DNA from: Anaerolineales bacterium
GTDB lineage: Bacteria > Chloroflexota > Anaerolineae > Anaerolineales > DRMV01
Direction of reading: 5' to 3'
Length of the DNA: 64,000 nucleotides
Assembly: GCA_027053355.1 (NCBI GenBank)
Contig: JALUDX010000195.1
Span: 846 to 64,845, forward strand
In this document: positions 1-64,000 of the stretch, piece by piece
Layout of the letters: each line of letters opens with the position of its first letter
How positions within the stretch are numbered: the first letter of the stretch is position 1
Made by a program: the position numbers and the translations under genes
The notes under the pieces: model-generated
What the model was told of the DNA's origin: nothing
Seen by the model: only the letters and a program-made list of their open reading frames with translations
The model's database searches: none

Positions 1-473
1 GCGGCGGCGACATGATCAAACGCGTGACGTTGGACGGTTTTGCGGCCAACGACGTGCCGCACAAATTCGAAGCCGGTACGCCGCCCATCGCGGAGGCCGT
101 GGCCTTGGGTGCGGCGGTGGATTATTTGCAAGGCGTCGGGATGGACAAAATCCATGCTTACGAACAGGCGCTTACGGCTTATTTGCTGCCGCGGCTGCAA
201 GAAGTGCCGGGGTTGCACCTGCTGGGCACGGTGGTTGCGCCGCGCGGCGCGGTGTTTTCTTTCTGGATGGACGACATCCACGCCCACGACATCGCCCAAA
301 TTTTGGATCACTATGGCATTGCCGTGCGCGCCGGGCACCATTGCGCCCAGCCCCTCCATCTCAAATTCGGCGTTCCGGCCACGGCACGCGCCAGTTTCTA
401 CTTTTACAACACCCCAGAAGAAGGCGACCACCTGATCGCCGCGCTCTACAAAGCCAAAGAAGTGTTTGCCTGA
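1..473 (+). CDS. sufS: cysteine desulfurase SufS/CsdA type, C-terminal part (5' end outside window)
   Basis: ORF 12..473 stays open in the same frame to the window edge. It has the class-V aminotransferase C-terminal region with the catalytic-Cys loop RAGHHCAQPL, and SufU follows 18 nt later. Confidence 0.85.
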   Translation, partial: GGDMIKRVTLDGFAANDVPHKFEAGTPPIAEAVALGAAVDYLQGVGMDKIHAYEQALTAYLLPRLQEVPGLHLLGTVVAPRGAVFSFWMDDIHAHDIAQILDHYGIAVRAGHHCAQPLHLKFGVPATARASFYFYNTPEEGDHLIAALYKAKEVFA

Positions 474-491
474 CCCCCTGCGAGGAGCCCC

Positions 492-887
492 ATGGAAGAC
501 CTTTACCGGGAATACATCTTAGACCATTACAAAAGCCCCCGCTTCCGCGGGCACTTAGACAACGCCACCCTCACCTACGAAGACGACAACCCCACCTGCG
601 GCGACCACCTGCACATGGAAATCAAGGTCGACGCAAGCGGGAAAATCGCCGACGCCCGCTTCGACGGCATGGGGTGCGCGCTTTCGCAGGCTTCGGCCGA
701 CATCCTGTTGGAACACATCATCGGCAAAACGGTCGCCGAGGCCAAGGCCTTTTCCAAAGACGACTTGCTCGACCTGCTGGGCATCAGCCTGGGGCCGGTG
801 CGTCTGAAGTGCGCCTTGCTTTCGCTCAAGGTGCTCAAGGGCGCGCTCTACGGCCTGGCCGAAGGGGGCGAGGGCGCCAATGGGTGA
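492..887 (+). CDS. sufU: SufU/IscU-like Fe-S cluster scaffold or sulfur acceptor
   Basis: 131 aa with conserved Cys-containing motifs NPTCGD, GMGCALSQAS and RLKCALL. Sits directly after sufS. Confidence 0.85.
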   Translation: MEDLYREYILDHYKSPRFRGHLDNATLTYEDDNPTCGDHLHMEIKVDASGKIADARFDGMGCALSQASADILLEHIIGKTVAEAKAFSKDDLLDLLGISLGPVRLKCALLSLKVLKGALYGLAEGGEGANG

Positions 888-1689
888 ACGCGTCTGGCGC
901 ACGGTCATTGCCGGGCTGCTGCTTACCTACGCCGGTCTCACGCTATTGCTTGTGCTGCACGTGCTGCCGGGGAAGGGGTATGTCTGGGCGCCGGTGGTGT
1001 TGAGCGGGCTGGCGGCCGCCGCAACGCTGCTCCACGCGGCAGGTCAAATGGGCTGGCGACGAACCTTGGCGTTCTTCCTGCTCACGTTTGGCATCAGCCT
1101 CGCCCTGGAAACCGTGGGCGTGGTCACCGGTTGGGTTTACGGCGGCTATCACTACACCCCCAAACTGGGCTGGCGCTTTTTGGGCGTGGTGCCCATCATC
1201 ATTCCCTTAGCCTGGTTCATGATGGTCTACCCAGGCTGGGTGATCGCCCGCGGCATCGTACAACCCCGTGCGAGCAGGGGCTCAACGCGGCTGAAAGACG
1301 CCCTGGCCATCGCGGCCTTGGGCGGGCTCATCCTCACCGCGTGGGACCTGCTGATGGACCCCCTGATGGTGCACTTAGGCTACTGGGTGTGGGAAGAGCC
1401 CGGCGCCTACTTCGGCATTCCGGTGCGCAATTTCATTGGGTGGTGGGTGACCGTCGCCCTCATCCATCTGCTCCACGAAATCGTCATCCGCTCGCCGAAA
1501 ATCACCCCCCGCGGCCCCGCGCCGGCCTGCTGGGCCGTGCTACTCTACGGCCTGGTGGGCTTGAGCAACCTGACGGCCGTGTTAGCCATCCAAAACGCGC
1601 ACCTGCAAGGCCCCGCCTTGGCCGGGCTCTTCGCCATGCTGCCCTGGGCGCTGTGGGGGTGGAAGGCGTGGCGCAGCATTTCCTCTTGA
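880..1689 (+). CDS. polytopic membrane protein, candidate carotenoid-biosynthesis-protein (DUF422/CruF-like) family
   Basis: 269 aa with multiple hydrophobic helices and a WDLLMDPLMV...GYWVWE segment, recalled from DUF422 members. Overlaps the sufU stop by 8 nt. Confidence 0.45.
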   Translation: MGERVWRTVIAGLLLTYAGLTLLLVLHVLPGKGYVWAPVVLSGLAAAATLLHAAGQMGWRRTLAFFLLTFGISLALETVGVVTGWVYGGYHYTPKLGWRFLGVVPIIIPLAWFMMVYPGWVIARGIVQPRASRGSTRLKDALAIAALGGLILTAWDLLMDPLMVHLGYWVWEEPGAYFGIPVRNFIGWWVTVALIHLLHEIVIRSPKITPRGPAPACWAVLLYGLVGLSNLTAVLAIQNAHLQGPALAGLFAMLPWALWGWKAWRSISS

Positions 1690-1764
1690 CCCTGGCGCCC
1701 CCGCGTTTTACTTTCGCGCAAAAGGTTGACAAAACCACGCTTTGGGGTAAAATTTCCCCCGCAA

Positions 1765-1849
1765 GCCGAAGTGGCGGAATTGGCAGACGCGCTGCGTTCA
1801 GGGCGCAGTGGGCCTTGCGCCCATGTGGGTTCGACTCCCACCTTCGGCA
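1765..1849 (+). tRNA. tRNA-Leu (anticodon CAG), class II with long variable arm, no encoded CCA
   Basis: Manual cloverleaf. Acceptor GCCGAAG/CTTCGGC with discriminator A. Anticodon stem CTGCG/CGCAG with loop TTCAGGG. Long variable arm TGGGCCTTGCGCCCA. T arm GTGGG-TTCGACT-CCCAC. Confidence 0.92.
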
Positions 1850-2142
1850 TCGCCCACCCCTTGCGGGTGGGCTTTTGCTTTTTCCCGCTGGTGCCGCTTT
1901 TCCTGACGGTACAGTTCTACGCCGTCCCAAAACAGGGTGACGGCAACCAGCCCGGCCAAGGCGGAGGCCAGGTCGTTGGCCGTGCGGCAGGCCGCGGCCA
2001 TGGTAAGCGCCGCGGCGAAGAAAAGCGCCCCCGCCGGTCGGGTACCCCAACGGGCGTGCAAGCGGCGCACCAACACATGACCAAAGCCGATGGCCGCGAC
2101 GGTCACCCCCGCGGCCAAGGGGCCAACCCAGTAGCCGCTCAT
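1798..2142 (-). CDS. small hydrophobic membrane protein (hypothetical)
   Basis: Internal start MSGYWVGPLAAG of ORF 1798..2226. Its ATG overlaps the stop of the upstream gene (ATGA coupling). The 3' tail runs across the tRNA terminator and tRNA 3' half, so the true stop or function of the tail is uncertain. Confidence 0.45.
   Translation of the reverse strand: MSGYWVGPLAAGVTVAAIGFGHVLVRRLHARWGTRPAGALFFAAALTMAAACRTANDLASALAGLVAVTLFWDGVELYRQEKRHQREKAKAHPQGVGDAEGGSRTHMGARPTAP
1852..1883 (+). terminator. intrinsic terminator after tRNA-Leu
   Basis: 8-bp GC stem GCCCACCC/GGGTGGGC with loop CTTGC, followed by TTTTGCTTTTT. Confidence 0.8.
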
Positions 2143-2432
2143 CGCCCCTCCTTGCGCCGCGGATTGGCCGGGAAAAGGCCCCGCCGTACCCGCTCGGCCT
2201 GGGCGGGCAATTCGGTGCTCCCCCAAATGACCGACCCGGCCAACACACCCACCGCGGCGGCAGCCTCAAAGGAAGGCACGAAATACGAAGCCACGGCCAG
2301 CGCCACGCCCAAGGCCAACACCCAAGGCCATACCTGCGCGCCTAAGTGATATTCCACCTTGATCACCCACCAAAAACCTACACCAATGGCGACTAACATC
2401 CACAGCCCTAAGGCCAAACCTGTCCAATTCAT
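2139..2432 (-). CDS. small membrane protein (hypothetical)
   Basis: 97 aa with two or three hydrophobic helices. Translationally coupled to the downstream small membrane protein. Confidence 0.5.
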   Translation of the reverse strand: MNWTGLALGLWMLVAIGVGFWWVIKVEYHLGAQVWPWVLALGVALAVASYFVPSFEAAAAVGVLAGSVIWGSTELPAQAERVRRGLFPANPRRKEGR

Positions 2433-2449
2433 GAGGCCTCCAGACTAAG

Positions 2450-2542
2450 GGAGGGGTTGAGGTACTGAGGTACTGAGGGGTTGAGGGCGGGTTGCTTGGG
2501 CGTCTCTCTTGGCAACCTGGGGCACTCGGCGACTCGCGTTAC
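2450..2542 (+). repeat. degenerate fragment of type-B intergenic element (microsatellite-like GGTTGAGGTACTGAGG module, ends ...CGCGTTAC)
   Basis: Resembles the module at 10235..10300 and 49593..49625 (..TTGCTTGGGCGTCTCTCTTGGC..) and ends in GTTAC like the family right end. Confidence 0.35.
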
Positions 2543-2611
2543 GCCCCCCAAGATAGCATACTCTGCTCGCCCCCACCACCCAATTTCGCGCAACAATGCC
2601 CTAAAAGCAGA

Positions 2612-3259
2612 TTAATCTTCGCCCCAGCCGTGTTCGCCGCGCAAAGGCACAAAGGCCACGGGCTCTAATACCTCACGCTCCCAGCCTTTTGGGGTGCGCA
2701 GCCAGCGTTCCAGGCGCTGGAAGCCGCGCGAGCCCACGGGCAGCACCAGTTTCCCGCCCACGGTCAACTGCTCCAGCAGGGGTTGCGGCACGGCTGGGGC
2801 GGCCGCAGCCACCAAAATGGCGTCGAAAGGAGCCAACGCGGGCAATCCTTGCGAGCCATCGCCGACGTGCACGGTCACGTTCCTCAGGCCCAAGTCGGCC
2901 AGGCGCTGCCGGGCCTGCTCGGCCAAGTGGGGGAGCCGCTCGATGGTGTGCACTTCGCGCGCCAGCCGCGCCAAAATCGCCGCCTGATAGCCTGAGCCGG
3001 TGCCCACCTCCAGCACCTTTTCGTCGCCGCGGAGGCCAAGCAGGGCGGTCATATAAGCCACGATGTAAGGCTGGGAAATGGTTTGCCCGCTGCCGATAGG
3101 CAAAGGAGCGTCCGCGTAGGCCCGGCCGCGCAGGGCGGGCGGCACGAAGCGGTGTCGCGGCACCTCACGCAGGGCCTGCAACACCCGCGCGTCGTGCACC
3201 CCGCGGGCGAGAATCTGCTCGCGCACCATTTGGTCGGCCAAACGTCGCCAGTCTTCCAT
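2612..3259 (-). CDS. pcm: protein-L-isoaspartate O-methyltransferase
   Basis: 215 aa with GQTISQPY and the SAM motif LEVGTGSGYQAAILA. Confidence 0.9.
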   Translation of the reverse strand: MEDWRRLADQMVREQILARGVHDARVLQALREVPRHRFVPPALRGRAYADAPLPIGSGQTISQPYIVAYMTALLGLRGDEKVLEVGTGSGYQAAILARLAREVHTIERLPHLAEQARQRLADLGLRNVTVHVGDGSQGLPALAPFDAILVAAAAPAVPQPLLEQLTVGGKLVLPVGSRGFQRLERWLRTPKGWEREVLEPVAFVPLRGEHGWGED

Positions 3260-3274
3260 GGTTCGGCTCCGGTT

Positions 3275-3790
3275 TCAGGCCTGTTCGTCGGCCCATTGCA
3301 GGACGCGCACCAAGGGGTCGGCGGGGGCAGGGGCGTGGTGCTCGCGGATCAAGGCGGCGGCGCGGGGGGCGCCAGCCGCGGCCACCAACGCCGCGCCCCA
3401 GCGAGGATGCTGCACGGCGATCACAAAAGGGCGTCGCCAACCCTGCGGCTTCCCCTTCCCCCAGCGGAGCCAGGCGCGAGGGCAGCACCACCCGGCCAAC
3501 ACCACGACTACCCGTTCCCACAGGTGCGGGCGGCAGCGGGCTTTGCCCACGTCGTGCAGCAGGGCCGCGGTCAGCAAGTCGGGGTCGGTATGGCCGGCCG
3601 CGCGCAAGATGCCGAACACCCGCAAGCCATGGGCTTGCTCTGCCAGGGGCATGGCCGAAAAAAGCCGCCACAGCGCGGGCGAAAGCAGAGATTGTGCCTC
3701 GGCCAAAGCCTGGGGGTCGGGCCGCGGGTGCCAGGCTTCCCAAAACTGGCGCAGGCGATATTTCAGCCTAAAAGCAGCGCGCTGAGCCAT
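3275..3790 (-). CDS. HD-domain phosphohydrolase-like protein
   Basis: LLHDVGK motif. Start chosen at MAQRAAF (M45 of ORF 3275..3922). The longer ORF would overlap the M50 gene extensively. Confidence 0.55.
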   Translation of the reverse strand: MAQRAAFRLKYRLRQFWEAWHPRPDPQALAEAQSLLSPALWRLFSAMPLAEQAHGLRVFGILRAAGHTDPDLLTAALLHDVGKARCRPHLWERVVVVLAGWCCPRAWLRWGKGKPQGWRRPFVIAVQHPRWGAALVAAAGAPRAAALIREHHAPAPADPLVRVLQWADEQA

Positions 3791-4392
3791 CGGGTAGGCC
3801 CCACCACCAACCACCCCAACACGTCGATGTGGAAGAAAGGCAGCACGAAGAGCACCACCAACAAAATCAGGAAGCCGTGCTGTTGCAGCGGTGCGAAGTA
3901 GGTCTCCCACAGCCGCGGCCAAAGCCCGGCCAGCACTTTGTCACCGTCCAGGGGTGGAAGGGGGATCAAGTTGAAGAAGAAGAGCAGCAGGTCGAAAAAG
4001 ACCACCGCGGCCAGGAATTGCCGCACCAGACTCCCCAACAAGGTGTGGGGTAAAAAGGGGCCGACGAGGCGATAAAGCAGCGCAGCGAGTAGGGCAAGGA
4101 GCAGGTTGCTCAGCGGCCCGGCAAAGGCCACCCAAAAATAAGCCCACCGCTGGCGCAGCGCCCACGGCGAGATGGGCACAGGCTTGGCCCAACCAAAGCC
4201 GCTGAGCAAGAAAAGGAGCGTGCCCCACGGATCCAGGTGCCGCAAGGGGTTGATGGTGAGGCGGCCGGCGCGGCGCGGGGTCTCGTCGCCGAAATGCACG
4301 GCCACGCGCGCATGGGCGTATTCGTGCAGGGGGAAGGCGACCAGCAGCAAAGCCAGACGAAAAAGGGTATTGAGCAAATCCATGGTCAGCAT
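3763..4392 (-). CDS. site-2 protease family (M50) membrane metalloprotease
   Basis: HEYAHA (HExxH) inside a hydrophobic helix, with multiple TM segments. Start moved to MLTMDLL because the upstream part of the ORF lies inside a repeat element. An alternative ATG is at 4383. Confidence 0.7.
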
Positions 4393-4413
4393 GGCGGTTT
4401 CTCTATTTCGGAG

Positions 4414-4619
4414 GTAACTATTCAGCCACAAGGAAATAGATCACGGATAACACGGATTTTTAGGTCGCCAAGGTCGCCAAGATGACGCCAAGGCCGCCAA
4501 GAAGTGATGGCGAGCGTGGGCTTTTTAGTGTTTTTCGCCCAATCTGCGCTCATCTTTGGGTCTCTTTCGGCGTAATCTGCGAAATCTGTGGTTTCTTCTT
4601 GCCAAGGCTGAACAGTTAC
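4414..4619 (+). mobile_element. type-A MITE-like element (206 bp), complete
   Basis: TIRs GTAACTATTCAGCC / GGCTGAACAGTTAC. Flanking 8-mers are TTTCGGAG (4406..4413) and TTTTGGAG (4620..4627), matching 7/8. About 90% identical by eye to the copy at 54005..54210. No ORF. Confidence 0.8.
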
Positions 4620-4689
4620 TTTTGGAGATAGGCGCCCCACAAGGCCTGATGGGGACGAAAAGGGGCGCCTGAGCCCAGGCAACGCCCAA

Positions 4690-4698
4690 TGGTATAAT
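4690..4698 (+). promoter_or_regulatory. candidate extended -10 promoter TGGTATAAT
   Basis: Exact TGnTATAAT. The same 9-mer class recurs upstream of four other genes in the window. It would transcribe through the repeat fragment toward the DUF951 gene. Confidence 0.4.
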
Positions 4699-4737
4699 TC
4701 AAAAGGAACGCAAAGATGTTGCCTTCCGCTGCCCGCA

Positions 4738-4926
4738 CTACGGATAGCCACGGATGCTCACAGATTTTCAGGTCGCCAAGTCACGCAAAGGGACACAAAG
4801 ACACAGAGAGGGATACGCTAAAATGACGCCAAGCGCCAAGGCGTTGCTAGTATTTTTCGCCCAATCTGTGCCAATCTGTGAAATCTGTGGACGTTTTTCT
4901 GCGAAATCGGCGTAATCTGCGGTTTA
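4738..4926 (+). repeat. type-A-like repeat fragment lacking both TIRs
   Basis: Shares CGGATAGCCACGGAT, GACGCCAAG/GCGCCAAG words, TTTTTCGCCCAATCTGTG and AATCTGCGGTTT with type A but has no GTAAC..GTTAC ends. Confidence 0.55.
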
Positions 4927-4956
4927 GCGCCGCCACCCCAAACGTCAGGGTCGAAG

Positions 4957-5163
4957 ATGCTCTCGGATTTGCGCTTAGGCGATCACGTGCGGCTCAAGAA
5001 GCCCCACCCTTGCGGCGGCAACGAATGGCAAGTGGTGCGTTTGGGCGCGGATATCGGCCTGGAATGTCTGACCTGCGGACGACGCATGTTGCTTACCCGC
5101 CGAGAGTTAGCCCGCCGGCTCAAGGCTATTTTGCCGCGCGCGGAAGCGAAGGAAGCCGAATGA
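4957..5163 (+). CDS. DUF951-family small protein
   Basis: 68 aa, LGDHVRLKKPHPCGGNEWQVVRLGADIGLECLTCGRRM, matching the recalled DUF951 pattern with two Cys pairs. Confidence 0.65.
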   Translation: MLSDLRLGDHVRLKKPHPCGGNEWQVVRLGADIGLECLTCGRRMLLTRRELARRLKAILPRAEAKEAE

Positions 5164-5182
5164 ACCCGCCTGCGCCAAGGGT

Positions 5183-5755
5183 TTAGCCTTCGTCCTCGGC
5201 AGGCGCCGCTTCCGCAGGCGGCGGGGCCTCTTCGGCCGCGGCGACTTCTTCGGTTTCGGGCAAAGGCGTGGCCGCGGTGCGCAAGGCGTCGTCCAACGTT
5301 TGCCCTTCTTTGTGCATCCCCGGTGCGGGGGTGCCGCAATAGGGGCAGATGTTCCACGACAAATCCATCAACTTGCCACAATGGTGGCAGGCTTTTTTGA
5401 GCCGGGTATGGCAGTGTGGGCAGAGGATCCAATCTTCTTTGACCCGGCGACCGCAACCCGGGCAGCGGGTGGTTTCCTCCACGGCTTGCAGCAGCGCCTC
5501 TTCTTCCAACGTGCGCTGATATTCCTCGTCCAAGGTGCGCGCGGGGCGCAAGATGAGGTAAACCAGCAGGCCGGGCAACGAAAGCACGGCCACCAACAAA
5601 GCCGCCAAAATCGGCGCCAACGGGTCGCGGCCGCGAGAACGCATATCGCGATACGCCCAAAACACCAAACTGACCCACAGCGCGGCCAAAAAAGCGCCGC
5701 CCCAGCCGGTCACCAACAAAAGCAATCTGCGTGCCAACGTCGGGTCGAGCCCCAT
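5183..5755 (-). CDS. membrane-anchored double zinc-ribbon protein
   Basis: Start at MGLDPT. Two TM helices, then CPGCG...CPHCH...CHHCG...CPYCG and an acidic Ala/Pro/Glu tail. The upstream 238 codons of ORF 5183..6469 are antisense to radC and were rejected. Confidence 0.6.
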   Translation of the reverse strand: MGLDPTLARRLLLLVTGWGGAFLAALWVSLVFWAYRDMRSRGRDPLAPILAALLVAVLSLPGLLVYLILRPARTLDEEYQRTLEEEALLQAVEETTRCPGCGRRVKEDWILCPHCHTRLKKACHHCGKLMDLSWNICPYCGTPAPGMHKEGQTLDDALRTAATPLPETEEVAAAEEAPPPAEAAPAEDEG

Positions 5756-5884
5756 AGCCAACTCCTTGACTGCGATGAGCAGATTATAGCATAGCCTCCG
5801 GCCAATCCAAGGGCTGCCCATGCGTTGGCCTGGCCGGACAGCACAGAGAGCAAAGCATGACCCACCACACCCAGGAGAGGGGAA

Positions 5885-6562
5885 ATGTACACCATCCGAG
5901 AATGGGCTAAAGACGAACGGCCGCGCGAGCGGCTGGAGCGGTTGGGCGCGCAAAGCCTGAGCACCGCCGAACTGCTGGCGATTTTGTTGCGGGTGGGCAT
6001 CCGCGGCGAAAATGCGGTGCAGGTGGCGCGTCGCTTGCTGCAACAATTCGGCGGGCTGCCCGGCCTGCAACGGGTGGCCTTCAGCGAACTGAAAGCCCAG
6101 CGCGGGCTGGGCACGGCCAAGGCTGCGCAGATCAAAGCCGCGCTGGAATTGGGGCGGCGGTTGCAATTGGCGCAGCGCGGAGAACGACCGCGCATCAGCA
6201 GCCCCGAGGACGCAGCCGCGCTGCTCCTTTACGAAATGAGCGCCTTGGAACAAGAACACCTGCGCGCCTTGCTGCTCGATACCCGCAATCAGGTGCTCAA
6301 AATTCACGAAATCGTGCGCGGGTCGGTCAACAGCGCGCAGGTGCGCATTGCCGAAATTTTCCGCGAGGCCGTGCGCCTCAACGCCACGGCCATCATCTTG
6401 GCGCACAACCACCCCAGCGGCGACCCCACCCCCAGCCCCGACGACGTCGCCCTCACCCGCCAGGCGCAAGAGGCCGGTCGCCTGCTGGATATCGCGGTGT
6501 TAGACCACCTCATCATCGCAGACAACCGCTTCGTTTCCCTCAAGGCGCAAGGGCTGCTCTGA
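5885..6562 (+). CDS. radC: RadC-family JAB-domain protein
   Basis: 225 aa with an N-terminal HhH-like LSTAELLAILLRVG and the JAMM motif HNHPSGDPTPSPDD. Confidence 0.9.
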   Translation: MYTIREWAKDERPRERLERLGAQSLSTAELLAILLRVGIRGENAVQVARRLLQQFGGLPGLQRVAFSELKAQRGLGTAKAAQIKAALELGRRLQLAQRGERPRISSPEDAAALLLYEMSALEQEHLRALLLDTRNQVLKIHEIVRGSVNSAQVRIAEIFREAVRLNATAIILAHNHPSGDPTPSPDDVALTRQAQEAGRLLDIAVLDHLIIADNRFVSLKAQGLL

Positions 6563-6599
6563 ACGCGCCCAAAGCCAACACATCTCCAGGAGGTCAGCC

Positions 6600-7112
6600 A
6601 TGATCGAGGTCAACGGCAAGACCTACGCCAGCGTCGACGACATGCCGCCCGACGTGCGGCAAACCTACGAAAAAATGATGAAACTCCTCGCAGACCAGGA
6701 CCGCGACGGTGTGCCCGATCTGGTTCAAAAGGCCGGTCAATCCCAGGTCAGTGTGGAAGTTTCACGCACCTTCACGGTGGACGGGCAGACCTACCACAGC
6801 CTGGAGGAAATGCCCCCCGAGGTGCGGCAGAAATACGAAGAGATCATGACCCGCTTTGCCCAGAAGTTGGGCCCGGCAGCGGCCGCGCTGCAAGATGCAG
6901 ATGCCATGGAAGCCGCCGCGACCCAGCCCACCGCACCGGCCGCCAACGCCCCCGTAAGGCAGGTCGAAGGCTCGGTCACCGTCATCCAGAAAGCGCCGCC
7001 GACCGTGATGCAGGAAGAGCGCACCAGCCCGGCCTTCGTGCTGGCTTTGGCCGCGGGCCTGCTGCTGGTGCTGCTGGTGGTCGCCGCGGCGCTGCTTTGG
7101 GCCATCCACTAA
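6600..7112 (+). CDS. hypothetical C-terminally membrane-anchored protein with internal duplication
   Basis: GKTYASVDDMPPDVRQTYEKMM and GQTYHSLEEMPPEVRQKYEEIM repeat about 55 aa apart. C-terminal hydrophobic helix. RBS GGAGG 6 nt upstream. Confidence 0.55.
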   Translation: MIEVNGKTYASVDDMPPDVRQTYEKMMKLLADQDRDGVPDLVQKAGQSQVSVEVSRTFTVDGQTYHSLEEMPPEVRQKYEEIMTRFAQKLGPAAAALQDADAMEAAATQPTAPAANAPVRQVEGSVTVIQKAPPTVMQEERTSPAFVLALAAGLLLVLLVVAAALLWAIH

Positions 7113-7136
7113 AAGAACCCGCCCGGTTCCCCAGGC

Positions 7137-7316
7137 GTCACCATTCAGCCGTCGAAAAACTGCCCGCGGCTGAACACGGATAATGACGGATAGCCGCGGA
7201 TTTCGGGGCGCCGAGGGCATCAAGAGAAGCACCGGAGTAACCAAGCACCATTTACCTCAACACCTCCCGCCTTCTGTGGTTTACGGTCTGCGTCATCCGG
7301 AGGGCTGAACAGTCAC
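7137..7316 (-). mobile_element. type-B MITE-like element (180 bp), inverted orientation, internally shortened
   Basis: Ends GTCACCATTCAGCC / GGCTGAACAGTCAC. The interior is the reverse complement of the 19226..19458 copy (GGATAATGACGGATAGCCGCGGATTTCGGGGCGCCGAGGG). Flanking 8-mers CCCCAGGC / CCGCAGGT match 6/8. Confidence 0.7.
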
Positions 7317-7353
7317 CCGCAGGTACGCCCCTTCCCCATTCAGGAGGGAACCC

Positions 7354-8289
7354 ATGCACATCGCCATTACCGGTGGCACCGGCCTGATCGGGCGGGCGCT
7401 GGCCGACCATCTGCTGCGCCACGGCCATCAGGTCACCATTTTCACCCGGCGGCCTGAGCAAGCCAGGCCGAAAGTGCCCGCGCCGGCAACCATTGCCCGC
7501 TGGACGCCCGAGGACCCGCGCACCTTGGCCCAACACCTGCGGCCTGTGCAAGCGGTGGTGCACCTGTTGGGCGAAAACATCGCCGCAGGCCGCTGGACAG
7601 CCCAACGCCGCCGCGCGATTTACGACAGCCGCATCCAGGGCGGCCGTACCCTGATGACCGCCCTCCGCCTCGCGCAGCCCCGCCCCGCGGTGCTCATCCA
7701 GGCCTCGGCGGTGGGCTACTACGGCGACCGGGGCGACGAAATTTTGGACGAATCCGCGCCCCCGGGCGACGACTTCCTCGCCCGCCTGTGCGTGGACTGG
7801 GAAAACAGCACCGCTGCCGCGGAAAACTTGGGGATGCGCCGGGCAATCATCCGCACCGGGGTGGTGCTCAGCCGCGACGGCGGCGCGTTGCCGCGGCTGC
7901 TCCTGCCCATCCGCTTGGGCGTGGGCGGCGCGTTGGGCTCCGGCCGCCAATGGATGCCTTGGATTCACCTCGCGGACGAGGTCGCGGCGATCGCCTTCCT
8001 GATAACCCACGAGCAAGCCCGCGGAGCGTTCAACCTCACCGCGCCCGAACCCGTCACCAACCTGGAACTCACCCGCGCCATCGCCCGCCGGTTGCACCGC
8101 CCGGCCTTCTTCCGCGTGCCCGCGGTCGCCCTGCGCCTGCTCTTCGGCGAGATGAGCATGGTGTTGCTTTCCAGCCAGCGCGCCGTGCCCCGCCGCCTGC
8201 AGCAGGCCGGGTTCACCTTCCGCTACCCCACCCTCGATACCGCGCTGGAGCACCTGCTCAGCCCCGCCCAACCCACCGAGGCCCCATGA
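7354..8289 (+). CDS. TIGR01777/YfcH-type NAD-dependent epimerase-like protein (DUF1731 C-terminus)
   Basis: Rossmann ITGGTGLIGRAL at the N-terminus and a C-terminal GFTFRYPTLDTAL. Confidence 0.8.
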   Translation: MHIAITGGTGLIGRALADHLLRHGHQVTIFTRRPEQARPKVPAPATIARWTPEDPRTLAQHLRPVQAVVHLLGENIAAGRWTAQRRRAIYDSRIQGGRTLMTALRLAQPRPAVLIQASAVGYYGDRGDEILDESAPPGDDFLARLCVDWENSTAAAENLGMRRAIIRTGVVLSRDGGALPRLLLPIRLGVGGALGSGRQWMPWIHLADEVAAIAFLITHEQARGAFNLTAPEPVTNLELTRAIARRLHRPAFFRVPAVALRLLFGEMSMVLLSSQRAVPRRLQQAGFTFRYPTLDTALEHLLSPAQPTEAP

Positions 8290-9668
8290 CCCAACCTTAC
8301 TGGCTCCCCGACGCCGTTTTCTACCAAATCTTCCCCGACCGTTTCGCCAACGGCGACCCTACCAACGACCCGCCCCGCGTGGCCCCCTGGGGCAGCCCGC
8401 CAACCCTCTGGGACTTCATGGGCGGCGATTTGCGGGGCATCTTGCAAAAACTGGACTACCTGCTGGATTTGGGCGTCAACGCGCTGTACCTGAACCCCAT
8501 CTTCCAGGCCACCAGCAACCACCGCTACAACATTAGCGACTATTACCGCATCGACCCCAAACTGGGCACCATGGCCGATTTCCGCGCCCTGCTGGCGGCC
8601 TGCCACGCCAACGGCGTGCGCCTGATTTTGGACGGCGTGTTCAACCACACGGGGCGGGGCTTTTTTGCCTTCAACGACATTCTGGAAAACGGTAAACATT
8701 CCCCCTACCGCGATTGGTATCACATCCGCCGGTGGCCGGTGCGGGCTTATGGCGAAGGCCCGGCCGAAGACTACGACGCATGGTGGGGCTTCCGCAGCCT
8801 GCCCAAACTCAACACCGCCAACCCCGCGGTGCGGGAATTCATCTTCGGCGTGGCGCGCTATTGGGTGGAGCAAGGGGCCGACGGCTGGCGGCTGGATGTG
8901 CCCAACGAAATCGACGACGACGGCTTTTGGCAAGAATTCCGCGCCGTGGTCAAGACCGCCAACCCCGACGCCTACCTGGTGGGGGAAATTTGGACTGCCG
9001 AGCCCCGTTGGCTGCAGCATTTCGACGGGCTGATGCACTACCCCCTGCGCGAAGCCCTCTTGGCCCTGCTGCGGGGCGAACTTTCGGCCTCGGCCTTTGC
9101 CGCCCGCGCGGAGGAACTATACCGCCTGGCCGGCGCACAAGCGCTGAGCATGTACGTGCCCTTGGGCAGCCACGACACCGAGCGCGTGCACACCCTTTTG
9201 GGCGGAGCCGAGAAAACCAAACTGGCCTTCGCGCTGCAAATGGCCTTCCCCGGCGCGCCGGCCATCTATTACGGCGACGAAATCGGCCTGGAAGGCGGCA
9301 AGGATCCCGACAACCGCCGCGCCTTCCCCTGGGCACGCGCGGCCTGGAACCATGACCTGCGCGCTTGGGTGCAGCGGCTCATTGCCCTGCGGAAGCGCAC
9401 CCCCGCGCTCAAACGCGGCGCCTTCCGCATCGTGGCAGCCAAAGACAAGCAAAACTGCCTGGCCTTTGCCCGCAGCCTGGGGGCCGAGGCGGTGCTGGTG
9501 GTGCTCAACACTTCACAAGTCCAACGCCACTGCCACCTGCCCGTGGCCGACTTAGGGTGGGAAGATGGCCGCATCGTACGCGACCTGCTCGGCGGCGCGG
9601 AGGGCATCGTCGCCGGCGACATCCTGCACTGGGATCTGCCGGGGCAGCACGTCGCCTGGCTGGCCTGA
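8286..9668 (+). CDS. GH13 alpha-amylase-family glycoside hydrolase (neopullulanase/alpha-glucosidase-like)
   Basis: Start at [24 protein letters not shown] (ATGA overlap with the previous stop). GH13 conserved regions [18 protein letters not shown], GEIW and LGSHDTER. Confidence 0.85.
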   Translation: [460 protein letters not shown]

Positions 9669-9706
9669 GTTCGGCGGCAACAAGCCGCAGATTACCCAGC
9701 CCCCCT

Positions 9707-10231
9707 TTATTTGCTCACCCGCAACTCGTCCTTCACCCGCCAACGCCGCGACCAGCGCACCAACACCAACCCCACGATGAGCACGAAAACCAGGCCGCCG
9801 TGGGTCATCATTTCCCGCAATTGCAGGCTCACCGTGTCGGGCGAAGTGTGCTCGATGGACATCTGCGCGCCGATGAGTAACAACTTCCGCACGCTGGAGA
9901 TGATGCCCACGAACAAAAACGGCTCCAAAGGCACGGTGTGTTCGCGCAAATACGTCAACACCGTCCAGAGCAACTCCAGCACGATCATCACCAGCAAAAT
10001 ATCGTGCACCGCGGCCAACACCGCGTTCTGGTAATGGTCAGGTGAAAACATGGGCGGGAAAATCTGCGCCGCGTGGTACAACAACACCATCGCGATGCCC
10101 AGCAGCAAAATACCCGCCGCGCACTGCAACAGGTCGTCCGCGTTGGAAAGCCAGCCCAGCAGCCGCCGCCGGGTGGCGAGAAAACCGCTGGCTGGCTTAT
10201 CCGCAGGGGGAAAATCCGAAGGCACGCTCAT
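9707..10231 (-). CDS. PsiE-like (phosphate-starvation-inducible E family) membrane protein
   Basis: 174 aa with four helices. The segment LVMIVLELLWTVLTYL...LEPFLFVGIISSVRKLLLIG parallels the core of E. coli PsiE as recalled. Confidence 0.5.
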   Translation of the reverse strand: MSVPSDFPPADKPASGFLATRRRLLGWLSNADDLLQCAAGILLLGIAMVLLYHAAQIFPPMFSPDHYQNAVLAAVHDILLVMIVLELLWTVLTYLREHTVPLEPFLFVGIISSVRKLLLIGAQMSIEHTSPDTVSLQLREMMTHGGLVFVLIVGLVLVRWSRRWRVKDELRVSK

Positions 10232-10380
10232 GGCTCCTCCTCGGTGCTTGGGTGCTTGGGTGTTTGGGAACTCGGGTACTTGGGCGCCTCTCTTGGCGGC
10301 TGGCGTTTCTGTGCGCCTCCGCGCCTATCCGCCATCATCCGCGCTTGTCCACGGGCCATTTCCCAAAGGCCGCACCGTTA
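10232..10380 (+). repeat. type-B element right half (left end missing)
   Basis: GGTGCTTGGGTGCTTGGGTGTTTGGG microsatellite-like module, then CCGCGCCTATCCGCCATCATCCGCGCTTGTCCACGGGCC, ending in a degenerate right TIR GGCCGCACCGTTAC (10367..10380). Confidence 0.6.
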
Positions 10381-10436
10381 CGATTATAATAGAAACTGCG
10401 CCCAAACGACCGATTCCCGTCCCCAAAGAGAACACC

Positions 10437-11363
10437 ATGCCCACTCGCCACGCGGTAAGCATCAGCCTGGGTAGCGCCAAGCGCGACAAAAAGGTGCGCG
10501 TGCAGTTCGGCGACACCACCGTGATCATCGAACGCATCGGCACCGACGGCGACGTCGAGGCCGCCAAGCGCCTCTACCGCTCATTGGATGGCAAAGTCGA
10601 CGCCTTCGGCATGGGCGGAGTAGATCTGTACATCCGGGTGGACGACCACAAATACCCGCTGCGCGCCGCGCACCGGCTCATCGAAGGGGTGAGCAAAACC
10701 CCGGTGGTGGACGGGCAAGGCCTCAAACACACGTTAGAGCGTCGCGTCTTCTCCCTGGTGCGGCCGCAACTGCGCGCGCCGTTGCACTTTCGCCGCGCCT
10801 TTATGCCCTTAGCGCTCGACCGGGTAGGGCTGGCGCGCGCGGTCGACGAAATCGCAGACGACGTCGTGTTCGGCGACTTCATGGTCGGGTTGGGGCTGCC
10901 CATTCCGGTGCGCGGGCTGACCACGTACATCCGCTTACTCAAACGCTTCTTGCCGCTGGTGGGTTTCTTCCCCCTCAGTATGCTGTTCTACGGCAGCGAC
11001 GGCGTCGAATTCCAGCCCAAATACGAAAAATACTGGGCGCAAGCGGACTTGATTGCTTGCGATTTCATGTTCATGAAAAAATACATGCCGCCGCACCTGC
11101 TCGAAGGCAAGACCTTGGTCACCAACACCACCACCGAGAGCAACGCCGCCTTTTTGCGCGCCCACGGCGTGCACCTGCTCATCACCACCACCCCCCGCTA
11201 CGACGGTCGTTCGTTCGGCACCAACATGATGGAAGCCGCGCTCACCGCGTACGCGGGCAAAGGCCGTCCCCTGACCCTCGAGGAACTCAACGCGCTGATC
11301 GACGAACTGGATCTTCGCCCCACGGCCACTTACCTGCAAGAGGAATCCGCACCGTCCGTCTAA
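10437..11363 (+). CDS. conserved protein of the family often annotated quinate 5-dehydrogenase (function unverified)
   Basis: Start at MPTRHAVSISLGSAKRD. The pattern SISLGS.KRD...IERIGTDGD...LDGKVDAFGMGG.DL matches that family as recalled. No Rossmann motif seen. Confidence 0.45.
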   Translation: MPTRHAVSISLGSAKRDKKVRVQFGDTTVIIERIGTDGDVEAAKRLYRSLDGKVDAFGMGGVDLYIRVDDHKYPLRAAHRLIEGVSKTPVVDGQGLKHTLERRVFSLVRPQLRAPLHFRRAFMPLALDRVGLARAVDEIADDVVFGDFMVGLGLPIPVRGLTTYIRLLKRFLPLVGFFPLSMLFYGSDGVEFQPKYEKYWAQADLIACDFMFMKKYMPPHLLEGKTLVTNTTTESNAAFLRAHGVHLLITTTPRYDGRSFGTNMMEAALTAYAGKGRPLTLEELNALIDELDLRPTATYLQEESAPSV

Positions 11364-11371
11364 GGATAGGC

Positions 11372-14300
11372 TCATTCGGGCAGGCGATAGCCAAAATAGC
11401 GCACCAACAGCGCGGCCATCTCCGCGCGGGTAAGGGAAGCATCGGGGTGGTAAGTGCCGTCGGGGTATCCTGAAGCCGCGCCTTCCCAATGCAGTTGCTC
11501 GATCCAATCGGCTGCCCAATGGCCGGCAATATCCGAAAAACTGTACGCGGCAGCCGCGGGCGGGGTGTAATCAGGGCCGTGCAAAGAACGCAAGAGCAGC
11601 ACAGCCACCTCAGCCCGGGAGACCGGCGCTTCGGGGCGATACGTGCCGTCGGGATAGCCGTGCACCAACCCTTCGTCTGCCGCCTCCTCGATCCAATCGG
11701 CTGCCCAGTGCCCCACCACATCGGGGAAGGTGTTTCCTGCAGCCGGGGGCGGCGCGTAATCGCCGCCATGGATCGCCCGCAAAAGGAAGACCGCACTTTG
11801 CGCCCGGGTCACCTGGTCTTGGGGATGATACAACCCATCCGGGTAGCCAGAGGTCACCCCTTCGGCGACCAGGCTTTCCACATACGGCCATGCCCAATCG
11901 TCGGTGGGCACATCAGGGAACGTGGGGTAGGGCGAAGGGCCCTCGCTTTCCCCCGCGGCAGAAAGACAATCGGGGTCATAGGGAAAATCCACCCAGCCGT
12001 CGTGGTCGTTATCCTGGCCGTCGAAACAGGCAGCCAGCGTGACGCCCGCGGTGCTGTGGACGTCGGTGAGGGGGGTATCGAAAATATCGGGTGCGGCCAC
12101 CAGCAAGGGAGTGTAGCCCCAATGCACCATTTGCTGCAATTCTTCGGCGGTGGGCGTGTAGCCGTTACGATAGGCGATGACCGCCGCGCCGGGGTTGAGG
12201 TACTGCATCAGCAGAGGCGGCGCGGTCAACGGCGTGCCTGTCCAGCGGCCTGAAGACCAGGGGTTGTCGGGCTGGAGGAAGAGCGCGGCGCGGGTGTGCA
12301 GATAATCGCTCATCGCGCCTTCGACCCACAACGCCACGTCGGGCGCCTGGGCTTTCAGGTGCGCCAGCCAGGGCAGTTGTTGGAGCGGCGCCATGTTGGG
12401 GAAGGCGTCCAGCCCCAGGGCGTGAGCGCCGCGCGCCACGGCCAAGGCGAGTTCCTGGTCGGCAAAGGCCGTGTCGTCGGCATCGTTGGGGTCGAGGGGC
12501 GGCACCGCGTCGGGGTTCCACTGTCGCGGCTGGGGAACCTGGCCTGCCCGCCCCCACCAGAAGCCCAAATCAATGCCCTGCTCGCCGAACTGGGCGAGCG
12601 CGTCCAACGAATTGGCGACAGGCGAAAGCAAATCGCTCATGAACTGGGGCGGCAGGTTGGTGTCGCAATACGGATGTTCGCCGGGCACCACGGCCTCGGG
12701 CGGGCACTTCCAAAACTGCCCCGAAAACCCCCACAGCATGGCCCGCGAATACCCCGCCTCGCGCAGGCGCTGCACATAGGTGGAAACAAAACCCCGGTTG
12801 TCATGGTCGGGGTTGGGGCCGTCGAGGCCGTATTTGTCGGTGCGCAAGGCCCAGTTGTGGCCGCGCAAATTCCACGCCAGCACGGTTTGTTCGTCAGGCT
12901 CGCTGCCTTCCTCGCAATCGCCCGCGTTCAGGCAGGCCTGGTACTGTTCGTAAGCCACCGTGCTATACGAAAGATTGAGACCGCTGATCGGGCGCAGATC
13001 CCGAGGAGTAATCTGCCGCTGACCGCCGTACAGACCGTCGAAGAAAGCCCGATAGGGGTAAAGGGTCAGCAACCAGGCCCGCGGGGGCGCAAAGCGCAGC
13101 GTCAGGGTGAGGGTCAAGGTAGCGCCGGGCGGCAGGGTTTGGTTCCCCACCCCAAAGTCGTAAACATGGCTCCAGTGCCCCTGCCAATACCACACCCGCA
13201 TTCGCGGCTGCAGGCCGGTGTGGGGATAATCGACCAGCAGGGCCGACCCGGCGGCAAAATGGCCGTCGTGCGCCACGATCACCGGCGCGTACGCGCTGGG
13301 GTAAGGGAAGTCGTCTTCGCCATTGACCTCGAAATACCCCCAGCCGCGGAAATTGCCCTGCCCGTCCTGGAAGGTATCTTCGGAAAGGCTGCGAAGGTGC
13401 AAGTAGGGGTAAGAGCCGGTGGCCAAAATCTGCAGGGTGTCTTGCTCATCGTGGGCGGCATAAGTCAAGCCGTCCACATACAAGTCGGGGAGGGGTTGCG
13501 GCGCGTCGGAGGGGTTGGTGATGGTGTAGACCACGTTCACTCCGGCAGGCGCTTCTTCCAGGCTATACGAAAGCGAGAGCGCACCGTCGCTGTGGTCTTC
13601 CCAAAAGCGTTCGCCCTGAAAAGCCTCGCGCAACACCTGGCCGTCGCTGCGGGTGGCGGTGAACGAAGGGTCGCCCGCCTGGTTGGTGAAAATGTCGATG
13701 GTGACGTCGTCGTACAACCGCTGTGCGTCGGAAGCCGATGCTTCGAAATCGTAGACCACATCAGCATCCGCGGCAGCGCCGAAATCGCTCTTGAACATCA
13801 CCCGCCGGCCGTCGGGCGAGGGCACGGGCATGGGCGATTTGAGGTAATTGGCCGCGCTGCTAAAGTGATGGCCGAAATACTCCACGGTCTGGCTGCCGTC
13901 TAACTTCACCGCTAAAATCAGGCCCCCGCGGTCGGGGTCGGTGCTCACGTAAGCCCACCCGGGGCGCAAAATGTTGCGGCAAGAGAGGTGCGCGTCGCCC
14001 ACACCGAAATCATCCGCGGTGTGAATCACGTCGGCCTGGTCGCGGTCCAGATGATAGGCGTTGATGGTGCCGTTTTCACCCCAAAACTGCACGTACACCT
14101 CGCCCCCCGCGGGGGTAAAACACAAATCGCCGTGGTTGCCGTAGCGCACCAGGCGACGGAGGAAGGCCATGTCGGTGGTGCGGTAAGCCTCTACGCCGTA
14201 ATGGCCGTCGAAGGGCTGCACGTTCCACGGGGGGCCGCTGTTCCAATTGATGACCACATACCGCCCCGATTGCGACACCGAAACCCAGTCCACGTGTTCG

Positions 14301-15013
14301 GGCATACTGCCGCCATCGCCCCACGCGCCGGGGAAGGTGCGCACCGTGATCACCTGACGGTGTTGCAAATCGAAGACCACCACGTCCAGATCCGCGCCCT
14401 TTTTCCCCACCAAGGCGACGAAATGGTCATGGATGTCTATGTTGCCTTCGCCGGGCCCCAACGCCACCCGGTCATAGCCGGTCAGGCGCCCCAAGACGTC
14501 GTAAGCGCCGGTGACGACGTCGTAGGTCTGAATGGTGCCATCGTCACGGAAACTGTAAAGCAGGTGCGGGTCGGTATTCGCCCAAACCGTGGGGTAGACA
14601 TCGCCCGGCAGCCAGCGCACCCGTTGGTGGGTCTGAGCATCGTAAATGGCCACCGAATAAAAGCGATACAGCGTGCCGTCTGCGTTCCAGGGCTGAATTT
14701 TGGCGTATTCGTGGTGGGGATACCATTCCGCCTCTGCATCGTAAGCGGTGATGCGCTGGAGGATAGTTTGGGTGGAAGGGTCTTCCACAAAGCCGCGCAA
14801 GGACGGCAAGGCCGGGGCAGAGGCTACGATGCGTTGGTAAGTGGTGTCTTTGGGATAACCGGGGAACGCGCCCTGCCCCCAACGGGGGGCGGGCGGGGGC
14901 ACCGCGGCCCGCGCTCGCGGCGCAGCCGCGCCCCAGGCCGCGGCCAGCACCACCCCCGCGAGCAGCAAACTCAGCCCCTGATGAAGCAGACGTCGCCAAC
15001 GCACAAGGCACAC
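11372..15013 (-). CDS. very large secreted SLH-domain surface protein
   Basis: 1213 aa with a signal peptide (LLLAGVVLAAAWGAAAPRARA). N-terminal beta-propeller-like region, an unassigned roughly 550-aa middle region, a DNDHDGWVDFPYDPDC Ca-binding-like motif, and three C-terminal SLH repeats (FPDV..W...YV/WIE....G...GYPDGTY.P...VTRAE.A..L.R). Confidence 0.8.
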   Translation of the reverse strand: MCLVRWRRLLHQGLSLLLAGVVLAAAWGAAAPRARAAVPPPAPRWGQGAFPGYPKDTTYQRIVASAPALPSLRGFVEDPSTQTILQRITAYDAEAEWYPHHEYAKIQPWNADGTLYRFYSVAIYDAQTHQRVRWLPGDVYPTVWANTDPHLLYSFRDDGTIQTYDVVTGAYDVLGRLTGYDRVALGPGEGNIDIHDHFVALVGKKGADLDVVVFDLQHRQVITVRTFPGAWGDGGSMPEHVDWVSVSQSGRYVVINWNSGPPWNVQPFDGHYGVEAYRTTDMAFLRRLVRYGNHGDLCFTPAGGEVYVQFWGENGTINAYHLDRDQADVIHTADDFGVGDAHLSCRNILRPGWAYVSTDPDRGGLILAVKLDGSQTVEYFGHHFSSAANYLKSPMPVPSPDGRRVMFKSDFGAAADADVVYDFEASASDAQRLYDDVTIDIFTNQAGDPSFTATRSDGQVLREAFQGERFWEDHSDGALSLSYSLEEAPAGVNVVYTITNPSDAPQPLPDLYVDGLTYAAHDEQDTLQILATGSYPYLHLRSLSEDTFQDGQGNFRGWGYFEVNGEDDFPYPSAYAPVIVAHDGHFAAGSALLVDYPHTGLQPRMRVWYWQGHWSHVYDFGVGNQTLPPGATLTLTLTLRFAPPRAWLLTLYPYRAFFDGLYGGQRQITPRDLRPISGLNLSYSTVAYEQYQACLNAGDCEEGSEPDEQTVLAWNLRGHNWALRTDKYGLDGPNPDHDNRGFVSTYVQRLREAGYSRAMLWGFSGQFWKCPPEAVVPGEHPYCDTNLPPQFMSDLLSPVANSLDALAQFGEQGIDLGFWWGRAGQVPQPRQWNPDAVPPLDPNDADDTAFADQELALAVARGAHALGLDAFPNMAPLQQLPWLAHLKAQAPDVALWVEGAMSDYLHTRAALFLQPDNPWSSGRWTGTPLTAPPLLMQYLNPGAAVIAYRNGYTPTAEELQQMVHWGYTPLLVAAPDIFDTPLTDVHSTAGVTLAACFDGQDNDHDGWVDFPYDPDCLSAAGESEGPSPYPTFPDVPTDDWAWPYVESLVAEGVTSGYPDGLYHPQDQVTRAQSAVFLLRAIHGGDYAPPPAAGNTFPDVVGHWAADWIEEAADEGLVHGYPDGTYRPEAPVSRAEVAVLLLRSLHGPDYTPPAAAAYSFSDIAGHWAADWIEQLHWEGAASGYPDGTYHPDASLTRAEMAALLVRYFGYRLPE

Positions 15014-15020
15014 TCCTTTT

Positions 15021-17435
15021 TCACGGCAAACCCAGCACCCGAACCAGCAGCGCCGACATTTCGGCGCGCGTCACGGCCTGGTAGGGGCGGAAGGTGCCGT
15101 CCCCGTAGCCGGTGACAAAGCCTTCCTGGTGCAGGGCTTCGATCCAGTCCGCACCCCAGTAGTTCGCGATGTCCGAGAAACTGTACGCACTCACGTGGGG
15201 CGGCGTATAGTCTGCGCCGTGCTCTGCCCGCAGCAGGAACACCGCCAGTTCACCGCGGCTCAGGCTCGCGTCGGGGCGATAGGTGCCGTCGGGGTAGCCC
15301 AAGGTGATGCCGTCGTTGCGCAGCGCGGCGATCCAATCTTCAGCCCAGTGGCCGGCCGTATCGGGGAACGCGGGCTCCACATCAGGTGGTGTGAAGGATT
15401 GGGGATAGTGCATGGCCCGTTCCAAAATGGCTGCGGCCTCGCCGCGCTTGATGCCCTGGTCGGGGTGGAAGGTGCCGTCGGGATAGCCTTCTACCACGCC
15501 GTCGGCCCACACGCTGCCAATCCAGGGGAAGGCCCAGTGTTCCACCGGCACGTCGGAGAAGGGCAAAAAGACCACGGTCTGCAGGCCGTCTTCTTCCACC
15601 CCCACGAAGAGATAGCCGGCGCGGCGGGCAATGGCCACAGCCCGCCCCGCGGTGGGGAAATAGCCAACTTCGACGGGCGCGGCGGGGTCTGAAATATCCA
15701 TCGCCCACACGCCGCCCTCGCCCGCGGCCAGGTAGGCATAATGCCCCGCCACGGTGAGCGCCCGCGCCTCGCCCAAGGTGGCCGCGGAGCCCGCAAAACC
15801 CGGGTGTTGCGGGTCGCTGACGTTCAGCACCTGCAGGCCGTCGCTGCCATCGGCTACAAAGGCATAATCGCCCACCACCACCGTTTGCCAGGCCCAGCCG
15901 TCGGTGTCGTAGGCGCCGATTTCCTGGGGGTGGGCAGGGTCGGAGACGTCGACGATGTGCACCCCGGCCTCTCCGGCGCTCAGGTACACCAAGTTCCCCA
16001 CCACGGTGACGCCCACCACGTCGCCAGGGGCCTCCAAGGCACCCACTTCGATGGGGGAAGCGGGGTTGCTGAAGTCTACCACCCGCAGACCGCCGCCCGC
16101 GCCCGCGGCCACGTAGACCAAAGCATCCTGAACGGCCACTGCCCGTACCCACCCCGGCGCGTCGTAGAACCCCAATGCCTGGGGCGCATCGGGGTGGCTG
16201 ACGTCCACGGCCCATACGCCCTTGCCGTCGGCCACGTAAACCCGGCCCTCGCCGGCCGCGGTCACGCCCAGCCCCCGCCATGGCTGCGTGACACTGCCTT
16301 CGGCCACGAAGCGGTTGGGCGGGTGGAACGAAAGCACCCGCAGGCCGGGCGAATTGTCGGTCAGGTAAAGGTAATTGCCCGCCACGGCCAGGCCCATCCC
16401 CGCGCCCAGGCTGGGCAGCACGCCCACCCGTTGCGGCGCGGTGGGGTTGGTCGCATCGACGATCTGCAGGCCCTCGTCCCATTCCGCCAGGTAAACCGTG
16501 TGCCCTTGTGCGGCCACGGCTGCCGCGAAGTCGGGCAGGTCGAGGGTGCTGCGCAGGGAGGGGCGGGCGGGGTCGTGGACGTCGAAAATGCGCAGGCCGT
16601 CGAAAGAATCGGCCACGTAGGCGTAGCCATCGACCAAAACCACCCGCTGCGCCCAAGCCGTACCGCCGGTGGAGGCCACGGCCTGAGGGTGAGCGGGGTC
16701 GCTGATGTCGATCACTCGGAAGACGTCCGCATCCAAAACAAAAGCATAGGGCGACGCCAAGGCCAAATCTTCCACCCAGCCGGGGGTGTCGTAAATGGCC
16801 AAAAGGCGCGGGGCCGTGGGATTGCTCACGTCGACCACCACCACGCCGACGTCGCCCGCGGCGACGTAAACCGTCTGTCCGTCCACCGCCACGTGGGCCG
16901 CGTTGGGGATGCCCATGGTCGCCAGCCGCTGCGGCTGGCTGGGGTTGCTGACATCGACCACGCCCAGGCCAAAGTTGGGGCCGACCACGTAGGCTTTGTC
17001 GCCGGCCACGGCCACGCCGGTGGTCAGGCCCGTGGTGGTGTCGCGGCCCAAGGGGGTCAGCGTATCGCCCTGCCGCAGGAGCACTTGCAGCCCGGCTGCG
17101 CCCAGCGCGGCGTAGACGTGGTCGCCGCTAATGGCCAGGTCTTTGACCACTCCGGCCAGCCGCGGGGAACGCCCCACCACCTGGGGTGCGGCAGGGTCGG
17201 CAGCGTCGACTACCAAAATTTGCGCGCCCATGCCCAAAAGAATGCGGCCGTCGGCCCACACGATGGCTTCAGAATCTCCGCCCGTGTGCGCCACCGACTG
17301 GATGTGTTCGCCGCCGCTTGCTTCGGCCTGGGCACGGGGCGCCTGCGATGCCCGCGCGGCGGTCCCCCGACTGCCCCAAACCAAAGCCAACATGAGAAGA
17401 AGAAAACACCAAGGGAGATGTTTGCGCTGCATCAT
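15021..17435 (-). CDS. secreted LVIVD-repeat beta-propeller protein with three C-terminal SLH domains
   Basis: Signal peptide, then more than 10 repeats of the type AYVA....GL.V.DVS.P..P, and three SLH repeats at the C-terminus. ATG at 17435 or 17432 preferred over the TTG at 17444 (GGAGG just upstream). Confidence 0.8.
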   Translation of the reverse strand: MMQRKHLPWCFLLLMLALVWGSRGTAARASQAPRAQAEASGGEHIQSVAHTGGDSEAIVWADGRILLGMGAQILVVDAADPAAPQVVGRSPRLAGVVKDLAISGDHVYAALGAAGLQVLLRQGDTLTPLGRDTTTGLTTGVAVAGDKAYVVGPNFGLGVVDVSNPSQPQRLATMGIPNAAHVAVDGQTVYVAAGDVGVVVVDVSNPTAPRLLAIYDTPGWVEDLALASPYAFVLDADVFRVIDISDPAHPQAVASTGGTAWAQRVVLVDGYAYVADSFDGLRIFDVHDPARPSLRSTLDLPDFAAAVAAQGHTVYLAEWDEGLQIVDATNPTAPQRVGVLPSLGAGMGLAVAGNYLYLTDNSPGLRVLSFHPPNRFVAEGSVTQPWRGLGVTAAGEGRVYVADGKGVWAVDVSHPDAPQALGFYDAPGWVRAVAVQDALVYVAAGAGGGLRVVDFSNPASPIEVGALEAPGDVVGVTVVGNLVYLSAGEAGVHIVDVSDPAHPQEIGAYDTDGWAWQTVVVGDYAFVADGSDGLQVLNVSDPQHPGFAGSAATLGEARALTVAGHYAYLAAGEGGVWAMDISDPAAPVEVGYFPTAGRAVAIARRAGYLFVGVEEDGLQTVVFLPFSDVPVEHWAFPWIGSVWADGVVEGYPDGTFHPDQGIKRGEAAAILERAMHYPQSFTPPDVEPAFPDTAGHWAEDWIAALRNDGITLGYPDGTYRPDASLSRGELAVFLLRAEHGADYTPPHVSAYSFSDIANYWGADWIEALHQEGFVTGYGDGTFRPYQAVTRAEMSALLVRVLGLP

Positions 17436-17500
17436 GGCCTCCAAACAGAAAAGTGCCTACTGCAGGGGCGAGTTGCGAATTGCGAGTTGCGAATTAGGAG

Positions 17501-17750
17501 GTAATTGTTCAGCCTTGGGAAAATAGGCCGCGGATGAACGCGGATCATTCCGGATAGCCGCGGATTCAAGCGCGGCGTAGGGCAGGGCGTCATCCCGCCC
17601 AGCCCAAGGGAGGCGAGACAGTGTGCCGCCAACACAGGCGCGCAAAGCAAAGAGAGATTCTGTGTTTTCTGTGCCTTCTCTGTGGCTTCTGTGTTTTTCT
17701 GTCTGCGGCATCGAGATTTCTCTTTTGTTTGCACTGAACGTTACATTTAC
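17501..17750 (-). mobile_element. type-B MITE-like element, inverted orientation
   Basis: Left end GTAATTGTTCAGCC. Canonical-like right end GCACTGAACGTTAC at 17731..17744. If the element extends to 17750, the flanks ATTAGGAG (17493..17500) and ATTAGGGG (17751..17758) match 7/8. Confidence 0.65.
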
Positions 17751-17804
17751 ATTAGGGGACAAATTTTGGGGCACCGGGCACACCACGACATGGCAACGTG
17801 TCGC

Positions 17805-17894
17805 CGGCCTGTGCCAATCTGTGAAATCGGTAGATGTTTTTCTGCGAAATCTGCGAAATCTGTGGTTTCTCCTCAGTCAAGGCCGAATCGTTAC
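17805..17894 (+). repeat. type-A right-half fragment
   Basis: GTGCCAATCTGTGAAATCGG...CTGCGAAATCTGCGAAATCTGTGGTTTCTCCTC...GGCCGAATCGTTAC parallels the right third of type A. Confidence 0.55.
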
Positions 17895-17990
17895 AACGCT
17901 AGGACAAGGAGAGTGCAAGAAGTGTACCGCGTGGGCTTCAACACATCAGGCGGCCGCAGCCCGCTTGCTCTCAGTATACCGCGCCACGCG

Positions 17991-18027
17991 AAAAAACGCC
18001 CGCCGAAAACCCAATTTCCGGCGGGCG
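17991..18027 (-). terminator. intrinsic terminator of the triple-repeat protein gene
   Basis: On the minus strand, a 9-bp GC stem CGCCCGCCG/CGGCGGGCG with a 13-nt loop is followed by TTTTTT. It lies about 80 nt after the stop at 18110. Confidence 0.75.
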
Positions 18028-18109
18028 TAGGGGGCAAAATCAGGGCATAAAGCCCCCGGGCTGGGGCGTCTGCTTCCCCACCCGGCATTTGAACAGCGGG
18101 CGCTGCGCC

Positions 18110-19168
18110 TTACGGCACCGGCACCACCGCGTCGTAATTGTAAAACCAGTTGTACGCGTAATACGGCGTCACCAGGCTCTGCAAACGAATGGCAATGCGC
18201 TGTTGATTGGCCAACGCCGGCGGGATGGAGAACTTGGTCTCTTTCAGGTGCCCCTGGTCATCGGTCTCGACCGTGGCCACCTGCCAACCGCCCACGCCGT
18301 AAGTGCCGTAATAATTCATCAGCACCGCGTATTTGTCGTTGGGCGGGAAGTTGTGCCCCTTGATGACCACGAAATCGTTGCGCTCCACCTGGGCGATGAA
18401 GAAATAAGGATACCCCGGCGGGCCTACGACCGGCGTTGCGCCACCGCTTCCGCCGCTGCCGGTGGTGTTGTTGTAAAACCAGTTATAGGCGTAATAATGG
18501 GTGGTGGGGCTTTCCAAACGGATGGCAATCCGATACTGCCCTGCCAACGCCGAAGGAATGGAAAACGTGGTCTGACTCAAAGCGCCGTTAGCGTCGGTGG
18601 TCACCGTCGCCACCTCCCAACCGCCAATGCCATAGGTGCCGTAGTAATTCATCCGCACCACGTAAGTGTCGTTGGGCGGGAAATTGTGCGGCGCGATGGT
18701 TACCTCCTGATCCTGCTTTACCGAGGCGATCGAAAAAGTGGGATAGCCCACGTATCCGCTCCCTCCGCTGCCGCCAGCGGCCACGTTGTAAAACCAGTTG
18801 TAGGCATAGTAACCGCTGGTGGGGCTTTCGAGGCGGATGGCGACGCGCGACAAATGCGCCCAAATCGGGGGGATGTTGAAGGTCGTGCTGCTCAAATGAC
18901 CTTGCGCGTCCGTGGTCACCGTGGTGACGTAACAGCCGCCAATGCCATAAGTGCCGTAAGGCCCCATGTAGACGTTGAACGTGTCGTTAGGGGGGAAGTT
19001 ATACGGCTGAATGGACACCGTATTGCCCGGATCAACGGACGTGATGGTGAAACACGGGTAACCGCAATAGGCGGCAACAGCCGAATGGATGAAAAAGCCG
19101 CTGCTCAACACCAGGGCCAACACCAGCATCACCACCCACAGTTTGGAAAAACGAACCGAGCGTTGCAT
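18110..19168 (-). CDS. secreted protein made of three tandem ~105-110-aa repeats (unknown family)
   Basis: Signal peptide and strong RBS AGGAGG. Each repeat carries YP.F.I..V......I....NFPPND.....M..YGTYG.GG..V.TV.TD..G.L....F.IP......RIAIRL.S.....YAYNWFYN, separated by G/S linkers. Confidence 0.75.
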   Translation of the reverse strand: MQRSVRFSKLWVVMLVLALVLSSGFFIHSAVAAYCGYPCFTITSVDPGNTVSIQPYNFPPNDTFNVYMGPYGTYGIGGCYVTTVTTDAQGHLSSTTFNIPPIWAHLSRVAIRLESPTSGYYAYNWFYNVAAGGSGGSGYVGYPTFSIASVKQDQEVTIAPHNFPPNDTYVVRMNYYGTYGIGGWEVATVTTDANGALSQTTFSIPSALAGQYRIAIRLESPTTHYYAYNWFYNNTTGSGGSGGATPVVGPPGYPYFFIAQVERNDFVVIKGHNFPPNDKYAVLMNYYGTYGVGGWQVATVETDDQGHLKETKFSIPPALANQQRIAIRLQSLVTPYYAYNWFYNYDAVVPVP

Positions 19169-19225
19169 TGCACCCTCCTTTGAAAATCAAAGAGAATCGC
19201 GAAGGCTGGTTGCAGCCAATCTATG

Positions 19226-19458
19226 GTGACTGTTCAGCCTCTACGGATGACGCAGGCAGAAAACCACAGAGAACACAGAAAGCGGGAAGTCAAGGCGTGA
19301 TGCGGGATGCGGGAAGAGGTGAGGTGCTAAAGGGTTGGTTGGTTGGTTGGTTGGTTACTCAGGCACCTCTCCTGACGCCCTCGGCGCCCCAAAATCCGCG
19401 TCTATCTGCCATCATCCGCGTTCATCCGTGGGCTGTTTTCCAAAGGCTGAACAGTTAC
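19226..19458 (+). mobile_element. type-B MITE-like element (233 bp), complete reference copy
   Basis: TIRs GTGACTGTTCAGCC / GGCTGAACAGTTAC. Perfect 8-bp direct repeat AATCTATG at 19218..19225 and 19459..19466. Contains (GGTT)6 at 19333..19356. No ORF. Confidence 0.88.
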
Positions 19459-19517
19459 AATCTATGTACAGATTACATCAAAAAGCCCAAAAATGCAAGG
19501 GGGATAACTGAGATCCG

Positions 19518-20701
19518 GACATGAGTTAGGACAAAAAAGGGAACCTCCTGTAAATTGTTTTATAGAAAAAACACCACACACAAGGAGGTTCCCTATGTAC
19601 AAGTATAAACGAATTTCCTTGGAACGCTTCGCCCATTACTTGTTTGATAACACTCATGAGGCACAACACGCCGCTGAGATTCTCGCCGCTATCTTGCACG
19701 CTCGCTCAGCACGCTTGACTGAGATCGCTGCCAAAATGCACGGCTCTATGGATGCCGCCTATAAACGCTTGCAACGCTTTCTGCAGCGCCACGACCCACG
19801 CACTGCCTTGTGGCGTCTTTTACCCGATGATGCTCCCTTTGTGTTGGCCGATGTGACCGAGATCCCCCGCCCTCAAGCCTATAAAACCAACTATGTCGGC
19901 ACCTTGAAAGACGGCCACACCAAAGGGTTTTGGGTAATGACATTCGCCACCCCTTATCGGGGGCGGGCCATACCCTGCGGTTTGCTCACCTTTTCCTCCG
20001 CCACCATCGCCCAAAAAGACGGTTCCCGCAACTTGGTGCATCAACGGGCTTTTGAGAGTTTGAAAGACCTGTTGGGTGAGCGGCCGGTGGTTTTAGATCG
20101 GGAATTCAGTTATTCGGGCCTGCTCCAATTTTTGACAGCAGCGGGCGTCCATTTCGTTATCCGTCTGCGACTGGGCTCCCGCCCGCCCAAGTTCTTTGAT
20201 GACGAAGGGAGCGAGGTCAAACTGAACATTGCCCGAGGGCAACGGGTGGTGTACCGCAACCTGTGGTACAAAGGCGAAGTGCAGGTGCAGGTCATTGGCG
20301 AATGGAGAGCGGGCCAACCCGAGCCGCTATGGGTGATCACAGACTTGGCGCCGGAGCAAAGCTTGGCCTACTACAAACAACGGATGAAGATAGAGGAAAG
20401 CTATCGTGATCTGAAAAGTCTCTTGGGGATGGAGCGGGTGATGAACAAACGGCAGGAATACATGGAGAAGGCACTTGCATTGGTAATGTTGGCGTATGCA
20501 ATTGCGCTGATGGTAGGCGAGAAACTTCGCGATGCAATGTTTGGCAATGCTAAAAGGACGAGCAAGTGGCGGCGCTATTCGGGAGCCTTTATTTTGTTGA
20601 AGGATTATTGGTCAATACCAACCCGCCTTTACAAAGAGGCGTCTAAACAAGCCTTGAGCGCCTTTGCTGATTTGGTTCTACCTCATGTCCTAACTCATGT
20701 C
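19518..20701 (+). mobile_element. IS4-superfamily-like insertion sequence (~1.18 kb)
   Basis: 16-bp perfect terminal inverted repeats GACATGAGTTAGGACA (19518..19533) / TGTCCTAACTCATGTC (20686..20701) bracket a single DDE transposase gene. Visibly lower G+C than the flanks. No clear target duplication found. Confidence 0.8.
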
Positions 20702-20704
20702 TGA
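19595..20704 (+). CDS. DDE transposase (IS4/PF01609-like)
   Basis: 369 aa with candidate catalytic D in LADVTEI, D in VLDREF and E in RMKIEESYRDLKSLLG (the R..IEE.F/Y..LK signature of DDE_Tnp_1). RBS AAGGAGG. Confidence 0.8.
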   Translation: MYKYKRISLERFAHYLFDNTHEAQHAAEILAAILHARSARLTEIAAKMHGSMDAAYKRLQRFLQRHDPRTALWRLLPDDAPFVLADVTEIPRPQAYKTNYVGTLKDGHTKGFWVMTFATPYRGRAIPCGLLTFSSATIAQKDGSRNLVHQRAFESLKDLLGERPVVLDREFSYSGLLQFLTAAGVHFVIRLRLGSRPPKFFDDEGSEVKLNIARGQRVVYRNLWYKGEVQVQVIGEWRAGQPEPLWVITDLAPEQSLAYYKQRMKIEESYRDLKSLLGMERVMNKRQEYMEKALALVMLAYAIALMVGEKLRDAMFGNAKRTSKWRRYSGAFILLKDYWSIPTRLYKEASKQALSAFADLVLPHVLTHV

Positions 20705-20756
20705 ACTTCAGGCGCAACATCGCTAAAACGTACCCCCAATCCTATTCGCGGCCTAT

Positions 20757-20785
20757 TTGACGCAGCCGACCGATACAAGTATAAT
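20757..20785 (+). promoter_or_regulatory. sigma-70-type promoter TTGACG-17 nt-TATAAT
   Basis: -35 at 20757..20762 and -10 at 20780..20785 with an exact 17-nt spacer, 62 nt upstream of the DUF4388 gene ATG. Confidence 0.6.
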
Positions 20786-20847
20786 CTCCTCATCACATCC
20801 CTGCCGCAGAGAGGCTGCGGATTAGTGTTCTTTTTTAAGGAAGCCTC

Positions 20848-21666
20848 ATGGCGCTCAAAGGCAATCTCCGCGATTTCTCGATCACCCAGTTGCTCAACCT
20901 CATCAACCTGGCCCACAAAACTGGCCTACTCCGCATTCGCGGCCCCAAAAGCGAAGCAGCGGCTTATTTTCGGCAAGGCAAACTGGCTTACGCCGCTCTG
21001 AGCGATCAACCTAACGACCTGGCTTCGCTGCTTTATCGGGAGAAAAAACTGACCGCCGGACAATACCGCGCCATCCGCGCTCACCACCAGCGGCTTTCCG
21101 ATACGGCGCTGGGCTTGTTGCTGGTCAACGCCGGCTACTTCACCCAAGGGGAAATTTTAGCCGTGGTGCAGAGCGCCTATGTAGACGTCATCAAGCGCCT
21201 GTTCACATGGGTCGATGGTCACTTTGAATTTCATAGCAATGCACCGTTCCCCAAGGGGCGTATCCCCACTCGCGTGAGCCTGGAAAATCTAATCATTGAG
21301 GGCAGCCGCCAAATGCGGGAATGGGAACTGCTGCAAAACGAAATTCCCGATTTGGACATGGCCCTCAAATTCGCCGACCGCCCTGACGTCAACCTCAAAC
21401 ACCTCAACCTGAGCGTGGAAGAGTGGCGGGTAGTCTCTTACATCAACCCCAAAAACACCATCCGCCAAATTGCCCGCGCCACTAAGATGAACGACTTAGA
21501 AATCCGGCGCATTGTTTACGGCCTGCTGCAAGCGGGCCTGGTAGAACTGGTGCGACCAGCCAACAAATCGATGCCCAAGCCCATCCACACGGCATTAGAA
21601 GGCAAAACTAAAGAAGACCAACGCTCCCTGGTCAATCGGCTGATTGCCCGCATCCGCGGCTTGTGA
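20848..21666 (+). CDS. DUF4388 (PATAN-like) domain protein
   Basis: N-terminus MALKGNLRDFSITQLLNLINLAHKTGLLRI...AAYFRQGKLAYA matches the recalled DUF4388 signature. The C-terminal region looks winged-helix-like. Confidence 0.7.
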   Translation: MALKGNLRDFSITQLLNLINLAHKTGLLRIRGPKSEAAAYFRQGKLAYAALSDQPNDLASLLYREKKLTAGQYRAIRAHHQRLSDTALGLLLVNAGYFTQGEILAVVQSAYVDVIKRLFTWVDGHFEFHSNAPFPKGRIPTRVSLENLIIEGSRQMREWELLQNEIPDLDMALKFADRPDVNLKHLNLSVEEWRVVSYINPKNTIRQIARATKMNDLEIRRIVYGLLQAGLVELVRPANKSMPKPIHTALEGKTKEDQRSLVNRLIARIRGL

Positions 21667-21677
21667 TCATTCCCTAC

Positions 21678-21816
21678 GTAACTGTTCGACCTCAAAGAGA
21701 AACTACGAATAACGCAGACAGAAAACCATGTTAACTCCTTAGCGCCCTAAACTCCGCGTCTATCCGTCATCATCCGCGCTCATCCGCGGGCTGTGTTCCA
21801 AAGTTTGAACATTTAC
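21678..21816 (+). mobile_element. short type-B MITE-like element (139 bp)
   Basis: Ends GTAACTGTTCGACC / GTTTGAACATTTAC. The interior matches both arms of type B with the central part missing. No TSD detectable. Confidence 0.65.
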
Positions 21817-21850
21817 CCCCATTCGCGCTTTTATCGAGAAGGAAGGCTCC

Positions 21851-22384
21851 ATGCAAACCGTCAAAATCGTGGTCACTGGCCCCTTCAGCGCCGGAAAAAC
21901 AGCATTCATTCAGACCGTGAGTGAAATCGACGTGGTCGAAACCGAACGCAAAATCACCAACGAGTCGGAAAAAATCAAAGAGACGACCACGGTGGCCATG
22001 GATTTTGGCCGCATTACCATTGATGAAGACCTGGTGCTCTACCTTTTCGGCACACCCGGCCAGCGCCGCTTTGACTTCATGTGGGAAATCCTTTCCGAGG
22101 GAATGTTAGGGTTCATCGTACTGGTAGACAGCACCCGCCCGGAGACTTTCCGCGAAGCGCGGCGAATTTTAGAAACCTTCCGCGCCTACGCCCCCACCCC
22201 TTATGTGGTTGCAGCCAACAAACAAGACCTGCCCGAAGCATGGGAACCGGAAGACATGCGTATCGCTCTGCGGCTTTCGCCGCGGGTCAAACTGCTCCCC
22301 TGCGTGGCCACCGACAAAGAATCGGTCAAAAAAGTGCTGCTGGAACTGCTGTACAGCATTTTGGAAGAAATCAACCACGATTGA
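21851..22384 (+). CDS. small Ras-like GTPase (COG2229 / MglA-CvnD-like ATP/GTP-binding protein)
   Basis: 177 aa with G1 GPFSAGKT, G3 FGTPGQ and G4 NKQD. Confidence 0.8.
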   Translation: MQTVKIVVTGPFSAGKTAFIQTVSEIDVVETERKITNESEKIKETTTVAMDFGRITIDEDLVLYLFGTPGQRRFDFMWEILSEGMLGFIVLVDSTRPETFREARRILETFRAYAPTPYVVAANKQDLPEAWEPEDMRIALRLSPRVKLLPCVATDKESVKKVLLELLYSILEEINHD

Positions 22385-22509
22385 AGTAAAAACTAGCCGG
22401 GGGCACGCACGCATCAAAGTAATGCAATCTCCCCAGCAGCAGTGCTCCCGTGGCGCCTGTGCGCCATCTTTTGCGTCTTTGTGCTAACTTTGAAGTTTGA
22501 GGCATCATT

Positions 22510-23343
22510 GTGTCGTCTATCACCACAGACCAAGGCGTTGTCCATTATGAAGTCTTCGGCCATGGCCAGCCCGTGATTTTGCTCCATGGGTGGTTAGGCT
22601 CATGGGGTGTGTGGCAAGAGACCATGGCTCAATTGGGGAAATACTACCGAACCTACGCTTTGGATTTCTGGGGGTTCGGCGAATCAGGCAAAAAGCGCGA
22701 TTCTTACGACGTTGCCGATTTTGTGGGACTGGTTGAGCAATTTATGGAGCAATTGGGCATCGTGCGCGCGCCGCTGGTTGGGCATAGCATGGGCGGCACA
22801 GTCGCCCTAAGTGTAGCCATTCAATATCCCCAACGGGTAAGCAAAGTGGTGGTCATCGGCTCGCCCATTGTGGGCTCTTCACTCTCATGGCCGTTGAAAC
22901 TGGCCGGTTACCGACCGATTGCCTTTTTGGTATATCATCAGATGACGCTGCTGCGTTTAGGGATCCGCTTGTTTTCTTCTTTAGTGACCAGTGACCCTCG
23001 CTGGCCTGAAATGATGGATCGCGACCTCTCGCAGGTTACCCTGGAATCATTTCTCCACAGCATTGCTTCATTACGGCGCACTGATCTGCGCCCCTTTTTG
23101 CCGGAAATTCAAGTGCCCGTGTTGGGAATGTATGGCGAGAAAGACGTCATCGTCCACCCCGACCAATGGATGTATCTCAAACAAGGCGTGCCCCACGCGC
23201 AGATCAGCCGTTATGCTGCAGCCGGGCATTTCATCATGTTAGACCAGCCTAAAGCGTTCATCCAGCGGCTGCACACTTTTCTGGCCACAACGCCCACCTT
23301 ACCCCTGACGGGTTTAGGTCAAACGACAACACAGGGAGCATGA
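22510..23343 (+). CDS. alpha/beta hydrolase (H1, intact catalytic triad)
   Basis: 277 aa, GTG start. LLHGW oxyanion region, nucleophile elbow GHSMGG (Ser93), and later GEKD and AAGHF. Confidence 0.8.
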   Translation: MSSITTDQGVVHYEVFGHGQPVILLHGWLGSWGVWQETMAQLGKYYRTYALDFWGFGESGKKRDSYDVADFVGLVEQFMEQLGIVRAPLVGHSMGGTVALSVAIQYPQRVSKVVVIGSPIVGSSLSWPLKLAGYRPIAFLVYHQMTLLRLGIRLFSSLVTSDPRWPEMMDRDLSQVTLESFLHSIASLRRTDLRPFLPEIQVPVLGMYGEKDVIVHPDQWMYLKQGVPHAQISRYAAAGHFIMLDQPKAFIQRLHTFLATTPTLPLTGLGQTTTQGA

Positions 23344-23918
23344 AACCACCCACGGAGCACGAAGCACCCCCTGAGGTAGCGCTGTTCATGCCGCCGCTGC
23401 AGCCCCAAGATGCGCTACCTCAGGCCTGGGCGGCGGCATGGCGAGAACTCTTCGGTGCGCGCACCGCTCCCCTGGCCGCGCAAGGCGAAGCATTGCAACC
23501 GTGGCTGTGCGCGAACTACGGCCCCCGCGGGGGCCAAGGCCTGGCCTGGCGTTTCGGCCGGGCCTTGGCCCGGCACTGGTGGCCTTCGTTAGCCACGTCT
23601 GCCAGTTTGCACACCCCCACCTTTGGGCTACAACCGCGCGGGCAACGGGTGATAGAAGGACTACGCCGCCTGGCAAGGCAGGCCGCGCCGGCGTTACAAA
23701 GCCCGGTATGGGTCGATACCGACGCCACAGCAGTGTATTGGCGCTGGCGGCGCTGCGCCTTTGGCCTTGGTTGCCCCTTCAACCCAGACCACTCCCCCCC
23801 CTGCGCACCCTGGTTCGGCTTCCTGCAAGAAAGCGTCTATCGCCTGAGCGGCGGGCGATGGATCACACCCCAACCTGTGCCGGGCCAGCAGGCCATTACC
23901 CTGCCCCTGCAGTGGTAA
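23340..23918 (+). CDS. hypothetical Trp/Arg/Pro-rich protein (weak V4R-like C-terminus?)
   Basis: 192 aa, with ATGA coupling to H1. The C-terminal CAPWFGFLQESVYRLSGG faintly recalls V4R small-molecule-binding domains. No firm family. Confidence 0.4.
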   Translation: MKPPTEHEAPPEVALFMPPLQPQDALPQAWAAAWRELFGARTAPLAAQGEALQPWLCANYGPRGGQGLAWRFGRALARHWWPSLATSASLHTPTFGLQPRGQRVIEGLRRLARQAAPALQSPVWVDTDATAVYWRWRRCAFGLGCPFNPDHSPPCAPWFGFLQESVYRLSGGRWITPQPVPGQQAITLPLQW

Positions 23919-23939
23919 CTTCCCCCAGTAAATAAGGTC

Positions 23940-25223
23940 ATGCTCAAAATTATTTTGCATGACGACCGGCATATCTTGCCATTCAATGAGCCAGCCCGCG
24001 ACCTGCGCATCCAAAACAAACCCCTTTGGCTGGCGCAGCGCGACGTGCTGAGCCCTTACGTCAGCCGCGAGATGGAAATCCCCTGGGGGCAACCTCTCCC
24101 GCCGGTGCAAGAGGAGACCGTCGTCTATCGCGATAACCTCTTTTTCGACCAACACTACATCGAGGCATTTTTGCAAGCCGCGCGGCAACGGGGGCGACCG
24201 GTACAGGCTGCTTTCTCCGCGCACGACCCGGCTTTTCGCGAACACGCGCTGCCGCTCTCCATTTCTTATACCCCTTACGATGACCTCTACCTGGCCGACT
24301 TGTGGTATTACCCCCACGGCACGGCTACCGATACACCGCCTGAACCCCTGGTGCTCGACTTGCAAGCGCGAGAAATCGGATACTACCACGTGCCAACTTA
24401 CATGGCCACTCAACAGGGCGATTTGGTCTTCCAAGTGCCGTTGCGGGCGCTGATTGCCATCGATAGTTGGGTGCACATTTTCGTGGCCGACGTCATTTTT
24501 GGCCTCTTTGCCCGCGGTGCGCGTTTCGAAGAGCGACTAAACCGCGACCCCTGGTTCAAACTGCGCATTTTGGGGCGCGCAATGTACGAAGGCCGACAAG
24601 TGCTCGCTGCTTCCCCCTTAGTGCGGGTCGGGCGCAACGTGGTCATCGACCCCACCGCAGTCATCCACGGCCCCACGGTCATCGGCGACAACGTGACCAT
24701 TGGGGCCGGCGCGGTGATCGACAATGCCATCATCGGCGACAACGTCAACATCTCGCAAGGTGTGCAGGTTTTGCTTTCGGTAGTTGGCGATGGCGCGTTC
24801 CTGCCTTTCCGTGCGGCGTTGTTTATGACCACCCTGATGGACAACAGCATGGTGGCACAAAACACGTGTTTGCAAATGTGCGTCGTGGGCCGCAACACGT
24901 TCATCGGCGCGGGTACTACTTTCACCGACTTCAACCTGATTTCTGCCCCCATCAAGGCGCGCGATGGCCGCGGCATTTTACGCGACGCCAACCGGCCCGT
25001 GTTGGGCGGCTGTGTGGGGCACAATTGTCGCTTAGGGTCAGGGCTGATCATCTACCCCGCCCGAACCATCGAATCAGACGTGGTGCTGGCCGCTTCGCCC
25101 GAACGGCGGGTGATCATGAAAGACGTGCGCTACGAAGATAGCGACCACCATCACCTGCGCGGCGGGCATCGCCACCCTCGCTTATACCCCCGCCCCGGCG
25201 AACGCAACAACCTTTCGTGGTAG
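23940..25223 (+). CDS. GlmU-like putative sugar nucleotidyltransferase/acyltransferase with left-handed beta-helix
   Basis: 427 aa. N-terminus MLKIILHDDRHILPF...RDLRI resembles the putative sugar nucleotidyl transferase family as recalled. The C-terminal half has hexapeptide repeats (VIHGPTVIGDNVTIGAGAVIDNAIIGDNVNISQGV). Confidence 0.5.
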   Translation: MLKIILHDDRHILPFNEPARDLRIQNKPLWLAQRDVLSPYVSREMEIPWGQPLPPVQEETVVYRDNLFFDQHYIEAFLQAARQRGRPVQAAFSAHDPAFREHALPLSISYTPYDDLYLADLWYYPHGTATDTPPEPLVLDLQAREIGYYHVPTYMATQQGDLVFQVPLRALIAIDSWVHIFVADVIFGLFARGARFEERLNRDPWFKLRILGRAMYEGRQVLAASPLVRVGRNVVIDPTAVIHGPTVIGDNVTIGAGAVIDNAIIGDNVNISQGVQVLLSVVGDGAFLPFRAALFMTTLMDNSMVAQNTCLQMCVVGRNTFIGAGTTFTDFNLISAPIKARDGRGILRDANRPVLGGCVGHNCRLGSGLIIYPARTIESDVVLAASPERRVIMKDVRYEDSDHHHLRGGHRHPRLYPRPGERNNLSW

Positions 25224-25293
25224 CACGCCTCTAAAGCGGTACCCCCAACTCCCGCGGGCACCTGCCACCGTTCGGTGACCAACGCAGCAGCCC

Positions 25294-26391
25294 ATGGACA
25301 CGTTTGCCTTTATCATTCACCCCATCCATCCCAAACGCGACGTCAGCCGCAAGTTTCCGCTGCTGGGGCGCATTCTCAGCGAGCGGCAGATCGATTTCTT
25401 TTCCGCCTTTTTCCCGCCAGTGTACATTTCTGAAATTACCGGCATCGTCTCCGCGGCCAGCGGCAAAGAAATCAAAGGCTGGTTCGTGGCCTGCCCCCTG
25501 ACCCCGCGGCGGATGCTGGAACTGCCCGAATGGTGGGTCTACCGCAAAATCATCCAAACGGGGCGGCTGGCCGAGCGTCTGGGGGCGCAAATGCTCGGGT
25601 TGGGGGCGTTCACTTCGGTGGTCGGCGACGGCGGGGTGACGGTGGCGCGGGCGTTGGATGTGCCGGTCACCACCGGCGACGCGTACACCGTGGCCGTAGC
25701 CGTAGAGGCGCTGGAAGAAGCCGCCCGCCAGATGGGCTTGACGCCCTCTCAGACTACGGCGGCGGTGTTAGGCGCGACGGGCGCGATTGGACGGGCTGCG
25801 GCTGCGCTCCTCGCGCGGCGGGTAGGTGAGGTATACTTAATTGGTCGGCAACGCCAGGCTTTAGAAGCCCTACAGCCGGAAATTCGCCAGCGCGGCGGGC
25901 AGGCTCGGCTGCGTATCAGCACCGACCCCGCCGACCTGCGCCACGCGCAACTCATCCTCACGGTCACCAGCGCGTTAGATGCCGTGGTCGAACCGCAACA
26001 CCTGCAGCCGGGCAGCGTGGTGTGCGATGTGGCCCGACCGCGCGACGTCTCGGCCCAGGTGGCTGCCGTGCGCGACGACGTGCTGGTCATCGATGGCGGC
26101 ATGGTGGAAGTGCCAGGGCCGGTAGATTTTCATTTTGATTTCGGCTTTCCCCCTGGCAAGGCCTACGCGTGCATGGCCGAAACCATGGTGCTGGCCTTAG
26201 AAGGACGTTTCGAGGACTATACCGTGGGCAAGCAGTTCCCTTTAGCCAAAGTCGAAGAAATCGCCCGCCTGGCCCAAAAACACGGTTTTCGGCTTAGCGG
26301 TTTTCGCTCGTTCGAAAAACCGGTCAGCGCGGCGCACATTGCCCGGGTGCGCGAGCGGGCACAACAACGCACCACCGGGAGAAGGAGGTAA
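25294..26391 (+). CDS. acyl-ACP reductase-like (AAR / COG5322) NAD(P)-dependent enzyme
   Basis: 365 aa, colinear by eye with cyanobacterial AAR as recalled. Matches are GLGAFTSV vs GGFTSI, TTGDAYTV vs TTGNTHTA, VLGATGAIG vs VVGATGDIG, and YACMAETMVLALEG vs FACFAEAMLLEFEG (catalytic Cys position kept). Confidence 0.6.
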   Translation: MDTFAFIIHPIHPKRDVSRKFPLLGRILSERQIDFFSAFFPPVYISEITGIVSAASGKEIKGWFVACPLTPRRMLELPEWWVYRKIIQTGRLAERLGAQMLGLGAFTSVVGDGGVTVARALDVPVTTGDAYTVAVAVEALEEAARQMGLTPSQTTAAVLGATGAIGRAAAALLARRVGEVYLIGRQRQALEALQPEIRQRGGQARLRISTDPADLRHAQLILTVTSALDAVVEPQHLQPGSVVCDVARPRDVSAQVAAVRDDVLVIDGGMVEVPGPVDFHFDFGFPPGKAYACMAETMVLALEGRFEDYTVGKQFPLAKVEEIARLAQKHGFRLSGFRSFEKPVSAAHIARVRERAQQRTTGRRR

Positions 26392-26394
26392 CCC

Positions 26395-27285
26395 ATGAGC
26401 CAAGCCCGTATCTTGGTAGTCGAGGACGACATCGACATCGCCAACATGCTCAAAATTTATTTCAGCAGCCAAGGCTATGATGTGGATGTAGCCACCCGGG
26501 GCGCCGAGGCCTTAGACAAAACCCGTCAACGCATGCCCCACCTCATCGTGTTAGACATCATGCTCCCCGACATCGATGGCTACGAAGTCTGCCGCCGTCT
26601 GCGCACAAGCACCCGCACCAGCCACATTCCGGTAATCTTTTTGACCCAAAAAGACGAACGCAGCGACCGCTTGCAAGGGCTGGAACTGGGCGCAGACGAT
26701 TACATCACCAAACCCTTCGACATCGAAGAACTACGGCTGCGGGTGCAAAACGCCATTCGCCGGGCAGAACGGGAAAGCCTCACCGACCCGCGCTCTGGCC
26801 TGCCGGCCGGCCGACTGATCGAAGAGCAACTGCGCCGCATCATCCGAGAGCGCGACTGGGCTTTGATGGATATCCGCATCAACCACTACGACGCGTTCCG
26901 CGAAGTGTATGGCTTCGTCGCAGCCAACGACGTCCTTCGCTTCACCGCCATGCTGCTCAACGAAATCATCGACGAAGTCGGCAACCCTGACGATTTCCTC
27001 GGCCACCCCGGCGACGAAAACTTTGTGGTGATCACCACCGAAAAAGCCGCACCGGCCATCCGTGCCCGCCTAAAAGAACGCTTTTCCCAAGAGGTCAAAA
27101 GCCATTACAACTTTCTGGATCGAGAGCAAGGTTACATCCTTTTAGAAGAAGACGGCGTAACCTACAGCGTACCTTTGATGACCGTGTCGGTGGGCATTGT
27201 GTCACCCTCACAGTACCAATTCGCAGACATTCGAGAAATTACCGAACTGGCTGCGGAAGCCCGCCGCAAGGACGCGGGCGAGTAA
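26395..27285 (+). CDS. response regulator: REC domain plus degenerate GGDEF domain
   Basis: REC with DD..., phospho-acceptor D in LIVLDIMLPD, and K in YITKPF. The C-terminal GGDEF-like fold starts TDPRSGLPAGR, with the signature GGDEF replaced by PGDEN. Confidence 0.75.
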   Translation: MSQARILVVEDDIDIANMLKIYFSSQGYDVDVATRGAEALDKTRQRMPHLIVLDIMLPDIDGYEVCRRLRTSTRTSHIPVIFLTQKDERSDRLQGLELGADDYITKPFDIEELRLRVQNAIRRAERESLTDPRSGLPAGRLIEEQLRRIIRERDWALMDIRINHYDAFREVYGFVAANDVLRFTAMLLNEIIDEVGNPDDFLGHPGDENFVVITTEKAAPAIRARLKERFSQEVKSHYNFLDREQGYILLEEDGVTYSVPLMTVSVGIVSPSQYQFADIREITELAAEARRKDAGE

Positions 27286-27450
27286 CACCTCCCCTGCTTG
27301 TTGTGTTGGCTTTCTGAAAGCACCAAGGCGCCGCCGTCAAGGGCGGGGCCGACACCTTGCTTTTCAGCGCTGTGAGTAACGCCCCCCCCTGCATCCATCG
27401 ACGCGACCAAACCTTGCCCTTCTCTATCCTCCTCTTGTTGTTTATAACCC

Positions 27451-30400
27451 ATGTTCGGCGCTGAAATATTGACCTTGGGCATCGCCCTGGCACTGATCGG
27501 CGTGAGCCTGTTGCTCATTGCCGGGGGATTGACGCGCGTGCAGCAGACCGCGACCGCCGCTTTGGCCTCGCCCCTCACCGCGCCGCAGCCGGAGGGAGGG
27601 GAATCTTCCACCACTGAAGAAGGGGTTATCGTGGTGTTGCAAGGTGGGCGGGTGCACTATCTCAACGCCCGAGCCCGCCAATGGTTTGGGCTTTACCCCA
27701 ACGACCAACCTTCGTTGGAACTCCTGGCGCGGCGTGTCCGCCCGCAAGACGATTTCTTCCGCCTTTGCACCCAGCCGAGCAAAGCCCGCCTCACCTTAGC
27801 CACCCAGACCTTAGAAGCCGCCTCTTACGCAGTGCCCTACCAACAACAAAAAGCCATCGTGTTGACCTTGCGCCCTCTGCACCTGCTGGTGTCTAAAAAA
27901 TCGCCCGAACTGCGGGCTTCGACTACCGAGGCGCTGGAAGTTTTCTCTGAACTCAGCCAGCAAGTCGGCGCCCACCTGCACCTGCCCAGCGCCCTCCAGG
28001 CCGCAGTGGCAGCGGTCGACCGTCTACTTCCCTCGGATGTTCTGGAAATCACCCTTTGGGATGAGACCCACACCTTCCTCATCCCTTATCGTTACACCAG
28101 CGCTGGAGCAGAAATCTTCCCCGAAAATGTTAGCGAGCGCTACGAACCAAACCAAGGCTTGACCGGTTACCTCGTTCAAAATCGGCAACCTTTGCTCATC
28201 CGTGATCTGGAACAAGAAATGCCCGTGCCCCCTGCAGTCGACCGCCGCCGTTACCCAGTGCGCGGCTACCTGGGTGTGCCCTTGCTGTTCAACGATGAAG
28301 TGATCGGCACATTGGAAGTCGCCTCCTTCGCCCCCAACGCCTACCACACTGCCGACCTGGAACTGCTCACCTTGCTGGCCGGCCCCATCGCGGTAGCCCT
28401 ACGCAACGCGCAGGTGTTTAGCCAAACCCAGCGCCAGTTGCAAGAACTACGCAGCCTGGCCGAGATCGCCGCCGCCACCGGCGAAGCCAAAGACCCGCAA
28501 CGGCTCATCGAACGCCTGGTGCACACCGTGGCGCCGCTGCTCGCCGCGGAAATCGTCGGCTTTCTGCTCTACGATGAGGCCCACCGGCTGCTGCAGGCTC
28601 AAAAACCTTTTGTTGGCCTCCCCGAAGGGTTTGTCAGCGTGTATCGGGCCTTCATCCCCGCGGGGAGCCCCGCCGACCGGCTGCTGCAGCGCGGCGAACC
28701 CCTGCGCACCGACGACGCCAGCGAAGACCCCCAATGGCAAGCCCTGGGCCTGGCCGACCTGAGCCGCACCGCCGGCATCCGCAGCAGTGTGCTCTACCCC
28801 CTGTGGACCGGTAGCCGCTTTTTAGGCTTTTTGCAGGTCGCCAACAAACCTCGCCAAGCGCCCTTCACCAACGCCGACATCCTGGCCTTGGCCCACGTGG
28901 CCGCGCAGGTCACACCGGTGTTAGAAAACGCCCTCCTCTTCCGTGAAACCCGGCACCGCGCCCAACGGGCTGAAGCCCTGCGGCGGATTGCCAGCCTGGC
29001 CGCCTCGCACGCCACCCTCGACGAAGCCTTCAAATTTTCGGTTTTGGAATTGGCCCACCTGGTCGACGCGCGCTACGCCGCGGTGCTCCTGTTCGACGAG
29101 GAACAAAATCGCCTGCTGCCTCACTTACCTTCCGTGTATGGCATTCCTCCCGCAGTAGCAAGGCGCATCGGCGCCATCCCCGGCCATCGCCCCGACTTTC
29201 ACTTTACGGTAACCCGCAGCGGGCGACCCTTCCTTTCTAATGACATTTCGCAAGACAAACGGGTAATTTCAGCCTACGAAACCATTTTGAACGCCCTGCC
29301 CAACATCCGCTCAGCCATGGTGGTGCCGCTACGCGTGGGGCAAGAAAGCGTAGGCGAAATTCTATTAGGGCATCCCGAAGCCGACCATTTCGACCGCAAC
29401 GACCTGCAAATGGCCCTCACCACCGCTGCCCAAATGGCCTTAGTGGTGGAACGGGAGCACCTGCTAGCCCAAAGCGATGCCAGCCTACGACAACAGGTTG
29501 AAGAACTACGGACAATGGCGCGGATAGGCCGTGAACTTTCACTGCTTTCTTCGCAACAACAGTTGTTGGCCTACGCCTACCAACAAATGGCTGAACTCAC
29601 CCAGGCCGATTGTGGGTACGCCTTTTTGCTCACCGCAGAAGGGCAACCTGGCCTGCGCGTCGGTGACACCGGTGCTGTCGGGCTGCACCCCTTAGAGCGT
29701 TCGGCCATTCAAGCGCAAACCGCGCAGCGCGTCGACGATTTTCAGAACGAGACCGCCTTCCCTCAGCCGCACGAAGAAGTACGCGCCGCATTGGTGCTCC
29801 CTTTGGTGTTCCACAACCGCGTGCTGGGTGTGGCCCATCTCCACGCCAAAAAAGCCTACCACTTTGATGCCTCTCGGCAGCGTCTGGCCAGCCTGCTGGC
29901 ACAGCACGTGGCAGCAGCCTTAGGCGCAGCGCAGCAAACCGAAACCCTGCGGCAAGAAAACCAACGCCTGCAACGCCAAATCCACGCGCTGCAACGCCTG
30001 CGCCAGTTTCTGGCCCAACACGCGCCCCTCGAACACCCTTTCGCCGCGCTCGACGACCTGGTAACCGAAATGCAACATGCTACGGGCTTCGACGCTGTGC
30101 TCCTGGCCCGATACGAACCCACGACCGGTATGCTGCAACCGGTAACCGCACCGGGCTTTGCCCAGGCTGACCCTCTGCCTCTCGATAGTCTCAACCTGCT
30201 GCTGGAAGACCGCTTCCACCATGATGGCGTGTACTTCATCCCCGCGGAGGCTCGCCCCCCTCTGCCACACAACCTGACCCTGCCCGTGCCCGAACGCCCA
30301 TTGCCGCGACTCGACACCCCCCGCGGCTGGCAGGCCGAAGACATCCTCCTCGCGCCCCTACGCACTGACCAAGGCGAGCCCTTGGGCGTACTGCTGTTGC

Positions 30401-33400
30401 AGGCCCCGCGCGATGGCAACCGCCCCGACGACGACCTGTTCGCGGTGCTCCGCCTGTTTGCGGCCCAAGCCGCCTGGCTGCTTCAAGTGCAAGCCGTGCA
30501 ACAAGCCTGGGAAACCGAGCGCCAACGCCTCGCAGCCCAGGCCACCGAAGCCCAAGAGGCTGCACACATCGCCCAACGCGACCTGCCCCGCTGGCTGCGG
30601 AAAGACCTCCAGCAAGCCCTCGACCGCTACACCCTCGCCCGCCGCGCTGAACGCCTGCAAGTGGGGCTGGAAATCACCACCCTGCTCAACCGTCAGCCCA
30701 GCCGCGACGCGGTGCTCAATACCTTGGGGCAGCAACTCTTAGAGCGCATGGGCTTCAACCATGTGCTCATCGGCGAACCCGCTACCGGCGAAAACGGCCA
30801 AACCGTGGTACGGTTAGTGCGCACCTTTGGCGAAGTGCCCTCCAACCTCAAACTTGACCTTTACTTGGGGCAACGCAACCCCCTCGACGAGACCATGCGC
30901 CAGCGCAGCGTGCTCATCGTCAACGACATGAGCCGAGACCAAAACTGGGAACGCTCACCACTGCTACAACACCTACACGCCCAAAGTTTCATTGCCTTCC
31001 CCATCACCGTAGAACAGCACATCCAGGCCATGGTGTTGGCCGTCTCGCAAGCCACGCTGCCCACCCTTTCAGCCAGCGACGGGCAAATTTTCGACCTTTT
31101 AGGCCATCAGGTCGGTATCGTGTTGCAAAACCTTTCGCTGTTAGCGCGCACGTCACGGCGGCTACGCGAAGCCGACCTACTGCTCACCTTCAGCCGCCAA
31201 CTGGGCGTGCTCGACCCCGAACGCATCCTCAACACCCTGATGGAAAGCACTTTAGGCGCGCTGTCCTCAGCCCACGCGGGCTTCATCGCCATGTGGGACG
31301 AAACCCAAAGGGTGCTGCTGCCCCGCTCCGTGGGCGGTTACGCCCAGCCCGAGGCCATTTTCCAAATCACCTTGGGGGAAGACAGCCTGCCCGCGCAAGT
31401 CATGCTGCAAGGCCAACCCCGACGCATCGCGGAACTGGACTTTGCCACCGCCTACCCCTTAGACACCGACGCCCTCCTGGCCTACCACCGCCTGACCGCG
31501 GAGCGAATGCCGGTTTCGAGCATGATGGTGCCCATCCGCACCGGAGAACGCGCCTTGGGGGTCATCGTGCTCGACAATTTCAACGCCCCCAACGCCTTTT
31601 CCATGGAAGACCAAATGCTGGTGGCCTCGTTGGCCCAGCAAACAGCCCTCACGTTAGAAAACGCCTACCTACTGCACACCGCGGAACAACGCGCCGCCCA
31701 ACTGCAAGCCCTGGCCCAGGCTTCCTCCGAATTTCTTGCTCACAGCCGCTCCGAAGAAGAGGTAGTGGCCTCGCTGCTGGAGCGGCTGGCCGAAGTGCTG
31801 CCCTACGATGGCGGCACCCTGTGGCTGCGCGAAGGCGAGCGGCTCACCGTGCGTGACGCCCGCGGCCTCCCCAACGTGGAAGAACTGCTTGGGGTTAGCG
31901 TGGCGGTGGAAGACAGCCGCCTCTTCCAGGATATGTTAGCCTCCCGCCAACCCCTGGTCGTGCCCGACACCCACCAAGACGAACGCTTCCCCGCGGCCGA
32001 GGCCATGCCCAACCGCTCGTGGCTGGGGGTGCCGCTGCGCTTCGAAGACCGGGTGTTGGGCGTGATTGCCTTAGAAAAGCGGGAACCCCGCTTCTACACC
32101 GCCGACTGGGTGCAAACCGCGGCCACCTTCGCCAGCCAGGCCGCGGCCGCGCTGATCAACGCCCAACTGCTGGCCGAAAGCCTGCGCCGCGCCGAAGAAC
32201 TCGACCGCCGCACCCAGCGGCTGGGGCTGGTCTACCAGGCCATGGCTGCCCTTTCGGCCTCTTTGGATCCGCAACACATCGCCAACTACACCGCCGAGCA
32301 CCTGCAGCGGGCTTTGGGCGGCATCCCCACCTCTGTGGTGCTGTGGGAAGACGAAGTCGCCACCGTGGTGGCCGAAAGCCCACCCGCCGAAGACCAGGCG
32401 CTCCCCCAAGCGTTGCCTGCCGCACCGATTTTCGCACACCTGGCCGAAACGCGGGGGCTCTTCCGCAGCGAGCATTACGCGGAAGAGCCGCTGCTGGCCC
32501 CCCTCACCGACTTTTTTACCGCTCACCATGCCCAGGCCGTGGTCGCCCTGCCTCTGGTGGCGGGGCAAACCCTACTGGGCGCTTTGTTCTTCCACTTGCC
32601 CGACCCCGACGCGCTCACCGGCGACGAAGTCGCCTTAGCCCAAACCATTGCCCATCAGGCCGCGATCGCCCTCCACAACGCACGCCTCTACGAAACCACC
32701 CGCCGCTTCAGCGAAGAACTGGAAGCCCGCGTGGCTGAGCGCACCCAAGAACTGCAACAAGAACACCACCGCGCCCAAACCCTGCTGCGCATCATCACCG
32801 AACTTTCGGCCAGCCTGGACCTCGACCAGGTGCTCAACCGCACCTTGGGGCTGCTCAACGAAGCCCTGAGCGCGGAGCAAAGCACCGTGCTGCTGCGGAA
32901 AGAAGGGCAACCCACCCTCTTCTACCGGGCTGGCCACGGCTACACCGACCCGCCTCCGCTGGGCGGTCGCCCCACCCAAATTTCGGCCACCGATTCATTA
33001 GCCGGCTGGGTAATTCAACACGGTGAGGCCGTGCTGATCCCCGACGTGCGCAAAGACCCGCGCTGGCAAAACACCTCGAGCACAGACCACGAACAACACC
33101 GCAGCGCGCTGGCCGTGCCGCTGATTGTGGCCCAAGAGGTGTTGGGCGTGCTGCTCCTCTTCCACCGAGAACCCAATCACTTCACCCCTTACCACCTGGA
33201 TCTGGCCCAGGCCACAGCCAAACAAATCGCAGTAGCCATCACCAACGCCGAACTCTTCGACCTGATTCGCGACCAGGCCGAACACTTGGGCAAACTGCTC
33301 CGCCAGCAAGAAGTAGAAGCCAGCCGTGCCAAAGCCATCCTCGAAGCCATCGCCGATGGGGTGCTGGTCACCGACCCCGAAGGCAAAATCACCTTGTTCA

Positions 33401-34407
33401 ACCCTTCCGCGGAACGCATTTTGGGCGTAGCCGCAGCCCAGGCAGTAGGCCAACCTTTGAACCACTTTGCCGGCCTCTTTGGTGCAGCAGGTCACGAATG
33501 GCTCAAAGCCATCAGCCACTGGCGTGAGAAACCCCAACCTGCAACCCGGCCCACTTCGTTCGCCGCCCAAGTCGAACTGGAAGACAGCCGGGTCATCTCG
33601 GTGCACTTAGCGCCTGTTTTCTTCCGCCATGAGTTTTTAGGCTCGGTCGCGGTGTTCCGAGACATCACCCACCAGGTCGAAGTGGACCGCATGAAGAGCG
33701 AGTTCGTGGCCAACGTCTCTCACGAACTGCGCACCCCACTGACCGCCATCAAAGGGTATGTGGACTTGCTGCTCATGGGGGCTACCGGCAGCCTTACCCA
33801 GCAACAGCAACACTTTTTGGAAACCGTACGCGCCAACACCCAACGCCTGAACCTGTTAGTGGGCGACTTGTTAGACATCTCGCGCATCGAAACAGGGCAA
33901 GTGGCGCTGCACATGCAAACGGTCGACCTGGCCGCCTTGCTGCGCGAGGTGGTCGCAGAACAAGCCCGCCTGGCCAAAGAAAAAGGCCGGAAAGTACACA
34001 TCGAACACCGCCTGCCCCAAGGACTGCCGCCAGTATGGGGCGACCCAGAACGGCTGCGGCAGGTCATTGAAAACCTGGTCGAAAACGCGTATCGCTACAC
34101 CCCCGACGGTGGTCGGGTGCTGGTCACCGCCCGGCCAGTGGGGCGGGCGGTGCAAGTCGACGTCAGCGACACAGGTATCGGCATTCCCCCCGAAGAACAA
34201 GAGCGGGTATTCGAGCGATTTTACCGCATCGAAAGCCCCATGGTCATGGCCACGCCCGGCACCGGCCTGGGGCTGGCCATCGTCAAAACGTTAGTCGAAC
34301 GACACGGCGGCCGCATTTGGCTGAAAAGCACGGGTGTGCCAGGCGAAGGTAGCACGTTCTCCTTCACCATCCCCCTGGCCGCTGAAAATTCCCCTCGCGA
34401 GGCATAG
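27451..34407 (+). CDS. giant sensor histidine kinase: TM, ten GAF-like modules, PAS, HisKA, HATPase_c
   Basis: 2318 aa with an N-terminal hydrophobic helix. There are ten recurrences of the GAF-terminal helix motif (L..LA.Q.A.A..NA.L) spaced about 160-200 aa. PAS-like AILEAIADGVLVTDPEGKITLFNPSAERILG. H-box SHELRTPLTAIKGY. N/G boxes ENLVENAYRYTP, DTGIGIP and GTGLGLAIV. Confidence 0.9.
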   Translation: MFGAEILTLGIALALIGVSLLLIAGGLTRVQQTATAALASPLTAPQPEGGESSTTEEGVIVVLQGGRVHYLNARARQWFGLYPNDQPSLELLARRVRPQDDFFRLCTQPSKARLTLATQTLEAASYAVPYQQQKAIVLTLRPLHLLVSKKSPELRASTTEALEVFSELSQQVGAHLHLPSALQAAVAAVDRLLPSDVLEITLWDETHTFLIPYRYTSAGAEIFPENVSERYEPNQGLTGYLVQNRQPLLIRDLEQEMPVPPAVDRRRYPVRGYLGVPLLFNDEVIGTLEVASFAPNAYHTADLELLTLLAGPIAVALRNAQVFSQTQRQLQELRSLAEIAAATGEAKDPQRLIERLVHTVAPLLAAEIVGFLLYDEAHRLLQAQKPFVGLPEGFVSVYRAFIPAGSPADRLLQRGEPLRTDDASEDPQWQALGLADLSRTAGIRSSVLYPLWTGSRFLGFLQVANKPRQAPFTNADILALAHVAAQVTPVLENALLFRETRHRAQRAEALRRIASLAASHATLDEAFKFSVLELAHLVDARYAAVLLFDEEQNRLLPHLPSVYGIPPAVARRIGAIPGHRPDFHFTVTRSGRPFLSNDISQDKRVISAYETILNALPNIRSAMVVPLRVGQESVGEILLGHPEADHFDRNDLQMALTTAAQMALVVEREHLLAQSDASLRQQVEELRTMARIGRELSLLSSQQQLLAYAYQQMAELTQADCGYAFLLTAEGQPGLRVGDTGAVGLHPLERSAIQAQTAQRVDDFQNETAFPQPHEEVRAALVLPLVFHNRVLGVAHLHAKKAYHFDASRQRLASLLAQHVAAALGAAQQTETLRQENQRLQRQIHALQRLRQFLAQHAPLEHPFAALDDLVTEMQHATGFDAVLLARYEPTTGMLQPVTAPGFAQADPLPLDSLNLLLEDRFHHDGVYFIPAEARPPLPHNLTLPVPERPLPRLDTPRGWQAEDILLAPLRTDQGEPLGVLLLQAPRDGNRPDDDLFAVLRLFAAQAAWLLQVQAVQQAWETERQRLAAQATEAQEAAHIAQRDLPRWLRKDLQQALDRYTLARRAERLQVGLEITTLLNRQPSRDAVLNTLGQQLLERMGFNHVLIGEPATGENGQTVVRLVRTFGEVPSNLKLDLYLGQRNPLDETMRQRSVLIVNDMSRDQNWERSPLLQHLHAQSFIAFPITVEQHIQAMVLAVSQATLPTLSASDGQIFDLLGHQVGIVLQNLSLLARTSRRLREADLLLTFSRQLGVLDPERILNTLMESTLGALSSAHAGFIAMWDETQRVLLPRSVGGYAQPEAIFQITLGEDSLPAQVMLQGQPRRIAELDFATAYPLDTDALLAYHRLTAERMPVSSMMVPIRTGERALGVIVLDNFNAPNAFSMEDQMLVASLAQQTALTLENAYLLHTAEQRAAQLQALAQASSEFLAHSRSEEEVVASLLERLAEVLPYDGGTLWLREGERLTVRDARGLPNVEELLGVSVAVEDSRLFQDMLASRQPLVVPDTHQDERFPAAEAMPNRSWLGVPLRFEDRVLGVIALEKREPRFYTADWVQTAATFASQAAAALINAQLLAESLRRAEELDRRTQRLGLVYQAMAALSASLDPQHIANYTAEHLQRALGGIPTSVVLWEDEVATVVAESPPAEDQALPQALPAAPIFAHLAETRGLFRSEHYAEEPLLAPLTDFFTAHHAQAVVALPLVAGQTLLGALFFHLPDPDALTGDEVALAQTIAHQAAIALHNARLYETTRRFSEELEARVAERTQELQQEHHRAQTLLRIITELSASLDLDQVLNRTLGLLNEALSAEQSTVLLRKEGQPTLFYRAGHGYTDPPPLGGRPTQISATDSLAGWVIQHGEAVLIPDVRKDPRWQNTSSTDHEQHRSALAVPLIVAQEVLGVLLLFHREPNHFTPYHLDLAQATAKQIAVAITNAELFDLIRDQAEHLGKLLRQQEVEASRAKAILEAIADGVLVTDPEGKITLFNPSAERILGVAAAQAVGQPLNHFAGLFGAAGHEWLKAISHWREKPQPATRPTSFAAQVELEDSRVISVHLAPVFFRHEFLGSVAVFRDITHQVEVDRMKSEFVANVSHELRTPLTAIKGYVDLLLMGATGSLTQQQQHFLETVRANTQRLNLLVGDLLDISRIETGQVALHMQTVDLAALLREVVAEQARLAKEKGRKVHIEHRLPQGLPPVWGDPERLRQVIENLVENAYRYTPDGGRVLVTARPVGRAVQVDVSDTGIGIPPEEQERVFERFYRIESPMVMATPGTGLGLAIVKTLVERHGGRIWLKSTGVPGEGSTFSFTIPLAAENSPREA

Positions 34408-34410
34408 GTT

Positions 34411-34779
34411 ATGGCTAAAATCGTGATTGCAGAGGATGAACGGGACATCCGTGAACTCATCACTTTCACCCTGCAGTTCGCCGGGCATCAGGTAATCGCC
34501 ACAGCCAATGGCGCAGAAGCCGTGGCTGCTGTGGAACGGGAACGCCCTGATATCGTGCTGTTAGACGTTCGGATGCCCAAAATGAGCGGCTACGAAGCCT
34601 GCCGCGCCCTGAAAAGTAACGAGAAAACCCACGACATCCCGGTAGTTTTTCTCTCAGCCAAAGGCCAAGAGGCCGAAGTGCAAGAAGGGCTGAAAGCCGG
34701 GGCTAAAGCGTATATTCTGAAACCCTTTGCCCCCGACGAATTGATCGCTCAAGTGGAAGCCATTTTGCACGCCGACTGA
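34411..34779 (+). CDS. single-domain CheY-like response regulator
   Basis: 122 aa with EDE, LLDVRMPKMSG and ILKPF. Starts 3 nt after the kinase stop. Confidence 0.9.
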   Translation: MAKIVIAEDERDIRELITFTLQFAGHQVIATANGAEAVAAVERERPDIVLLDVRMPKMSGYEACRALKSNEKTHDIPVVFLSAKGQEAEVQEGLKAGAKAYILKPFAPDELIAQVEAILHAD

Positions 34780-34870
34780 TGAACGCGCTACATCGCGTCC
34801 CCTCGTCGGCAGGGCAGGCTTGCGTTTCCCTTCAGGCAGCGTCACGGCAAGCCGGAGGACGATCAATATC

Positions 34871-35659
34871 ATGAGCGCGATCATTCTGCGAGATCACATC
34901 GTTCACTACGAAGTTTTGGGCCGCGGCCGACCGGTGCTCTTTCTGCACGGCTGGGTCGGCTCTTGGCGCTATTGGGTGCCGGCAATGCAACAAGTGTCGC
35001 AACAACACCGCGCTTACGCTCTGGATCTGTGGGGCTTTGGCGATAGCGACAAGCACCCACCGCTCTATACTTTAGAAGCCCAGGTGCAGTTGCTGACGTC
35101 CTTTTTAGACCGCATGGGCATCGGCCGGGTAGCGCTGGTAGGCCACGGCCTGGGCGCGGTGGTTGGGCTGCATTTTAGTCTCCAATACCCTCTGATCGTC
35201 GATCGGATGTTGTTGGTAGCCATGCCCAGTGAGGCCGACGCGCTGCACCCCCGCCTGCGCGCCGACTCGCCCGAAAAACTGGCCGCCTGGCTGCTCAAAC
35301 CGACCATCTCCACCGAACCGGCCCGCGCCGAAGCCCCCAAAGCCGACCCTCTGGCCTTGCGCAGCACGGTAGAGCCTTTGCAAAGCCTAGATTTGATGTC
35401 CCAAGTCGCCAAGGTGGAAATGGCCTGCCTGCTGGTCCATGGCCGCAACGACCCCCTGGTACGCTTACCGTCGGATCTCGCGCTGGCCCAATGGCCAGAA
35501 AACATCCATCAGATTATTTTCGAGCAGTCGGGACACTTCCCCATGTTGGATGAACCCAGCAAATTCAACCGGCTGTTGGCCGACTTTCTTCACCTGCCTT
35601 CAGGAACCGGCCCCCAACAACTGCAACTCAAAGAAGAATGGAAACGCCGCGTCCGCTAA
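34871..35659 (+). CDS. alpha/beta-hydrolase-fold protein (H2), paralog of H1 with Ser-to-Gly at the nucleophile
   Basis: Start at MSAIILRD. Colinear with H1 (HYEV.G.G.PV..LHGW.GSW..W...M.Q....YALD.WGFG.S.K), but the nucleophile elbow reads GHGLGA, with codon GGC at 35147..35149. Asp (GRND) and His (SGHF) are retained. Confidence 0.75.
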   Translation: MSAIILRDHIVHYEVLGRGRPVLFLHGWVGSWRYWVPAMQQVSQQHRAYALDLWGFGDSDKHPPLYTLEAQVQLLTSFLDRMGIGRVALVGHGLGAVVGLHFSLQYPLIVDRMLLVAMPSEADALHPRLRADSPEKLAAWLLKPTISTEPARAEAPKADPLALRSTVEPLQSLDLMSQVAKVEMACLLVHGRNDPLVRLPSDLALAQWPENIHQIIFEQSGHFPMLDEPSKFNRLLADFLHLPSGTGPQQLQLKEEWKRRVR

Positions 35660-36519
35660 ACCCTGCCCAGCGCGCGCTCGCCCTGCTGCCTCGCGGGCTT
35701 GGCCTGGGGGTCGCGGTGTTGTGGGGGGTACTGTTTGCCCCTCGCGCGGCGCAGGCCGCGCGCCTGCCCGCGGAAAACACCCCCACCCCACCGGCCAAAA
35801 CGTGTATGCAGCAGGGCGGGCAAATTCGCTCCGCACAACTGCCCGCGCCTACGCTCTCGCGGCCGATGCCCGTGTTTGTCTACCTGCCGCCATGTTACGA
35901 CCAGCGCGCACCCGAACGCTACCCCGTGCTCTACCTGATCCACGGCCAAAACTTCAATGCCCGCCAGTGGATCAGGTTGGGCGCGCCCCAAGTTGCCGAC
36001 CGGCTGATCGCCCACGGCGAAGCCCCACCCTTCATCATCGTGATGCCTGGCGAGTGGCGCTGGGCGCCCCCTGCAGAAACCGGCTGGGATGAGGCTTTTC
36101 TACAAGTGCTCATGCCTTGGGTAGACCGAACCTTCCGCACTCGCGCCGAGCGGCGCTACCGCGCGGTGGGCGGCCTTTCTCGCGGCGCGTCCTGGGCCAT
36201 TCACTTTGGCCTCTCACGCTGGGATCTGTTCGGCAGCGTGGGCGGCCACAGCCCGCCAGTGTTTTGGGGCGACGCCCCCTACGTGCGCCACTGGCTGGCA
36301 GACATCCCCCAAGGCCGCTGGCCGCGCATCTACTTGGACATCGGAGACATGGATCAACACAGCATCATGGAATCCGCCCAATGGTTCGAAAACCTGCTCA
36401 CCCAGCGCGACATCCCCCACGAGTGGCACCTCAACGTAGGCTTACACAACGAAGCCTACTGGCATGCCCATGTCGAAGCCTACCTGCGCTGGTACACCGC
36501 AGCCTGGCAAACACCCTGA
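35638..36519 (+). CDS. secreted esterase-family (PF00756-like) alpha/beta hydrolase
   Basis: Signal-like N-terminus, YPVLYLIHGQ, and nucleophile GLSRGA. The start is uncertain; it overlaps the H2 end by 22 nt. Confidence 0.65.
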   Translation: METPRPLNPAQRALALLPRGLGLGVAVLWGVLFAPRAAQAARLPAENTPTPPAKTCMQQGGQIRSAQLPAPTLSRPMPVFVYLPPCYDQRAPERYPVLYLIHGQNFNARQWIRLGAPQVADRLIAHGEAPPFIIVMPGEWRWAPPAETGWDEAFLQVLMPWVDRTFRTRAERRYRAVGGLSRGASWAIHFGLSRWDLFGSVGGHSPPVFWGDAPYVRHWLADIPQGRWPRIYLDIGDMDQHSIMESAQWFENLLTQRDIPHEWHLNVGLHNEAYWHAHVEAYLRWYTAAWQTP

Positions 36520-36601
36520 AGTCTGCCCCTCAGGCGCCCCCTTCCTCTTATCTAAGAAACTTGTAGGAAAAAGCCCACGCCCCGCGCGTGGGCTAAAACT
36601 T

Positions 36602-36610
36602 TGGTAGAAT
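36602..36610 (+). promoter_or_regulatory. candidate extended -10 promoter TGGTAGAAT for clpC
   Basis: TGnTAGAAT about 90 nt upstream of the clpC start. Same motif class as 4690, 46933, 53893(-) and 60685. Confidence 0.45.
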
Positions 36611-36699
36611 GAGAATGGTACCCGTATCTCAGGAGGGGGAAGCGCAGGCTTCCCCCGGCAAGGGCATTAACCAAGCGACCTCGCGAAGGAGGCAAGACC

Positions 36700-39201
36700 T
36701 TGGGCATGGAACGTTTTACCCAACGGGCACGCCGGGCGCTCAGCCTGGCGCATCAAGAAGCCGAGCGCATGCGGCATACCCAAATTGGCACCCACCACCT
36801 GCTCTTGGGCCTGGTGCGCGAAGAAGGCGGCATTGCCGGCCGCGTGCTGCGCGAGTTGGGTCTGGACCCCCAGCGGGTGGAAGAAATCACAGCCCGACAC
36901 TTCCCACCGGGGCAATACAGCGGCGGGCAAATTGACCTCGCGGCCGAAACGCAACAAGTGCTCACACTGGCGGTGGAAGAAGCCAGCCGCTTAGGCCATC
37001 AATACATCGGCACCGAGCACCTGCTTTTGGGGCTAATTCGCCTGCCCCACAGCGCGGCCATGGAGGTGCTACGCCGCTTGGGCATCACACCCGACCAAAT
37101 CCGCGCCCAAACGCGACAGGTGCTCCGCCAGGCCAGCAACACCTCAGCCGGCTCGGCTGCAGCCGGCCCTAAACGGCGACGCAAAGAGCAGAAAAAACCC
37201 TCGCTGCTGGAACAATTGGCCACCGACCTGACCGCGCTGGCCGAAGCCAACAAACTCGACCCGGTGATCGGCCGCGAAACCGAAATCGAACGGGTCATTC
37301 AAATCCTGGCGCGGCGCACCAAAAACAACCCCGCCCTCATCGGCGAGCCCGGGGTGGGCAAAACCGCTATCGTCGAGGGGCTGGCGCAGCGCATCGTAGA
37401 AGGCAACGTGCCCGTGCCCCTGCTGGGCAAGCGGGTGCTCCAACTGGATGTGGGCTCGCTGGTGGCCGGCACCATGTACCGCGGGCAATTCGAAGAACGG
37501 CTCAAACGGGTAATCGAAGAACTGAAAAACTCCGACGCCATCCTGTTCATCGACGAATTCCACATGCTGGTGGGCGCGGGCGCGGCCGGCTCCGCAGTAG
37601 ACGCGGCCAACATCCTCAAACCCGCGCTCTCACGCGGCGAACTGCAGGTCATTGGCGCTACCACCTTAGACGAATACCGCCAATACATCGAAAGCGACGC
37701 CGCGCTGGAACGCCGCTTCCAGCCGGTGATGGTCGACGAACCCTCGCTGGAAGAAACCGTCGCCATCTTGCGCGGGGTGCGGCCCGTGTACGAAGAGCAC
37801 CACCACCTGAGCATCTCCGACGAAGCCCTGGAAAGCGCTGCCAAACTCTCAGCCCGCTACGTAACCGACCGCTTTTTGCCCGACAAGGCCATCGACCTGA
37901 TCGACGAGGCCGCGTCGCGGGTGCGGATGTACAAAAGCCCCACCGCCCATCAAAGCCGCGCCCTGATCGAAGAACTCAGCCGCCTGCGCGAAAACCTGGC
38001 CCTGGCCCTGGAAAACAACCAAACCGACGAAGCCCAAGCCCTGCAAGAGCAAATCCGCCGCGTCGAAACCGACCTGGAAAGCCTGCGCACCGGCTGGAAC
38101 CGGGCCACCAGCCCCACCGTGACCGCCGACGACATCGCGGAAGTGGTCTCCATGTGGACGGGCGTGCCGGTCATGCAATTGGCGCAAGAGGAATCGGAAC
38201 GCCTGCTGCACATGGAAGAGGAACTCAAAAAACACATCATCGGCCAAGACGAAGCCGTCGAAGCCATCGCCAAAGCGGTGCGGCGGGCGCGCGCGGGCCT
38301 CAAAGACCCGCGCCGGCCCATCGGCTCCTTCCTCTTCCTTGGCCCTACGGGCGTGGGCAAAACCGAACTGACCAAGGCGTTGGCGCGGTTCCTCTTTGGC
38401 AGCGAAGACGCGCTCATCCAACTGGATATGTCGGAATTCATGGAACGCCACACCACCAGCCGCCTGGTAGGCGCGCCGCCGGGGTACGTGGGCTACGAAG
38501 AGGCCGGGCAACTCACCGAGGCTATCCGACGCCGGCCTTACTCGGTGGTGGTGTTCGACGAAATCGAAAAAGCCCACCCCGAAGTCCACAACATGCTGCT
38601 GCAAATCATGGAAGAAGGCCACCTGACCGACGCCAAAGGCCGCAAGGTGGACTTCCGCAACAGCCTGATCATCATGACTTCTAACGTCGGCGCGGACATG
38701 ATCAAACGCCAAAGCGCATTGGGCTTCCACCTGCAACGCGACCAGGCGTTAGAAGAGCGGCTTTCGTACAACGAAATGCGCAAGAAACTGCTGGACGCGC
38801 TGAAACGGGTGTTCCGCCCCGAGTTCATCAACCGGGTCGACGCGGTCATCGTGTTCCGCGCGCTCACCGCCGACGACCTGCTGCGCATCGTCGGCCTGGA
38901 ACTGGACAAAGTGCGGCAGCGCCTGACCGAACACGGCCACAACATCCAGGCCACCCCCGCGGCGCTGGAACGCCTGGCCAAACTGGGCTACGACCCCGAA
39001 ATGGGCGCCCGCCCCCTGCGGCGGGTCATCCAACAAAAGGTGGAAGACCCGATCTCCGAGGCGCTGCTGGGCGGCCGGTTTGCCGAGGGTGCGACCATCG
39101 TAATCGACGTGGACGAACAGGGCGAGATCGTGCTGCGCGCCGGCGAAGCCGACAAAGAAGAAACCGCCGCGCCGCCAGCCATGCCCTTGCCCACGGCCTG
39201 A
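36700..39201 (+). CDS. clpC: ATP-dependent Clp protease ATP-binding subunit ClpC
   Basis: Two Clp_N repeats, Walker A GEPGVGKT and GPTGVGKT, a UVR-like linker, 833 aa. TTG at 36700 (RBS AGGAGG 7 nt upstream) or ATG at 36706. Confidence 0.9.
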
Positions 39202-39726
39202 AGCCGCCGAACACCGGGTAACAAGCCCACGAACCCATAAAAACCCGCGCCTGCCCACCTATACCACCCTATGGGCGGGGCCTCAACGCCTTCGCGTGGC
39301 TTGGGCAGAAGTCCGCACAAGGGCTTGGCCCCGTGAGCCTGCGGGGACTATCCTCGCGCGCAAGTTAAAAAAACCCAAATACGAGAGAGCCGGGGGAAAA
39401 CCGCCTACTTCTACACTCAGCAGCCGGGGGAAAGAAACAGCGAACGAACAAAGCAAGCCAACGGCTCACCTTTGTCTATTTGACCTTACCGCTTCCCCCA
39501 GGGCTCCCCGGCAGCAACTTTCCAAAAAGGCACGTCGTGCTTCTTTGGCGAAAAAACAAGGACCCCAGTAATTACGATGAAAATTTACAAACCCTTCGGG
39601 TTTATGCGCCGTCTCCTCAGATCGGTAGAGGGGAGATGACACAAAAAGAAAACGGAGTTGAGGGCACAGAGCAACACGGCGTCCTCTTCCATCAATAACC
39701 TATGGCCTTCTCCTGAAGCAGGCATA

Positions 39727-39755
39727 TTGCGTTCTTCCTAAAATTTCCGTATAAT
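39727..39755 (+). promoter_or_regulatory. sigma-70-type promoter TTGCGT-17 nt-TATAAT
   Basis: -35 at 39727..39732 and -10 at 39750..39755 with a 17-nt spacer. Implies a roughly 150-nt leader before the ATG at 39912. Confidence 0.5.
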
Positions 39756-39911
39756 AACATTGCAACCCTGCTTCACCGCCTGAAAATTCGACTGGACGAC
39801 TTCGGTTTGCCTGCTTCTGAAAGCACGTTGCGCCATCACAAGGGGAAACCACCGAGCACACCGAAGACGACATCGGCAGGCGACACTTACCTATTCCAAG
39901 GAGGTTTCCTC

Positions 39912-41162
39912 ATGCTTCTCTCGCGTCCATACAAGGCTTTTGTGCTCGGCTTAGGCCTGTTAGTCATTCTGATGGCCTGCAATCTGTTTACCCGCCCAGC
40001 AGCGGGCCCCGATGCGCAAACGCTGCAAACCTTGGCCGCCCAAACCGTTCAGGCTGCGCTGACCGCACAATCTTCGACCGCTGCTCCCCCCGCTGCCACA
40101 GCCGGTGCACACCCTACCACCGCCGCGCCCACACCAACCACGGCCGCAGCGACCTCAGCCCCGCAACCTACACCCACCACAGCCTCTCCCTCACCCACGC
40201 CGCAGCCTCCCACGCCGACCCCCATCGTGCCCACGGCTACCCCCACACCCAAACCGTGCAATCTGGCCACGTTCATCGCCGACGTTACCGTGCCCGACAA
40301 CACCGAATTTCAGCCAGGCGAGGCGTTCACTAAAACCTGGCGGCTGAAAAACGTGGGCACGTGCACTTGGCAGAATTACAGCGTGGTGTTCGACCACGGC
40401 GACGCGATGGGCGGCGCGCCGGTCGTGCCCTTGCCCGCGGTGGTGGCCCCAGGCCAAGAGGTCGACGTGTCGGTCAACCTGACCGCACCCGCCAACGAAG
40501 GCACCTATCAGGGCTTCTGGCGGCTCCGCGATGCCCACGGCGTGGTTTTTGGCTTGACCACGGGCAACCCCTTCTGGGTCAAAATCAAAGTAGTTGCCCC
40601 GACGGCAACACCCGTTCCTACGCCCACCCCCACGGCTACCCTGCCGCCGCCGGCTTTACTGGTGTTCGACTTCTACCAACAAGCCCCCAACGCGACCTGG
40701 TATAACGGCCACAGCCAGACACTCCCCTTCCCCGGCAGCACCAGCGATGCTCGCGGCTTTGCCCGTTACGCCGATAACGCCTTGTTAGAAGACGGCCACC
40801 GTTATCGCCACGTGCTCCAAACCCACCCCGAATGGGTCAACAACGGCTTGATTACGGGGCACTTCCCGCCGTTTACTTTGAGCCAAGACGGGCGCTTCCA
40901 GGCCAAAATCGGCTTCATCGCCCTCAGCGATGGTACTTGCGGCCTTGGCGACGTGGAATTCCGCTTGTACATTCACCGCCCTCCTGCGCCGCCCCATCGC
41001 ATTGCCCAATGGCACGCCACGTGCGACGGCACCCTCCAAAATGTGGAAGTGCCTCTTTCCGCTTCCTCCCAACCGATTCGCTTGATCCTCCAGGTGGCTG
41101 CTGGCAGCAGTTCTGCCCAGGATTGGGCAGTGTGGGTCAACCCGGTGGTGTCTTCGCCCTAA
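39912..41162 (+). CDS. membrane-anchored/secreted protein with NBR1-type Ig-like domain
   Basis: Start at MLLSRPYK after the strong RBS AAGGAGG. TM/lipobox-like LVILMACN, Pro/Thr/Ala linkers, and the segment VPDNTEFQPGEAFTKTWRLKNVGTCTW...GQEVDVSVNLTAPANEGTYQGFWRL typical of the N_BRCA1_IG domain as recalled. Confidence 0.6.
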   Translation: MLLSRPYKAFVLGLGLLVILMACNLFTRPAAGPDAQTLQTLAAQTVQAALTAQSSTAAPPAATAGAHPTTAAPTPTTAAATSAPQPTPTTASPSPTPQPPTPTPIVPTATPTPKPCNLATFIADVTVPDNTEFQPGEAFTKTWRLKNVGTCTWQNYSVVFDHGDAMGGAPVVPLPAVVAPGQEVDVSVNLTAPANEGTYQGFWRLRDAHGVVFGLTTGNPFWVKIKVVAPTATPVPTPTPTATLPPPALLVFDFYQQAPNATWYNGHSQTLPFPGSTSDARGFARYADNALLEDGHRYRHVLQTHPEWVNNGLITGHFPPFTLSQDGRFQAKIGFIALSDGTCGLGDVEFRLYIHRPPAPPHRIAQWHATCDGTLQNVEVPLSASSQPIRLILQVAAGSSSAQDWAVWVNPVVSSP

Positions 41163-41195
41163 TTCGGGTGCGAGGCAGCCACGCTCGTGCAAAAA

Positions 41196-41223
41196 GGCGT
41201 AGCCGGGCGGCTACGCCTTTTCT
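41196..41223 (+). terminator. intrinsic terminator
   Basis: 9-bp stem GGCGTAGCC/GGCTACGCC with loop GGGC, then TTTTCT. It lies 34 nt after the stop. Confidence 0.8.
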
Positions 41224-41290
41224 ACCTGTTTGTAACCGTTCAGCCTCGAAGAGACGCTACGGATAACGCAGGCAGAAAACCACAGAAGAC

Positions 41291-41682
41291 GTAATGCATA
41301 ATCAACCATGATAGTTGGTTTAGGCCTTTTGCAACTTGGCGCCCAAATTTTTGATCTCTCCCTACCCCGCTCCGGCGAGGCCTCGCCTTCGCTCAGCCTG
41401 CCGGAGCCGCCCCCTTTCCTCCCTTACTTGCACTTTGACAAATTGTTACGACAATCCGAGGCTATGGCCTGGGCCGGTCTCCCCTCTCCCTCTGGGAGAG
41501 GGGCCGGGGGTGAGGGCGTAAAAAGCCCATTGGCTTAGCGCCCTCACCACTCCCCCGGACGCCGCCCAGCGGCGTCCGGGGGAGTGGTGAGGGCGAGCAA
41601 GGTGTAATGCTGTTTCATGGCATGGCAGAGTTATTGGAATATTGCTTGTCAACCTCGTTTTCGGAGCAGGGCAGGTAGTTAC
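41291..41682 (+). mobile_element. nested non-coding element (392 bp) with GTAA...TTAC ends and perfect 8-bp TSD
   Basis: Flanked by CAGAAGAC at 41283..41290 and 41683..41690. Starts GTAATGCAT and ends GGTAGTTAC. Carries G/C-rich hairpin modules. Confidence 0.8.
41539..41595. repeat. perfect 27-bp-arm inverted repeat (hairpin/cruciform)
   Basis: CGCCCTCACCACTCCCCCGGACGCCGC - CCA - GCGGCGTCCGGGGGAGTGGTGAGGGCG. Every arm position is complementary. Confidence 0.9.
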
Positions 41683-41840
41683 CAGAAGACACAGAAAGCG
41701 GGATGTGGGGAACGGGAAGTGGAATGCGGCCGTTGGCGTCATTTTGGGGCCTCGGCGCCCAAAAATCCGCGTCTATCCGCCATCATCCGCGTTCATCCGT
41801 GGGCTGTTTTCCAACCCAACAAGGAATGGCCTGACGACCC

Positions 41841-42830
41841 TCAGCCTTTGCCCCGAGTTTCAGGGCTGCCGCTCATCCTGGGCCAGGCCAACCAGGGCAT
41901 CCCACGCCAGAGGCAACGAAGATACACCACCAAAGGCAAGAGCACAATCCACCGTAAAATCCCCCAACGGAAGTAGAAGAACAAGAACCCCACATTGCTC
42001 CACCACGAAATCCAGCCAATGGGGAACACCTGCAACATCACCAGGCTGTGCTGCTGGTAGTAAGGCATGGTCAGCGCGCTGACGGTCAAAACCAAGAGGA
42101 GTTTTTTAGCGCGCGGCAGCCGCACAAAGAACACGGGCAGCCAGAGAAGCAAGGCCCACGGGCCGACGACTTCCCACAGGGTGATGCTCCCATGACGATA
42201 AAGGGGGCCATGGAAAAGATGATGCCACCAGCCGGGGAACCACCAACCGTAGCGCAGCACCGAAGCCAACACCACCCCCACAGGTACGGCCAGGCTTTTG
42301 AGCCGCGCTGGAGGCGACAACCACCACCACAACAAAATCAACGCGGCCAATGAAATTTGCGGTTTCAACGCAGCCAGGGCAAAACCCACACCCATCCACC
42401 ACGGCCGGTTGCGCTCCAAAGCCCACCAACTAAGCGCCAACCCTAAAACCACCAAGGCGTCAATCTGCCCATAAAACAGCAAAAAGAAGAAGGGATAGGT
42501 CAGCAACACATGGATCAGCCGCCCTTGAAAGACTCGCGTGGCCGCCACAAGGGCAACCAACGAACCCAAAGAAAGCAAGCCGTAAGCCAACGAAAAAGGC
42601 AACCACGCCAAAGCCTCGAACAAAGGACGCAACCAATAAGGGTTGTAAAAGTCCTCCAAGTCTCCATGGGCTACAGGCAAATAAGAAAAGCGCAAATCGA
42701 CCCCTGCGCTGGGCAAAAAAGCGAAAACCACGATCACACCCAAAGCAACGCCGATAGCCAAGGCGTCTTCCGTCTTCTTTCGGTCGTATCTGCGTTGGGG
42801 AGAGAACAAAGAGGGCATCGTAAGTACCAA
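41841..42830 (-). CDS. polytopic membrane protein (possible GT-C/DUF2029-like glycosyltransferase)
   Basis: 329 aa with about 9 hydrophobic helices. TTG at 42830 or ATG at 42818. The family assignment is tentative. Confidence 0.4.
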   Translation of the reverse strand: MVLTMPSLFSPQRRYDRKKTEDALAIGVALGVIVVFAFLPSAGVDLRFSYLPVAHGDLEDFYNPYWLRPLFEALAWLPFSLAYGLLSLGSLVALVAATRVFQGRLIHVLLTYPFFFLLFYGQIDALVVLGLALSWWALERNRPWWMGVGFALAALKPQISLAALILLWWWLSPPARLKSLAVPVGVVLASVLRYGWWFPGWWHHLFHGPLYRHGSITLWEVVGPWALLLWLPVFFVRLPRAKKLLLVLTVSALTMPYYQQHSLVMLQVFPIGWISWWSNVGFLFFYFRWGILRWIVLLPLVVYLRCLWRGMPWLAWPRMSGSPETRGKG

Positions 42831-42965
42831 AACTCTGACCGCGTGGCGCGGTTAAAGTCTGGTGGAACGCCCTTTGGGGCGCTGCGTTCCACCTTATTTG
42901 CTCCCTGGGCCACGTCTTGCGTGGCGCCCTAAAGCGGGGCGCCACGCAAGGCGCGCAAGGGTGTC

Positions 42966-43877
42966 TTATGGTTTGGGTGTCGGCGTAGGCGTGGGGGTAG
43001 CTGTCTCGCCGGCCGCGGGGATCGCGGTTTCCGAGGCCGAAGACGACGGCTCGGTAGCCGAAGGCGTGGCTGTGGCCGCGGCCTGGGGAAGCAATTCGAC
43101 CAGCAGTTGCCAAGCGGCCTCCACGTCTTGCACGCTGACCTGGGGCTTGTCGGGCAGGGCGTCGTGCGCTAAGGCGATTTGCCGCGCAGCCTGGCCCAAG
43201 GTCTCTTGATGTTCGTCCGTGTGGGCTTGCAACCAGGCCACCGCGGCGGCTGCGCGCTGCAGTTCACTCGCGGCCAGGCCGTAATTCTCCTGGCTGAGGA
43301 GCAGGCGGGCGCGGGTCAACGACTCCAGGGTCTGCAACACGCCCACCTGCAACTGCATGGCTTGCAGGCGGGTTTCCCATTGCGCCCACGCGCTTTGCAA
43401 CGCCTCGGCCGTGGCCTGCACGCTTTGCGCCGCGTCTTCTTGTTTGTCGAGGCGCGCTTCCAGGCTCTGGATCTGGCTGTCGAGCGCCTTGGCTTGCGTC
43501 TCCAAAGCGTCCAGGCGGGTGGCGATCTGCGCTTCGTTGCCCTGCAGGTCTTCCATTTGTTGGCTGAGCGCCTGCTGGTTGGCCTGCAGGTCGGCCAGAT
43601 CTTGCTGGAGCACGCCCAACCGCTGGTTGACCTGTTGGGCGCGATCCACGGTTTGTTGCTGCAACGTGTCGACCTGGGCCTGCAAATCTTCCAACGGCTG
43701 CACGTAGTGCCGATAAAAGTAAGGCACCGCCAGGTAAATCGCGCCGGCGATCAAGCCTAACACCAGCAGAACGAGCACCAGGCGCACAATAAAGCGCCAA
43801 AACGCCTTGAAAGCCCGCCCTAAGCGCTCGCCAAAGGAGGGGCGCGGCGCGTCAGGCGTCTGTTTTTCGTCGGTCAT
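42966..43877 (-). CDS. membrane-anchored Gln-rich coiled-coil protein with TPTPTP tail
   Basis: 303 aa with an N-terminal TM (LVLVLLVLGLIAGAIYLAV) and a long heptad-like Q/L/A region. The C-terminus ends TATPTPTPTPKP. Confidence 0.6.
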   Translation of the reverse strand: MTDEKQTPDAPRPSFGERLGRAFKAFWRFIVRLVLVLLVLGLIAGAIYLAVPYFYRHYVQPLEDLQAQVDTLQQQTVDRAQQVNQRLGVLQQDLADLQANQQALSQQMEDLQGNEAQIATRLDALETQAKALDSQIQSLEARLDKQEDAAQSVQATAEALQSAWAQWETRLQAMQLQVGVLQTLESLTRARLLLSQENYGLAASELQRAAAAVAWLQAHTDEHQETLGQAARQIALAHDALPDKPQVSVQDVEAAWQLLVELLPQAAATATPSATEPSSSASETAIPAAGETATPTPTPTPKP

Positions 43878-43965
43878 GGTTCACCTCTCCTATAACCTCA
43901 AGAACCCGAAGGGGCTATAAATTACTCACCGTAATTGTTGGGAGCCCCTACGGGATGGTTGGTCG

Positions 43966-43988
43966 AAAAAGGCATTTCGTGCCTTTTC
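43966..43988 (-). terminator. hairpin terminator (A/T-flanked, potentially bidirectional)
   Basis: AAAAGGCA-TTTCG-TGCCTTTT, 13 nt downstream of the stop at 44001. Confidence 0.5.
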
Positions 43989-44000
43989 TAAGCACCCTCA

Positions 44001-45074
44001 TCAAGGGGTGGGGGTAGGCGTCGGGGTGGAAGTGGGCGTCGCCGTAGGCAGCGCGCTGGTGGCCGAGGGCGTGGCCGTGGGCAGCAGACCGTTGAGCAGG
44101 TCTTGCAAGCCGGTCAAAAAGGTCTGGAACCGGGCGGTCTGCTGCGCCAACGCGTTCAGGTTGGCGTCGAGGTCTGCCAATTGCTGGGCCATGTCTTGTT
44201 GCTCGTCGGCCAAGGTTTGCTGCTGGTCGGCGAGTTGCTGCACCTGGCTGGCGACGCCCTTCAGGTCGGAAATCTGGCGCTGCAGCGCGTCGGTGGTCAT
44301 TTCTAAGCGGTTGAGCCGCTCTTGCATGGCCAGCACCTGCCGTTCGGTGCCCTGATAGCGGGCCTCCCCCGCGTAGTGCAAGGTGCCGTTGAGGGCGTGC
44401 AGCACGCCCAGGCTCAAGACAAAAGCGAGGAGGAAGCCCAACAGCCCGGTGGTCAGCGCCAGGAGCCAAGCCTCGCGGCGGGTGACGTAGTGGGGCTGCG
44501 ACGCCGCGGGGGAGCCCGCCGCCGCGGCCGCGGGCGCGGCCTCTTCCACCGCCGCGGCTTCGGGGGCGGGCGTTTCTTCGGCTGCGGGTGCGGCCTCTTC
44601 CGCCGCCGCGGCTTCGGGGGCAGGCGCTTCTTCGGCTGCGGGTGCTGCTTCTTCCACTGCCGCGGCTTCGGGGGCAGGCGCTTCTTCGGCCGCGGGCGCG
44701 GCCTCTTCCGCCGCCGCGGCTTCGGGGGCGGGCGTTTCTTCGGCCGCGGGCGCAGCCTCTTCCACTGCCGCGGCTTCGGGGGCAGGCGCTTCTTCGGCCG
44801 CGGGCGCGGCCTCTTCCGCCGCCGCGGCTTCGGGGGCGGGCGCTTCTTCGGCTGCGGGTGCGGCCTCTTCCGCCGCCGCGGCTTCGCCCACGGTCAGCCG
44901 CGGGGCCAGCGCCTCGACCAGGCTGGGGCGGATGCCGGGCACGCGGGTCAGGTCTTCCACCCGCTCGAAGGGACGCGCCGCAAGGATGCGCTCGGCCAGC
45001 ACTTCACCGATGCCGGGCAGCGCAACCAGTTCCTCTTTGGTCGCCTGGTTGAGGTCAATACGGTTTTCGCTCAT
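44001..45074 (-). CDS. ComEA-like helix-hairpin-helix protein with acidic tandem repeats, TM and coiled coil
   Basis: Start at MSENRIDLNQATKEELVALPGIGEVLAERI (HhH) after the RBS AGGAGGTGG. About 7 repeats of EAAAAEEAAPAAEEAPAP, a TM helix, a Q-rich coiled coil, and a C-terminal TPTSTPTPTPTP. Confidence 0.65.
   Translation of the reverse strand: MSENRIDLNQATKEELVALPGIGEVLAERILAARPFERVEDLTRVPGIRPSLVEALAPRLTVGEAAAAEEAAPAAEEAPAPEAAAAEEAAPAAEEAPAPEAAAVEEAAPAAEETPAPEAAAAEEAAPAAEEAPAPEAAAVEEAAPAAEEAPAPEAAAAEEAAPAAEETPAPEAAAVEEAAPAAAAAGSPAASQPHYVTRREAWLLALTTGLLGFLLAFVLSLGVLHALNGTLHYAGEARYQGTERQVLAMQERLNRLEMTTDALQRQISDLKGVASQVQQLADQQQTLADEQQDMAQQLADLDANLNALAQQTARFQTFLTGLQDLLNGLLPTATPSATSALPTATPTSTPTPTPTP
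44520..44888. repeat. 54-bp tandem repeat, about 6.8 copies, inside the ComEA-like gene
   Basis: Unit GCCTCTTCC(A/G)CCGCCGCGGCTTCGGGGGC(G/A)GGCG(T/C)TTCTTCGGC(T/C)GCGGG(T/C)GC(G/T) repeats head to tail. In frame, 18 aa per unit. Confidence 0.85.
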
Positions 45075-45109
45075 TGTCCACCTCCTTCGCTGGGGACGCA
45101 CTTTCGTGC

Positions 45110-46819
45110 TCAGGTCGAGAGCAAAAGTTGTCGTGCCGATTGGAGCATCTCTTCGTCCTCGCCGCCCAACATTTGGGCGAGTTCCTGCACTCGCGCTTCT
45201 CCCTCCAGCGGCTCCACCACGGTGACGGTGCGCCCCTGGCGCACCTGCTTGGCAACCCGAAAGTGATGGTCGCCATAGGCTGCCAGTTGGGGCAGATGGG
45301 TGATGACCAATACCTGATGGTGGCGGGCTAAGGCGCGCAATTTACGGCCTACCACCGCACCCAGCCGGCCGCCAATGCCCTGGTCGATTTCGTCGAAAAT
45401 CAAGGTCAGGGTGGGGTCGGCCAGCACCAAAACCCGTTTCAACGCCAACATCAGGCGGGCGCTTTCGCCGCCGGAGGCAATTTTGGCCAAGGGCTTGAAG
45501 CCTTCGCCAGGGTTGGGCGCCAGGAGGAATTCCACCTGATCTACCCCCCGGTCGTGGAAGGCCAGCCGCTGCCCGTCGGGCATGGGCAGGCCGTCGTCCG
45601 CGGGTTGCTGGCGGATTTGCACGCGGAAACGCGCCGCGGCCATGCGTAGGTCTTGCAATTCCGCTTCGATTTTTTGGGCTAAGCGGGTGGCCGCCTCTTG
45701 CCGTTGGGTGGAAAGGTGCTCGGCCTGCCGGGCCAGGTCGGCTTCCAGGGCTGTGGCTTCTTTTTCCAGCGCGGCCAGTTGTTCTTCCGCGTGGGTGAGG
45801 GTATCCAGTTCGGCCTGGGCGCGGCGGGCGTAGGCCAAAATTTCGTCGATCGTCGCACCGTATTTGCGCTTGAGGTCGTTGATGAGGGAAAGGCGCTCCT
45901 CGATTTCGTCGAGGCGTTGGGGGTCGAATTCGATGTTTTCCGCGTAGTCGCGCAACCGCCGCGCCAAGTCGGCCAGTTGGTCAGCCAGGTCGGTGGCCTC
46001 TTCGACCAGCGCGGCCTGGGAGGCGTCGATCTGGGCGATGGTTTGCAGGGCTTCGCTCACCTGGCCGAAGAGGTCGGTCAGGGCAGGGGCTTCCATGTTC
46101 CCCTCGTCGAGCAAAAACACAGCCTGCCGCGCCTGCTCAGCCAAGGTTTCGGCGTGCGCCAGCCGTTCCCGCTCCTGACGCAGGCGCTCTTCTTCCCCCG
46201 GCTGCAGGTCGGCGTTGTGAATTTCTTCGATCTGAAAAGCGAGAAAATCTGCCCGCCGGGCGGCTTCGGCCTCTTGCTGGCGGAGGGCTGCCCATTGTTT
46301 GCGCACGCTTTGCAAACGCCGGTAGGTCTGCCGGTAGGCGGCGACTTTTTCTTCCAGATGGGCGAAACGGTCGAGCAGGCGCAGGTGTTCGGGCACCCGA
46401 AAGAGGGAAAGGTGCTCGGCCTGACCGTGGATGTCGACCAGGCGTTGCCCTACGCGGCGCAGCAGGTTCAGGCTCACGGCCCGGCCGTTGATGCGGGCTA
46501 TGTGGCGCCCTTGGCGGCGGATTTCACGCCCCAAGGTCAGGTAGCGGGGGTCATCCCACAGACCTTCGGGCTCGAGCAGGGCCTGCAACGCGGGGCGCAC
46601 GGCCTCGTTGAGGCGGAAGGTGGCCTCCAGCAGGGCATGGGACGCCGCGGCGCGCACCATCACGCTTTCGGCGCGGCCGCCCAGCAGCAGGCTCACCGCG
46701 TCTACGATGATCGACTTGCCCGCGCCGGTCTCACCGGTAAACACGGTCAACCCAGGGCGCAGAGGCAGTTCCAGGCGTTCGATAATGGCAAAATTCTGGA
46801 TGCGAAGTTCTTCAATCAT
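45110..46819 (-). CDS. recN: DNA repair protein RecN
   Basis: Start at MIEELRIQNFAII. Walker A GETGAGKS, a long coiled coil, signature SGGESARLMLAL, and Walker B LIFDEID. Confidence 0.9.
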   Translation of the reverse strand: MIEELRIQNFAIIERLELPLRPGLTVFTGETGAGKSIIVDAVSLLLGGRAESVMVRAAASHALLEATFRLNEAVRPALQALLEPEGLWDDPRYLTLGREIRRQGRHIARINGRAVSLNLLRRVGQRLVDIHGQAEHLSLFRVPEHLRLLDRFAHLEEKVAAYRQTYRRLQSVRKQWAALRQQEAEAARRADFLAFQIEEIHNADLQPGEEERLRQERERLAHAETLAEQARQAVFLLDEGNMEAPALTDLFGQVSEALQTIAQIDASQAALVEEATDLADQLADLARRLRDYAENIEFDPQRLDEIEERLSLINDLKRKYGATIDEILAYARRAQAELDTLTHAEEQLAALEKEATALEADLARQAEHLSTQRQEAATRLAQKIEAELQDLRMAAARFRVQIRQQPADDGLPMPDGQRLAFHDRGVDQVEFLLAPNPGEGFKPLAKIASGGESARLMLALKRVLVLADPTLTLIFDEIDQGIGGRLGAVVGRKLRALARHHQVLVITHLPQLAAYGDHHFRVAKQVRQGRTVTVVEPLEGEARVQELAQMLGGEDEEMLQSARQLLLST

Positions 46820-46896
46820 GGCCTTTGAACCCATGGAGGGGCTTGCATTGCAGAAGCAAGCCATAACCCGCGTGGCCACCTCGGCTTCCATCATTC

Positions 46897-46905
46897 ATTC
46901 TACCG
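46897..46905 (-). promoter_or_regulatory. candidate -10 element CGGTAGAAT for recN
   Basis: The reverse complement reads CGGTAGAAT, about 75 nt upstream of the recN ATG. Divergent from the plus-strand motif at 46933. Confidence 0.3.
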
Positions 46906-46932
46906 CACTTTTCGGCCGAAATCGTGCCGGTG

Positions 46933-46941
46933 TGGTATAAT
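46933..46941 (+). promoter_or_regulatory. candidate extended -10 promoter TGGTATAAT
   Basis: Exact TGnTATAAT about 100 nt upstream of the small ORF at 47039. Confidence 0.4.
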
Positions 46942-47038
46942 GCCTTCGCGTCAGCCCGGCGAAAAGCGCAACAGCGTGTACCTTGACAGACGCCGAGGCT
47001 GCAGCGCCACAAGTCATCTCAGTTCGGAGGCATGCTCC

Positions 47039-47218
47039 ATGGCTAAGGCTCGCACCCGCCGACGCACCACCATTGGCCGCCGCCCCGCACGGGCTGCGGC
47101 AGCAGCGCCGACGTTCGACCCCGATTACACTTACATCAAACGCGATCTGCGCCGGATTGCCATTTTGGCCACCAGTTACGTGGTCATTTTGGTGGCGCTT
47201 TCCTTTGTCATCAAATAG
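47039..47218 (+). CDS. small Arg-rich, C-terminally membrane-anchored protein (hypothetical)
   Basis: 59 aa, MAKARTRRRTT...DYTYIKRDLRRIAILATSYVVILVALSFVIK. RBS GGAGG 8 nt upstream. Confidence 0.45.
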   Translation: MAKARTRRRTTIGRRPARAAAAAPTFDPDYTYIKRDLRRIAILATSYVVILVALSFVIK

Positions 47219-47224
47219 CGGCAC

Positions 47225-47391
47225 GGCTAACGCAAAGGCGCGCAACAAGCAAAGCACGCAAAGAAGTCAACGCAAGGACGCGAAAGAAGCACAGAAGCAC
47301 AGAGGATGCCGCCAAGCGGACGAAAGAAAAACGCATCTCGCCTCCCGCATCCTGTTTTCTGTGTTTCCCTCTCCGCAATCCGCACAGTTAC
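47225..47391 (+). repeat. degenerate intergenic repeat fragment ending in a family right end
   Basis: CACGCAAAG / CGCAAGGACGCGAAAG / CACAGAAGCACAGAGG words as in 4775..4830. Ends ATCCGCACAGTTAC (47378..47391). Confidence 0.45.
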
Positions 47392-47595
47392 GCCCTTTTA
47401 TCCTTTTCGTAAAGCCCGCATACCGTGGAAGGCACCGCCAGGCCAACACCCGGTGGTGCTTTTTAGCGAGCACAAAGCAACCCCGCCGCCCTGGTTGGGC
47501 AAAGCGAAAGGGCTTGTCAGGTGCAGGCGTAGGGCACCTGCACAACAGAGAGCCGGTGGTAACACAGGGAGGGTTTACCACCGGCTCCTCCTTAT

Positions 47596-48729
47596 TTAAA
47601 AAACATGCACCCCCGAAGCCTTGAACCCCAAAAACACTTGCTCGCCCGGCTGCAACACCAGGTCGTCTAAGGCGCGGGCCGTGACCGCGGCCACGAAGGG
47701 CAAGGCCGCGGCCTGAGGCGTGGGCACCGCGACGGTGACGTAAGTCAGCGCGCCGCGAGGCTCCAGCGCGATGACCTGCCCGGCAAAGGTGTTGCGCAGG
47801 CTGGAAGCCAGGGCCACCCGGGAAAGCACAATGTCTTCGGGCCGCACAGCCACATGCACAGGCCCCCGCAAGGGGGTGGGGGCGACCACGGTCAGCCCCT
47901 GCAGCCGCAATACCGCCAGGCCGTCCTCTCGGGGTTCTGCCCAGGCAGGGAAGATGTTGCGCGTGCCCACGAATTCGGCCACAAAGGGGGTGGCCGGGTG
48001 GCGGAAGACGGCTTCGGGCGTGCCGACCTGCTCGATCTGCCCCTGGCGGAGCACGGCAATGCGCTGCCCCAACGCCACGGCCTCTTCGAAATCGTGGGTC
48101 ACGTGGATCACTGTGGTGCCCAGTTGCTGGTGCAGGCGCCGAAGTTCTTGGCGCAGGTCTTCGCGGCGCTGAGGGTCGAGGGCGCTGAGGGGCTCGTCGA
48201 GCAGCAACACCCTGGGGCGTACCACCAGGGCTCGCGCCAGGGCCACGCGCTGCTGCTCGCCGCCGCTGAGATGCGCGGGGGTGCGGTGAGCCAAATGCTC
48301 GATGCGGAGCAGGCGTAGCATCTCGCGCACGGCCTCGCCCCGCGCGGCAGCCCGCCGCGCCCGCCCCCCCAGCCAGGGGAAGGCACGTTGCCAGGGGGAA
48401 CGCGCCTGCATCGCCAGCCCAAAAGCCACGTTTTCGGCCACCGTCCACTGGGGGAAGAGCGCGTCGTCCTGATAAACCACCCCGATGCCCCGCCGTTCGG
48501 GAGGCCAACGGGTAATTTCTTCCTCGTCGAGCCAAATGCGGCCGCTTTCTGGCCGGTGCAACCCCGCGATGGTCTCCAACAACACGGTCTTGCCCGCGCC
48601 GGTAGGGCCTAAAAGGACAAAATACTCGCCGCCGGCGACCTCTAGGCTCAGGCTCTGCACCTGAAACGCGCCCAACCGCAGGCGTACTTCTTCCAACCGC
48701 AGGGCGCCGGCATTAGTGGCGTGTGGCAT
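47596..48729 (-). CDS. ABC transporter ATP-binding protein with C-terminal TOBE-like domain (ModC/CysA/WtpC type)
   Basis: Walker A GPTGAGKT, signature LSGGEQQRVALARAL, Walker B LLLDEP, and a C-terminal beta-rich TOBE-like segment. Confidence 0.85.
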   Translation of the reverse strand: MPHATNAGALRLEEVRLRLGAFQVQSLSLEVAGGEYFVLLGPTGAGKTVLLETIAGLHRPESGRIWLDEEEITRWPPERRGIGVVYQDDALFPQWTVAENVAFGLAMQARSPWQRAFPWLGGRARRAAARGEAVREMLRLLRIEHLAHRTPAHLSGGEQQRVALARALVVRPRVLLLDEPLSALDPQRREDLRQELRRLHQQLGTTVIHVTHDFEEAVALGQRIAVLRQGQIEQVGTPEAVFRHPATPFVAEFVGTRNIFPAWAEPREDGLAVLRLQGLTVVAPTPLRGPVHVAVRPEDIVLSRVALASSLRNTFAGQVIALEPRGALTYVTVAVPTPQAAALPFVAAVTARALDDLVLQPGEQVFLGFKASGVHVF

Positions 48730-49489
48730 CGCGACTCACCCAACGAAGGAGAAAAAACACGAACAGCGAAATCAGAATGACCAGCGTGGCCACAGGCCGC
48801 GCATAGGCCAGGCCGTAAGATTCGAAACGCTCGAAAATGAGCACCGGCGCCACCATGGGATGATAGGCCAAGATGACCACCGCGCCAAACTCGCTCAGCC
48901 CGCGCGCCCACATCATGATCACGCCCGAAAGGATGTTCCGCCAGGCCAAGGGCAGCGCCACCTGCCAAAACGCCTCCCACGGGGTGGCGCCCAAAGTGCG
49001 GGCTACGGCCTCCAGCCGCGGATCCACGCTGCGGAAGCCGTCGCGGGCCGCGTTGACCAGAAAGGCCAGGCTGACGAAGAGCATGGCAATGACAATGCCC
49101 GGCAGGGCGGAGACAAAACGCACCCCCAGCGCGGCAAAAGCCCGCCCCACCGCGCCGCTGCGGCCAAAGACCATGAGCAAGGCAATGCCCGCGGCAGAAT
49201 GGGGCACCACCACCGGCAGGTCGATCACGGCCTCGATCAACGCCTTGCCGGGGAAGTCGGCGCGCGCCAACACGTAGGCCAAAGGCACGCCCAGTACCAA
49301 AGCGACTACGGTGGCCGCTGCCGACGCGGCAAAGGTGAGCAAAATGGCATCCCCCACCTGCGGCTCGGCCAGCGTTTGCCAGAGCAGCCGGGGGCTGCTG
49401 GCGCCCACGGTGCGCAGCAAGGGCCAGCCCACGAACCAGATCAGGGCTGCGCCCACCACAGCAAAGGGCACGTAGAGACGGTTGGACAT
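48713..49489 (-). CDS. ABC transporter permease (ModB/CysT/WtpB type)
   Basis: 258 aa with 5-6 TM helices and an EAA-like loop (EAVARTLGATPWEAFWQVALP). Overlaps the ATPase gene by 17 nt. Confidence 0.8.
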   Translation of the reverse strand: MSNRLYVPFAVVGAALIWFVGWPLLRTVGASSPRLLWQTLAEPQVGDAILLTFAASAAATVVALVLGVPLAYVLARADFPGKALIEAVIDLPVVVPHSAAGIALLMVFGRSGAVGRAFAALGVRFVSALPGIVIAMLFVSLAFLVNAARDGFRSVDPRLEAVARTLGATPWEAFWQVALPLAWRNILSGVIMMWARGLSEFGAVVILAYHPMVAPVLIFERFESYGLAYARPVATLVILISLFVFFLLRWVSRDATRH

Positions 49490-49526
49490 GCTGAAGAGTA
49501 CTCCTCGTCTTTGGTAGCCTCGACCC

Positions 49527-49666
49527 GGAGAAACCGCAGATTGCGCGGCTAAAAAGCGGAAAGCGAGGTGCGGAGGGATTGGGGGGTAGTTACTGGTTGC
49601 TTGGTTGGCTGGTTGCTTGGTTATCCGGGTCAGCCGCGGCCGATTTTCTCAAGGTTGAACAGTGGC
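49527..49666 (+). repeat. mosaic of repeat fragments (type-A end word, ..GGTAGTTAC end, type-B right half)
   Basis: GGAGAAACCGCAGATTGCGC, GGGGTAGTTAC, the TGGTTGCTTGGTTGGCTGGTTGCTTGGTT microsatellite-like module, and a degenerate right TIR GGTTGAACAGTGGC (49653..49666). Confidence 0.5.
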
Positions 49667-49804
49667 CGCGCCTCTGATTACCCGACACAAAAGCAATCGT
49701 GCCCCGGCCGTTGTTTCATTGACCGGCAGATCTCATCTCGTCATGCCAAATCTTTACAAAAGTCTTGTTTTTCACGCCCTCTCCTCTCCCCCCAAGCCGC
49801 CCCC

Positions 49805-49936
49805 CTTCGACTTCGCTCAGGGCAGCCTTCGACTTCGCTCAGGGCAGCCTTCGTCTTCGCTCAGGGCAGCCTTCGTCTTCGCTCAGGGCAGCCTTCGTCT
49901 TCGCTCAGGGCAGCCTTCGTCTTCGCTCAGGGCGGC
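49805..49936. repeat. 22-bp tandem repeat, 6 copies
   Basis: CTTCG(A/T)CTTCGCTCAGGGCAGC repeated head to tail with no spacers. The last unit ends GGCGGC. Confidence 0.9.
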
Positions 49937-49942
49937 GGCTTT

Positions 49943-49984
49943 CCCCCCTCCCCTCTCCCGCAGCAGCGGGAGAGGGGAGGGGGG
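49943..49984. repeat. perfect 19-bp-arm G/C-rich hairpin
   Basis: CCCCCCTCCCCTCTCCCGC - AGCA - GCGGGAGAGGGGAGGGGGG. Confidence 0.9.
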
Positions 49985-50075
49985 ATAAAAGGGGGGCGGG
50001 GTGAGGGTAAATGCAAAAGTTAGAAGTCTGCTCAAGTTTGTGTCGGGTAACCAGACCCCTTTCTCTGGAGCCGCC

Positions 50076-50846
50076 ATGCGCTGGATCCGTTACCGCACCC
50101 CCGAAGGCCAGCCCCGCTACGGCTGGGTGGACGGCCAACAAATCGGGCCCGTAGAAGGCACGCCCTTTGGCGAATACCGCCGCGGGGAAGCCACCCTGCC
50201 CCTGGAAAGCGTCCACCTGCTGCCGCCCGTACAGCCCTCGAAAATCATCTGCGTAGGGCGCAACTACGTGGCGCACGCGGCCGAGCATCAAGCCGAGGTG
50301 CCCCAGGTGCCGCTGATTTTCCTCAAGCCTCCCTCGGCCGTCATCGGGCCGGGGGAAACCATCCTCCTGCCACCCCAATCGCAACAGGTGGAACACGAAG
50401 CCGAACTGGCGGTGGTCATCGGCCGGCGGGGGCGGTGGATTCCGCCAGAAGAGGCGGGTGACTACATCTTGGGCTACACAGCCGCCAACGACGTCACCGC
50501 GCGCGACCTGCAGCGCCGCGATGGGCAGTGGACGCGCGGCAAAGGGTTCGACACCTTCTGCCCCCTTGGGCCGTGGATCGACACCGACTTCGACCCCGCG
50601 GACGCACTCATCACCTGCCGGGTCAACGGCGACCTGCGCCAGATGGGCAGCACGCGCGATATGGTCTTTGGGGTGCCGCAACTCATCGCCTTCATTTCGT
50701 CGGTGATGACCCTGGAGCCGGGCGATGTCATCCTCACCGGCACACCCGCGGGCGTCGGCCCCCTCCGCGCCGGCGACACCGTGGAAGTGAACATCGAGCA
50801 CCTGGGGGTGCTGACCAACCGGGTGCAAGCAGAAGCCCCACGCTAA
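50076..50846 (+). CDS. fumarylacetoacetate hydrolase (FAH) family protein
   Basis: Start at MRWIRYRTPEG. Motifs KIICVGRNY, EAELAVVIG, GYTAANDVTARD and KGFDTFCPLGPW. Confidence 0.88.
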   Translation: MRWIRYRTPEGQPRYGWVDGQQIGPVEGTPFGEYRRGEATLPLESVHLLPPVQPSKIICVGRNYVAHAAEHQAEVPQVPLIFLKPPSAVIGPGETILLPPQSQQVEHEAELAVVIGRRGRWIPPEEAGDYILGYTAANDVTARDLQRRDGQWTRGKGFDTFCPLGPWIDTDFDPADALITCRVNGDLRQMGSTRDMVFGVPQLIAFISSVMTLEPGDVILTGTPAGVGPLRAGDTVEVNIEHLGVLTNRVQAEAPR

Positions 50847-50849
50847 AAA

Positions 50850-50898
50850 ACCACAGATCACACAGATTTCGCAGAAGGAAATCTGTGCAATCTGTGGT
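50850..50898. terminator. long hairpin between convergent genes, built from repeat-family words
   Basis: ACCACAGATCACACAGATTTC - 7-nt loop - GAAATCTGTGCAATCTGTGGT, with 19/21 positions pairing. Preceded by AAAAAA. Lies between the FAH stop (50846) and the M20 stop (50910). Confidence 0.45.
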
Positions 50899-50909
50899 CG
50901 TCAGGACCC

Positions 50910-52094
50910 TTAAGCAGGCGGGTTCGCGGCCAGAGCCATTGCTGCCGCGGCCATGATGGCCGTGCCCCGGGGGAGGACATTTTCGTCAATGTTGAACCGG
51001 GGGTGGTGGTGTCCCGCGTCCAGCCCTTTGGCCGGGTTGGCCGAGCCGACGAAGAAATAGCAGCCCGGAATGTCGTACATCATCAACGACATATCTTCCG
51101 CGCCCATGGTGCGCGCCGCGGGGTCGATGGTCGCCTCGGGGTAAAGCGCGGCGGCCGCCTCGCGTACCACCTGCGCCACCGCTGGCGCGTTCACCACCGC
51201 GGGGTTCATTTCCACAATCTCCACCTCCGCGCGGCAACCCAGCCCTTGCGCCACCCCGTGCGCGGTGCGCGTCACACGCATCCGCACCTCGCTGGCCACC
51301 TCGGCCTCGAACGTGCGGATAGTGCCTTCCAACACGGCTTCAGGAGGGATGATGTTGAACGCGGTGCCCGCGTGAAACGACGCCACGCTCACCACCGCGG
51401 CATCCAGGGGGTCCACATGCCGCGAAACCACACTTTGCAGCGCGGTGACCACCGAAGAAGCCGCGAGCACCGGGTCTTCGGTCACGTTGGGGTGGGCGGC
51501 GTGCCCGCCTTTGCCCAACACCCGAATGCGGAACATATCTGCCGCGGCCATGGTCGGGCCATCGGCAATGCCCAGCCATCCCAAGGGCTGCTCGTTCCAC
51601 ACGTGCATGGCCAACGCGTAATCCACGCCTTCTAACACGCCGTCGGCAATCATCTTTGCCGCACCGCCCAGGCCCTCTTCCGCGGGCTGGAACACGAACT
51701 TCACCGTGCCGTGCAGCGCGTCGCGATGGGCGCTCAGCAAACGCGCCACGGTCAACGCCATGGCCATGTGCGCGTCGTGGCCGCAGGCGTGCATCACCCC
51801 CGGCACTTCAGAAGCGTAGGGCACGTCGTTCTCCTCTTGAATGGGCAGGGCGTCCATATCCGCGCGCACCAAAATCGTGGGCCCCGGGTGCGCCCCCGTC
51901 AGCACCCCCACCACGCCGGTCTCGCCCACGCCTTCGGTCACCTGCAGGCCAAATTCCCGCAACAATTTGGCCACAATGCCAGCGGAACGGTGCTCCTGAA
52001 AGCCCAGTTCGGGGTGACGGTGAAAATCGCGGCGCAGGTCGCGCGTAAACGCGAAAAGCGCCTCTGCCTCAGCACGGAAATCAATCTCTGCCAT
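50910..52094 (-). CDS. M20-family amidohydrolase (N-acyl-amino-acid/hippurate hydrolase type)
   Basis: Start at MAEIDF (RBS AGGAGG 5-6 nt upstream). MHACGHDAH metal-binding motif, about 394 aa. Confidence 0.85.
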   Translation of the reverse strand: MAEIDFRAEAEALFAFTRDLRRDFHRHPELGFQEHRSAGIVAKLLREFGLQVTEGVGETGVVGVLTGAHPGPTILVRADMDALPIQEENDVPYASEVPGVMHACGHDAHMAMALTVARLLSAHRDALHGTVKFVFQPAEEGLGGAAKMIADGVLEGVDYALAMHVWNEQPLGWLGIADGPTMAAADMFRIRVLGKGGHAAHPNVTEDPVLAASSVVTALQSVVSRHVDPLDAAVVSVASFHAGTAFNIIPPEAVLEGTIRTFEAEVASEVRMRVTRTAHGVAQGLGCRAEVEIVEMNPAVVNAPAVAQVVREAAAALYPEATIDPAARTMGAEDMSLMMYDIPGCYFFVGSANPAKGLDAGHHHPRFNIDENVLPRGTAIMAAAAMALAANPPA

Positions 52095-52160
52095 TTCGAC
52101 CTCCTGGGAAGCCAAACGCCCGCCGCCAGGCGGGCGTAAGGTTGACTTTGAGGGAAGGCT

Positions 52161-53009
52161 TTACGCCCTCCGAGGAGCAGCGGCCTGCCCTTCAGGCCGT
52201 TGCAATTCGTCTTTGTGAAATTCGTGAATGCCGCCCTCGGCCAAGGCCACCAACACGGTCTGCTTGAGGGGGAAGACGTCGACCACCTTGCCTTCGCCTT
52301 GGGGCGTTTGCACCCGCTTTTTGCGCCGGGGCAGCCCTTTGGCGGCCTCTGCGTATTGCTCGTATTCGTACACCAGGCAGCAGCGCAGGCGGCCGCACAT
52401 GCCCGTGATTTCCGAAGGCGTGAGCGAAATGCCCTGCACTTTCGCCATTTTGATGGAAACCGGGCTAAAATCGGTGAGGAATTCCGCGCAACAGCGCACC
52501 TCGCGGCCGCACGCGCCCATGCCGGGCAACAGTTTGGCCACGTCGCGCGGCCCCACCCGGCGGAATTCCACCTGCCGCCGCGGGAACTTGCGGGCTAACT
52601 GGCCATGCAGTTTGCGGATGTCGGGCTTGGCGCCACCCACCACGCCATACAAAAAGGTGAGATACCGCTCATCGAAGGAAATCTCGGCCTCGACGATTTT
52701 GATCTCGGCGCATCCGAGGTCGCGGGCTTTTTGTTGGGCAGTGAGCAGGGCCTGGAGTTCCCGCTGGCGCAACAAACGGCGCAGGGTGAGGTCGCGGCCG
52801 GTGGCCTTGCGCAAGAGAGGCCGCCAGCCCTCTTCGGGCGGCTCGGTCGGCTCGGTGAGCACCCGCACTACCTCGCCAATCTGCAGGCCGCGGCGGCTGG
52901 GCACGATGACAAACTCGCCCGGCTGCACGTCGGGGCAGCAAGACGCCTCGTAATCATAAACCTTGCCCACCGGCCGGAAGCGCACACCCACGATATGCGG
53001 CATGGTCAT
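52161..53009 (-). CDS. PSP1-domain protein (YaaT/RicT-like)
   Basis: N-terminus IVGVRFRPVGKVYDYE, with Cys clusters CGREVRCCAEFL and CGRLRCCLVYE typical of the PSP1 C-terminal domain. Confidence 0.8.
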   Translation of the reverse strand: MTMPHIVGVRFRPVGKVYDYEASCCPDVQPGEFVIVPSRRGLQIGEVVRVLTEPTEPPEEGWRPLLRKATGRDLTLRRLLRQRELQALLTAQQKARDLGCAEIKIVEAEISFDERYLTFLYGVVGGAKPDIRKLHGQLARKFPRRQVEFRRVGPRDVAKLLPGMGACGREVRCCAEFLTDFSPVSIKMAKVQGISLTPSEITGMCGRLRCCLVYEYEQYAEAAKGLPRRKKRVQTPQGEGKVVDVFPLKQTVLVALAEGGIHEFHKDELQRPEGQAAAPRRA

Positions 53010-53021
53010 CGGCGTGTCCTG

Positions 53022-53849
53022 TCAGACCACCTGAATATCAACGGGAGAAGCGCCGCCAATTTCCGACAGGCGCGCGGCCACCTGTTGAGCGAGGGAAACG
53101 AACGTCTGCGCCACGGGCGATTCGGGCGCGCTGACCACGATGGGGCGCCCCTGGTCGCCGCCTTCTCGCACCGCGGGGTCGATGGGTATCGCCGCGAGGA
53201 AGGGCACGCCCGCGGCTTCGGCCAGCCGTTGGCCGCCGCCGCTGCCGAACAAGTCCATCCGGGTGCCGTCGGGCAGTTCCAGGTAACTCATGTTTTCCAC
53301 TACCCCTAAGACGGGCACTTTGAGTTGCTGGAACATCTGCAGGCTGCGGCTGGCATCTTCCAACGAAACCTGCTGCGGCAGGGTCACGATGAGCCCGCCG
53401 GCCAGGGGCAAGGTCTGCGTCAGGCTCAGCGGTGCGTCGCCGGTGCCCGGGGGCAGGTCGGCGATCAGGTAGTCCAGTTCCCCCCAATCGACATCGCCCA
53501 CAAACTGGCGGATGGCGGAATGGAGCATGGGCCCCCGCCAGATGAGCGCCTGACCAGGCCGCACCAAAAAGCCAATGGACACCAGTTTCACGCCAAAGGC
53601 TTCGGCAGGCTGGATGCGCCCTCCTTTGGCCGGGGGCAGGTGTTCCACACCCATCATGGTTGGGACGTTGGGGCCGTAAATGTCGGCATCGAGCAAGCCG
53701 ACCCGCGCGCCCTGTTGGGCCAGCGCCACGGCCAGGTTGACGGCAACGGTGCTTTTGCCTACACCGCCTTTGCCCGAAGCAACGGCAATCACATAACGAG
53801 CGGGTGATTTCATCAAACCACGACCGCCCGAAGGAGCAGCAGAAGCCAT
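53022..53849 (-). CDS. Mrp/NBP35/ApbC-family Fe-S cluster carrier ATPase
   Basis: Deviant Walker [11 protein letters not shown] and a C..C-free short form, 275 aa. An alternative start MKSPARY is at 53813. Confidence 0.85.
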
Positions 53850-53892
53850 ACTTCACCTCATGGAAAAGAGTTTGTGATGTTGTAGCGTGCTG

Positions 53893-53901
53893 ATTATACC
53901 A
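53893..53901 (-). promoter_or_regulatory. candidate extended -10 promoter TGGTATAAT (minus strand) for the mrp-PSP1 unit
   Basis: The reverse complement of ATTATACCA is TGGTATAAT, about 45 nt upstream of the 53849 start. Confidence 0.45.
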
Positions 53902-53946
53902 TCCGTCGCGGCGCCCCCCAACGTCTGGGCATTCTTTGGCAGGGCC

Positions 53947-54004
53947 GTCACCGTTGAGTCTCAAAGAGACTCTACGGATTGCGCAGGCGGAAAATCACAC
54001 AAGA
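53947..54004 (+). repeat. type-B left-arm fragment abutting a type-A element
   Basis: GTCACCGTTGAGTCTCAAAGAGACTCTACGGATTGCGCAGGCGGAAAATCACAC parallels 41232..41285 and 21678..21728. Confidence 0.6.
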
Positions 54005-54210
54005 GTAACTATTCAGCCACAAGGGAATAGACCACGGATAGCACGGATTTTTAGGTCGCCAAGGTCGCCAAGATGACGCCAAGACCGCCAAGAAGCGAGG
54101 ACGAGCGTGGGCTTTTTAGTATTTTTCGCCCAATCTGTGCTAATCTGTGAAATCTATGGTTGTCTTTCTGCATAATCTGTGGTTTCTTCTTGCCAAGGCT
54201 GAACAGTTAC
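54005..54210 (+). mobile_element. type-A MITE-like element (206 bp), complete
   Basis: TIRs GTAACTATTCAGCC / GGCTGAACAGTTAC. Same length as, and colinear with, 4414..4619. No TSD (flanks ACACAAGA vs GATAGGTC), possibly because it sits in a mosaic. Confidence 0.8.
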
Positions 54211-54306
54211 GATAGGTCTTTACAAGGCACAGCGTTCTCTGTGGAATGGCTCGGCAAGCCGCCCCCGTCAAGGGCTGCGAGGCGCGCCTCGGCGGCCTCA
54301 CCCCCG

Positions 54307-54639
54307 TCATCGTGCGGCGAGTTCGTGGCTCGACAAAAAAGTGCGGATCTCTTCGCAAGCCTGCTGATATTCGGCCAACAGGGCCTGGTCATCCCCCTTG
54401 AAGCGTTCGACCGCGCGGCGGGCGCACGCGGCGCAGCCGCGAATCGCCCGCTGGCTGTCGATGGTGCATGTGCCGCAGCGGGCGAGGCGGGTCATCATTA
54501 AAACAAAGCCCAGGCGTTCTACCGAGGCGGCAGGTTGCTGCCGCACCTCGTCGACCAGGGCTTGCCAGGTTTCACCCCGCAGATCACGCAACGTGCTGAT
54601 CAAACGGGCGGGGAAAAGCAGTTCCAGATGGTCGTACAA
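54307..54639 (-). CDS. hypothetical 110-aa protein with CxxC-x10-CxxC motif
   Basis: RCGTCTIDSQRAIRGCAACARR. Downstream of nuoI on the same strand. No family recognised. Confidence 0.45.
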   Translation of the reverse strand: MYDHLELLFPARLISTLRDLRGETWQALVDEVRQQPAASVERLGFVLMMTRLARCGTCTIDSQRAIRGCAACARRAVERFKGDDQALLAEYQQACEEIRTFLSSHELAAR

Positions 54640-54780
54640 TCGCCCTCCGGGGGAAGCAACGATTCAGCCTCAACCGAAGACACATCGGCGTCTCTCTGCG
54701 TTAAATCCGCCAGCCGCGGCTCGGAGCGGGTTGGCGGCCAAGCGGGGCTCAGCCGCCAACCCTTGGAAACAGCCCGCTTC

Positions 54781-55452
54781 CTACTCCTTCTTCGCTTGCT
54801 GTGCCTTAGCCTTGGCTTTGGCGGCCCGAGCCGCAGCGGCTTTTGCCCGCGCCTCTGCTGCTTTCCGCTTGGCCTCTTCGGCCTTGCGGCGGGCTTCTTC
54901 TTCCCGCTTGTAATTTTCGGGGCGAATCTGGGCGTAGTAAGACACCGGTTTCAGCAATTTCTGCAGGTCGAAGATGTTGTCGGCTTTGCGGTCATAGGTC
55001 GCCAACTCGTAATTGTGATCCATCTTGATGGAATCGAAGGGGCAGTATTCCGCACACAGGCCGCAGTTCATGCACATGTCGATATCGATGTAAAACTCGG
55101 CCGGTTTGGGGCGAGGCCGCCCGGTTTTCGGGTCTTTCGAGCGCACAATCCAGATACATTGCGCGGGGCACACCTTGGTGCAGATGCCGCAAGCCGTGCA
55201 GCGCGGATCCAGGGTGCCGTCTTCTTGCTCTTCGCCCACCAAAAAGGGCACAAAGCGAAATTCTTCGGGCACCGGCAGTTTTTCATCCGGGTATTGAATG
55301 GTGAAAATACCCTGCACCTCTGCACTGCTACGGTAGGCAATGCCCTCGTCGGTGCGGTAGCGCGCCTTGCCGCGCTTGAAATCGTCCACGTAGGTGGCAA
55401 TCAGGCGCTTAATGGTTACGCCCAAACCTTTGAGGATTCCGGAACCATCCAT
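54781..55452 (-). CDS. nuoI: NADH-quinone oxidoreductase subunit I with Lys/Ala-rich C-terminal extension
   Basis: Two 4Fe-4S motifs, CTACGICTKVCP and CMNCGLCAEYCP. The C-terminal tail of about 45 aa reads EEARRKAEEAKRKAAEARAKAAAARAAKAKAKAQQAKKE. Confidence 0.85.
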   Translation of the reverse strand: MDGSGILKGLGVTIKRLIATYVDDFKRGKARYRTDEGIAYRSSAEVQGIFTIQYPDEKLPVPEEFRFVPFLVGEEQEDGTLDPRCTACGICTKVCPAQCIWIVRSKDPKTGRPRPKPAEFYIDIDMCMNCGLCAEYCPFDSIKMDHNYELATYDRKADNIFDLQKLLKPVSYYAQIRPENYKREEEARRKAEEAKRKAAEARAKAAAARAAKAKAKAQQAKKE

Positions 55453-55464
55453 GGCACACTCCGT

Positions 55465-57213
55465 TTAGCGGTCGGTTTCGCCCAACACGATGTCGATCGA
55501 GCCGAGAATGATCACCGTGTCGGCCACTTTTTGGCCTTTGGTCATTTCAGCCAGCGCGGTCAGGTTGATGAACGATGGCGCCCGCACGTGATAGCGCCAC
55601 GGGTTGCCTTTGCCCGTCGAGACCACATAAAAGCCCAGTTCGCCTTTCGGCCCTTCCACCCGACCGTAGGACTCGCCCGCCGGGACCCGATGCTGATATT
55701 GCGGCTTGCCGCTCATAATCGGCCCTTCGGGAATCTGCTGCAAAGCCTGCTGAATGATGCGAATGCTCTGCCGCACCTCGTCCATGCGGATCAGGTAGCG
55801 GTCGTACACGTCGCCGTGGTAGCGCACGGCCACGTCGAAGTCGAACCGGTCGTAGATGCTGTAAGGCTCAGCCCGGCGCACGTCGTAAGGCACACCCGAA
55901 GCCCGCAACACCGGGCCCGCGGCCGAGTAAGCGATGGCCTGTTCGGGGGTCAGCACGCCTACGCCTTCACCGCGCACGCGTACGATTTCGCTGTTGGTCA
56001 GGTAGCGGTCGAGTTCGTCGATCCGCCGCGGCAGGCGCTCGAAGGCCAAGTCGTGGATTTTCTTCATCACGTCCTCGGGGATGTCGCGCGCCACCCCGCC
56101 AAAGCGGAAGTAATTGACCATCATCCGCGACCCGGCAACGGCCTCGAACACATCCAAAATCAGTTCCCGCTCTTCGATGGCATACAGCGAGGGCGTGAAA
56201 TACGCGCCCATGTCGTTCAAGAACATGCCGATGGCGAAAATGTGATTTTGGATACGGGTGAGTTCCGCCATGATGACGCGGATGTACTCCGCCCGCTCAG
56301 GGGGTTTCACCCCGAGGAGTTTTTCCACCGCTAAGGCGTAGCCAAAGTTGTTACTCATCGGCGAGAGGTAATCCAACCGGTCAGTGAACGGCATGTTCAT
56401 CAACCAGGTGTTGCGCTCGCCGATTTTTTCGTGATTGCGGTGCAGGTAGCCCATCACCGGTTCCAAATCCACCACGGTTTCGCCGTCCAAGGTCACCACC
56501 ATGCGAAACACGCCGTGGGTGGAAGGGTGCTGGGGCCCCAGGTTGACCACGATTTGCTCGGTGGGCAAGTCGTCCGAGGCTTTCTCTACCCGCCCCAAGC
56601 CTTCGTAAATCAAGGCGTTGGTGTTGTCGGGCGTCCACTGGGCAGGGTCGAAGCCCGCGGGGTAATCCACGTTTTTGCCGAAGGGGTTGCGCTCTTCGGC
56701 GCGGAAGACCTTGCCCTCGGGGAAACGGCTCTTGTAAGGCTTGTGTTCGGCCTCAAAATACGGTTCCCGCCAATCTTTGCGCAGCGGGTGGCCGTGGAAG
56801 CCTTCCCACAACAAAATCCGTTTCAAGTTGGGGTGGCCTTCGAACTTGATCCCCAGCAGGTCCCACGCCTCGCGCTCCTGGAAATCTGCGCCGGGGTAAA
56901 TGGGGACTAAAGAAGGCACCACCGGGTTGTCTCTGGGCACCTGCACTTTGAACACCAACGCGGGCCCGCCGGTGGTTTTGTACGCGTGGTACACCACCTC
57001 CATTTGGCCTTGGGGGAGGTAATCCACGCCGGTCACCGACGAGAGATAATCGTAGCCCAGTTCATCGCGCAGGGTGCGGGCAAAGTCGGTCAAAGCGTTG
57101 GCCTCGACCACATAGCCCTCGTAGCCTTTACGCTCGTCCTTCCGCACCACTTTGGGGAAACGAGAAAGCAGCGTATCTTCTTCGTTTTGAATCATCACCG
57201 TTTGTTCGCTCAT
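55465..57213 (-). CDS. nuoCD: fused NADH-quinone oxidoreductase subunits C and D
   Basis: 582 aa. The N-terminal 30-kDa NuoC part has [18 protein letters not shown]. The NuoD part has [22 protein letters not shown] and ends IVLGETDR. Confidence 0.9.
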
Positions 57214-57227
57214 GGAACCACTCCCAC

Positions 57228-57896
57228 TTAGGCTTGGGCGGCTTCGGGTTCAGCGGCCGCGGCGGCCTCTTGTTCGGCCTTTTGGCGGGTGTATTCGCGG
57301 ATCCGGTCATATTCCCGCGGGTCCATCACGTCGGGCCCCAACACCGGGATGGGAATCATCTCGGCCCGACGGCCGTAGACCTCTTTGATGGTCTGACGAT
57401 CCACTTTTTCTTGCAATTTCATCAGACCGTAAATCAGGGCTTGAGGGGTCGGCGGGCAGCCGGGGATGTACACATCCACCGGCAGGTATTGGTCGATGCC
57501 CGAGACCACGTTGTACCCTTCTTTGAAGGGGCCGCCGCCCGAAGCGCACGCGCCCATGGCCACCACGTATTTGGGCTCTGCCATCTGGTTATAAAGGCGC
57601 ACCACCTGGGGCAGCATCTTCTTGGTGACCGTCCCCGCGACGATCATCACGTCGGCCTGGCGGGGGCTAGCGCGCATCACTTCCATCCCAAAGCGGGCGA
57701 AATCGAAGCGGGCTGCTGCCGTACAGATCATCTCGATCGCGCAGCAGGCCAGGCCGAACATCATCGGCCAGAGGGAATTGCGCCGCCCCCAGTTGTAGAT
57801 ACGATCCAGCGTGGTGATCGTAACCACCCCTTGCAGGTCTTCGGGGATCGGGTATTGGGGGGAATTCAAACCCTCATCCTTTGGTTTTGTGCTCAT
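57228..57896 (-). CDS. nuoB: NADH-quinone oxidoreductase subunit B
   Basis: [19 protein letters not shown] and PGCPP motifs (cluster N2 ligands). Confidence 0.9.
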
Positions 57897-57926
57897 AGAC
57901 CTTCTCCTCGGGTAGGATGGGACCGT

Positions 57927-58148
57927 TCAGCCTTGCTCTTCTTCTAAGGTCATTTCCAACCATTCGCGATAAATCGCCAACAGAATGTCGTCGTTGGCCA
58001 AAGCGGGGTCGTCGTCGAAGTCGGGCTGCGCCACCACCCAGCGGTAAATCTGACGCAACGAAACTTCGCTCAAATCCTCTGCCGGGTGCTGCTTGCGCAG
58101 GCGCTCGGCCAACGCGTAGGTGGCTTCCCAGGTCAACGGTTCACACAT
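57927..58148 (-). CDS. iscX: IscX (YfhJ)-like Fe-S assembly accessory protein
   Basis: 73 aa, colinear with E. coli IscX as recalled (LTWE...DFDDDPALANDDILLAIYREWLE vs LKWT...[24 protein letters not shown]). Confidence 0.7.
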   Translation of the reverse strand: MCEPLTWEATYALAERLRKQHPAEDLSEVSLRQIYRWVVAQPDFDDDPALANDDILLAIYREWLEMTLEEEQG

Positions 58149-58335
58149 GCCAGCCTCTGCGCTTTGCTACAGTGACTCGCTTTGCAGCCAACGCCTCAAA
58201 TTATACCCCGCTTTGGCGACGAATTACGCGAATTTTCTTTTTCGTAATTCGGCATCGCACCGTATTTACGAAAAGACTTTTTCGCGAAAATCATAGGGTG
58301 CGGTGCACGGGCCGTGCACGCCACACCGGCCGGCC

Positions 58336-60177
58336 TCATTCCACAGTCACCGATTTGGCCAGGTTCCGCGGCTGGTCCACATCCAACCCGCGCATGGCCG
58401 CGATGTGATAGGCCAACATCTGCAAAGGCACCACCGTGACCACCGGGCTCAACAGCCAGGGCGTGGGCGGCACCCACAGCACTGCATCGGCCAAGGGCGG
58501 AATCAGGGTATCCCCTTCGGTCACCACGGCAACGACCGGCGCGCCCCGCGCCTTGGCCTGCTCTACCTGGCTCACCATTTTTTCGTACCAGGGGTCGCGG
58601 GGCGCGAGGGCGATGACCGGCGTTTCTTCGTCCAAGAGCGCGATGGGGCCGTGCTTCATCTCGCCCGCGGGGTAGCCCTCCGCGTGAATGTAGGAAATTT
58701 CTTTGAGTTTGAGCGCACCTTCGTAGGCGGTGGCCATGTTGATGCCGCGGCCGATGTACAGGCAACTGCGCACGTCTTTCAACTGCCGGGCGACCGCGAT
58801 CACCTCTTCCTCCCGTTCTAACACCTGGCTCACCAGATAGGGCACGAGGCGCAAATCGGCCACCAAGCGGCGGCGTTCCGCAGCGGGCAAGGTGCCCCGC
58901 AAATCGCCCAACAACACGGCCAGCATGTACAAATCCACCAAGGGCGCGGTGTAGGCTTTGGTCGAAGCCACGCCGATTTCGGGGCCCACTTGCATGGAAA
59001 TGTAGCCCTGGGCAATGCGCATGGCCTGGGAGCCAATGGCGTTGACGATCGACCACAGGGTCGCCCCTTTGCGCCGTCCCTCTTCCATCGCGGCCAAGGT
59101 ATCGGCCGTCTCGCCCGATTGGCTTATGGCTAACACCACATCGTCGGGCCCCACCAGGGGGTCGGCATAGCGAAACTCCGAGGCCACCATCACTTCCACA
59201 GGCACCCGCGCGATGCGTTCCAACAGGGTTTTGCCCACCAGCCCGGCGTGGTAAGCCGTGCCGCAGGCGGTGATGAAAATTTTGCGCACCCGGCGGGCAA
59301 GTTCCGGGGTCAGGTTGAGGGTGTCCAGATAAATTTTTCCGCCTTCGAAGTCGACACGGCCGGCAATGGTGTCGGTCAGGCCGCGCACCTGCTCGTGAAT
59401 TTCTTTTTGCATGAAATGGCGGTATTCGCCCTTTTCCGCCGCCACCGGATCCCACGGCACCACGGTCGGTTGCAGGGGCTGCGGGTTGCCGTCGAGATCC
59501 ATCAGGTGCACGGCATCCCGCTGCACCACCACCATTTGCCGCGGCTCTAAAAAGGCCACCCGCCGGGTATGCTCCAAAATCGCGGGCAGGTCAGAAGCCA
59601 CCAGCATTTCGTCCTCGCCCAGGCCCACCACAATGCCGCCCGCGTTGCCCAGCCGCGCGGCCACGATTTTGTCGGGCTCCAAAGCCGACATGACCACCAC
59701 CGCGTTGGAACCCTCCAACAATTGCAGGGTTTGGCGCACGGCCTCGACCAGGCCGGTCTCGCGGCTGAGGAAGCGTTCGATCAAATGGGCAATGACCTCG
59801 CTGTCGGTCTCGGAGCGGAAATGGGCGCCTTCTGCGGCCAGTTCGTCACGCAAGGCGAGGAAGTTTTCCACAATGCCGTTGTGCACCACCACCACTTGCC
59901 CGCGATCGCTCACGTGGGGGTGGGCATTGCGCTGCGAAGGCTCGCCGTGGGTCGCCCAGCGGGTATGGCCGATGCCCACATGGCCGCTCAGGGGTTGCGC
60001 TTCGACCAATGCCTGCAGGCGATGCAACTTCCCCACCGCGCGGCGCAATTGCACGCCCCGCTCGGTGAGCACGGCCAGCCCCGCCGAGTCGTAGCCGCGG
60101 TATTCCAACCGCTTCAAGCCGTTGAGGATGATTGGCGTCGCGTCTCGAGGCCCAATATAGCCCACAATGCCACACAT
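58336..60177 (-). CDS. glmS: glutamine--fructose-6-phosphate aminotransferase
   Basis: Start at MCGIVGY (Cys nucleophile must follow Met; RBS GGAGGTG 5 nt upstream). Two SIS domains, and the C-terminus ends AKSVTVE. Confidence 0.93.
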   Translation of the reverse strand: MCGIVGYIGPRDATPIILNGLKRLEYRGYDSAGLAVLTERGVQLRRAVGKLHRLQALVEAQPLSGHVGIGHTRWATHGEPSQRNAHPHVSDRGQVVVVHNGIVENFLALRDELAAEGAHFRSETDSEVIAHLIERFLSRETGLVEAVRQTLQLLEGSNAVVVMSALEPDKIVAARLGNAGGIVVGLGEDEMLVASDLPAILEHTRRVAFLEPRQMVVVQRDAVHLMDLDGNPQPLQPTVVPWDPVAAEKGEYRHFMQKEIHEQVRGLTDTIAGRVDFEGGKIYLDTLNLTPELARRVRKIFITACGTAYHAGLVGKTLLERIARVPVEVMVASEFRYADPLVGPDDVVLAISQSGETADTLAAMEEGRRKGATLWSIVNAIGSQAMRIAQGYISMQVGPEIGVASTKAYTAPLVDLYMLAVLLGDLRGTLPAAERRRLVADLRLVPYLVSQVLEREEEVIAVARQLKDVRSCLYIGRGINMATAYEGALKLKEISYIHAEGYPAGEMKHGPIALLDEETPVIALAPRDPWYEKMVSQVEQAKARGAPVVAVVTEGDTLIPPLADAVLWVPPTPWLLSPVVTVVPLQMLAYHIAAMRGLDVDQPRNLAKSVTVE

Positions 60178-60200
60178 GGTCACCTCCATGGCGTCTGATG

Positions 60201-60375
60201 GTATTCGGCAGCCTCAGGGAAGGGAAACCGCAGATTGCGCAGAAAAAATTTCACAGATTCGCCCCGATGAGGCGAAAACGTCACAAGGCACGGATCTCGC
60301 TCATGTCTTTCGGTGAAACAGTGTTCGAGAAATCCGTGTCGTCCGTGGTCTATTCCCTTGTGGCTGAACTGGGGT
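60201..60375 (-). mobile_element. diverged type-A-like element, inverted orientation
   Basis: GTATTCGGCAGCC...GGAAACCGCAGATTGCGCAGAAAAAATTTCACAGATTCGCC...CCGTGTCGTCCGTGGTCTATTCCCTTGTGGCTGAACTGG is colinear with the 62515..62719 copy but has a shorter centre and degenerate ends. Confidence 0.6.
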
Positions 60376-60684
60376 TCGCAAACGCCACGCCTGAGCGTTT
60401 TGTCCGCGGAATTACTTCCACGGCGTTGTGGCTCAGGTCGTCAATTCCCCCTGATGGTGGAGGGCCGGGGTGTGGCATCCCCGGGAGGGCATCCGCCGAT
60501 CCTTCGATTTTCCCGCCCGGTGGCTCCGAGCGGTTAGCCTTGCCTCGCGACAAGGAACCCTCATCCTCGTCACCCGCGCGCACGCGGGCCTGGCGCTCTT
60601 CCCTCCGATGGGTTGTCGTTTGAGATGGCACCTCCTGAAGGGTGGTTTGCGGGGTGATTGTATCACAATTCGCGGCGCTGGCCG

Positions 60685-60693
60685 TGGTAGAAT
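60685..60693 (+). promoter_or_regulatory. candidate extended -10 promoter TGGTAGAAT for transaldolase
   Basis: TGnTAGAAT 29 nt upstream of the ATG at 60722. Confidence 0.5.
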
Positions 60694-60721
60694 GACCCCA
60701 TCCTTTTCTCAGGAGCGCCCC

Positions 60722-61816
60722 ATGAACCCCCTCCGCCAATTGCAAACCTTCGGTCAGAGCGTCTGGCTGGATTTCATCCGCCGCAAAATTTTGCGTGACG
60801 GCACCCTGCAACGCTTCATCGACGCCGACGGTATCTCGGGGATGACCTCCAACCCCGCCATCTTCGAACAGGCCATCGCGCAAAGCGACGATTACACGGC
60901 TGCCATCGCCTTCTTAGCGCGGCAGGGCAAAAAGGCCGATGAAATTTACCACATCCTGACCGTGGAAGACGTCCAGGCCGCGGCCGACCTCTTCCGCCCG
61001 GTGTACGAAGCCACCCAAGGCCAAGACGGCTACGTGAGTTTGGAAGTGGATCCCCGCCTGGCCTACGACACCCCCGGCACCGTGGCAGACGCCCGCCGAC
61101 TGTGGGCGGCCGTGAACCGCCCCAACGTGATGATCAAAGTGCCGGCTACCAAAGAAGGGCTGCCCGCCATTCGGGAACTGCTGGCCGCGGGCATCAACGT
61201 CAACGTCACCTTGCTCTTCAGCGTGCCGCGCTACCGGGAAGTGGCCGAAATCTATCTGGAAGCCCTGGAAAGGCGCGCCGCGCAGGGCCTGCCCCTGGCC
61301 TCGGTGGCCTCGGTGGCCAGTTTCTTCGTCAGCCGCATCGACACCTTGATGGACGCCCTGCTGGAACACCACCCCTGCCAGGAAGCGCGTGCCCTGCGGG
61401 GGAAAATCGCCGTCGCCAGCGCCAAAGTCGCGTACGCCGCGTTCACCGAGTACACCCAAAGCCCGCGTTTCAAGGCTTTGGCCGCTCAAGGCGCGCGGCC
61501 GCAACGCCTCCTCTGGGCCAGCACCAGCACCAAAAACCCGGCTTATAGCGATGTCAAATACGTCGAAGCCCTCATCGGCCCGCAGACCGTGACTACCATC
61601 CCCCTGAAAACGTTGGAAGCCTACCGCGACCACGGCCGCCCCGCGCCGCGCCTCACCCAAAATCTGGACGCCGCACAGGCCGCCTTAGCCCAACTCGCCG
61701 AACTACAAATCGATCTGGACGCGGCCATGCAGCAACTGGAAGACGAAGGCGTGCAAAAATTCATCCGCGCCTTCGCCCAATTGATGGACACGCTGACGCG
61801 CGCCACCGCGGCTTGA
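60722..61816 (+). CDS. tal: transaldolase (long type)
   Basis: Start at MNPLRQLQTFGQSVWLDFIRR. Motifs TSNPAIFEQAI, VMIKVPATKEG (Schiff-base Lys) and LLWASTSTKNP. Confidence 0.9.
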   Translation: MNPLRQLQTFGQSVWLDFIRRKILRDGTLQRFIDADGISGMTSNPAIFEQAIAQSDDYTAAIAFLARQGKKADEIYHILTVEDVQAAADLFRPVYEATQGQDGYVSLEVDPRLAYDTPGTVADARRLWAAVNRPNVMIKVPATKEGLPAIRELLAAGINVNVTLLFSVPRYREVAEIYLEALERRAAQGLPLASVASVASFFVSRIDTLMDALLEHHPCQEARALRGKIAVASAKVAYAAFTEYTQSPRFKALAAQGARPQRLLWASTSTKNPAYSDVKYVEALIGPQTVTTIPLKTLEAYRDHGRPAPRLTQNLDAAQAALAQLAELQIDLDAAMQQLEDEGVQKFIRAFAQLMDTLTRATAA

Positions 61817-61825
61817 ACCCGCGGC

Positions 61826-62422
61826 TCAGCCCTCGCTGCCGCCCTGCCCAGCCGAGGCACCGCCGGGCGGCGGCTTGGGTTCCGCCCGCGTTTGGGGCGC
61901 ATCCGGCGGGATGAACAGCGTCGCGCCGCAATACGGGCACTTGACAATGCCCTTGCCCACGAATTCGCGCTGGCCGCCGCAATTGGGGCAGATATTGCTC
62001 ACCACCTTGGCCGCATCGCTGGCGTAAAAGGTCATCGAATCCCAATCGATGTAACCGGTAAACAGCCCCAGGCTCACCAAATCGTAAATCATCTGGGTGA
62101 TCTGCTGGCGATTCAGGTGCATTTCCACCATCACCTGAGCCAAAGAGACCTGACCGTGGCTTTGGATCATCCCCAAAAGACGCTGCATTTGCTCAGCCTG
62201 GGCTTGCGCTTTGGCCTCAGACTTCCCCTTGACCAGCAAAAACACGCCCAGCGCACCCAACACCATGGCCGGCAGCCCGCCAAAAAGGATGAACCCCAAC
62301 ACCGCGCCTGCAGCGTGCAGTTTATGGGAAGCAAGCCCGCTGGCCATGAAGGCACCGGCAAATACCAAGGCCGCTACGGCCAGCCCCAACGCAATCCATC
62401 CGCCTGTTTTCCCGATGTTCAT
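61826..62422 (-). CDS. membrane protein with C-terminal zinc ribbon (hypothetical)
   Basis: Start at MNIGKTGGW (RBS GGAGGTG). Three TM helices, a winged-helix-like middle, and CPNCGG...CPYCG. Confidence 0.55.
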   Translation of the reverse strand: MNIGKTGGWIALGLAVAALVFAGAFMASGLASHKLHAAGAVLGFILFGGLPAMVLGALGVFLLVKGKSEAKAQAQAEQMQRLLGMIQSHGQVSLAQVMVEMHLNRQQITQMIYDLVSLGLFTGYIDWDSMTFYASDAAKVVSNICPNCGGQREFVGKGIVKCPYCGATLFIPPDAPQTRAEPKPPPGGASAGQGGSEG

Positions 62423-62514
62423 AACACCTCCAAAGGGGAACCACGCCTGCCGCCGCTCGTCAGGCGCCAAAGCCCGAGGCGGGGCGCTTACTTTTCATCT
62501 ATTGTACCCCAAAA

Positions 62515-62719
62515 GTGGCCGTTCAGCCCCGGCAAGGAGAAACCACAGATTGCGCAGAAGAACATCCACAGATTTCACAGATGAACACAAATTGGGCGAA
62601 AAACACTAAAAAGCCCACGCTCGCCCTCGCTTCTTGGCGGTCCTGGCGTCATCTTGGCGACCTTGGCGACTTAAAGATCCGTGTTATCCGTGGTCTCTTC
62701 CTCGCGGCTGAAGGGTTAC
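62515..62719 (-). mobile_element. type-A MITE-like element (205 bp), inverted orientation, complete
   Basis: Ends GTGGCCGTTCAGCC / GGCTGAAGGGTTAC. Perfect 8-bp direct repeat CCCCAAAA at 62507..62514 and 62720..62727. The interior is the reverse complement of 4414..4619. Confidence 0.85.
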
Positions 62720-62788
62720 CCCCAAAAGCAATGGCTCACCCTGAGCCGAAAAACATCTACCGATTATCGAGCCCACCCAAAAGCCGTT

Positions 62789-63586
62789 ATGGACGCCATC
62801 CGCAGCCCCCAAAACCCCAAAATCAAACTGGCGCGCAGCCTGCACCAACGCAAAGGCCGCCGCAAACACCACGCCTTTTTGGTCGAGGGGCTTCGCCACG
62901 TGGCCGCCGCTTTAGAAGCCGAAGCCCCACTGCGCTATCTGCTCTGGGCACCCGAACGGCTGACCAGCCCCTTCGGGCAGGAACTCATCCGCCAGGCGCA
63001 GGCGCGGGGCATTCCCGTCGACGCGGTGACACCCCGGGTGTTGGATACCATCTCCACCAAAGAGCACACCCAGGGCTTGGTCGCGGTGGCCCAACCGCGA
63101 CCCACTGACCTTGCCGACCTCGACCCGGCCCGCGCCGCCTGGGTAGTGGCCGCGGTGGCCCCACAAAACCCCGGCAACGTGGGCACGCTGCTGCGCACCA
63201 TGGACGCGGTGGGCGCGGACGCGCTGGTGCTGTTAGACGGCGGCGCCGACCCCTACCACCCGGCCGCGGTGCGCGCCAGCATGGGCGCCCTCTTCTGGCT
63301 GCCCGTGGTGCAAACCTCGTGGTCGGCCTTCCGCCACTGGCAACAGGCGCACGGCTATCGGCTTTACGGCACCTCGGCCCACCAGGGCACCGCATACCGC
63401 GCCGCCACCTACCGCTGGCCCTTGGTGCTGCTTTTGGGGAACGAACGCCACGGCCTGACCGCAGCGCAACGCGCGGCCTGCGACGAAATGCTCACCCTCC
63501 CCATGCACGGCCACGGCACCTCCCTCAACCTGGCCGTCGCCGCGGGCGTGCTGCTGTACGCCCAAGAAGTACAACGGCCTGCCTGA
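62789..63586 (+). CDS. TrmH/SpoU-family RNA 2'-O-methyltransferase
   Basis: Start at MDAIRSPQNPKIK. SpoU motifs LLLGNERHGL and SLNLAVAAGVLLY. The upstream part of ORF 62681.. lies in the MITE. Confidence 0.8.
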   Translation: MDAIRSPQNPKIKLARSLHQRKGRRKHHAFLVEGLRHVAAALEAEAPLRYLLWAPERLTSPFGQELIRQAQARGIPVDAVTPRVLDTISTKEHTQGLVAVAQPRPTDLADLDPARAAWVVAAVAPQNPGNVGTLLRTMDAVGADALVLLDGGADPYHPAAVRASMGALFWLPVVQTSWSAFRHWQQAHGYRLYGTSAHQGTAYRAATYRWPLVLLLGNERHGLTAAQRAACDEMLTLPMHGHGTSLNLAVAAGVLLYAQEVQRPA

Positions 63587-63763
63587 AAAAACCGGGCCCG
63601 GCTCACCGCGACGCCAACGAAGGGGAAAAACAGCCCGCGTCGGCACATTCATCTCCCCAATCCACGGCTTATAGACCGGCCACGGATGTTACAATTGAAC
63701 CAGGCCACCGGCCCAACCCCGGGCGCGACGCCCACCGCCGCGCCCCTGCCCCCAACAGCCCCC

Positions 63764-64000
63764 ATGAGCACAGAAGCCCCCCTTTCCGAAGATTACGCCA
63801 CCCGCCGTTACCTGGCCGTAGGTGAGGCCGCGCGGGTGTTGGGCATTTCCGTGGCCGAGTTACAAGCCCTGGTGCGGGAAGGCAAAGTGCCCGCCTACCG
63901 GGCGGCCAGCGGCCAGCATCGCTTCGAGCGGGCTGCCCTGCAACGCCTGGTGCGGGAAGGCCGCTTCCCCGGGGCGGGGCAGCAACAAACCGACACCCCC
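63764..64000 (+). CDS. excisionase/MerR-type helix-turn-helix protein, N-terminal part (3' end outside window)
   Basis: Manual translation gives MSTEAPLSEDYATRRYLAVGEAARVLGISVAELQALVREGKVPAYRAASGQHRFERAAL, which fits the HTH_17 pattern. The frame is open to the window end. Confidence 0.55.
   Translation, partial: MSTEAPLSEDYATRRYLAVGEAARVLGISVAELQALVREGKVPAYRAASGQHRFERAALQRLVREGRFPGAGQQQTDTP

Follow-up and report, generated by a model that had tools for sequence, protein, structure and literature searches.

Type-A and type-B repeats in Anaerolineales DNA: apparent mosaic variants of one MITE family with ISBst12-like ends

Short dispersed elements that share their ends but differ in their interiors raise the question of whether unrelated lineages carry the same terminal repeats or whether one family has diversified internally. 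We addressed this question for a 64-kb stretch of Anaerolineales DNA (in the following "the window", i.e. the whole stretch that was analysed). For this window an earlier note had described two cargo types, A and B, which were considered unrelated in sequence but bounded by the same 14-bp ends. The common ends were borne out: the end GTAACTGTTCAGCC and its complement provided 22 matches in the window when up to 3 mismatches were allowed, compared to 3.67 ± 1.85 matches in shuffled sequences. All A and B copies that had been listed were present, including the diverged one at 60201–60375. A BLAST census with 42 elements as queries returned about 15 copies and fragments, among them one copy without TIRs and several arm fragments, which together occupy about 2.4 kb or 3.7% of the window. 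TIRs could be paired in 42 elements from the window and related loci. Complete copies span 99–430 bp, and no ORF of 100 aa or more in the program-made ORF list lies wholly inside a copy.

Three type-A copies have lengths of 206, 206 and 205 bp, as described before, while their pairwise identity was 84–88% rather than the roughly 90% that had been estimated by eye. The first one, A1, lies on the plus strand at 4414–4619, or 4406–4627 when its flanking TSD is included. It has the termini GTAACTATTCAGCC and GGCTGAACAGTTAC, its flanks TTTCGGAG and TTTTGGAG agree in 7 of 8 positions, and it precedes the start of an M50 peptidase gene on the minus strand by about 21 nt. The copy without TIRs is found at 4714–4925 (plus strand), where only a degenerate A-like interior is left. 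The second type-A copy, A2, at 54005–54210 (plus strand, 206 bp) has intact TIRs and no TSD. The third one, A3, covers 62515–62719 on the minus strand (205 bp; 62507–62727 with its TSD) and is flanked by the perfect 8-bp repeat CCCCAAAA. The TSDs of A1 and A3 had been noted before and were confirmed. A further degenerate A-like copy (60201–60375, minus strand) lies between the glmS ribozyme (60380–60608) and the glmS ORF (58336–60189), and a right-half fragment at 17798–17894 (plus strand) consists of an A-type right arm with the TIR GGCCGAATCGTTAC.

For type B, the best preserved TSD, AATCTATG, matches in all 8 positions and surrounds the copy B1 at 19226–19458 (minus strand, 233 bp; 19218–19466 with TSD), whose interior holds a (GGTT)n microsatellite. 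A copy of 180 bp at 7137–7316 (plus strand), between an ORF of no assigned function and an epimerase gene, retains a decayed TSD (6/8). The copy at 17501–17750 (plus strand, 250 bp) has kept its left arm intact, while its right TIR is degenerate, and a short copy of 139 bp with a deleted core is found at 21678–21816 (minus strand) between a DUF4388 gene and a GTPase gene. Only the left arm with the degenerate TIR GTAACGGTGCGGCC is left of a partial B-like copy at 10243–10381 (minus strand), 12 nt upstream of the psiE start. One B copy on the minus strand is split by a nested insertion into its right arm with TIR (41232–41290) and its core with the left arm, the left TIR of which is missing (41691–41815). 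The nested element (41291–41682) represents a second repeat family, which has GTAA... termini, and its 8-bp TSD, CAGAAGAC, is perfect (41283–41290 and 41683–41690). The remaining fragments, all on the minus strand, are a left arm at 49618–49663, a short right arm with CTGYG repeats at 50845–50883 and a B-type right arm at 53947–54004 that directly abuts A2.

One protein of the window is encoded on an ENA metagenome contig, REYS20-1. Beyond the window we scanned the left-arm pattern over one genome per species, which provided at least 57 matching loci. Nearly all of them belong to MAGs labelled Anaerolineales, Caldilineaceae, Candidatus Caldilinea saccharophila or Chloroflexi; among the matches listed, one each was found in bins labelled Planctomycetaceae, Methylococcaceae and Rhodoblastus. 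At the level of phyla, the arm consisting of TIR plus CGGAT repeats was thus seen in MAGs labelled Chloroflexota, Planctomycetota and Proteobacteria. Viral contigs contained 0 matches to the arm pattern, and a blastn comparison of a plasmid collection with the arm of a relative gave no match.

Are these repeats mobile? For TIR pairs not more than 600 bp apart, in the window and the 57 relative loci, 17 elements had perfect 8-bp TSDs and 4 more had TSDs matching at 7 of 8 positions, while none of the control pairs (TIRs more than 500 bp apart, same loci) reached 7/8. The TSD sequences are mutually unrelated and have a G+C content of 45%, compared to 62% for the window. Direct evidence was obtained from the insertion site of B1. 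We constructed its predicted empty site from the left flank, a single AATCTATG and the right flank, and found an exact match in one metagenome contig, Ga0256831_1086695. This contig follows window positions 18102–19225 with 96.2% identity and then resumes at 19467 with a single AATCTATG, such that exactly the 233-bp B1 and one copy of the TSD are absent. Since the site is thus filled in one and empty in another of two close relatives, transposition with an 8-bp duplication is demonstrated rather than just inferred. Being small, bounded by TIRs and TSDs of fixed length, multicopy, dispersed and insertion-polymorphic, the family is a MITE family.

The same data bear on the idea that the repeats are palindromic elements of the REP/RAYT or IS200/IS605 type that move as single-stranded DNA. 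The elements do possess palindromic hairpin potential. Such elements, however, come without TIR-bounded ends or target duplications, while here 8-bp TSDs of arbitrary sequence surround precise GTAAC...GTTAC ends and the empty site is exact. We regard this idea as already refuted and its probability as practically negligible.

Several candidates were discarded in the course of these comparisons. The relative locus L047 was rejected as an empty site of B1, as it contains another copy of an IS4-like IS in a different context. Pairs of TIRs at an IS66-like spacing of 2.3–2.75 kb (L005, L007, L037, L039 and L052) turned out to be two separate MITEs around ordinary genes and had no TSD. Likewise, 23 left-arm matches that had no right TIR nearby were explained by truncation of copies, by nested insertions or by the ends of contigs, and none of them was an autonomous element.

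We then come to the relation between the two types. That their interiors are unrelated did not hold, as type B had been compared in the wrong orientation. Reverse-complementing B brings both types into the same order: a TIR, a spacer of about 12 nt, 2–4 CGGAT repeats, TTTTAGG, CGCCAAG-like repeats, a variable core, CTGYG repeats (appearing as TCTGTG and ATCTGCG) and the second TIR. Common to both are a left arm of at least 45 nt, comprising the TIR, the spacer and CGGAT repeats at a spacing of 9–10 bp, and a right arm of about 40 nt with the CTGYG repeats. The pattern GTAAYNNTTCAGCC-N15-16-CGGAT-N4-5-CGGAT matches three type-A and two type-B copies of the window at a chance expectation of 0; B1 (19226–19458) is matched on the minus strand. 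With the TIRs removed, local alignments of A interiors with flipped B interiors, scored against dinucleotide shuffles, had z = 3.9–7.3, whereas the same test in the orientation of the earlier note gave z = 0.7–3.4. The real difference between A and B is confined to the central 60–100 nt. This variable core consists of short arrays (CGCCAAG, CGCAAAG) and small hairpins, the motif arrays having a period of 9–11 bp.

Intermediate forms were found in relatives of the window. Two elements (L043 1307–1585, 279 bp, and L052 6774–7023, 250 bp) contain A-type and B-type interior modules in series, and in two others (L005 2062–2306 and L012 1987–2231) a B-like left arm with four repeats is joined to an A-type CGCCAAG array. 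Taken together, the sequence comparisons indicate a single family, with A and B as its mosaic variants, rather than a pair of unrelated cargo lineages. If two non-autonomous lineages with genuinely different cargo had independently acquired the same 14-bp ends, this would agree with the lack of a convincing alignment between the central 60–100 nt of A and B, with the absence of a direct A–B link by BLAST at E < 1e-3, and with a mean core distance of 0.60 compared to 0.34–0.39 for the arms. Such an origin does not account for a common architecture that runs through at least 45 nt of the left arm and about 40 nt of the right one, for the similarity of the flipped interiors, or for intermediates that hold both module sets. 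It is very unlikely and already largely refuted.

How the variants of this one family arose is a separate question. For 27 elements of 170–300 bp, left-arm and right-arm distances were uncorrelated in a Mantel test (r = −0.04, p = 0.6), which means that the two ends of a copy have different genealogies. Distances of the arms correlated weakly with those of the core in the same 27 elements (r = 0.17, p = 0.02 and r = 0.29, p = 0.0015). Since arms and core were delimited only crudely and loci with intact left arms had been chosen, the test is supportive of mosaic genealogies rather than conclusive. An exchange of interiors by recombination, one of the two suggestions made originally, fits both the uncorrelated arm distances and the mosaic combinations of modules. 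The earlier note had also named a result that would contradict its view, i.e. that A and B are just different deletion derivatives of one longer element, connected by intermediates. The intermediates described above largely correspond to this expectation, but the longer copies do not simply contain the A core, so that deletion alone leaves part of the variation unexplained. Recombination and repeated independent deletion cannot be fully separated as sources of the A/B variation. The abutting B fragment and A2 (53947–54004 and 54005–54210) had been taken as consistent with exchange. The two do abut and the arrangement is compatible with exchange, though the junction has no TSD and is no proof of it; its appearance suggests that a nested insertion came first and that an adjacent deletion or recombination ensued.

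Which transposase moves the family? GTAA ends together with 8-bp direct repeats are a signature of the IS66 family (PMC11946415, PMC12888890). Within this family ISDge4 of Deinococcus geothermalis, a member of the ISBst12 group with a single transposase of 449 aa, transposes experimentally; it has the 14-bp TIRs GTGACTACTCAGCA and GTAACTGCTCAGCA and generates the 8-bp direct repeat CCTCGATG (PMC12898284, published in 2026). Its TIR agrees with the MITE consensus in 12 of 14 positions. A closer match was provided by plasmid pHTA426 of Geobacillus kaustophilus. Here, the "IS66-like" gene (DDE_Tnp_IS66, 1.9e-64, also zf-IS66) lies within an IS of 1635 bp with the TIRs GTATCTATTCAGCCC and GTAACTATTCAGCCC and the TSD GACGAGTT (8/8), and the second TIR equals the left TIR of A1 and A2, GTAACTATTCAGCC, in 14 of 14 positions. 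Three metagenomic ISs, named here after the proteins that they encode (P0027, P0067 and P0137), complete the comparison. P0027 has the ends GTAACTATTCAGCC ... CCTGAATAGTTAC, 14/14 to the type-A left end, and 8-bp TSDs (ATAAAAAG, CACCTTTT and AGAAGTTC). P0067 has the ends GTAACTGCTCAGCC ... GGCTGAGCAGTTAC, of which GTAACTGCTCAGCC is identical to the TIR of one MITE copy (L015 1909–2180), and P0137, with a length of 1565 bp, has the TIR GTAACTGCTCAGCT and the TSD CTTTGCTG. The ends of ISDge4, P0067 and P0137 agree with MITE ends in 12–13 of 14 positions. In the full-length metagenomic ISs the TGA within the right TIR serves as the transposase stop codon, and the right TIR of the MITEs keeps TGA at the same position.

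Taken together, these ISBst12-group ISs have TIRs of 14–15 bp with the consensus GTAACT[A/G][T/C]TCAGC[C/T], which match the type-A left TIR in 14/14 and the family consensus in 12–13/14 positions, and they share the 8-bp target duplication with the MITEs. They differ from the MITEs in size and coding content, being 1.56–1.64 kb long with one ORF of about 450–505 aa, while the MITEs are 99–430 bp long and have no transposase gene. They differ also in the CGGAT and CTGYG subterminal arrays, which are present in the MITEs and absent from the ISBst12-group ISs examined. Judged by the identity of the 14-bp ends, the TIR length and the TSD length, the MITE ends appear to be ISBst12-group (IS66-family) ends.

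Non-autonomous elements with shared ends would most naturally be mobilised by a transposase that acts in trans. This part of the original proposal, namely one transposase that mobilises several non-autonomous lineages, can thus be kept, while the lineages themselves reduce to one family. Overall we consider it probable that the repeats constitute one mosaic MITE family with ISBst12-type ends that is moved in trans by an ISBst12-group transposase.

The partner itself was searched for in the window and in 57 MITE-rich loci of relatives, about 424 kb in total. No autonomous ISBst12-group element was found there by tblastn (E ≤ 0.01), which represents an absence in a sample. The same sequences contained no long TIR pairs with a TSD, and an all-against-all comparison of the ORFs of the loci revealed no multicopy transposases. 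In the opposite direction, no copy of the MITE was present on the contigs carrying four ISBst12-group transposases. The MITE right arm, translated by eye, did not match the C-termini of ISBst12 transposases beyond the G-stop encoded by the TIR. None of the best 120 of thousands of ISBst12-group transposases had a Chloroflexi label, almost none of them being labelled by organism. Since the ISBst12-group ISs examined are devoid of CGGAT repeats, the true partner must be of a different subgroup. On present evidence the family would be classified as a type II MITE, which has only the TIRs in common with known ISs. As a source of an IS66 transposase, pO157 was discarded because no IS66-family gene is annotated on it.

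The only transposase found in the window belongs to an IS4-like IS at 19508–20711, just 50 nt from B1. This proximity and the absence of an ISBst12-type partner from the approximately 424 kb searched would be in line with mobilisation by this IS or by another transposase family that generates 8-bp TSDs (IS6, IS256, IS1595, ISL3 or hAT-like). Subterminal repeat arrays in combination with 8-bp TSDs also recall hAT and P elements. The IS4-like IS was nevertheless rejected as a mobiliser, as its 26-bp TIRs (CTGAGATCCGGACATGAGTTAGGACA) are unrelated to the MITE ends and it has no 8-bp TSD. Against the other families stands the identity of the ends, 14/14 and 13/14, to four independent ISBst12-group ISs that likewise have 8-bp TSDs. 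A mobiliser from outside the ISBst12 group is therefore unlikely.

The anatomy of a copy and the preferred mechanism can be summarised as follows. A copy is composed of the 14-bp TIR GTAACTGTTCAGCC, a left arm with 2–4 CGGAT repeats 9–10 bp apart, a variable core, a right arm with CTGYG repeats at the same spacing, and a second TIR. The core is built from short arrays with a 9–11-bp period (CGCCAAG, CGCAAAG) and small hairpins. Movement proceeds by DDE cut-and-paste or copy-and-paste transposition with duplication of 8 bp of the target, a step that is documented by the TSDs and the B1 site. The transposase would be supplied in trans by an ISBst12-group (IS66-family) IS, as suggested by end identity and TSD length. 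The A and B variants probably arose by internal deletion, expansion and contraction of repeat arrays, nested insertion, and recombination or template switching between copies.

Besides being mobile, the elements are strongly structured. They fold as long hairpins with z-scores down to −11. The two strands are unequal in this respect: with the CGGAT arm at the 5' end, folding is more favourable than for the complementary strand in 33 of 39 copies (mean difference −8.8 kcal/mol), because CGGAT pairs with AUCUG through G·U pairs. Copies are located 10–45 nt from gene starts or stops, and one decayed copy lies in the glmS leader. All three observations would be expected if the repeats were kept mainly as functional structured RNA or DNA, such as REP/BOX-like mRNA stabilisers, terminators or regulatory hairpins, with transposition being incidental. 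The asymmetry, however, is inherited by descent and does not represent 39 independent events. Moreover, 4 copies in the window are oriented sense and 4 antisense with respect to flanking transcription, and many copies are decayed. None of the elements matched Rfam at the gathering threshold, at which the window yields only tRNA and the glmS ribozyme, and a consensus scan of the copies detected no promoter-like sites and few weak terminator-like hairpins. We give little credence to maintenance by such a function and do not claim an RNA role for the elements.

A more far-reaching version sees the family as a cross-phylum regulatory module that is mobilised by ISBst12 elements. Its phased arrays (CGGAT, CGCCAAG, CGCAAAG and CTGYG) would form a multi-site protein-binding platform, with an additional effect at the RNA level, on mRNA stability or translation, that depends on the strand. 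We hold this version to be rather improbable. If it were true, the arrays would mark an IS66-family subgroup with an undescribed transposase-end architecture.

Read as one MITE family with ISBst12-type ends, the repeats resemble other prokaryotic MITEs, for which size and sequence gradients have been described (Chunjie of Geobacter, QMITE1 and QMITE2 of Coxiella, Correia of Neisseria; PMC10969869). Like these they are shorter than 500 bp, intergenic and hairpin-forming, have TIRs and TSDs that decay with age, include truncated copies without TIRs or TSDs, and show a size gradient and nesting (PMC10969869). They differ from Chunjie, QMITE and Correia in the parent IS family, in the GC-rich host DNA and in the unusually high density of 3.7% of the window. 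[quoted passage not shown] These likenesses concern architecture, no sequence relationship being expected, and in contrast to BrickBuilt, BOX, RUP and SPRITE several different 9–11-bp arrays are combined here within one element. As in type II MITEs and in the cross-mobilisation of eukaryotic Stowaway and Tourist elements, one transposase family would recognise diverse non-autonomous ends. The second, nested family with its GTAA ends and 8-bp TSD parallels this situation. Unlike the independent families in those cases, A and B share their subterminal arms.

A prior description of the TIR string was not found in the literature, and no title or abstract retrieved for MITEs in Chloroflexi looked relevant. 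The review of prokaryotic MITEs mentions neither IS66 nor Chloroflexi (PMC10969869). The family is undescribed, but it is a conventional MITE family and biologically ordinary.

For the genomes concerned the finding has several consequences. Copies directly precede start codons and occur within a riboswitch leader, and annotators should therefore mask them prior to any prediction of promoters or UTRs. At about 3.7% of the window, the repeat probably also adds to the fragmentation of Anaerolineales and Caldilineaceae genome assemblies. An abundant uncharacterised repeat of Anaerolineales and Caldilineaceae MAGs gains a name and a probable mechanism, and it would be connected with one particular group of transposases, the ISBst12 group within the IS66 family. 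Its conserved ends, i.e. the 14-bp TIR with the TGA stop and the phased CGGAT repeats, may finally serve as a map of candidate binding sites for a poorly characterised family of transposases.

A type-B copy of the MITE family with 14-bp terminal inverted repeats (TIRs) was found to be the host of a nested element from a second repeat family (41291-41682, 392 bp). The nested element has GTAA... ends, is bounded on both sides by the perfect 8-bp target-site duplication (TSD) CAGAAGAC and contains a 27-bp perfect hairpin at 41539-41595. The GTAA ends together with the 8-bp TSD suggest that it belongs to the same transposase superfamily as the first family. Its right 106 nt were found again at L008 and L052, two loci on contigs of related MAGs that match the MITE left arm, in each case near or within first-family copies. 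Sequence similar to a tandem array of about six copies of the 22-nt unit CCTTCGTCTTCGCTCAGGGCAG (49782-49957), which is bordered by the inverted blocks CCCTCTCC and GGGAGAGGGG, also occurs within nested second-family elements, e.g. at L008. Based on this similarity the array may be another member of the second family in which the repeat units have expanded.

In MAG JALVOR01, five MITE copies (L008, L010, L016, L030 and L057) have the left flank TGTTGT[A/C]GAA[G/T]C in common. In four of them, L057 being the exception, the sequence on the right is likewise common to the copies and reads ...GCCCTCA[T/C]CCCATAA[C/T]AGGGCA[A/G]CCATTTCTACA. These shared flanks reflect either a preferred target within another repeat or a composite repeat that was amplified after MITE insertion.

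Beside the type-B copy B1 (19226-19458), positions 19508-20711 (1204 bp) form an insertion sequence (IS) that is complete and IS4-family-like. Its TIRs are 26 bp long, one reading CTGAGATCCGGACATGAGTTAGGACA and the other being an imperfect complement of it, and they enclose the gene for a DDE_Tnp_1 transposase of 369 aa (19595-20704). The left end of this IS is the exact point at which the related contig L061 and the window part. A second copy with 96.6% identity is present in a different context in the MAG contig L047. In the Methylococcaceae-labelled MAG a 2.28-kb segment lies between first-family TIRs (L037, 4759-7037) and includes an MsbA-like ABC transporter gene. Both of its ends are CACGGAT hairpins without the inner TIR, and the flank repeat amounts to 5 bp only (TTTTC). 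The segment may be a cargo-carrying relative of the MITEs or simply two decayed MITEs.

Further repeats were located in coding regions: a 189-nt-period repeat (11394-15488) in and near the ORFs of LVIVD/SLH surface proteins (11372-15013 and 15021-17444), three repeats of 315-333 nt (18138-19013) in the ORF immediately left of B1, and a 54-nt-period array (44453-44940) in a GC-rich ORF. Another ORF of the window (27451-34407) is very long, with 2318 aa, and is 35-40% identical over 235-323 aa to ORFs in L005, L012, L030 and L039.

Within and between the MITE copies additional features were observed. The core of B1 contains a (GGTT)n microsatellite of about six units (19334-19358), and the 94-bp spacer from the intact type-A copy (4414-4619) to the TIR-less A-like copy (4714-4925) holds an extended -10-like box, TGGTATAAT (4690-4698). 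On the minus strand, a glmS ribozyme (60380-60608; Rfam 39.7 bits, gathering score 37) precedes the glmS ORF (58336-60189). A decayed MITE copy (60201-60375) separates the ribozyme from the start codon and therefore lies within the glmS leader RNA. Among 39 oriented copies, 4414-4619 and 19226-19458 being examples, the strand with the CGGAT arm at its 5' end was more stable as an RNA fold than its complement in 33 (mean difference -8.8 kcal/mol), because G.U pairs allow CGGAT to pair with ATCTG. This folding asymmetry could originate from asymmetric transposase sites, from mutation bias or from selection at the RNA level.

Follow-up and report, generated by a model that had tools for sequence, protein, structure and literature searches.

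The 64-kb window analysed here (the whole stretch of 64,000 nucleotides from an Anaerolineales bacterium) contains a short non-coding element at 19226-19458 that raises two questions: whether it is a transposable element in its own right, and which transposase moves it. The window has a G+C content of 62%, and its genes include those for an SLH/LVIVD surface protein and a DUF4388-MglA pair. A glmS ribozyme is also present, and a single ORF of 2318 aa occupies 27451-34407 on the plus strand. The length, termini and perfect flanking repeat that the sequence-only reading had given for the 19226-19458 element were all confirmed (Table 1). An inverted-repeat search returned a pair (19223-19240 / 19444-19461) that spans the ends of this element.

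The 14-bp terminus GTAACTGTTCAGCC was strongly enriched in the window. When at most two mismatches were allowed, it matched 11 times, compared to 0.32 matches expected from dinucleotide-preserving shuffles (~30-fold enrichment), and this count was equalled in 0 of 100 shuffles. When at most three mismatches were allowed, 22 matches were obtained versus 3.7 expected. All-against-window BLAST resolved the copies into two subfamilies, A (~206 bp) and B (139-250 bp), which have only their ends in common. Within each subfamily, copies at separate loci share the same full-length structure at 84-90% identity. All bounded copies are short (139-250 bp), and their interiors consist of short repeats. Summed, the copies comprise roughly 2.6 kb, or ~4% of the window.

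The elements with the same termini that had been proposed at 4414, 7137, 17501, 21678, 54005 and 62515 were verified as bounded copies, and 60201-60375 as a degenerate copy. Two right ends had been offered for the copy at 17501. Its 8-bp flanks matched at 7/8 positions with the end placed at 17750 but at 4/8 with the end at 17744, and the former was retained. The locus at 41232, previously described as a left end only, is accompanied by the corresponding right subterminal arm (41750-41814). Three of the proposed right-end fragments (10367, 17881 and 49653) lie within stretches that match full copies in BLAST (10318-10381, 17809-17894 and 49601-49666), whereas 47378-47391 reads merely ...CACAGTTAC and was discarded. 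The copies had also been described as all intergenic. On a rough, GC3-based gene map, nearly all of them do fall between the chosen ORFs, but the fragment 10318-10381 lies within the stop-to-stop ORF 10035-11363, and two copies (7137-7316 and 62515-62719) extend 40-65 nt into the ends of ORFs; these three overlaps concern ORF models with uncertain true starts or ends. The ORF 19168-19524, which runs across the 19226-19458 element, is spurious.

Several other features were observed at these loci. Microsatellite runs of the (GGTT)n type occur within or beside subfamily B copies (19335-19357 and 49601-49623). The stretch 41300-41750, between the arms of the disrupted copy, contains G+C-rich palindromes (e.g., CCTCTCCCTCTGGGAGAGGGGCCGGGGGTGAGGGCG) and a 40-nt perfect hairpin at ~41560-41610; the palindromes look like another repeat family. 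On the minus strand, a glmS ribozyme at 60380-60608 (Rfam RF00234, 39.7 bits) is followed by the degenerate copy 60201-60375 and then by the glmS start codon at ~60189 (MCGIVGY...). This copy therefore lies within the leader that is left on the mRNA after self-cleavage of the ribozyme.

Table 1. Copies of the element family in the window, and four autonomous elements reached by protein homology (last four lines; locus given with the position).
Feature	Position	Termini and flanking repeats	Remarks
Subfamily A MITE, 206 bp	4414-4619 (with flanks 4406..4627)	left TIR GTAACTATTCAGCC; flanks TTTCGGAG / TTTTGGAG, 7/8	
Subfamily A degenerate remnants	4744..4925	no recognisable termini	
Subfamily B MITE, 180 bp	7137..7316	flanking repeat 6/8	
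Subfamily B end fragment	10318..10381	degenerate terminus	CGGAT-repeat arm
Subfamily B MITE, 250 bp	17501..17750	flanks ATTAGGAG / ATTAGGGG, 7/8	right terminus +6 bases
Subfamily A end fragment	17809..17894	terminus present	CAGAT-repeat arm
Perfect 8-bp target duplication of the 19226-19458 MITE	19218-19225 + 19459-19466	AATCTATG	
Subfamily B MITE, 233 bp	19226-19458	starts GTGACTGTTCAGCC, ends GGCTGAACAGTTAC	
Short subfamily B MITE, 139 bp	21678..21816	flanking repeat absent	between DUF4388 and MglA-like GTPase genes
Composite/disrupted subfamily B copy	41232..41814		left end 41232-41291; ~460 bp of unrelated sequence inside
Right subterminal arm of disrupted copy	41750-41814	without terminal 14-mer	97% to 19226-19458
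Subfamily B end fragment	49601..49666		
Subfamily B left-end fragment	53947..54008		abuts the 54005-54210 MITE
Subfamily A MITE, 206 bp	54005..54210	without flanking repeat	88% identical to 4414-4619
Subfamily A degenerate copy	60201..60375		between glmS ribozyme and glmS start codon
Subfamily A MITE, 205 bp	62515-62719 (with flanks 62507..62727)	perfect duplication CCCCAAAA	inverted relative to 4414-4619
Autonomous element	L204, 3385-4963	terminus GTAACTGCTCAGCC; perfect target duplication GTTTTCCT	
Autonomous element	L205, 9926-11490	terminus GTAACTGCTCAGCT; perfect target duplication CTTTGCTG	
Autonomous element	L214	termini GTAACTGCTCAGGC / GTAACTGCTCAGCC; perfect target duplication GACGGGCC	
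Autonomous element	L217	termini GTATCTGCTCAGGC / GTTACTACTCAGGC; perfect target duplication CTTTTGTT	

Further copies were collected by a scan of one genome per species with the query GTAACTGTTCAGCCTTKG, which returned at least 71 loci. Among the matches listed, these loci belong mostly to Chloroflexota MAGs (Anaerolineales, Caldilineae, Dehalococcoidia and Ardenticatenales). A bounded copy was defined as a plus-strand terminus followed by a minus-strand terminus within 1.2 kb, and the window and the at least 71 scanned loci contained 43 such copies. The 8-bp flanks were identical in 11 of the 43 bounded copies and matched at 7/8 positions in 9 more, whereas none of the 129 control flanks, shifted by 10-30 bp, matched at more than 5/8 positions. 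The 8-bp target duplications claimed in the sequence-only reading are thus present above chance (20/43 at 7/8 or better). The perfect duplications are relatively A+T-rich, with ~40% G+C (12 perfect duplications counted) versus 62% G+C for the genome. Two window copies, 21678 and 54005, have no duplication.

An empty orthologous site was found for the 21678-21816 insertion. The spacer between the DUF4388 and mglA-like genes is 49 bp long in the MAG locus L018, whereas in the window it consists of 45 bp plus the 139-bp element. This is the single clean case; two further orthologous-site alignments, between the window and L031, were too diverged to be read cleanly. Synteny with the window, at ~80% nucleotide identity, was observed in two Anaerolineales MAGs. 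Because of the target duplications, the full-length structure shared among loci and the empty orthologous site, we conclude that these short non-coding elements are real MITEs, as had been proposed. The family looks old in the window and shows no sign of a very recent burst, since the identity between the window copies is 84-88% and several of them are truncated or lack duplications.

The same data bear on whether the copies could instead be full-length ISs that decayed independently by internal deletions, rather than members of a family that moves in the form of short elements. Decay of this kind would account for the end fragments that stand alone (10318-10381, 17809-17894 and 49601-49666) and for the disrupted copy 41232-41814. 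However, the same short full-length structure recurs across loci and species, as the 206-bp subfamily A structure of 4414, 54005 and 62515 is found again in L067. The copies also carry their own target duplications, they do not have the length needed for a transposase gene, and tblastn with IS66-type transposases detected no trace of such coding sequence inside them. Independent decay is therefore extremely unlikely as an explanation of the family.

Between their termini, the MITEs contain arrays of the heptamer CRCRGAW. In 56 ends, this heptamer was found 145 times reading inward and once reading outward, compared to ~3 expected by chance in each orientation. The heptamers recur approximately every 10 bp, with peaks at positions 29/30, 38/39, 48, 59/62, 72 and 82 at both ends, and two to six of them were present inside each terminus of the sampled copies, including 4414-4619, 17501-17750 and 19226-19458. 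One arm carries mostly CGCGGAT and the other CACAGAT, CGCAGAT or CACAGAA. As a result, the two arms form a long imperfect inverted repeat. This repeat folds back into one extended, imperfect hairpin, in which the variable position of the heptamer forms a G:U or G:T pair. The spacing of ~10 bp is close to one turn of the helix and, together with the strict polarity, suggests that the heptamers may be subterminal protein-binding repeats.

The hairpin also brings into consideration a structured RNA family, or REP/BIME-like palindromes, that spread by other means (e.g., by a RAYT-type HUH enzyme) or were kept for an RNA function. Each element indeed folds as one long imperfect hairpin with G:U pairs between the CGGAT and CAGAT arms, the minimum free energies of the longer copies were 1-4 sd below those of 15 mononucleotide shuffles, and one copy is situated within the glmS leader. 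In contrast, the 8-bp duplications and the empty site show cut-and-insert transposition, and the stability edge of one strand over the other, compared as a possible indicator of RNA function, did not follow a consistent pattern from copy to copy. The Rfam 15 covariance models gave no match on any copy at the gathering threshold, and two stretches that were searched with E values up to 1 gave no credible match either. REPs are not known to leave target duplications. They are described as 20-40 bp long with GTAG/CGTC heads (PMC3733652), and a REP/BIME identity was rejected for the present elements, which are 139-250 bp long and have 8-bp duplications. An origin as structured RNA or REP-like palindromes thus appears extremely improbable compared to transposition as MITEs.

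The transposase that moves the MITEs was sought in their vicinity. An IS4/IS5-like IS of 1204 bp (19508-20711), which encodes a 369-aa transposase with a DDE_Tnp_1 domain (19595-20704), is separated by 49 bp from position 19458, where the MITE ends, and by 41 bp from the right target duplication of this MITE. Its ends had been noted as unrelated to those of the MITEs, and its 26-nt inverted repeats, CTGAGATCCGGACATGAGTTAGGACA, are indeed different; for this reason, the IS4/IS5-like IS was rejected as the partner. An exact-protein look-up of its transposase returned no record. No IS66-type transposase was detected by tblastn, with canonical and Geobacillus proteins as queries, in the 64-kb window or in L001-L071. 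Similarly, no recurrent or adjacent transposase ORF was present in the at least 71 scanned loci, where the neighbours were genes for fumarase, histidine kinases, dehydrogenases and others. The ORFs beside unpaired termini were ordinary housekeeping genes, and a tblastn match beside a terminus in L015 was weak and spurious.

The sequence-only reading had interpreted the ends and the 8-bp duplications as an IS66 signature. Single-ORF elements that encode DDE_Tnp_IS66 transposases do carry the same 14-bp ends and 8-bp duplications, which supports the assignment for the single-ORF ISBst12-type branch but not for canonical three-ORF IS66. Canonical IS66 elements have 20-30-bp inverted repeats starting with GTAAGCG and 8-bp repeats (PMC11946415). 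The MITEs read GTAACTG instead, and canonical three-ORF IS66 was rejected as their family. An example of the latter from Rhizobium phaseoli pRphaR620b (L072) is similar to the MITEs in its duplication (AGCCGTAC) and GTAA start, and it has the DDE_Tnp_IS66 domain. However, its ends, GTAAGCGCC..., have the first 4 bases alone in common with the MITEs, and the accessory genes tnpA and tnpB accompany tnpC. The transposase of this element is ~22% identical to the Geobacillus single-ORF protein.

One ISBst12-group IS has been reported on plasmid pHTA426 of Geobacillus kaustophilus (PMC8024623). The pHTA426 element (NC_006509.1, about 14107-15741) is 1635 bp long and has one ORF of 485 aa, in which Pfam identified DDE_Tnp_IS66 (218 bits), zf-IS66 and DUF6444. 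The record of this transposase (WP_011229486.1) is named 'IS66-like element ISGka4 family transposase', and the protein is 58% identical to a UniRef cluster with one source name 'IS66 family transposase ISBst12'. The ends of the element are GTAACTATTCAGCC / GTATCTATTCAGCC, with the 8-bp duplication AACTCGTC. Its left end is identical to the left ends of the window copies 4414 and 54005 (14/14) and nearly so to the MITE consensus (13/14). Unlike the MITEs, the Geobacillus element is autonomous, encodes a transposase, has no CRCRGAW arrays, resides in a Bacillota host and has no sequence in common with them past position 15. ISDge4 of Deinococcus geothermalis also belongs to the ISBst12 group, and its transposition was seen experimentally (PMC12898284; PMC8369957). 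It has the TIRs GTGACTACTCAGCA / GTAACTGCTCAGCA and an 8-bp direct repeat (PMC12898284). These TIRs match the MITE consensus at 12/14 positions, where the published 14 bp alone were compared. In contrast to the MITEs, ISDge4 is autonomous (1469 bp, 448/449-aa transposase).

With the Geobacillus protein as query, 6172 matches were obtained by homology, including a large G+C-rich cluster of ~494-aa proteins on short metagenomic contigs. The protein P0113 is encoded in a 1568-bp element with the ends GTTACTGCTCAGGC / GTTACTGCTCAGCC, and its stop codon is located inside the right terminus (GGC TGA GCAGTAAC). Metagenomes were also scanned for sites where 21-51 bp separate the MITE terminus from a conserved C-terminal motif of the transposases (G-x-P-[FY]-x-P, in reverse complement), a design by which MITEs should be excluded. 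The scan yielded at least 120 loci, of which at least 22 contain full-length single-ORF elements of 1.52-1.71 kb, with two of 2.5 kb. At both termini, these elements differ from the MITE consensus at no more than two positions, the commonest form being GTAACTATTCAGCC on either side, and perfect 8-bp duplications were found in L114 and L192. The right ends in this sample carry an ascertainment bias, as they were chosen by the terminus pattern, whereas the left ends and the elements found by protein homology are free of it. The elements in L204, L205, L214 and L217 were reached by protein homology alone, without the terminus as a query (Table 1). All routes together provided more than 25 autonomous metagenomic elements with ends 0-2 mismatches from the MITE consensus. 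The scanned transposases form approximately six lineages that are 40-60% identical to each other and to the Geobacillus protein, and the terminus is common to all of them. The likeness to the MITEs is in the termini and in the perfect 8-bp duplications (L192 10042-11619, L114 16-1706, L204 and L205) and, in the G+C-rich lineages, in the transposase stop TGA within the right terminus, which has the same bases as the MITE end. Unlike the MITEs, the metagenomic elements encode transposases of 485-520 aa.

This TGA stop lies inside the right terminal repeat (GGC TGA xCAGTxAC) in L074-L083, L149, L155, L184, L190, L192, L204 and L205. The last Gly codon is also inside the right repeat in most G+C-rich lineages, and L205 has AGC TGA. 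Therefore, the GGCTGA of the terminus is at the same time coding sequence. A transposase C-terminus as predicted from the MITE right end (...SQG* / ...SKG*) was found in 0 of the 265 retrieved transposases. Some P0113-type ISs carry a tandem duplication of the outermost 42 bp on the left, so that two left termini stand in a row (L076 671-754, L077 515-598 and L081 91-174).

When 52 ends of MITEs and 52 ends of ISs were profiled position by position, the two profiles coincided at positions 1-14 and diverged beyond, with the 14-bp terminal inverted repeat near-invariant across the MITE ends. The consensus sequences derived from these profiles are GTAACTGTTCAGCC for the MITEs and GTAACTATTCAGCC for the ISs. 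Past position 14, one short likeness was observed between the MITEs (CAGCCTTGGGAA) and the right end of the P0113-type IS (CAGCCTGGGGAAG). As there is no other resemblance past this position, the MITEs were rejected as simple deletion derivatives of any sampled IS. No phased CRCRGAW arrays were observed in any of the autonomous elements sampled, which gave weak hints, by eye, of subterminal repeats of their own (GAAT-containing motifs ~10 bp apart, L085 type). The window MITE subfamilies were absent from all autonomous-element loci retrieved, and no MITEs were found beside an autonomous copy on the long contigs that carry the related transposases P0170, P0125, P0202, P0205 and P0092.

The match of the termini to those of DDE_Tnp_IS66 elements, together with the 8-bp duplications, supports the placement of the MITE ends with the single-ORF ISBst12-type branch of the IS66 family, to which they probably belong as judged by sequence comparison. 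With a probability of roughly 0.87, a single-ORF (ISBst12-type) DDE transposase of the IS66 family, acting in trans, cuts and inserts these MITEs. This transposase would come from an IS copy located in another part of the genome or from one in a previous host, and it would recognise and bind the 14-bp terminus, the sole part common to the MITEs and the autonomous elements. Insertion by staggered cuts 8 bp apart would then duplicate 8 bp of the relatively A+T-rich intergenic target, and the heptamer arrays may serve as accessory binding sites or hairpin stabilisers. The duplications and the identity of the termini are observed directly, and it is from these that we infer mobilisation in trans.

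The MITEs could also have been moved by another family that makes 8-bp duplications (e.g., IS256, ISL3, IS1595 or IS6), with a convergent match to IS66 ends. This would agree with the absence of an IS66-type transposase near any MITE and with the restriction of the likeness between MITEs and autonomous elements to 14 bp. Against such convergence, the 14/14 or 13/14 identity to the ends of DDE_Tnp_IS66 elements is found in six lineages and by several independent discovery routes. Moreover, the typical ends of other 8-bp-duplication families, as described in ISfinder, are not known to start with GTAAC. Mobilisation by another family is thus very unlikely compared to mobilisation by an ISBst12-type transposase.

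There is a small chance that the heptamer arrays are not passive sequence. They might be multiple binding sites for an IS66-family transposase, which would make the MITEs preferred substrates, or the host might have adopted the hairpin for regulation at the RNA or DNA level, with the copy in the glmS leader (60201-60375) as an example. If the arrays are transposase sites, they would offer a way into a poorly understood transposition mechanism.

Both bacterial MITEs and the ISBst12 group are already known, and the general picture of bacterial MITEs is unchanged by these results. A literature search of partial coverage returned no description of MITEs tied to the ISBst12 group or of this MITE family in Chloroflexota. 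The useful points are the phased heptamer arrays and the fact that the terminus is so deeply conserved throughout a transposase clade of very large size and diversity. Elements with single-ORF IS66-family transposases that are 40-60% identical and come from several phyla have the terminus GTAACT(G/A)TTCAGCC in common, which makes this terminus a convenient query for finding such ISs and the MITEs that go with them. With a terminus and phased heptamers, the MITEs represent natural minimal substrates for IS66-family transposition, which has been little studied biochemically. Apart from their share of the window, in several Chloroflexota MAGs they account for a large proportion of the repeats between genes. 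Repeats of this kind fragment assemblies made from short reads and mislead gene prediction, as in the case of the spurious ORF described above.

Some further forms of the family were observed outside the window. In two MAGs, a family end lies just 3' of the gene for fumarase C and has the same orientation in both: L018 (2063-2300, Anaerolineales), which has a near-full copy, and L023 (3458-3485, Caldilineaceae), which has the 26-nt terminus alone. This common site could be a coincidence or an old shared insertion. A Dehalococcoidia MAG (L033 2059-2791) contains a 733-bp element with the same termini and the perfect duplication ACTCCGTC, and the interior of this element consists of ~8 tandem copies of a 50-bp unit (GGTGGATTCCCGCCTTCGCGGGAATGACGAGG...). 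Palindromic elements of 55-80 bp, which are approximately two copies of the terminus (GTAACCGTTCAGCC...), were found in L200 (6665-6719), L188 (1474-1529), L197 (764-819) and L112 (from 1571). As these palindromes occur in unrelated metagenome contigs, other bacteria have different MITE families with the same terminus.

Follow-up and report, generated by a model that had tools for sequence, protein, structure and literature searches.

In this study, we find that the window, a 64-kb stretch (64,000 nucleotides) of Anaerolineales DNA, encodes a stand-alone thioester reductase of the superfamily of AAR, the PigE thioester reductase domain (PigE-TR) and the TAD domain, and that the gene lies in a fixed, co-directional block found in 80 Anaerolineae genomes. 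We favour the explanation, at a probability of about 0.5, that the protein is an active acyl-thioester reductase, that a lipid-like product is made together with a neighbouring left-handed beta-helix (LbH) protein and α/β-hydrolases, and that this activity is tied to a phosphorelay. The predicted chemistry, an NAD(P)H- and Cys-dependent reduction of an acyl thioester to an aldehyde, is well supported at the level of sequence; the class of substrate, what becomes of the product and the connection to signalling we can only infer.

Placement of the reductase among thioester reductases

The reductase gene begins with ATG and encodes 365 aa (Table 1). All of the motifs quoted in the preliminary description are found in this reading frame, including MDTFAFIIHP at the N-terminus, GLGAFTSVVGD, PVTTGDAYTV, GATGAIG and AYACMAETMVLALEG. 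The colinearity with cyanobacterial AAR that had been judged by eye is borne out as whole-length homology far above chance by both phmmer and BLASTP. Searched against the PDB with phmmer, the protein matches the S. elongatus AAR (6jzq/6jzu) at E=2.8e-28 over residues 11-333 of the reductase and 11-335 of AAR, and the BLASTP alignment spans 347 aa at 28.8% identity (E=8e-34). However, the AAR equivalog model TIGR04058 scores only 113.8 bits, against a cutoff of 449.7. Of the earlier proposal of an AAR-like enzyme, superfamily membership and the homologous Cys therefore stand, but equivalence to AAR does not. The PigE model NF053554 scores 217.6 bits and aligns its positions 2-360 of 837 with residues 4-359 of the reductase, and the PigE structure 4ppm is matched at E=2.9e-38. 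The score lies below the 850-bit cutoff and the C-terminal class-III aminotransferase of PigE is lacking, so that the protein is not a PigE equivalog either. Its identity to aminotransferase-fused and X300-fused relatives (X300 is described below) is 37-47%, versus 29% to AAR. Judged by these comparisons, the reductase is nearer to the thioester-reductase domains of the PigE/TamH/KecF type than to AAR and is not an AAR orthologue. Its N-terminal, Rossmann and C-terminal domains are all homologous to those of solved members of this COG5322-type superfamily, with the Cys at the start of a helix in the C-terminal domain and Thr-Thr-Gly at the domain junction.

It is extremely unlikely that the protein is a shikimate/quinate dehydrogenase or a glutamyl-tRNA reductase, even though NCBI uses such names for several orthologues. 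The Pfam Shikimate_DH model does give 33 bits over residues 144-261 and TIGR01035 gives 39.7 bits, but these matches are confined to the NAD(P)-binding Rossmann domain, whereas AAR and PigE align over residues 4-359. An AroE identity was rejected because only the NAD-binding domain PF01488 is matched, with neither Shikimate_dh_N nor an AroE NCBIfam match, and a HemA identity because the TIGR01035 match covers only residues 129-261 and compares with a cutoff of 209.55. The preliminary description had allowed that the protein might cluster with such dehydrogenases or that its Cys might not correspond to that of AAR; the Cys proves homologous, and the Shikimate_DH and GluTR matches are Rossmann-only (about residues 130-261) and far under the cutoffs.

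The family had been thought essentially uncharacterised outside cyanobacteria, a view that we have to correct, since PigE, KecF, TamH and an NRPS TAD domain are described members (PMC8341465, PMC6498172, PMC9594044, bioRxiv 10.1101/2024.10.28.620694). [quoted passage not shown] It shares the three-part fold, an equivalent Cys296 and the motif CMAET[IM]VLALE. PigE, TamH and KecF, however, belong to secondary-metabolite clusters and carry a fused class-III aminotransferase, which turns the aldehyde into an amine, whereas the window reductase stands alone, in a block that has LbH and phosphorelay genes and no aminotransferase gene. The NRPS TAD domain (carmabin CarI; PDB 9E4S/9E4U/9E4X) is related more distantly within the superfamily (E about 1e-4 by sequence) and likewise has an invariant Cys beside the nicotinamide and a Thr-Thr-Gly motif. 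It differs in being the C-terminal domain of an NRPS module, in its specificity for NAD, due to an Asp in the way of the 2'-phosphate, and in its proposed role as an amide former, while the stand-alone window reductase carries Arg185 at a position typical of NADPH binders. Among other relatives, the fusion partners are class-III aminotransferases, an AMP-binding enzyme or START plus PilZ domains, and some members adjoin genes for START proteins or an aminotransferase. The haloarchaeal FcrA, an 'alternative fatty acyl-CoA reductase', was considered and set aside, because it is related to HMG-CoA reductase and falls outside the AAR/PigE superfamily. Our literature searches found no paper that treats COG5322 in Chloroflexi, pairs DUF4388 with a GTPase, or describes ether, wax or alcohol lipids in Anaerolinea.

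Active site and substrate pocket

The Cys that had been placed at the catalytic position of AAR is indeed there. Cys293, the predicted nucleophile within ACMAETM, aligns with AAR Cys294 whether HMMER or MAFFT is used, and PigE Cys296 is described as the equivalent of AAR Cys294 (PMC8341465). It is kept in 120 of 120 close homologues and in 61 of 69 distant stand-alone homologues; the GATG[AS]IG loop, His9, Arg185, Lys313 and Glu296 are likewise conserved. T126 and G128 of the TTG motif (residues 126-128) are invariant together with C293 in our alignment A1, and in the related TAD structure this motif positions the Cys (bioRxiv 10.1101/2024.10.28.620694). The NAD(P) loop GATGAIG (160-166) corresponds to 162-GATGDIG-168 of AAR with the Gly positions kept. 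In the MAFFT alignment, the AAR residues R189, R314 and R193 that line the 2'-phosphate pocket correspond to R185, K313 and A189, which is compatible with NADPH and not proof of it. The mechanism and key residues of AAR have been solved (PMC7089970). The reductase is collinear with AAR over about 330 residues and conserves its His7, Arg189 and, as Lys, Arg314; a ping-pong mechanism via an acyl-enzyme is expected.

From the solved AAR mechanism and these conserved residues, we propose that Cys293 would take over an acyl group from acyl-ACP or acyl-CoA as thioester carrier, that the carrier would depart and NAD(P)H dock at the GATGAIG loop, and that hydride transfer would then release an aldehyde. 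NADPH is the likely cofactor, because Arg185 and Lys313 occupy two of the three 2'-phosphate positions of AAR. Unlike in the characterised relatives, the aldehyde would not be passed to an ADO or to a fused aminotransferase.

No ADO gene is found in the window, in agreement with the preliminary description. Our tblastn search, with an approximate ADO sequence as query, gave a best match of E=1.4 over 22 aa, and none of about 45 window ORFs matched PF11266 in Pfam scans. The same scans detected no Aminotran_3, wax synthase, ACP or aldehyde dehydrogenase, and neither an acyl-CoA ligase nor an alcohol dehydrogenase. With ACP, acyl-CoA ligase, alcohol dehydrogenase, wax synthase and aminotransferase all lacking from the window, the pathway before and after the enzyme is not visible there. 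These results bear on whether the protein could be a true acyl-ACP reductase of alkane biosynthesis whose ADO is encoded elsewhere in the genome, as its full-length homology, its conserved catalytic Cys and the JGI label 'fatty aldehyde-generating acyl-ACP reductase' on some orthologues might suggest. We regard this as very unlikely. Besides the TIGR04058 score, the low identity to AAR and the missing ADO, the conserved partners are wholly different, as are the taxon (Chloroflexota) and the operon. Moreover, of the AAR residues that dock ADO (R73, R79, K80 and R118), R79 and K80 are kept, but across the clade R73 is replaced by Pro (P78 in the reductase) and R118 by an acidic residue (D122; Asp or Glu in 114 of 120 homologues); these MAFFT assignments are approximate, since HMMER aligns the region otherwise.

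The acyl pocket also departs from that of AAR. The tunnel residue Tyr247 of AAR is an invariant Arg248 in the reductase clade (Leu in PigE), and the tunnel segment around Met279 is deleted. A different pocket is thus possible, and with it a substrate other than a plain long-chain fatty acyl group. These features, with the closer relationship to PigE-type domains, are consistent with a possible, though in our view unlikely, alternative, in which the reductase acts on a non-fatty thioester, namely a carrier- or CoA-bound functionalised, charged or short acyl, aminoacyl or peptidyl group, and the LbH protein acylates the product or a derived amine or sugar to give a specialised metabolite or envelope component instead of a lipid. 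Such an activity would resemble that of PigE, which acts on a 3-acetyloctanoyl thioester, or of the NRPS TAD domain, and the GlmU/ST0452-like architecture of the LbH protein is typical of sugar-phosphate enzymes. However, X300-fusion proteins of neutral-lipid clusters also carry Arg in place of Tyr247, the block has no carrier protein, adenylation enzyme or aminotransferase, and the nucleotidyltransferase signature of the LbH protein is degenerate in the consensus.

A conserved block with LbH and phosphorelay genes

The preliminary description had correctly noted an LbH/hexapeptide protein and a response regulator as neighbours of the reductase; they lie upstream and downstream of it, respectively. 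Our comparison of Anaerolineae loci argues that they are not incidental, since both belong to a block kept in essentially all of the loci examined (Table 1). The order is LbH, reductase, REC plus degenerate-GGDEF regulator, histidine kinase with about 10 GAF domains, REC protein and α/β-hydrolase, and the module PatA_N, small GTPase, hydrolase and V4R usually lies 5' of it. The stop codon of the LbH gene and the start of the reductase are separated by a median of about 3 bp in these loci, and the regulator starts 4 bp past the reductase stop codon. The promoter-like site ahead of the PatA_N gene can count only as a candidate for the block, because the region has no more such sites than expected by chance.

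Table 1. Features of the window around the reductase gene and of X300, with their conservation among Anaerolineae loci (counts refer to loci with 10-kb flanks)
Feature	Position	Strand	Description	Anaerolineae loci
X300	10437..11363	+	308 aa; unlinked, 14 kb upstream of reductase	
Candidate promoter	20757..20785	+	sigma-70-like, TTGACG-17-TATAAT, 11/12; ahead of PatA_N gene	
PatA_N / DUF4388 protein	20848..21666	+	first gene of upstream module	45/55
Small GTPase	21851..22384	+	Ras/Arf/ATP_bind_1-type	51/63
α/β-Hydrolase, first	22510..23343	+		53/65
V4R-like small protein	23340..23918	+	192 aa; divergent sequence	31/70 at E<=1e-8
LbH partner	23940..25223	+	427 aa; Hexapep, LbH_EIF2B, Hexapep_GlmU (Pfam)	upstream in 75/76
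Thioester reductase	25294..26391	+	365 aa; stand-alone, AAR / PigE-TR / TAD superfamily	
Response regulator	26395..27285	+	REC + degenerate GGDEF-like	downstream in 72/74
Giant sensor histidine kinase	27451..34407	+	2318 aa; ~10 GAF, PAS, HisKA, HATPase_c	67/68
Single-domain response regulator	34411..34779	+	REC only	53/56
α/β-Hydrolase, second	34820..35659	+		50/55
Esterase-family protein	35638..36519	+	PF00756; overlaps end of preceding hydrolase gene	beyond 10-kb flanks

The triad formed by the reductase and its two immediate neighbours is retained even where the reductase is just 47% identical; at such a locus, the regulator orthologue is the best-conserved neighbour, with 70% identity across the 107 REC residues that the contig covers. 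Among the best 120 matches of each search, identities are 68-96% for the reductase and 71-99% for the LbH protein, and this very high conservation suggests strong purifying selection on both. Neither protein has a second paralogue within the 64-kb window. Inheritance, and not functional coupling, could partly explain co-conservation inside one class, even though the flanking genes are not the same.

The LbH protein, whose orthologues are 72-99% identical and include one in Anaerolinea thermophila UNI-1, combines an N-terminal domain of nucleotidyltransferase fold, in which the GxGTR signature is missing, with a C-terminal left-handed beta-helix of hexapeptide repeats. Fold searches matched ST0452, RmlA, CobY and GMPPA/B, starting from a low-confidence AlphaFold model (pLDDT 57 overall and about 90 in the N-domain, which alone is usable). 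The lost signature, the matches that fall partly to regulatory LbH families and the poor structural model together suggest that this partner may be non-catalytic. The V4R-like protein has no Pfam match of its own and no match in the PDB, and is homologous to V4R-annotated orthologues (E=2e-13 to the V4R protein of locus L003). The regulator's GGDEF-like motif reads GDENF in the window and GGDNF in most orthologues.

Such a setting raises the question of whether the reductase could itself be a regulator or sensor in the phosphorelay, with Cys293 binding or being acylated by acyl-ACP or acyl-CoA, NAD(P)H bound and the aldehyde not the main output, so that it and the pseudo-enzyme-like LbH protein would relay metabolic state to the kinase, the regulator or the GTPase module. 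The gene does sit between signalling genes in essentially every locus, the downstream regulator is its best-conserved neighbour, the LbH protein resembles the regulatory pseudo-enzymes eIF2B gamma/epsilon and GMPPA, which also combine nucleotidyltransferase and LbH domains, and the GGDEF domain of the regulator is degenerate too. We nevertheless consider this role doubtful, because the full catalytic set of Cys, NAD(P) loop, TTG and His9 is invariant, as in an active enzyme, and elsewhere the family is fused to bona fide enzymes. To our knowledge, a sensor role has no precedent in the AAR/PigE/TAD superfamily.

In the favoured explanation of an active acyl-thioester reductase, the enzyme would be translationally coupled to the degenerate-nucleotidyltransferase and LbH protein in Anaerolineae and co-transcribed with two to three α/β-hydrolases and the phosphorelay, that is, the REC/degenerate-GGDEF regulator, the kinase of about 10 GAF domains and the REC protein. 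Most likely, it would provide a compound, probably lipid-like, that derives from an aldehyde or alcohol; neighbouring enzymes may further acylate or hydrolyse this compound, and its synthesis may be governed by, or reported to, the signalling system.

X300 and the wider reductase family

Outside Anaerolineae, the reductase family has a different recurrent partner. In other lineages, the protein that we call X300 is found as an N-terminal fusion to a member of the reductase family or is encoded next to one, and as such differs from the LbH protein and regulator. The fused N-terminus of about 300 aa in these proteins of about 700 aa showed no similarity to the block hydrolase, the V4R-like protein or the LbH protein, and matched X300 instead. 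X300 has no sequence match in Pfam, NCBIfam or the PDB, and Foldseek against the PDB returns only weak, generic two-domain α/β matches (TM 0.3-0.5). In fusions and adjacent pairs alike, the reductase domain is 41-47% identical to the window reductase, and the fusions carry the motif DVARP[RP]D with the same Arg. X300-reductase fusions recur beside genes for phasin, PhaR, patatin, Fe-ADH, SDR and DAGAT-type acyltransferase; this neutral-lipid context is limited to the fusion branch and to a minority of mostly short loci. The genome represented by the window has both parts, but the two genes are separated in Anaerolineae, where only 1 of 80 loci has both within 10 kb, and the reductase has gained the LbH and phosphorelay context instead. 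The reductase probably works with the unlinked X300.

Combining these observations, we put forward, as a tentative proposal of low probability, both that X300 and the reductase form an unrecognised, widespread two-component or fused acyl-thioester reductase and that the Anaerolineae reductase is the enzymatic arm of a signalling module. The first part, if true, would add a further type of fatty-acyl reductase beside FarA, AcrB/Acr1, FcrA and AAR, one used in neutral-lipid or wax-ester clusters of other phyla. If the second part is true, the reductase would have been recruited, with a pseudo-nucleotidyltransferase/LbH protein, into a class-wide module of GAF kinase, degenerate-GGDEF regulator and small GTPase; this system would govern envelope or filament physiology, with a molecule derived from a lipid aldehyde as its signal or controlled output.

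In summary, thousands of orthologues are now labelled 'shikimate dehydrogenase', 'amino acid dehydrogenase' or 'acyl-ACP reductase', none of which is supported for this clade, and their annotation should become AAR/PigE-type thioester reductase. The fusion and adjacency with X300 give the non-cyanobacterial family a concrete partner, and this link may bring to light a new reductase system that forms aldehydes or alcohols and is relevant to lipid biology and to biocatalysis of aldehydes, alcohols and amines. The reductase is among the most conserved genes of the abundant and little-studied Anaerolineae of sludge, sediments and hot springs, including the cultured strain A. thermophila UNI-1, which has the module, and its fixed block, which includes a giant multi-GAF kinase, points to a core physiological module of these bacteria that has gone unstudied.

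Family membership and active site of the reductase

The open reading frame of the reductase lies exactly at 25294-26391 and contains every motif quoted for its product in the preliminary description, and the homology to cyanobacterial acyl-ACP reductase (AAR) proposed there is real and well beyond chance by phmmer, BLASTP and NCBIfam matches. The sole Pfam match is a Rossmann-type Shikimate_DH NAD-binding domain (residues 144-261). A search against the PDB gives PigE as the best solved structure (4ppm, E=2.9e-38) and also matches Synechococcus elongatus AAR (6jzq/6jzu, E=2.8e-28, query 11-333 over AAR 11-335), to which the BLASTP identity is 28.8% over 347 aa. Over its full length the protein scores 217.6 bits against the first 360 positions of NF053554, the PigE model, although it fails the PigE family test, and 113.8 bits against the AAR equivalog TIGR04058, whose curated cutoff is 449.7 bits. 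[quoted passage not shown] The 120 top homologues (~365 aa, 68-96% identity, from Anaerolineae and Chloroflexota MAGs) carry database names as varied as 'shikimate dehydrogenase', 'predicted amino acid dehydrogenase' and 'fatty aldehyde-generating acyl-ACP reductase'. The shikimate dehydrogenase and glutamyl-tRNA reductase annotations were also rejected, the AroE and HemA family tests having failed, and the clustering with such dehydrogenases that was named beforehand as fatal to the AAR-like assignment did not materialize. The absence of ADO from the window was borne out by tblastn and Pfam scans of its ORFs; the best tblastn match to an ADO query is a chance one (E=1.4 over 22 aa), and when nearly all of the window's sizeable ORFs were scanned with Pfam, Ald_deCOase (PF11266), class-III aminotransferase, wax synthase, ACP and aldehyde dehydrogenase were all missing.

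Coordinates of features in the window
Feature	Position	Strand	Description
X300	10437-11363	+	308 aa
SLH protein	11372-15013	-	very large
SLH protein	15021-17444	-	very large
Repeat protein	18110-19168	-	352 aa
Transposase	19595-20704	+	IS4-type DDE (PF01609)
Promoter-like site	20757-20785	+	TTGACG-17-TATAAT
Upstream module	20848-23918	+	PatA_N/DUF4388, small GTPase, α/β-hydrolase, V4R-like
LbH protein	23940-25223	+	427 aa
LbH N-terminal half	23940-24600	+
Reductase	25294-26391	+	365 aa
Regulator	26395-27285	+	REC and GGDEF domains

The family is not, as had been supposed, essentially uncharacterised outside cyanobacteria. [quoted passage not shown] Representatives of clusters at 50% identity were searched exhaustively, which gave 943 clusters related to the reductase at E<=1e-30. 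Half of the top 150 stand alone, with 300-450 aa, and many others are fusions, to a class-III aminotransferase, to an aminotransferase plus an AMP-binding enzyme, to a GNAT/FemAB domain plus an aminotransferase and to PilZ plus START; the commonest fusion, found by single-sequence search in at least 24 of these 150, carries an N-terminal ~300 aa without a Pfam match. The reductase shares 37-42% identity with the domains fused to aminotransferases and 41-47% with the fusions of ~700 aa, versus 29% with AAR.

In AAR, Cys294 is the acyl-enzyme residue, 162-GATGDIG-168 is the dinucleotide loop, R189/R193/R314 form the 2'-phosphate pocket, Tyr247 and His7 serve the tunnel and domain packing, Met21/Met279/Tyr23/Tyr26 are tunnel residues and R73/R79/K80/R118 dock ADO (PMC7089970). 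We mapped functional residues onto the reductase, 120 close and 69 distant stand-alone homologues. The alignment with the AAR entry of the PDB places ayACMAETMVLALEG of the reductase over mfACFAEAMLLEFEG of AAR, and Cys293 is therefore the counterpart of the catalytic Cys294, as the preliminary description had claimed.

AAR functional residues and their counterparts
AAR	Reductase	Conservation in homologues
Cys294	Cys293	120/120 close, 61/69 distant
GATGDIG	GATGAIG	invariant at Gly positions
His7	His9	119/120
R189	R185	116/120
R314	K313	119/120
R193	A189	Ala in 85/120
Tyr247	Arg248	invariant, 120/120
Met279 segment	deleted	missing from all 120
R73 (ADO docking)	Pro78	Pro in 111/120
R118 (ADO docking)	Asp122	Asp/Glu in 114/120

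A Thr-Thr-Gly motif, described earlier as TTGDAYTV, positions the Cys in a related TAD structure (bioRxiv 10.1101/2024.10.28.620694), and T126 and G128 of the motif never vary among sequences that are 39-96% identical. Because the Cys, the NAD(P) loop and this motif are all conserved, the protein looks competent to catalyse thioester reduction that depends on the Cys and on NAD(P)H; judged from its sequence, it belongs to the superfamily of AAR, TAD and the thioester-reductase domain of PigE with its active site intact. It would reduce an acyl-thioester to an aldehyde by a ping-pong reaction, likely with NADPH. In contrast to AAR, however, the ADO-docking surface is unconserved in the reductase clade and the acyl pocket differs. 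Arg248 and the altered tunnel suggest a non-fatty thioester as substrate, which is a main alternative to the lipid-like substrate that we favour from the neighbours of related fusion genes discussed below.

A gene block conserved in Anaerolineae

The reductase gene lies in a block that is conserved class-wide in Anaerolineae. On three long contigs that differ in their flanking genes, we found one and the same co-directional order of PatA_N/DUF4388, small GTPase, α/β-hydrolase, V4R-like, LbH, reductase, REC-GGDEF and a giant multi-GAF kinase. One genome per GTDB species was scanned and the 80 best loci were kept, all of them Anaerolineae-type with reductases 61-73% identical. Counting only loci with flanks long enough to show a given neighbour, the reductase is accompanied by the LbH protein (75/76), a REC plus GGDEF-like regulator (72/74), a histidine kinase (67/68), a single REC (53/56), a first (53/65) and a second (50/55) α/β-hydrolase, a small GTPase (51/63), PatA_N (45/55) and a sequence-divergent V4R-like protein (31/70). 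The LbH gene typically ends where the reductase gene starts (median gap ~3 bp), and the 70-bp spacer in the window is unusual among the surveyed loci; the regulator gene begins 4 bp past the stop codon of the reductase. The triad of LbH, reductase and regulator is kept even at a locus whose reductase is only 47% identical (LbH 56%, REC domain 70%).

The LbH protein is conserved as much as the reductase (71-99% identity) and occurs in cultured Anaerolinea thermophila UNI-1 as BAJ62709.1. Residues ~225-385, in the LbH part, which may be an acyltransferase, match Hexapep, LbH_EIF2B and Hexapep_GlmU in Pfam. AlphaFold gives a model that is poor as a whole (pLDDT 57) but confident for the N-terminal ~140 residues, and Foldseek assigns to these residues a nucleotidyltransferase fold and to the whole protein an architecture of nucleotidyltransferase plus LbH like that of ST0452, GlmU and GMPPA/B. 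The GxGTR nucleotide-binding signature has no counterpart in the LbH protein (consensus IILQxxRxIxPFNEPARDLRIQNKPLWL), so the N-domain looks degenerate, like that of eIF2B gamma/epsilon and GMPPA, which are regulatory paralogues. This lost signature together with the LbH domain makes a 'pseudo-enzyme' architecture of that kind, and a small Ras-like GTPase gene lies three genes upstream. The regulator combines a normal REC domain with a GGDEF domain that is degenerate throughout the clade, its motif being GDENF in the window and, over 79 orthologues, mostly GGDNF; the regulator probably lacks diguanylate cyclase activity. The kinase contains ~10 GAF domains, a PAS domain, HisKA and HATPase_c. 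We propose that the reductase may be functionally coupled to the LbH protein, the hydrolases and this signalling system; the other main alternative is that the reductase itself has a sensor-like role inside the phosphorelay.

The upstream module, whose GTPase is of the ATP_bind_1/Ras/Arf type, precedes the LbH-reductase core in ~80% of Anaerolineae loci and is missing at some despite ample flank (e.g. L024, L033, L063 and L070). The PatA_N gene is preceded, at a distance of 63 bp, by a near-consensus sigma-70-type promoter candidate, in a region where promoter-like sites are no more numerous than in shuffled sequence. The transposase, directly upstream of the block, lies in a lower-G+C stretch (0.53-0.56 at 18-22 kb vs ~0.63 elsewhere). 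Farther away, the 352-aa protein has a signal-peptide-like N-terminus, no Pfam family and three ~110-aa internal repeats (…YGTYGIGG…IAIRLES…YYAYNWFYN…), and the two S-layer-homology (SLH) proteins, one with seven LVIVD repeats, suggest a surface layer anchored by SLH in this Chloroflexota genome.

X300 and the fusion branch

In stand-alone relatives from other lineages (37-54% identity), the reductase gene adjoins that of a ~300-aa protein without a Pfam family, which we call X300; in some cases START-type lipid-binding proteins and a class-III aminotransferase are encoded there too. Homology links X300 to the N-terminal part of the fusion proteins of ~700 aa (E down to 1e-73), and X300 and the reductase therefore form a gene-fusion (Rosetta-stone) pair, fused or adjacent. 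Unexpectedly, the window has its own X300, 14 kb upstream of the reductase gene and 43% identical (E=2e-73) to the neighbour at locus L092. The family is large (>7,200 matches); apart from one identical sequence, which comes from the window's own contig, the top matches are 61-84% identical, and those named are all from Anaerolineae-type genomes. X300 is unlinked to the reductase in Anaerolineae, where the two lie within 10 kb at only 1 of 80 loci, and is found elsewhere amid housekeeping genes (holA, obg and cysS, for example). X300, which NCBI sometimes names 'quinate 5-dehydrogenase', has no invariant Cys and matched no sequence in Pfam, NCBIfam or the PDB. AlphaFold models it with confidence (pLDDT 89, pTM 0.87), and a Foldseek search with the model gives only weak, generic two-domain α/β matches in the PDB, the best being the AAR-fold TAD domain (TM-score 0.53). 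X300 may cooperate with the reductase.

One X300-reductase fusion gene is clustered with genes for a phasin, a PhaR-like protein, two patatin lipases, SCP2, an Fe-alcohol dehydrogenase, an SDR and a DAGAT-type acyltransferase. Fusion genes beside such genes occur, among others, at loci L090 (GCA_016199465.1), L098, L118, L124, L148-L150 and L163. Over 80 metagenomic loci with such fusions, most of them short, PhaR-like proteins were counted at 10, Fe-alcohol dehydrogenase at 9, phasin and SDR at 6 each, the DAGAT-type acyltransferase at 4 and two patatin types at 3 each. These neighbours fit a route from acyl-thioester through aldehyde and alcohol to ester and support lipid-type substrates for the fusion branch, whose clusters could represent an unrecognised alcohol-forming route to wax esters or neutral lipids. 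By extension from this branch, we infer that the substrate in the Anaerolineae clade may be lipid-like as well.

The preliminary reading was thus largely correct and its finding is confirmed, except that the protein should not be seen as an AAR without its partner: within a thioester-reductase superfamily of which some members are characterised, it represents a clade of its own, whose set of partners is new and strictly conserved. While the function of the reductase is a prediction, the conserved block and the link to X300 make concrete experiments feasible in a cultured organism.

Follow-up and report, generated by a model that had tools for sequence, protein, structure and literature searches.

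An NBR1-Ig-domain gene that ends at 41162 and a GT87 glycosyltransferase gene that ends at 41841 converge on a spacer in which a type-B MITE is interrupted by 392 bp of other sequence. The locus raises the question whether one mobile element has inserted into another, whether the incoming DNA was of the same kind as its host, and which enzyme joined it there. The window is the whole 64-kb contig stretch that was analyzed, and all coordinates given without a source label are window positions.

The insertion and its target duplication

The insert spans 41291..41682 on the forward strand, starts with GTAATGC and ends with GGTAGTTAC. It is flanked by a perfect direct repeat, CAGAAGAC, at 41283-41290 and 41683-41690. 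The repeat is exactly 8 bp long, and the bases next to its two copies are unlike (A/C before, G/A after). An earlier sequence-only reading of the window had described a 392-bp insertion into a type-B MITE with a perfect 8-bp duplication, and its coordinates were found to be exact. The left arm of the host MITE (41232..41290, forward strand) starts with the left TIR GTAACCGTTCAGCC, carries sub-terminal CGGAT and CACAGAA motifs, and runs to ...AAAACCACAGAAGAC at 41290. After the right copy of the repeat, the type-B MITE picks up again with ACAGAAAGCGGG, and its middle and right arm cover 41691..41814 (forward strand), where the homology stops and the right TIR is missing. The right arm (41750-41814) is 96.9% identical to 19379-19443 by BLAST.

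When 41291-41690 is deleted, BLAST aligns 47 nt across the junction with 93.6% identity to the paralogue at 19241-19287, which bears out the claim that excision restores colinearity with the type-B copy starting at 19226. That copy had been used as the intact reference. It spans 19226-19458, is flanked by a perfect duplication (AATCTATG, 8/8), and has a left end that reads GTGAC and not GTAAC.

By our rough estimate, about 0.015 GTAA...TTAC pairs with identical outer 8-mers are expected by chance per window. For pairs 40-4000 bp apart, one such case was observed in the 64 kb, the 392-bp insert, and none in any of five offset controls. The insertion target is a stretch of variable CACAGAA-like units, so that an 8-bp repeat at this place is somewhat less improbable than 4^-8. 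A promoter and terminator scan of the insert region yielded nothing informative.

The variable target bears on an explanation without a transposase, in which the 392 bp were captured in double-strand-break repair or by template switching, and the flanking repeat arose from staggered-end fill-in or from pre-existing CACAGAA(G)A units. Type-B copies hold one to about five CACAGAA-like units at exactly the insertion place, the sequence past the right repeat (ACAGAAAGC) already resembles CAGAAGAC, and the insert, which has no TIRs, resembles repeat-rich intergenic DNA. However, the two copies of the repeat are identical and directly adjoin the insert, and the closest paralogue and the orthologue have two CACAGAA-like units, not three; a three-unit array would also require a missing A. 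Repair models do not predict boundaries of GTAA and AGTTAC either, and the length of the duplication is that of the resident MITE family. We consider capture during repair unlikely.

Three alleles of the locus in related genomes

Related loci were reached through the neighboring proteins. Those homologues of the neighboring gene that carry a name at all are labeled Anaerolineales or Chloroflexi. The exact neighbor protein P0126 is also encoded on ENA scaffold L003, which is the same sequence, 99% identical to the window; the differences are an extra C within a homopolymer and an inverted hairpin loop. The 97%-identical proteins P0001, P0122 and P0124 led to contigs of a sister lineage, with flanks of about 95-96% DNA identity (93-96% in the comparison with the MITE given below). 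A look-up of the flanking GT87 protein returned only the same scaffold and a Logan contig that ends in the right arm of the MITE.

Three alleles were distinguished. In the first, found in the window and in L003, the type-B MITE carries the 392-bp insert. In the second, found in L016 (GCA_054009155.1) and the Logan contig L012, the orthologous left arm starts with its TIR at the same place, continues ...AAAACCACAAAAGGCTCAGGAAACGGGATGCGG... and passes the insertion point without the insert; L016 reads about 40 nt past this point before the contig ends. In the third (L005-L011 and L013-L015), 16 nt of left TIR are followed by a type-C element of 290-313 bp, with its own TIR CTGGTTACCCGACACAAA and 22-nt tandem repeats, and then by the type-B right arm. 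Two contigs with this third allele, L007 and L011, extend into the GT87 gene.

The right TIR is missing from all three alleles, so the MITE is old and its uninterrupted state ancestral. In addition, all type-B paralogues are uninterrupted at the insertion point. The 392-bp insertion is thus derived in the window's lineage, after its split from the sister lineage. The orthologues and paralogues confirm the claim of the sequence-only reading that the insertion hit a pre-existing MITE, and the empty type-B site that it had suggested looking for in related genomes is present in both contigs with the second allele. At this locus, a fossil MITE carries a derived insertion flanked by an exact 8-bp duplication, a dated and polarized event in an uncultured lineage. 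Among genomes that are about 95-96% identical, the same MITE is found in three states: uninterrupted, with the 392-bp insert, and with an IS4-like element in place of its interior. Polymorphism between lineages extends to other elements at or near the locus, which indicates that transposition was recent and ongoing.

The second allele (L012) and the third (L013-L015, also L006-L011) both lie beside the identical 416-aa protein P0122, and so segregate within one very close population. In L010, the locus enters a poly-C/poly-G low-complexity stretch at 11400-11581, followed by the start of an IS3-type OrfA (MGTTKIKRYSESFKRQVVREY). This arrangement is probably an assembly join or another insertion.

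An assembly artefact, that is, a chimeric repeat join in a metagenome-assembled genome, would also place foreign sequence inside a MITE. The locus is rich in repeats, most sister and Logan contigs break inside this very MITE, and both insert-bearing assemblies may stem from one sample. Yet each junction overlaps the MITE by only 8 bp, which is much shorter than an assembler k-mer and too little for a de Bruijn mis-join, and a mis-join is not expected to create a precise target duplication. The same structure, moreover, is seen in the NCBI-derived window and in the ENA scaffold, apart from one C and the flipped 3-nt loop. An artefact is highly improbable. In practice, these metagenome assemblies break at MITEs.

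Nested transposition might also have occurred in a different type-B copy and have been transferred here later by gene conversion or homologous recombination, so that the duplication would be genuine and the event non-local. Type-B copies share arms that are up to 97% identical and could support conversion. Identity between the MITE and its orthologue is about 77-86% by our count, versus 93-96% for the flanks, which hints at exchange among copies, and the interior of the same MITE has been replaced by a type-C element in other sister contigs. Against this explanation, neither the window nor 185 kb of related loci showed another insert-bearing type-B copy, and conversion adds an event while explaining nothing further. 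It appears quite unlikely.

Host MITE family and the ends of the insert

The motif GTAACTGTTCAGCC, the TIR of the host MITEs, has 22 matches in the window with at most 3 mismatches, versus 3.7 expected, and bounds about ten short elements. Besides the copy at 19226-19458, the one at 62515-62719 has a perfect duplication (CCCCAAAA, 8/8), and those at 4414-4619 and 17501-17750 have duplications of 7/8 each. ISDge4 from Deinococcus geothermalis belongs to the ISBst12 group of the IS66 family and has been shown to be mobile. Its TIRs are GTGACTACTCAGCA / GTAACTGCTCAGCA and its direct repeat is 8 bp long (PMC12898284), so that it resembles the host MITEs in its duplication length and in its GTAA...TTAC termini. 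Its TIR GTAACTGCTCAGCA matches the host TIR at 12/14 positions. IS66 inverted repeats begin GTAAGCG, and the family makes 8-bp direct repeats (PMC11946415). Judged by the TIR match and the 8-bp duplications, types A and B look like MITEs of an ISBst12-group-like element of the IS66 family. No paper linking ISBst12 and MITEs was found in the literature searched, a weak sign of novelty at best.

No IS66-type transposase was detected among 17 ORF translations scanned against Pfam, 15 of which are the longer ORFs of the window. The single transposase found among them is an IS4/IS5-type gene. It lies in an IS of about 1.2 kb at 19508-20711, which has imperfect 26-nt TIRs (CTGAGATCCGGACATGAGTTAGGACA) and a 369-aa ORF with a DDE_Tnp_1 (IS4/IS5-type) domain, and sits 50 bp from the intact type-B MITE. 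A 1475-bp segment bounded by GTAA...TTAC at 22837-24311 was considered as an autonomous IS and rejected, as it has no transposase-sized ORF. Partial type-A remnants, a decayed interior without TIRs at 4700-4930 and a solo right arm adjoining a type-B copy at 17751-17894, show that these MITEs are frequently truncated.

The sequence-only reading had attributed to the insert the same GTAA...TTAC logic as to its host. The termini are indeed GTAA and TTAC, and the duplication has the 8-bp length of the host family, but the 14-bp TIR that is conserved in every A or B copy is absent from both ends. The left end matches it for 4 bases and the right end for 6, AGTTAC being the last six bases of the host TIR. 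The sub-terminal repeats of the A and B MITEs are lacking as well. Compared by eye, the two ends of the insert share GTAA only and are not inverted repeats of each other.

The same view emerged when each of the 254 GTAA sites in the window was scored against the TIR core. True MITE ends hold the top ranks, whereas the left and right ends of the insert rank 78th and 41st, and a GTAATGC inside the insert, at 41604, comes about 26th. When 3 mismatches are allowed, each of the terminal 17-mers of the insert matches itself alone in the window. The left GTAA is a junction and not a TIR, because insert bases 2-3 are the TA flank and bases 4-136 the left arm of an element X (see below), so that it is made up of a G, this TA and the first base of the arm. 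Hence, contrary to the sequence-only reading, the insert and its host MITE are elements of different kinds, and GTAA/TTAC ends alone are insufficient to assign an element to an IS66-type family.

The boundaries are nevertheless informative. At 62% GC, the chance of GTAA or TTAC at one boundary is about 0.002 each by our calculation. Since the boundaries are set independently by the duplication, GTAA at one and AGTTAC at the other are unlikely to have arisen by chance, and an IS66-family enzyme is still favored.

Duplications of 8 bp are made by several IS families, and a transposase of another such family (ISL3-, IS256- or IS1595-like, for example) might have made the insertion, with GTAA/TTAC being coincidental. 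A duplication length common to several families would fit, as would insert ends without an IS66-type TIR, and the TA flank and first A of X account for part of the left GTAA. However, the last six bases of the host TIR, AGTTAC, recur unchanged at the right boundary. The resident, numerous family with 8-bp duplications is the GTAAC one, and in the window no 8-bp duplications were seen around elements with other TIRs. An enzyme of another family is very unlikely to be responsible.

Mosaic content, routes and insertion point

The content of the insert is chimeric. It begins, after the initial G, with a TA (41292-93) and the left terminus of MITE family X (ATGCATAATCAACC...), which together cover 41292..41346 on the forward strand; insert bases 5-136 are 94.7% identical to L020. 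The left half of a module H follows (41347..41426, forward strand), consisting of hairpin 1 and the left strand of hairpin 2, and is common to X elements and an element in L027. Next come the left part of a repeat Y (CTTGCACTTTGACAAATTGTTACGACAAT...) and GC-rich hairpins (41427..41577, forward strand). A palindrome at 41539..41595 has perfect 27-nt arms (41539-41565 and 41569-41595) around a 3-nt loop, just as the sequence-only reading had described it. The last part is a unique 87-bp tail (41596..41682, forward strand) that ends with GGCAGGTAGTTAC and contains, at 41604, the GTAATGC that repeats the first 7 bases of the insert. Smith-Waterman alignments of the tail with X and with types A, B and C, assessed with shuffles, revealed no convincing similarity (best z about 2.4-2.5; 7-9 of 300 shuffles reached an equal score).

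The whole insert folds far better than shuffled sequences (z = -7.5). In Rfam, it matched no family at threshold and had only generic long-hairpin matches, with sub-threshold ones at the palindrome. The palindrome loop (41566-41568) reads CCA in the window and TGG in L003 (3904-3906), two assemblies of one strain, which reflects either a real hairpin flip or assembly ambiguity.

Insert bases 6-136 match (83%) a sister-lineage element at L007 9169-9291, between a clpC-like and the NBR1-Ig gene; its filled site (L007 9155-9352) corresponds to a clean empty site at 39259-39262 in the window, and the pair reads ACC-TA-TACC. A scan of JGI metagenomes with a conserved 20-mer of X yielded ten loci. 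Nine contain X sequence, six of them at full length, and the tenth (L018) matches the 20-mer alone. These loci define family X, whose elements measure 185-272 bp between conserved GCAT and GCAY termini, and about 250-275 bp overall. They end with RTGCATAATCAACC...GAAAATGCAY and are flanked by TA on the left in 7/8 and on the right in 6/6 cases. X is therefore a TA-duplicating MITE, and its TA duplication and TIRs point to an IS630/Tc1-mariner-like family. Insert bases 4-136 correspond to the left arm, at up to 94.7% identity and preceded by the TA of the family. Unlike complete X elements, which have both TIRs and TA on both sides, the insert has the left TIR and left TA only; it lacks the right arm and right TA and is flanked by 8 bp, not by TA.

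The X element between the clpC-like and NBR1-Ig genes is present in the sister lineage (L005-L010, L016 and L021) and absent from the window, so that this polymorphism at 39259-39262 has the opposite polarity to the 392-bp insertion.

The middle part of the insert has a close relative of a different type. A 76-aa ORF at 41308-41535 has a single protein match, P0127, which led to L027 (GCA_027044735.1), where 5896-6127 is 97.4% identical to insert bases 57-287. There, the shared core is part of a roughly 530-bp element, which has type-C TIRs (CTGGTTACACGACACAAAA ... TTTTTGTGTCAGGTAGCCAG) and is flanked by a perfect 9-bp duplication, TTTTATCTA. Also in L027, a hairpin, GCCCCCTTCCCTCCCTTA...AGGGAGGGAAGGGGGC, is split in its loop by the repeat Y, which has a sub-terminal inverted repeat CAAATTGTTRCGACAAT. 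The junction CCCTTA|CTTGCAC is identical in the insert and in L027, so this part of the mosaic is older than the 392-bp insertion. The sequence-only reading had described the insert as having a different cargo, with G/C-rich hairpins and the palindrome. These features are present, but they are pieces of other repeats. More generally, the intergenic cargo in such elements is mostly debris of other repeats and not a functional payload.

In bases 57-287, the insert thus resembles the interior of a type-C, IS4-like element. Type-C elements also sit inside or against GTAAC-type MITEs, as the insert sits inside a type-B MITE. In contrast to them, however, the insert has neither CTG...CAG TIRs nor a 9-bp duplication. 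An assignment to type C based on the resemblance of ...GTTAC+CAG to the end GTAACCAG was rejected, as the CAG also occurs at empty sites and belongs to the target, and the insert does not begin with CTG.

Type-C elements with the TIR CTGRTTACCCGACACAAA were found at 49674-50053 in the window (reverse strand, with a 22-nt tandem array at 49782-49957), at L007 11339-11651 and at L027 5814-6345. The window and L007 copies abut TIRs of GTAAC MITEs and have no duplication, as expected after adjacent deletions. The GC-rich hairpin motif at 41477-41529 (CCCCTCTCCCTCTGGGAGAGGGGCCGGGGGTGAGGGC) appears to be widely scattered: plasmids of cyanobacteria (Pseudanabaena, Leptolyngbya) and proteobacteria (Cupriavidus, Sulfitobacter) contain stretches of 40-50 nt that match it at 87-95%, and one of these matches falls within a gene annotated DUF559.

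A second full copy of the insert, with GTAA/TTAC ends and 8-bp duplications, was not found in the small body of searchable data. The window contains none, nor does the insert or its tail recur elsewhere in 249 kb (the window and 185 kb of related loci). The exact 20-mer of the left end had two chance matches only in GTDB representative genomes, and the JGI metagenome loci reached with the X core pattern contained no full copy. The right end, the Y segment and the internal GTAATGC segment had no match in IMG/VR, and a protein-space search with a 78-aa minus-frame ORF over the tail also had none. Plasmid and phage collections gave only matches of about 40-50 nt to the GC-rich hairpin motif. Given the limited data, this is absence of evidence only.

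Together, the best explanation, with a probability of roughly 0.6, is that an IS66-family-type transposase joined the 392-bp chimera into an older type-B MITE after the lineage split. The MITE, its right TIR already lost, would have sat between the convergent NBR1-Ig-like and GT87 genes. After the sister lineage had split off, a DDE transposase with an 8-bp target stagger would have joined the non-autonomous segment into the sub-terminal CACAGAA repeat region, and gap repair would then have duplicated CAGAAGAC. The 8-bp duplication, the GTAA at one boundary and the AGTTAC at the other suggest that this enzyme was most likely of the IS66 family (ISBst12-group-like), the same class that presumably moved the type-A and type-B MITEs. 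The segment consists of a G-TA with the X left arm, a palindromic module with its hairpin loop interrupted by Y, GC-rich palindromes and the 87-bp tail. Several observations count against this explanation, namely the TIR-less ends, the X-derived GTAA, the lack of a second copy, the lack of an IS66 transposase among the scanned ORFs, and the CACAGAA target.

Both the enzyme family and the route by which the mosaic originated are what we infer from these comparisons, and two routes carry roughly equal weight. Along the first, the chimera would have formed at a donor site, from which it would have made a single move with minimal GTAA/TTAC ends. This needs one event at the locus, but also an enzyme that tolerates TIR-less ends, and the window offers no other example of such promiscuity. 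Along the second, a small IS66-type element with proper TIRs would have inserted first, a composite of X and Y would then have hit the TA within the terminal GTAA of that element, and the right half of X and the original left TIR would have been lost by deletion. Three events are needed, and no relative of the postulated IS66-type element was found. The types of step are common here, as seen in truncated MITEs, in a fusion of types A and B at 53947-54210, and in duplication-less type-C elements (49674-50053 and the third allele). The 7-nt GTAATGC repeat (41291 and 41604) fits the second route loosely and post hoc.

The fusion at 53947-54210 comprises a 58-nt type-B left arm followed by a complete 206-bp type-A MITE (54005-54210), with no duplication and no type-B right part. 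In an ungapped alignment of the arms, the type-A MITE starts after position 58 of the type-B arm, and the 392-bp insert after position 59. We estimate a chance of about 1% that two independent insertions into an element of about 230 bp would fall within 1 nt of each other. There may be a hotspot after AAAACCACAGAAGA in type-B arms, with a target preference near sub-terminal repeats. A bolder version would have an IS66-family transposase of this Chloroflexota-like lineage move TIR-less DNA bounded by GTAA/TTAC, preferentially into the sub-terminal hotspot of its own MITEs. We regard it as doubtful and probably wrong; if true, such a self-targeting transposase would be the engine that builds the mosaic, module-swapping repeats seen here.

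Nested and chimeric MITEs have been described in plants, and ISEcp1-type elements mobilize foreign DNA via surrogate ends. The present locus resembles these systems in having an element within an element, chimeric content and possibly weak ends. To our knowledge, no IS66-family enzyme has been documented to use surrogate ends, and such use here would be conjecture. Non-autonomous elements that sit within one another and have chimeric content are well known in transposable-element biology; the IS66/ISBst12-type MITEs of a Chloroflexota-like lineage and a locus with three alleles are new instances and not a new kind. At least three kinds of small non-autonomous elements, with 8-bp, TA and 9-bp duplications, have recently been active here and have inserted into one another.

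Elsewhere in the window, a glmS ribozyme was detected on the reverse strand at 60380-60608, above the Rfam gathering score (39.7 versus 37 bits). Downstream of it, the same strand holds a 617-aa ORF (58336-60189), which is presumably glmS.
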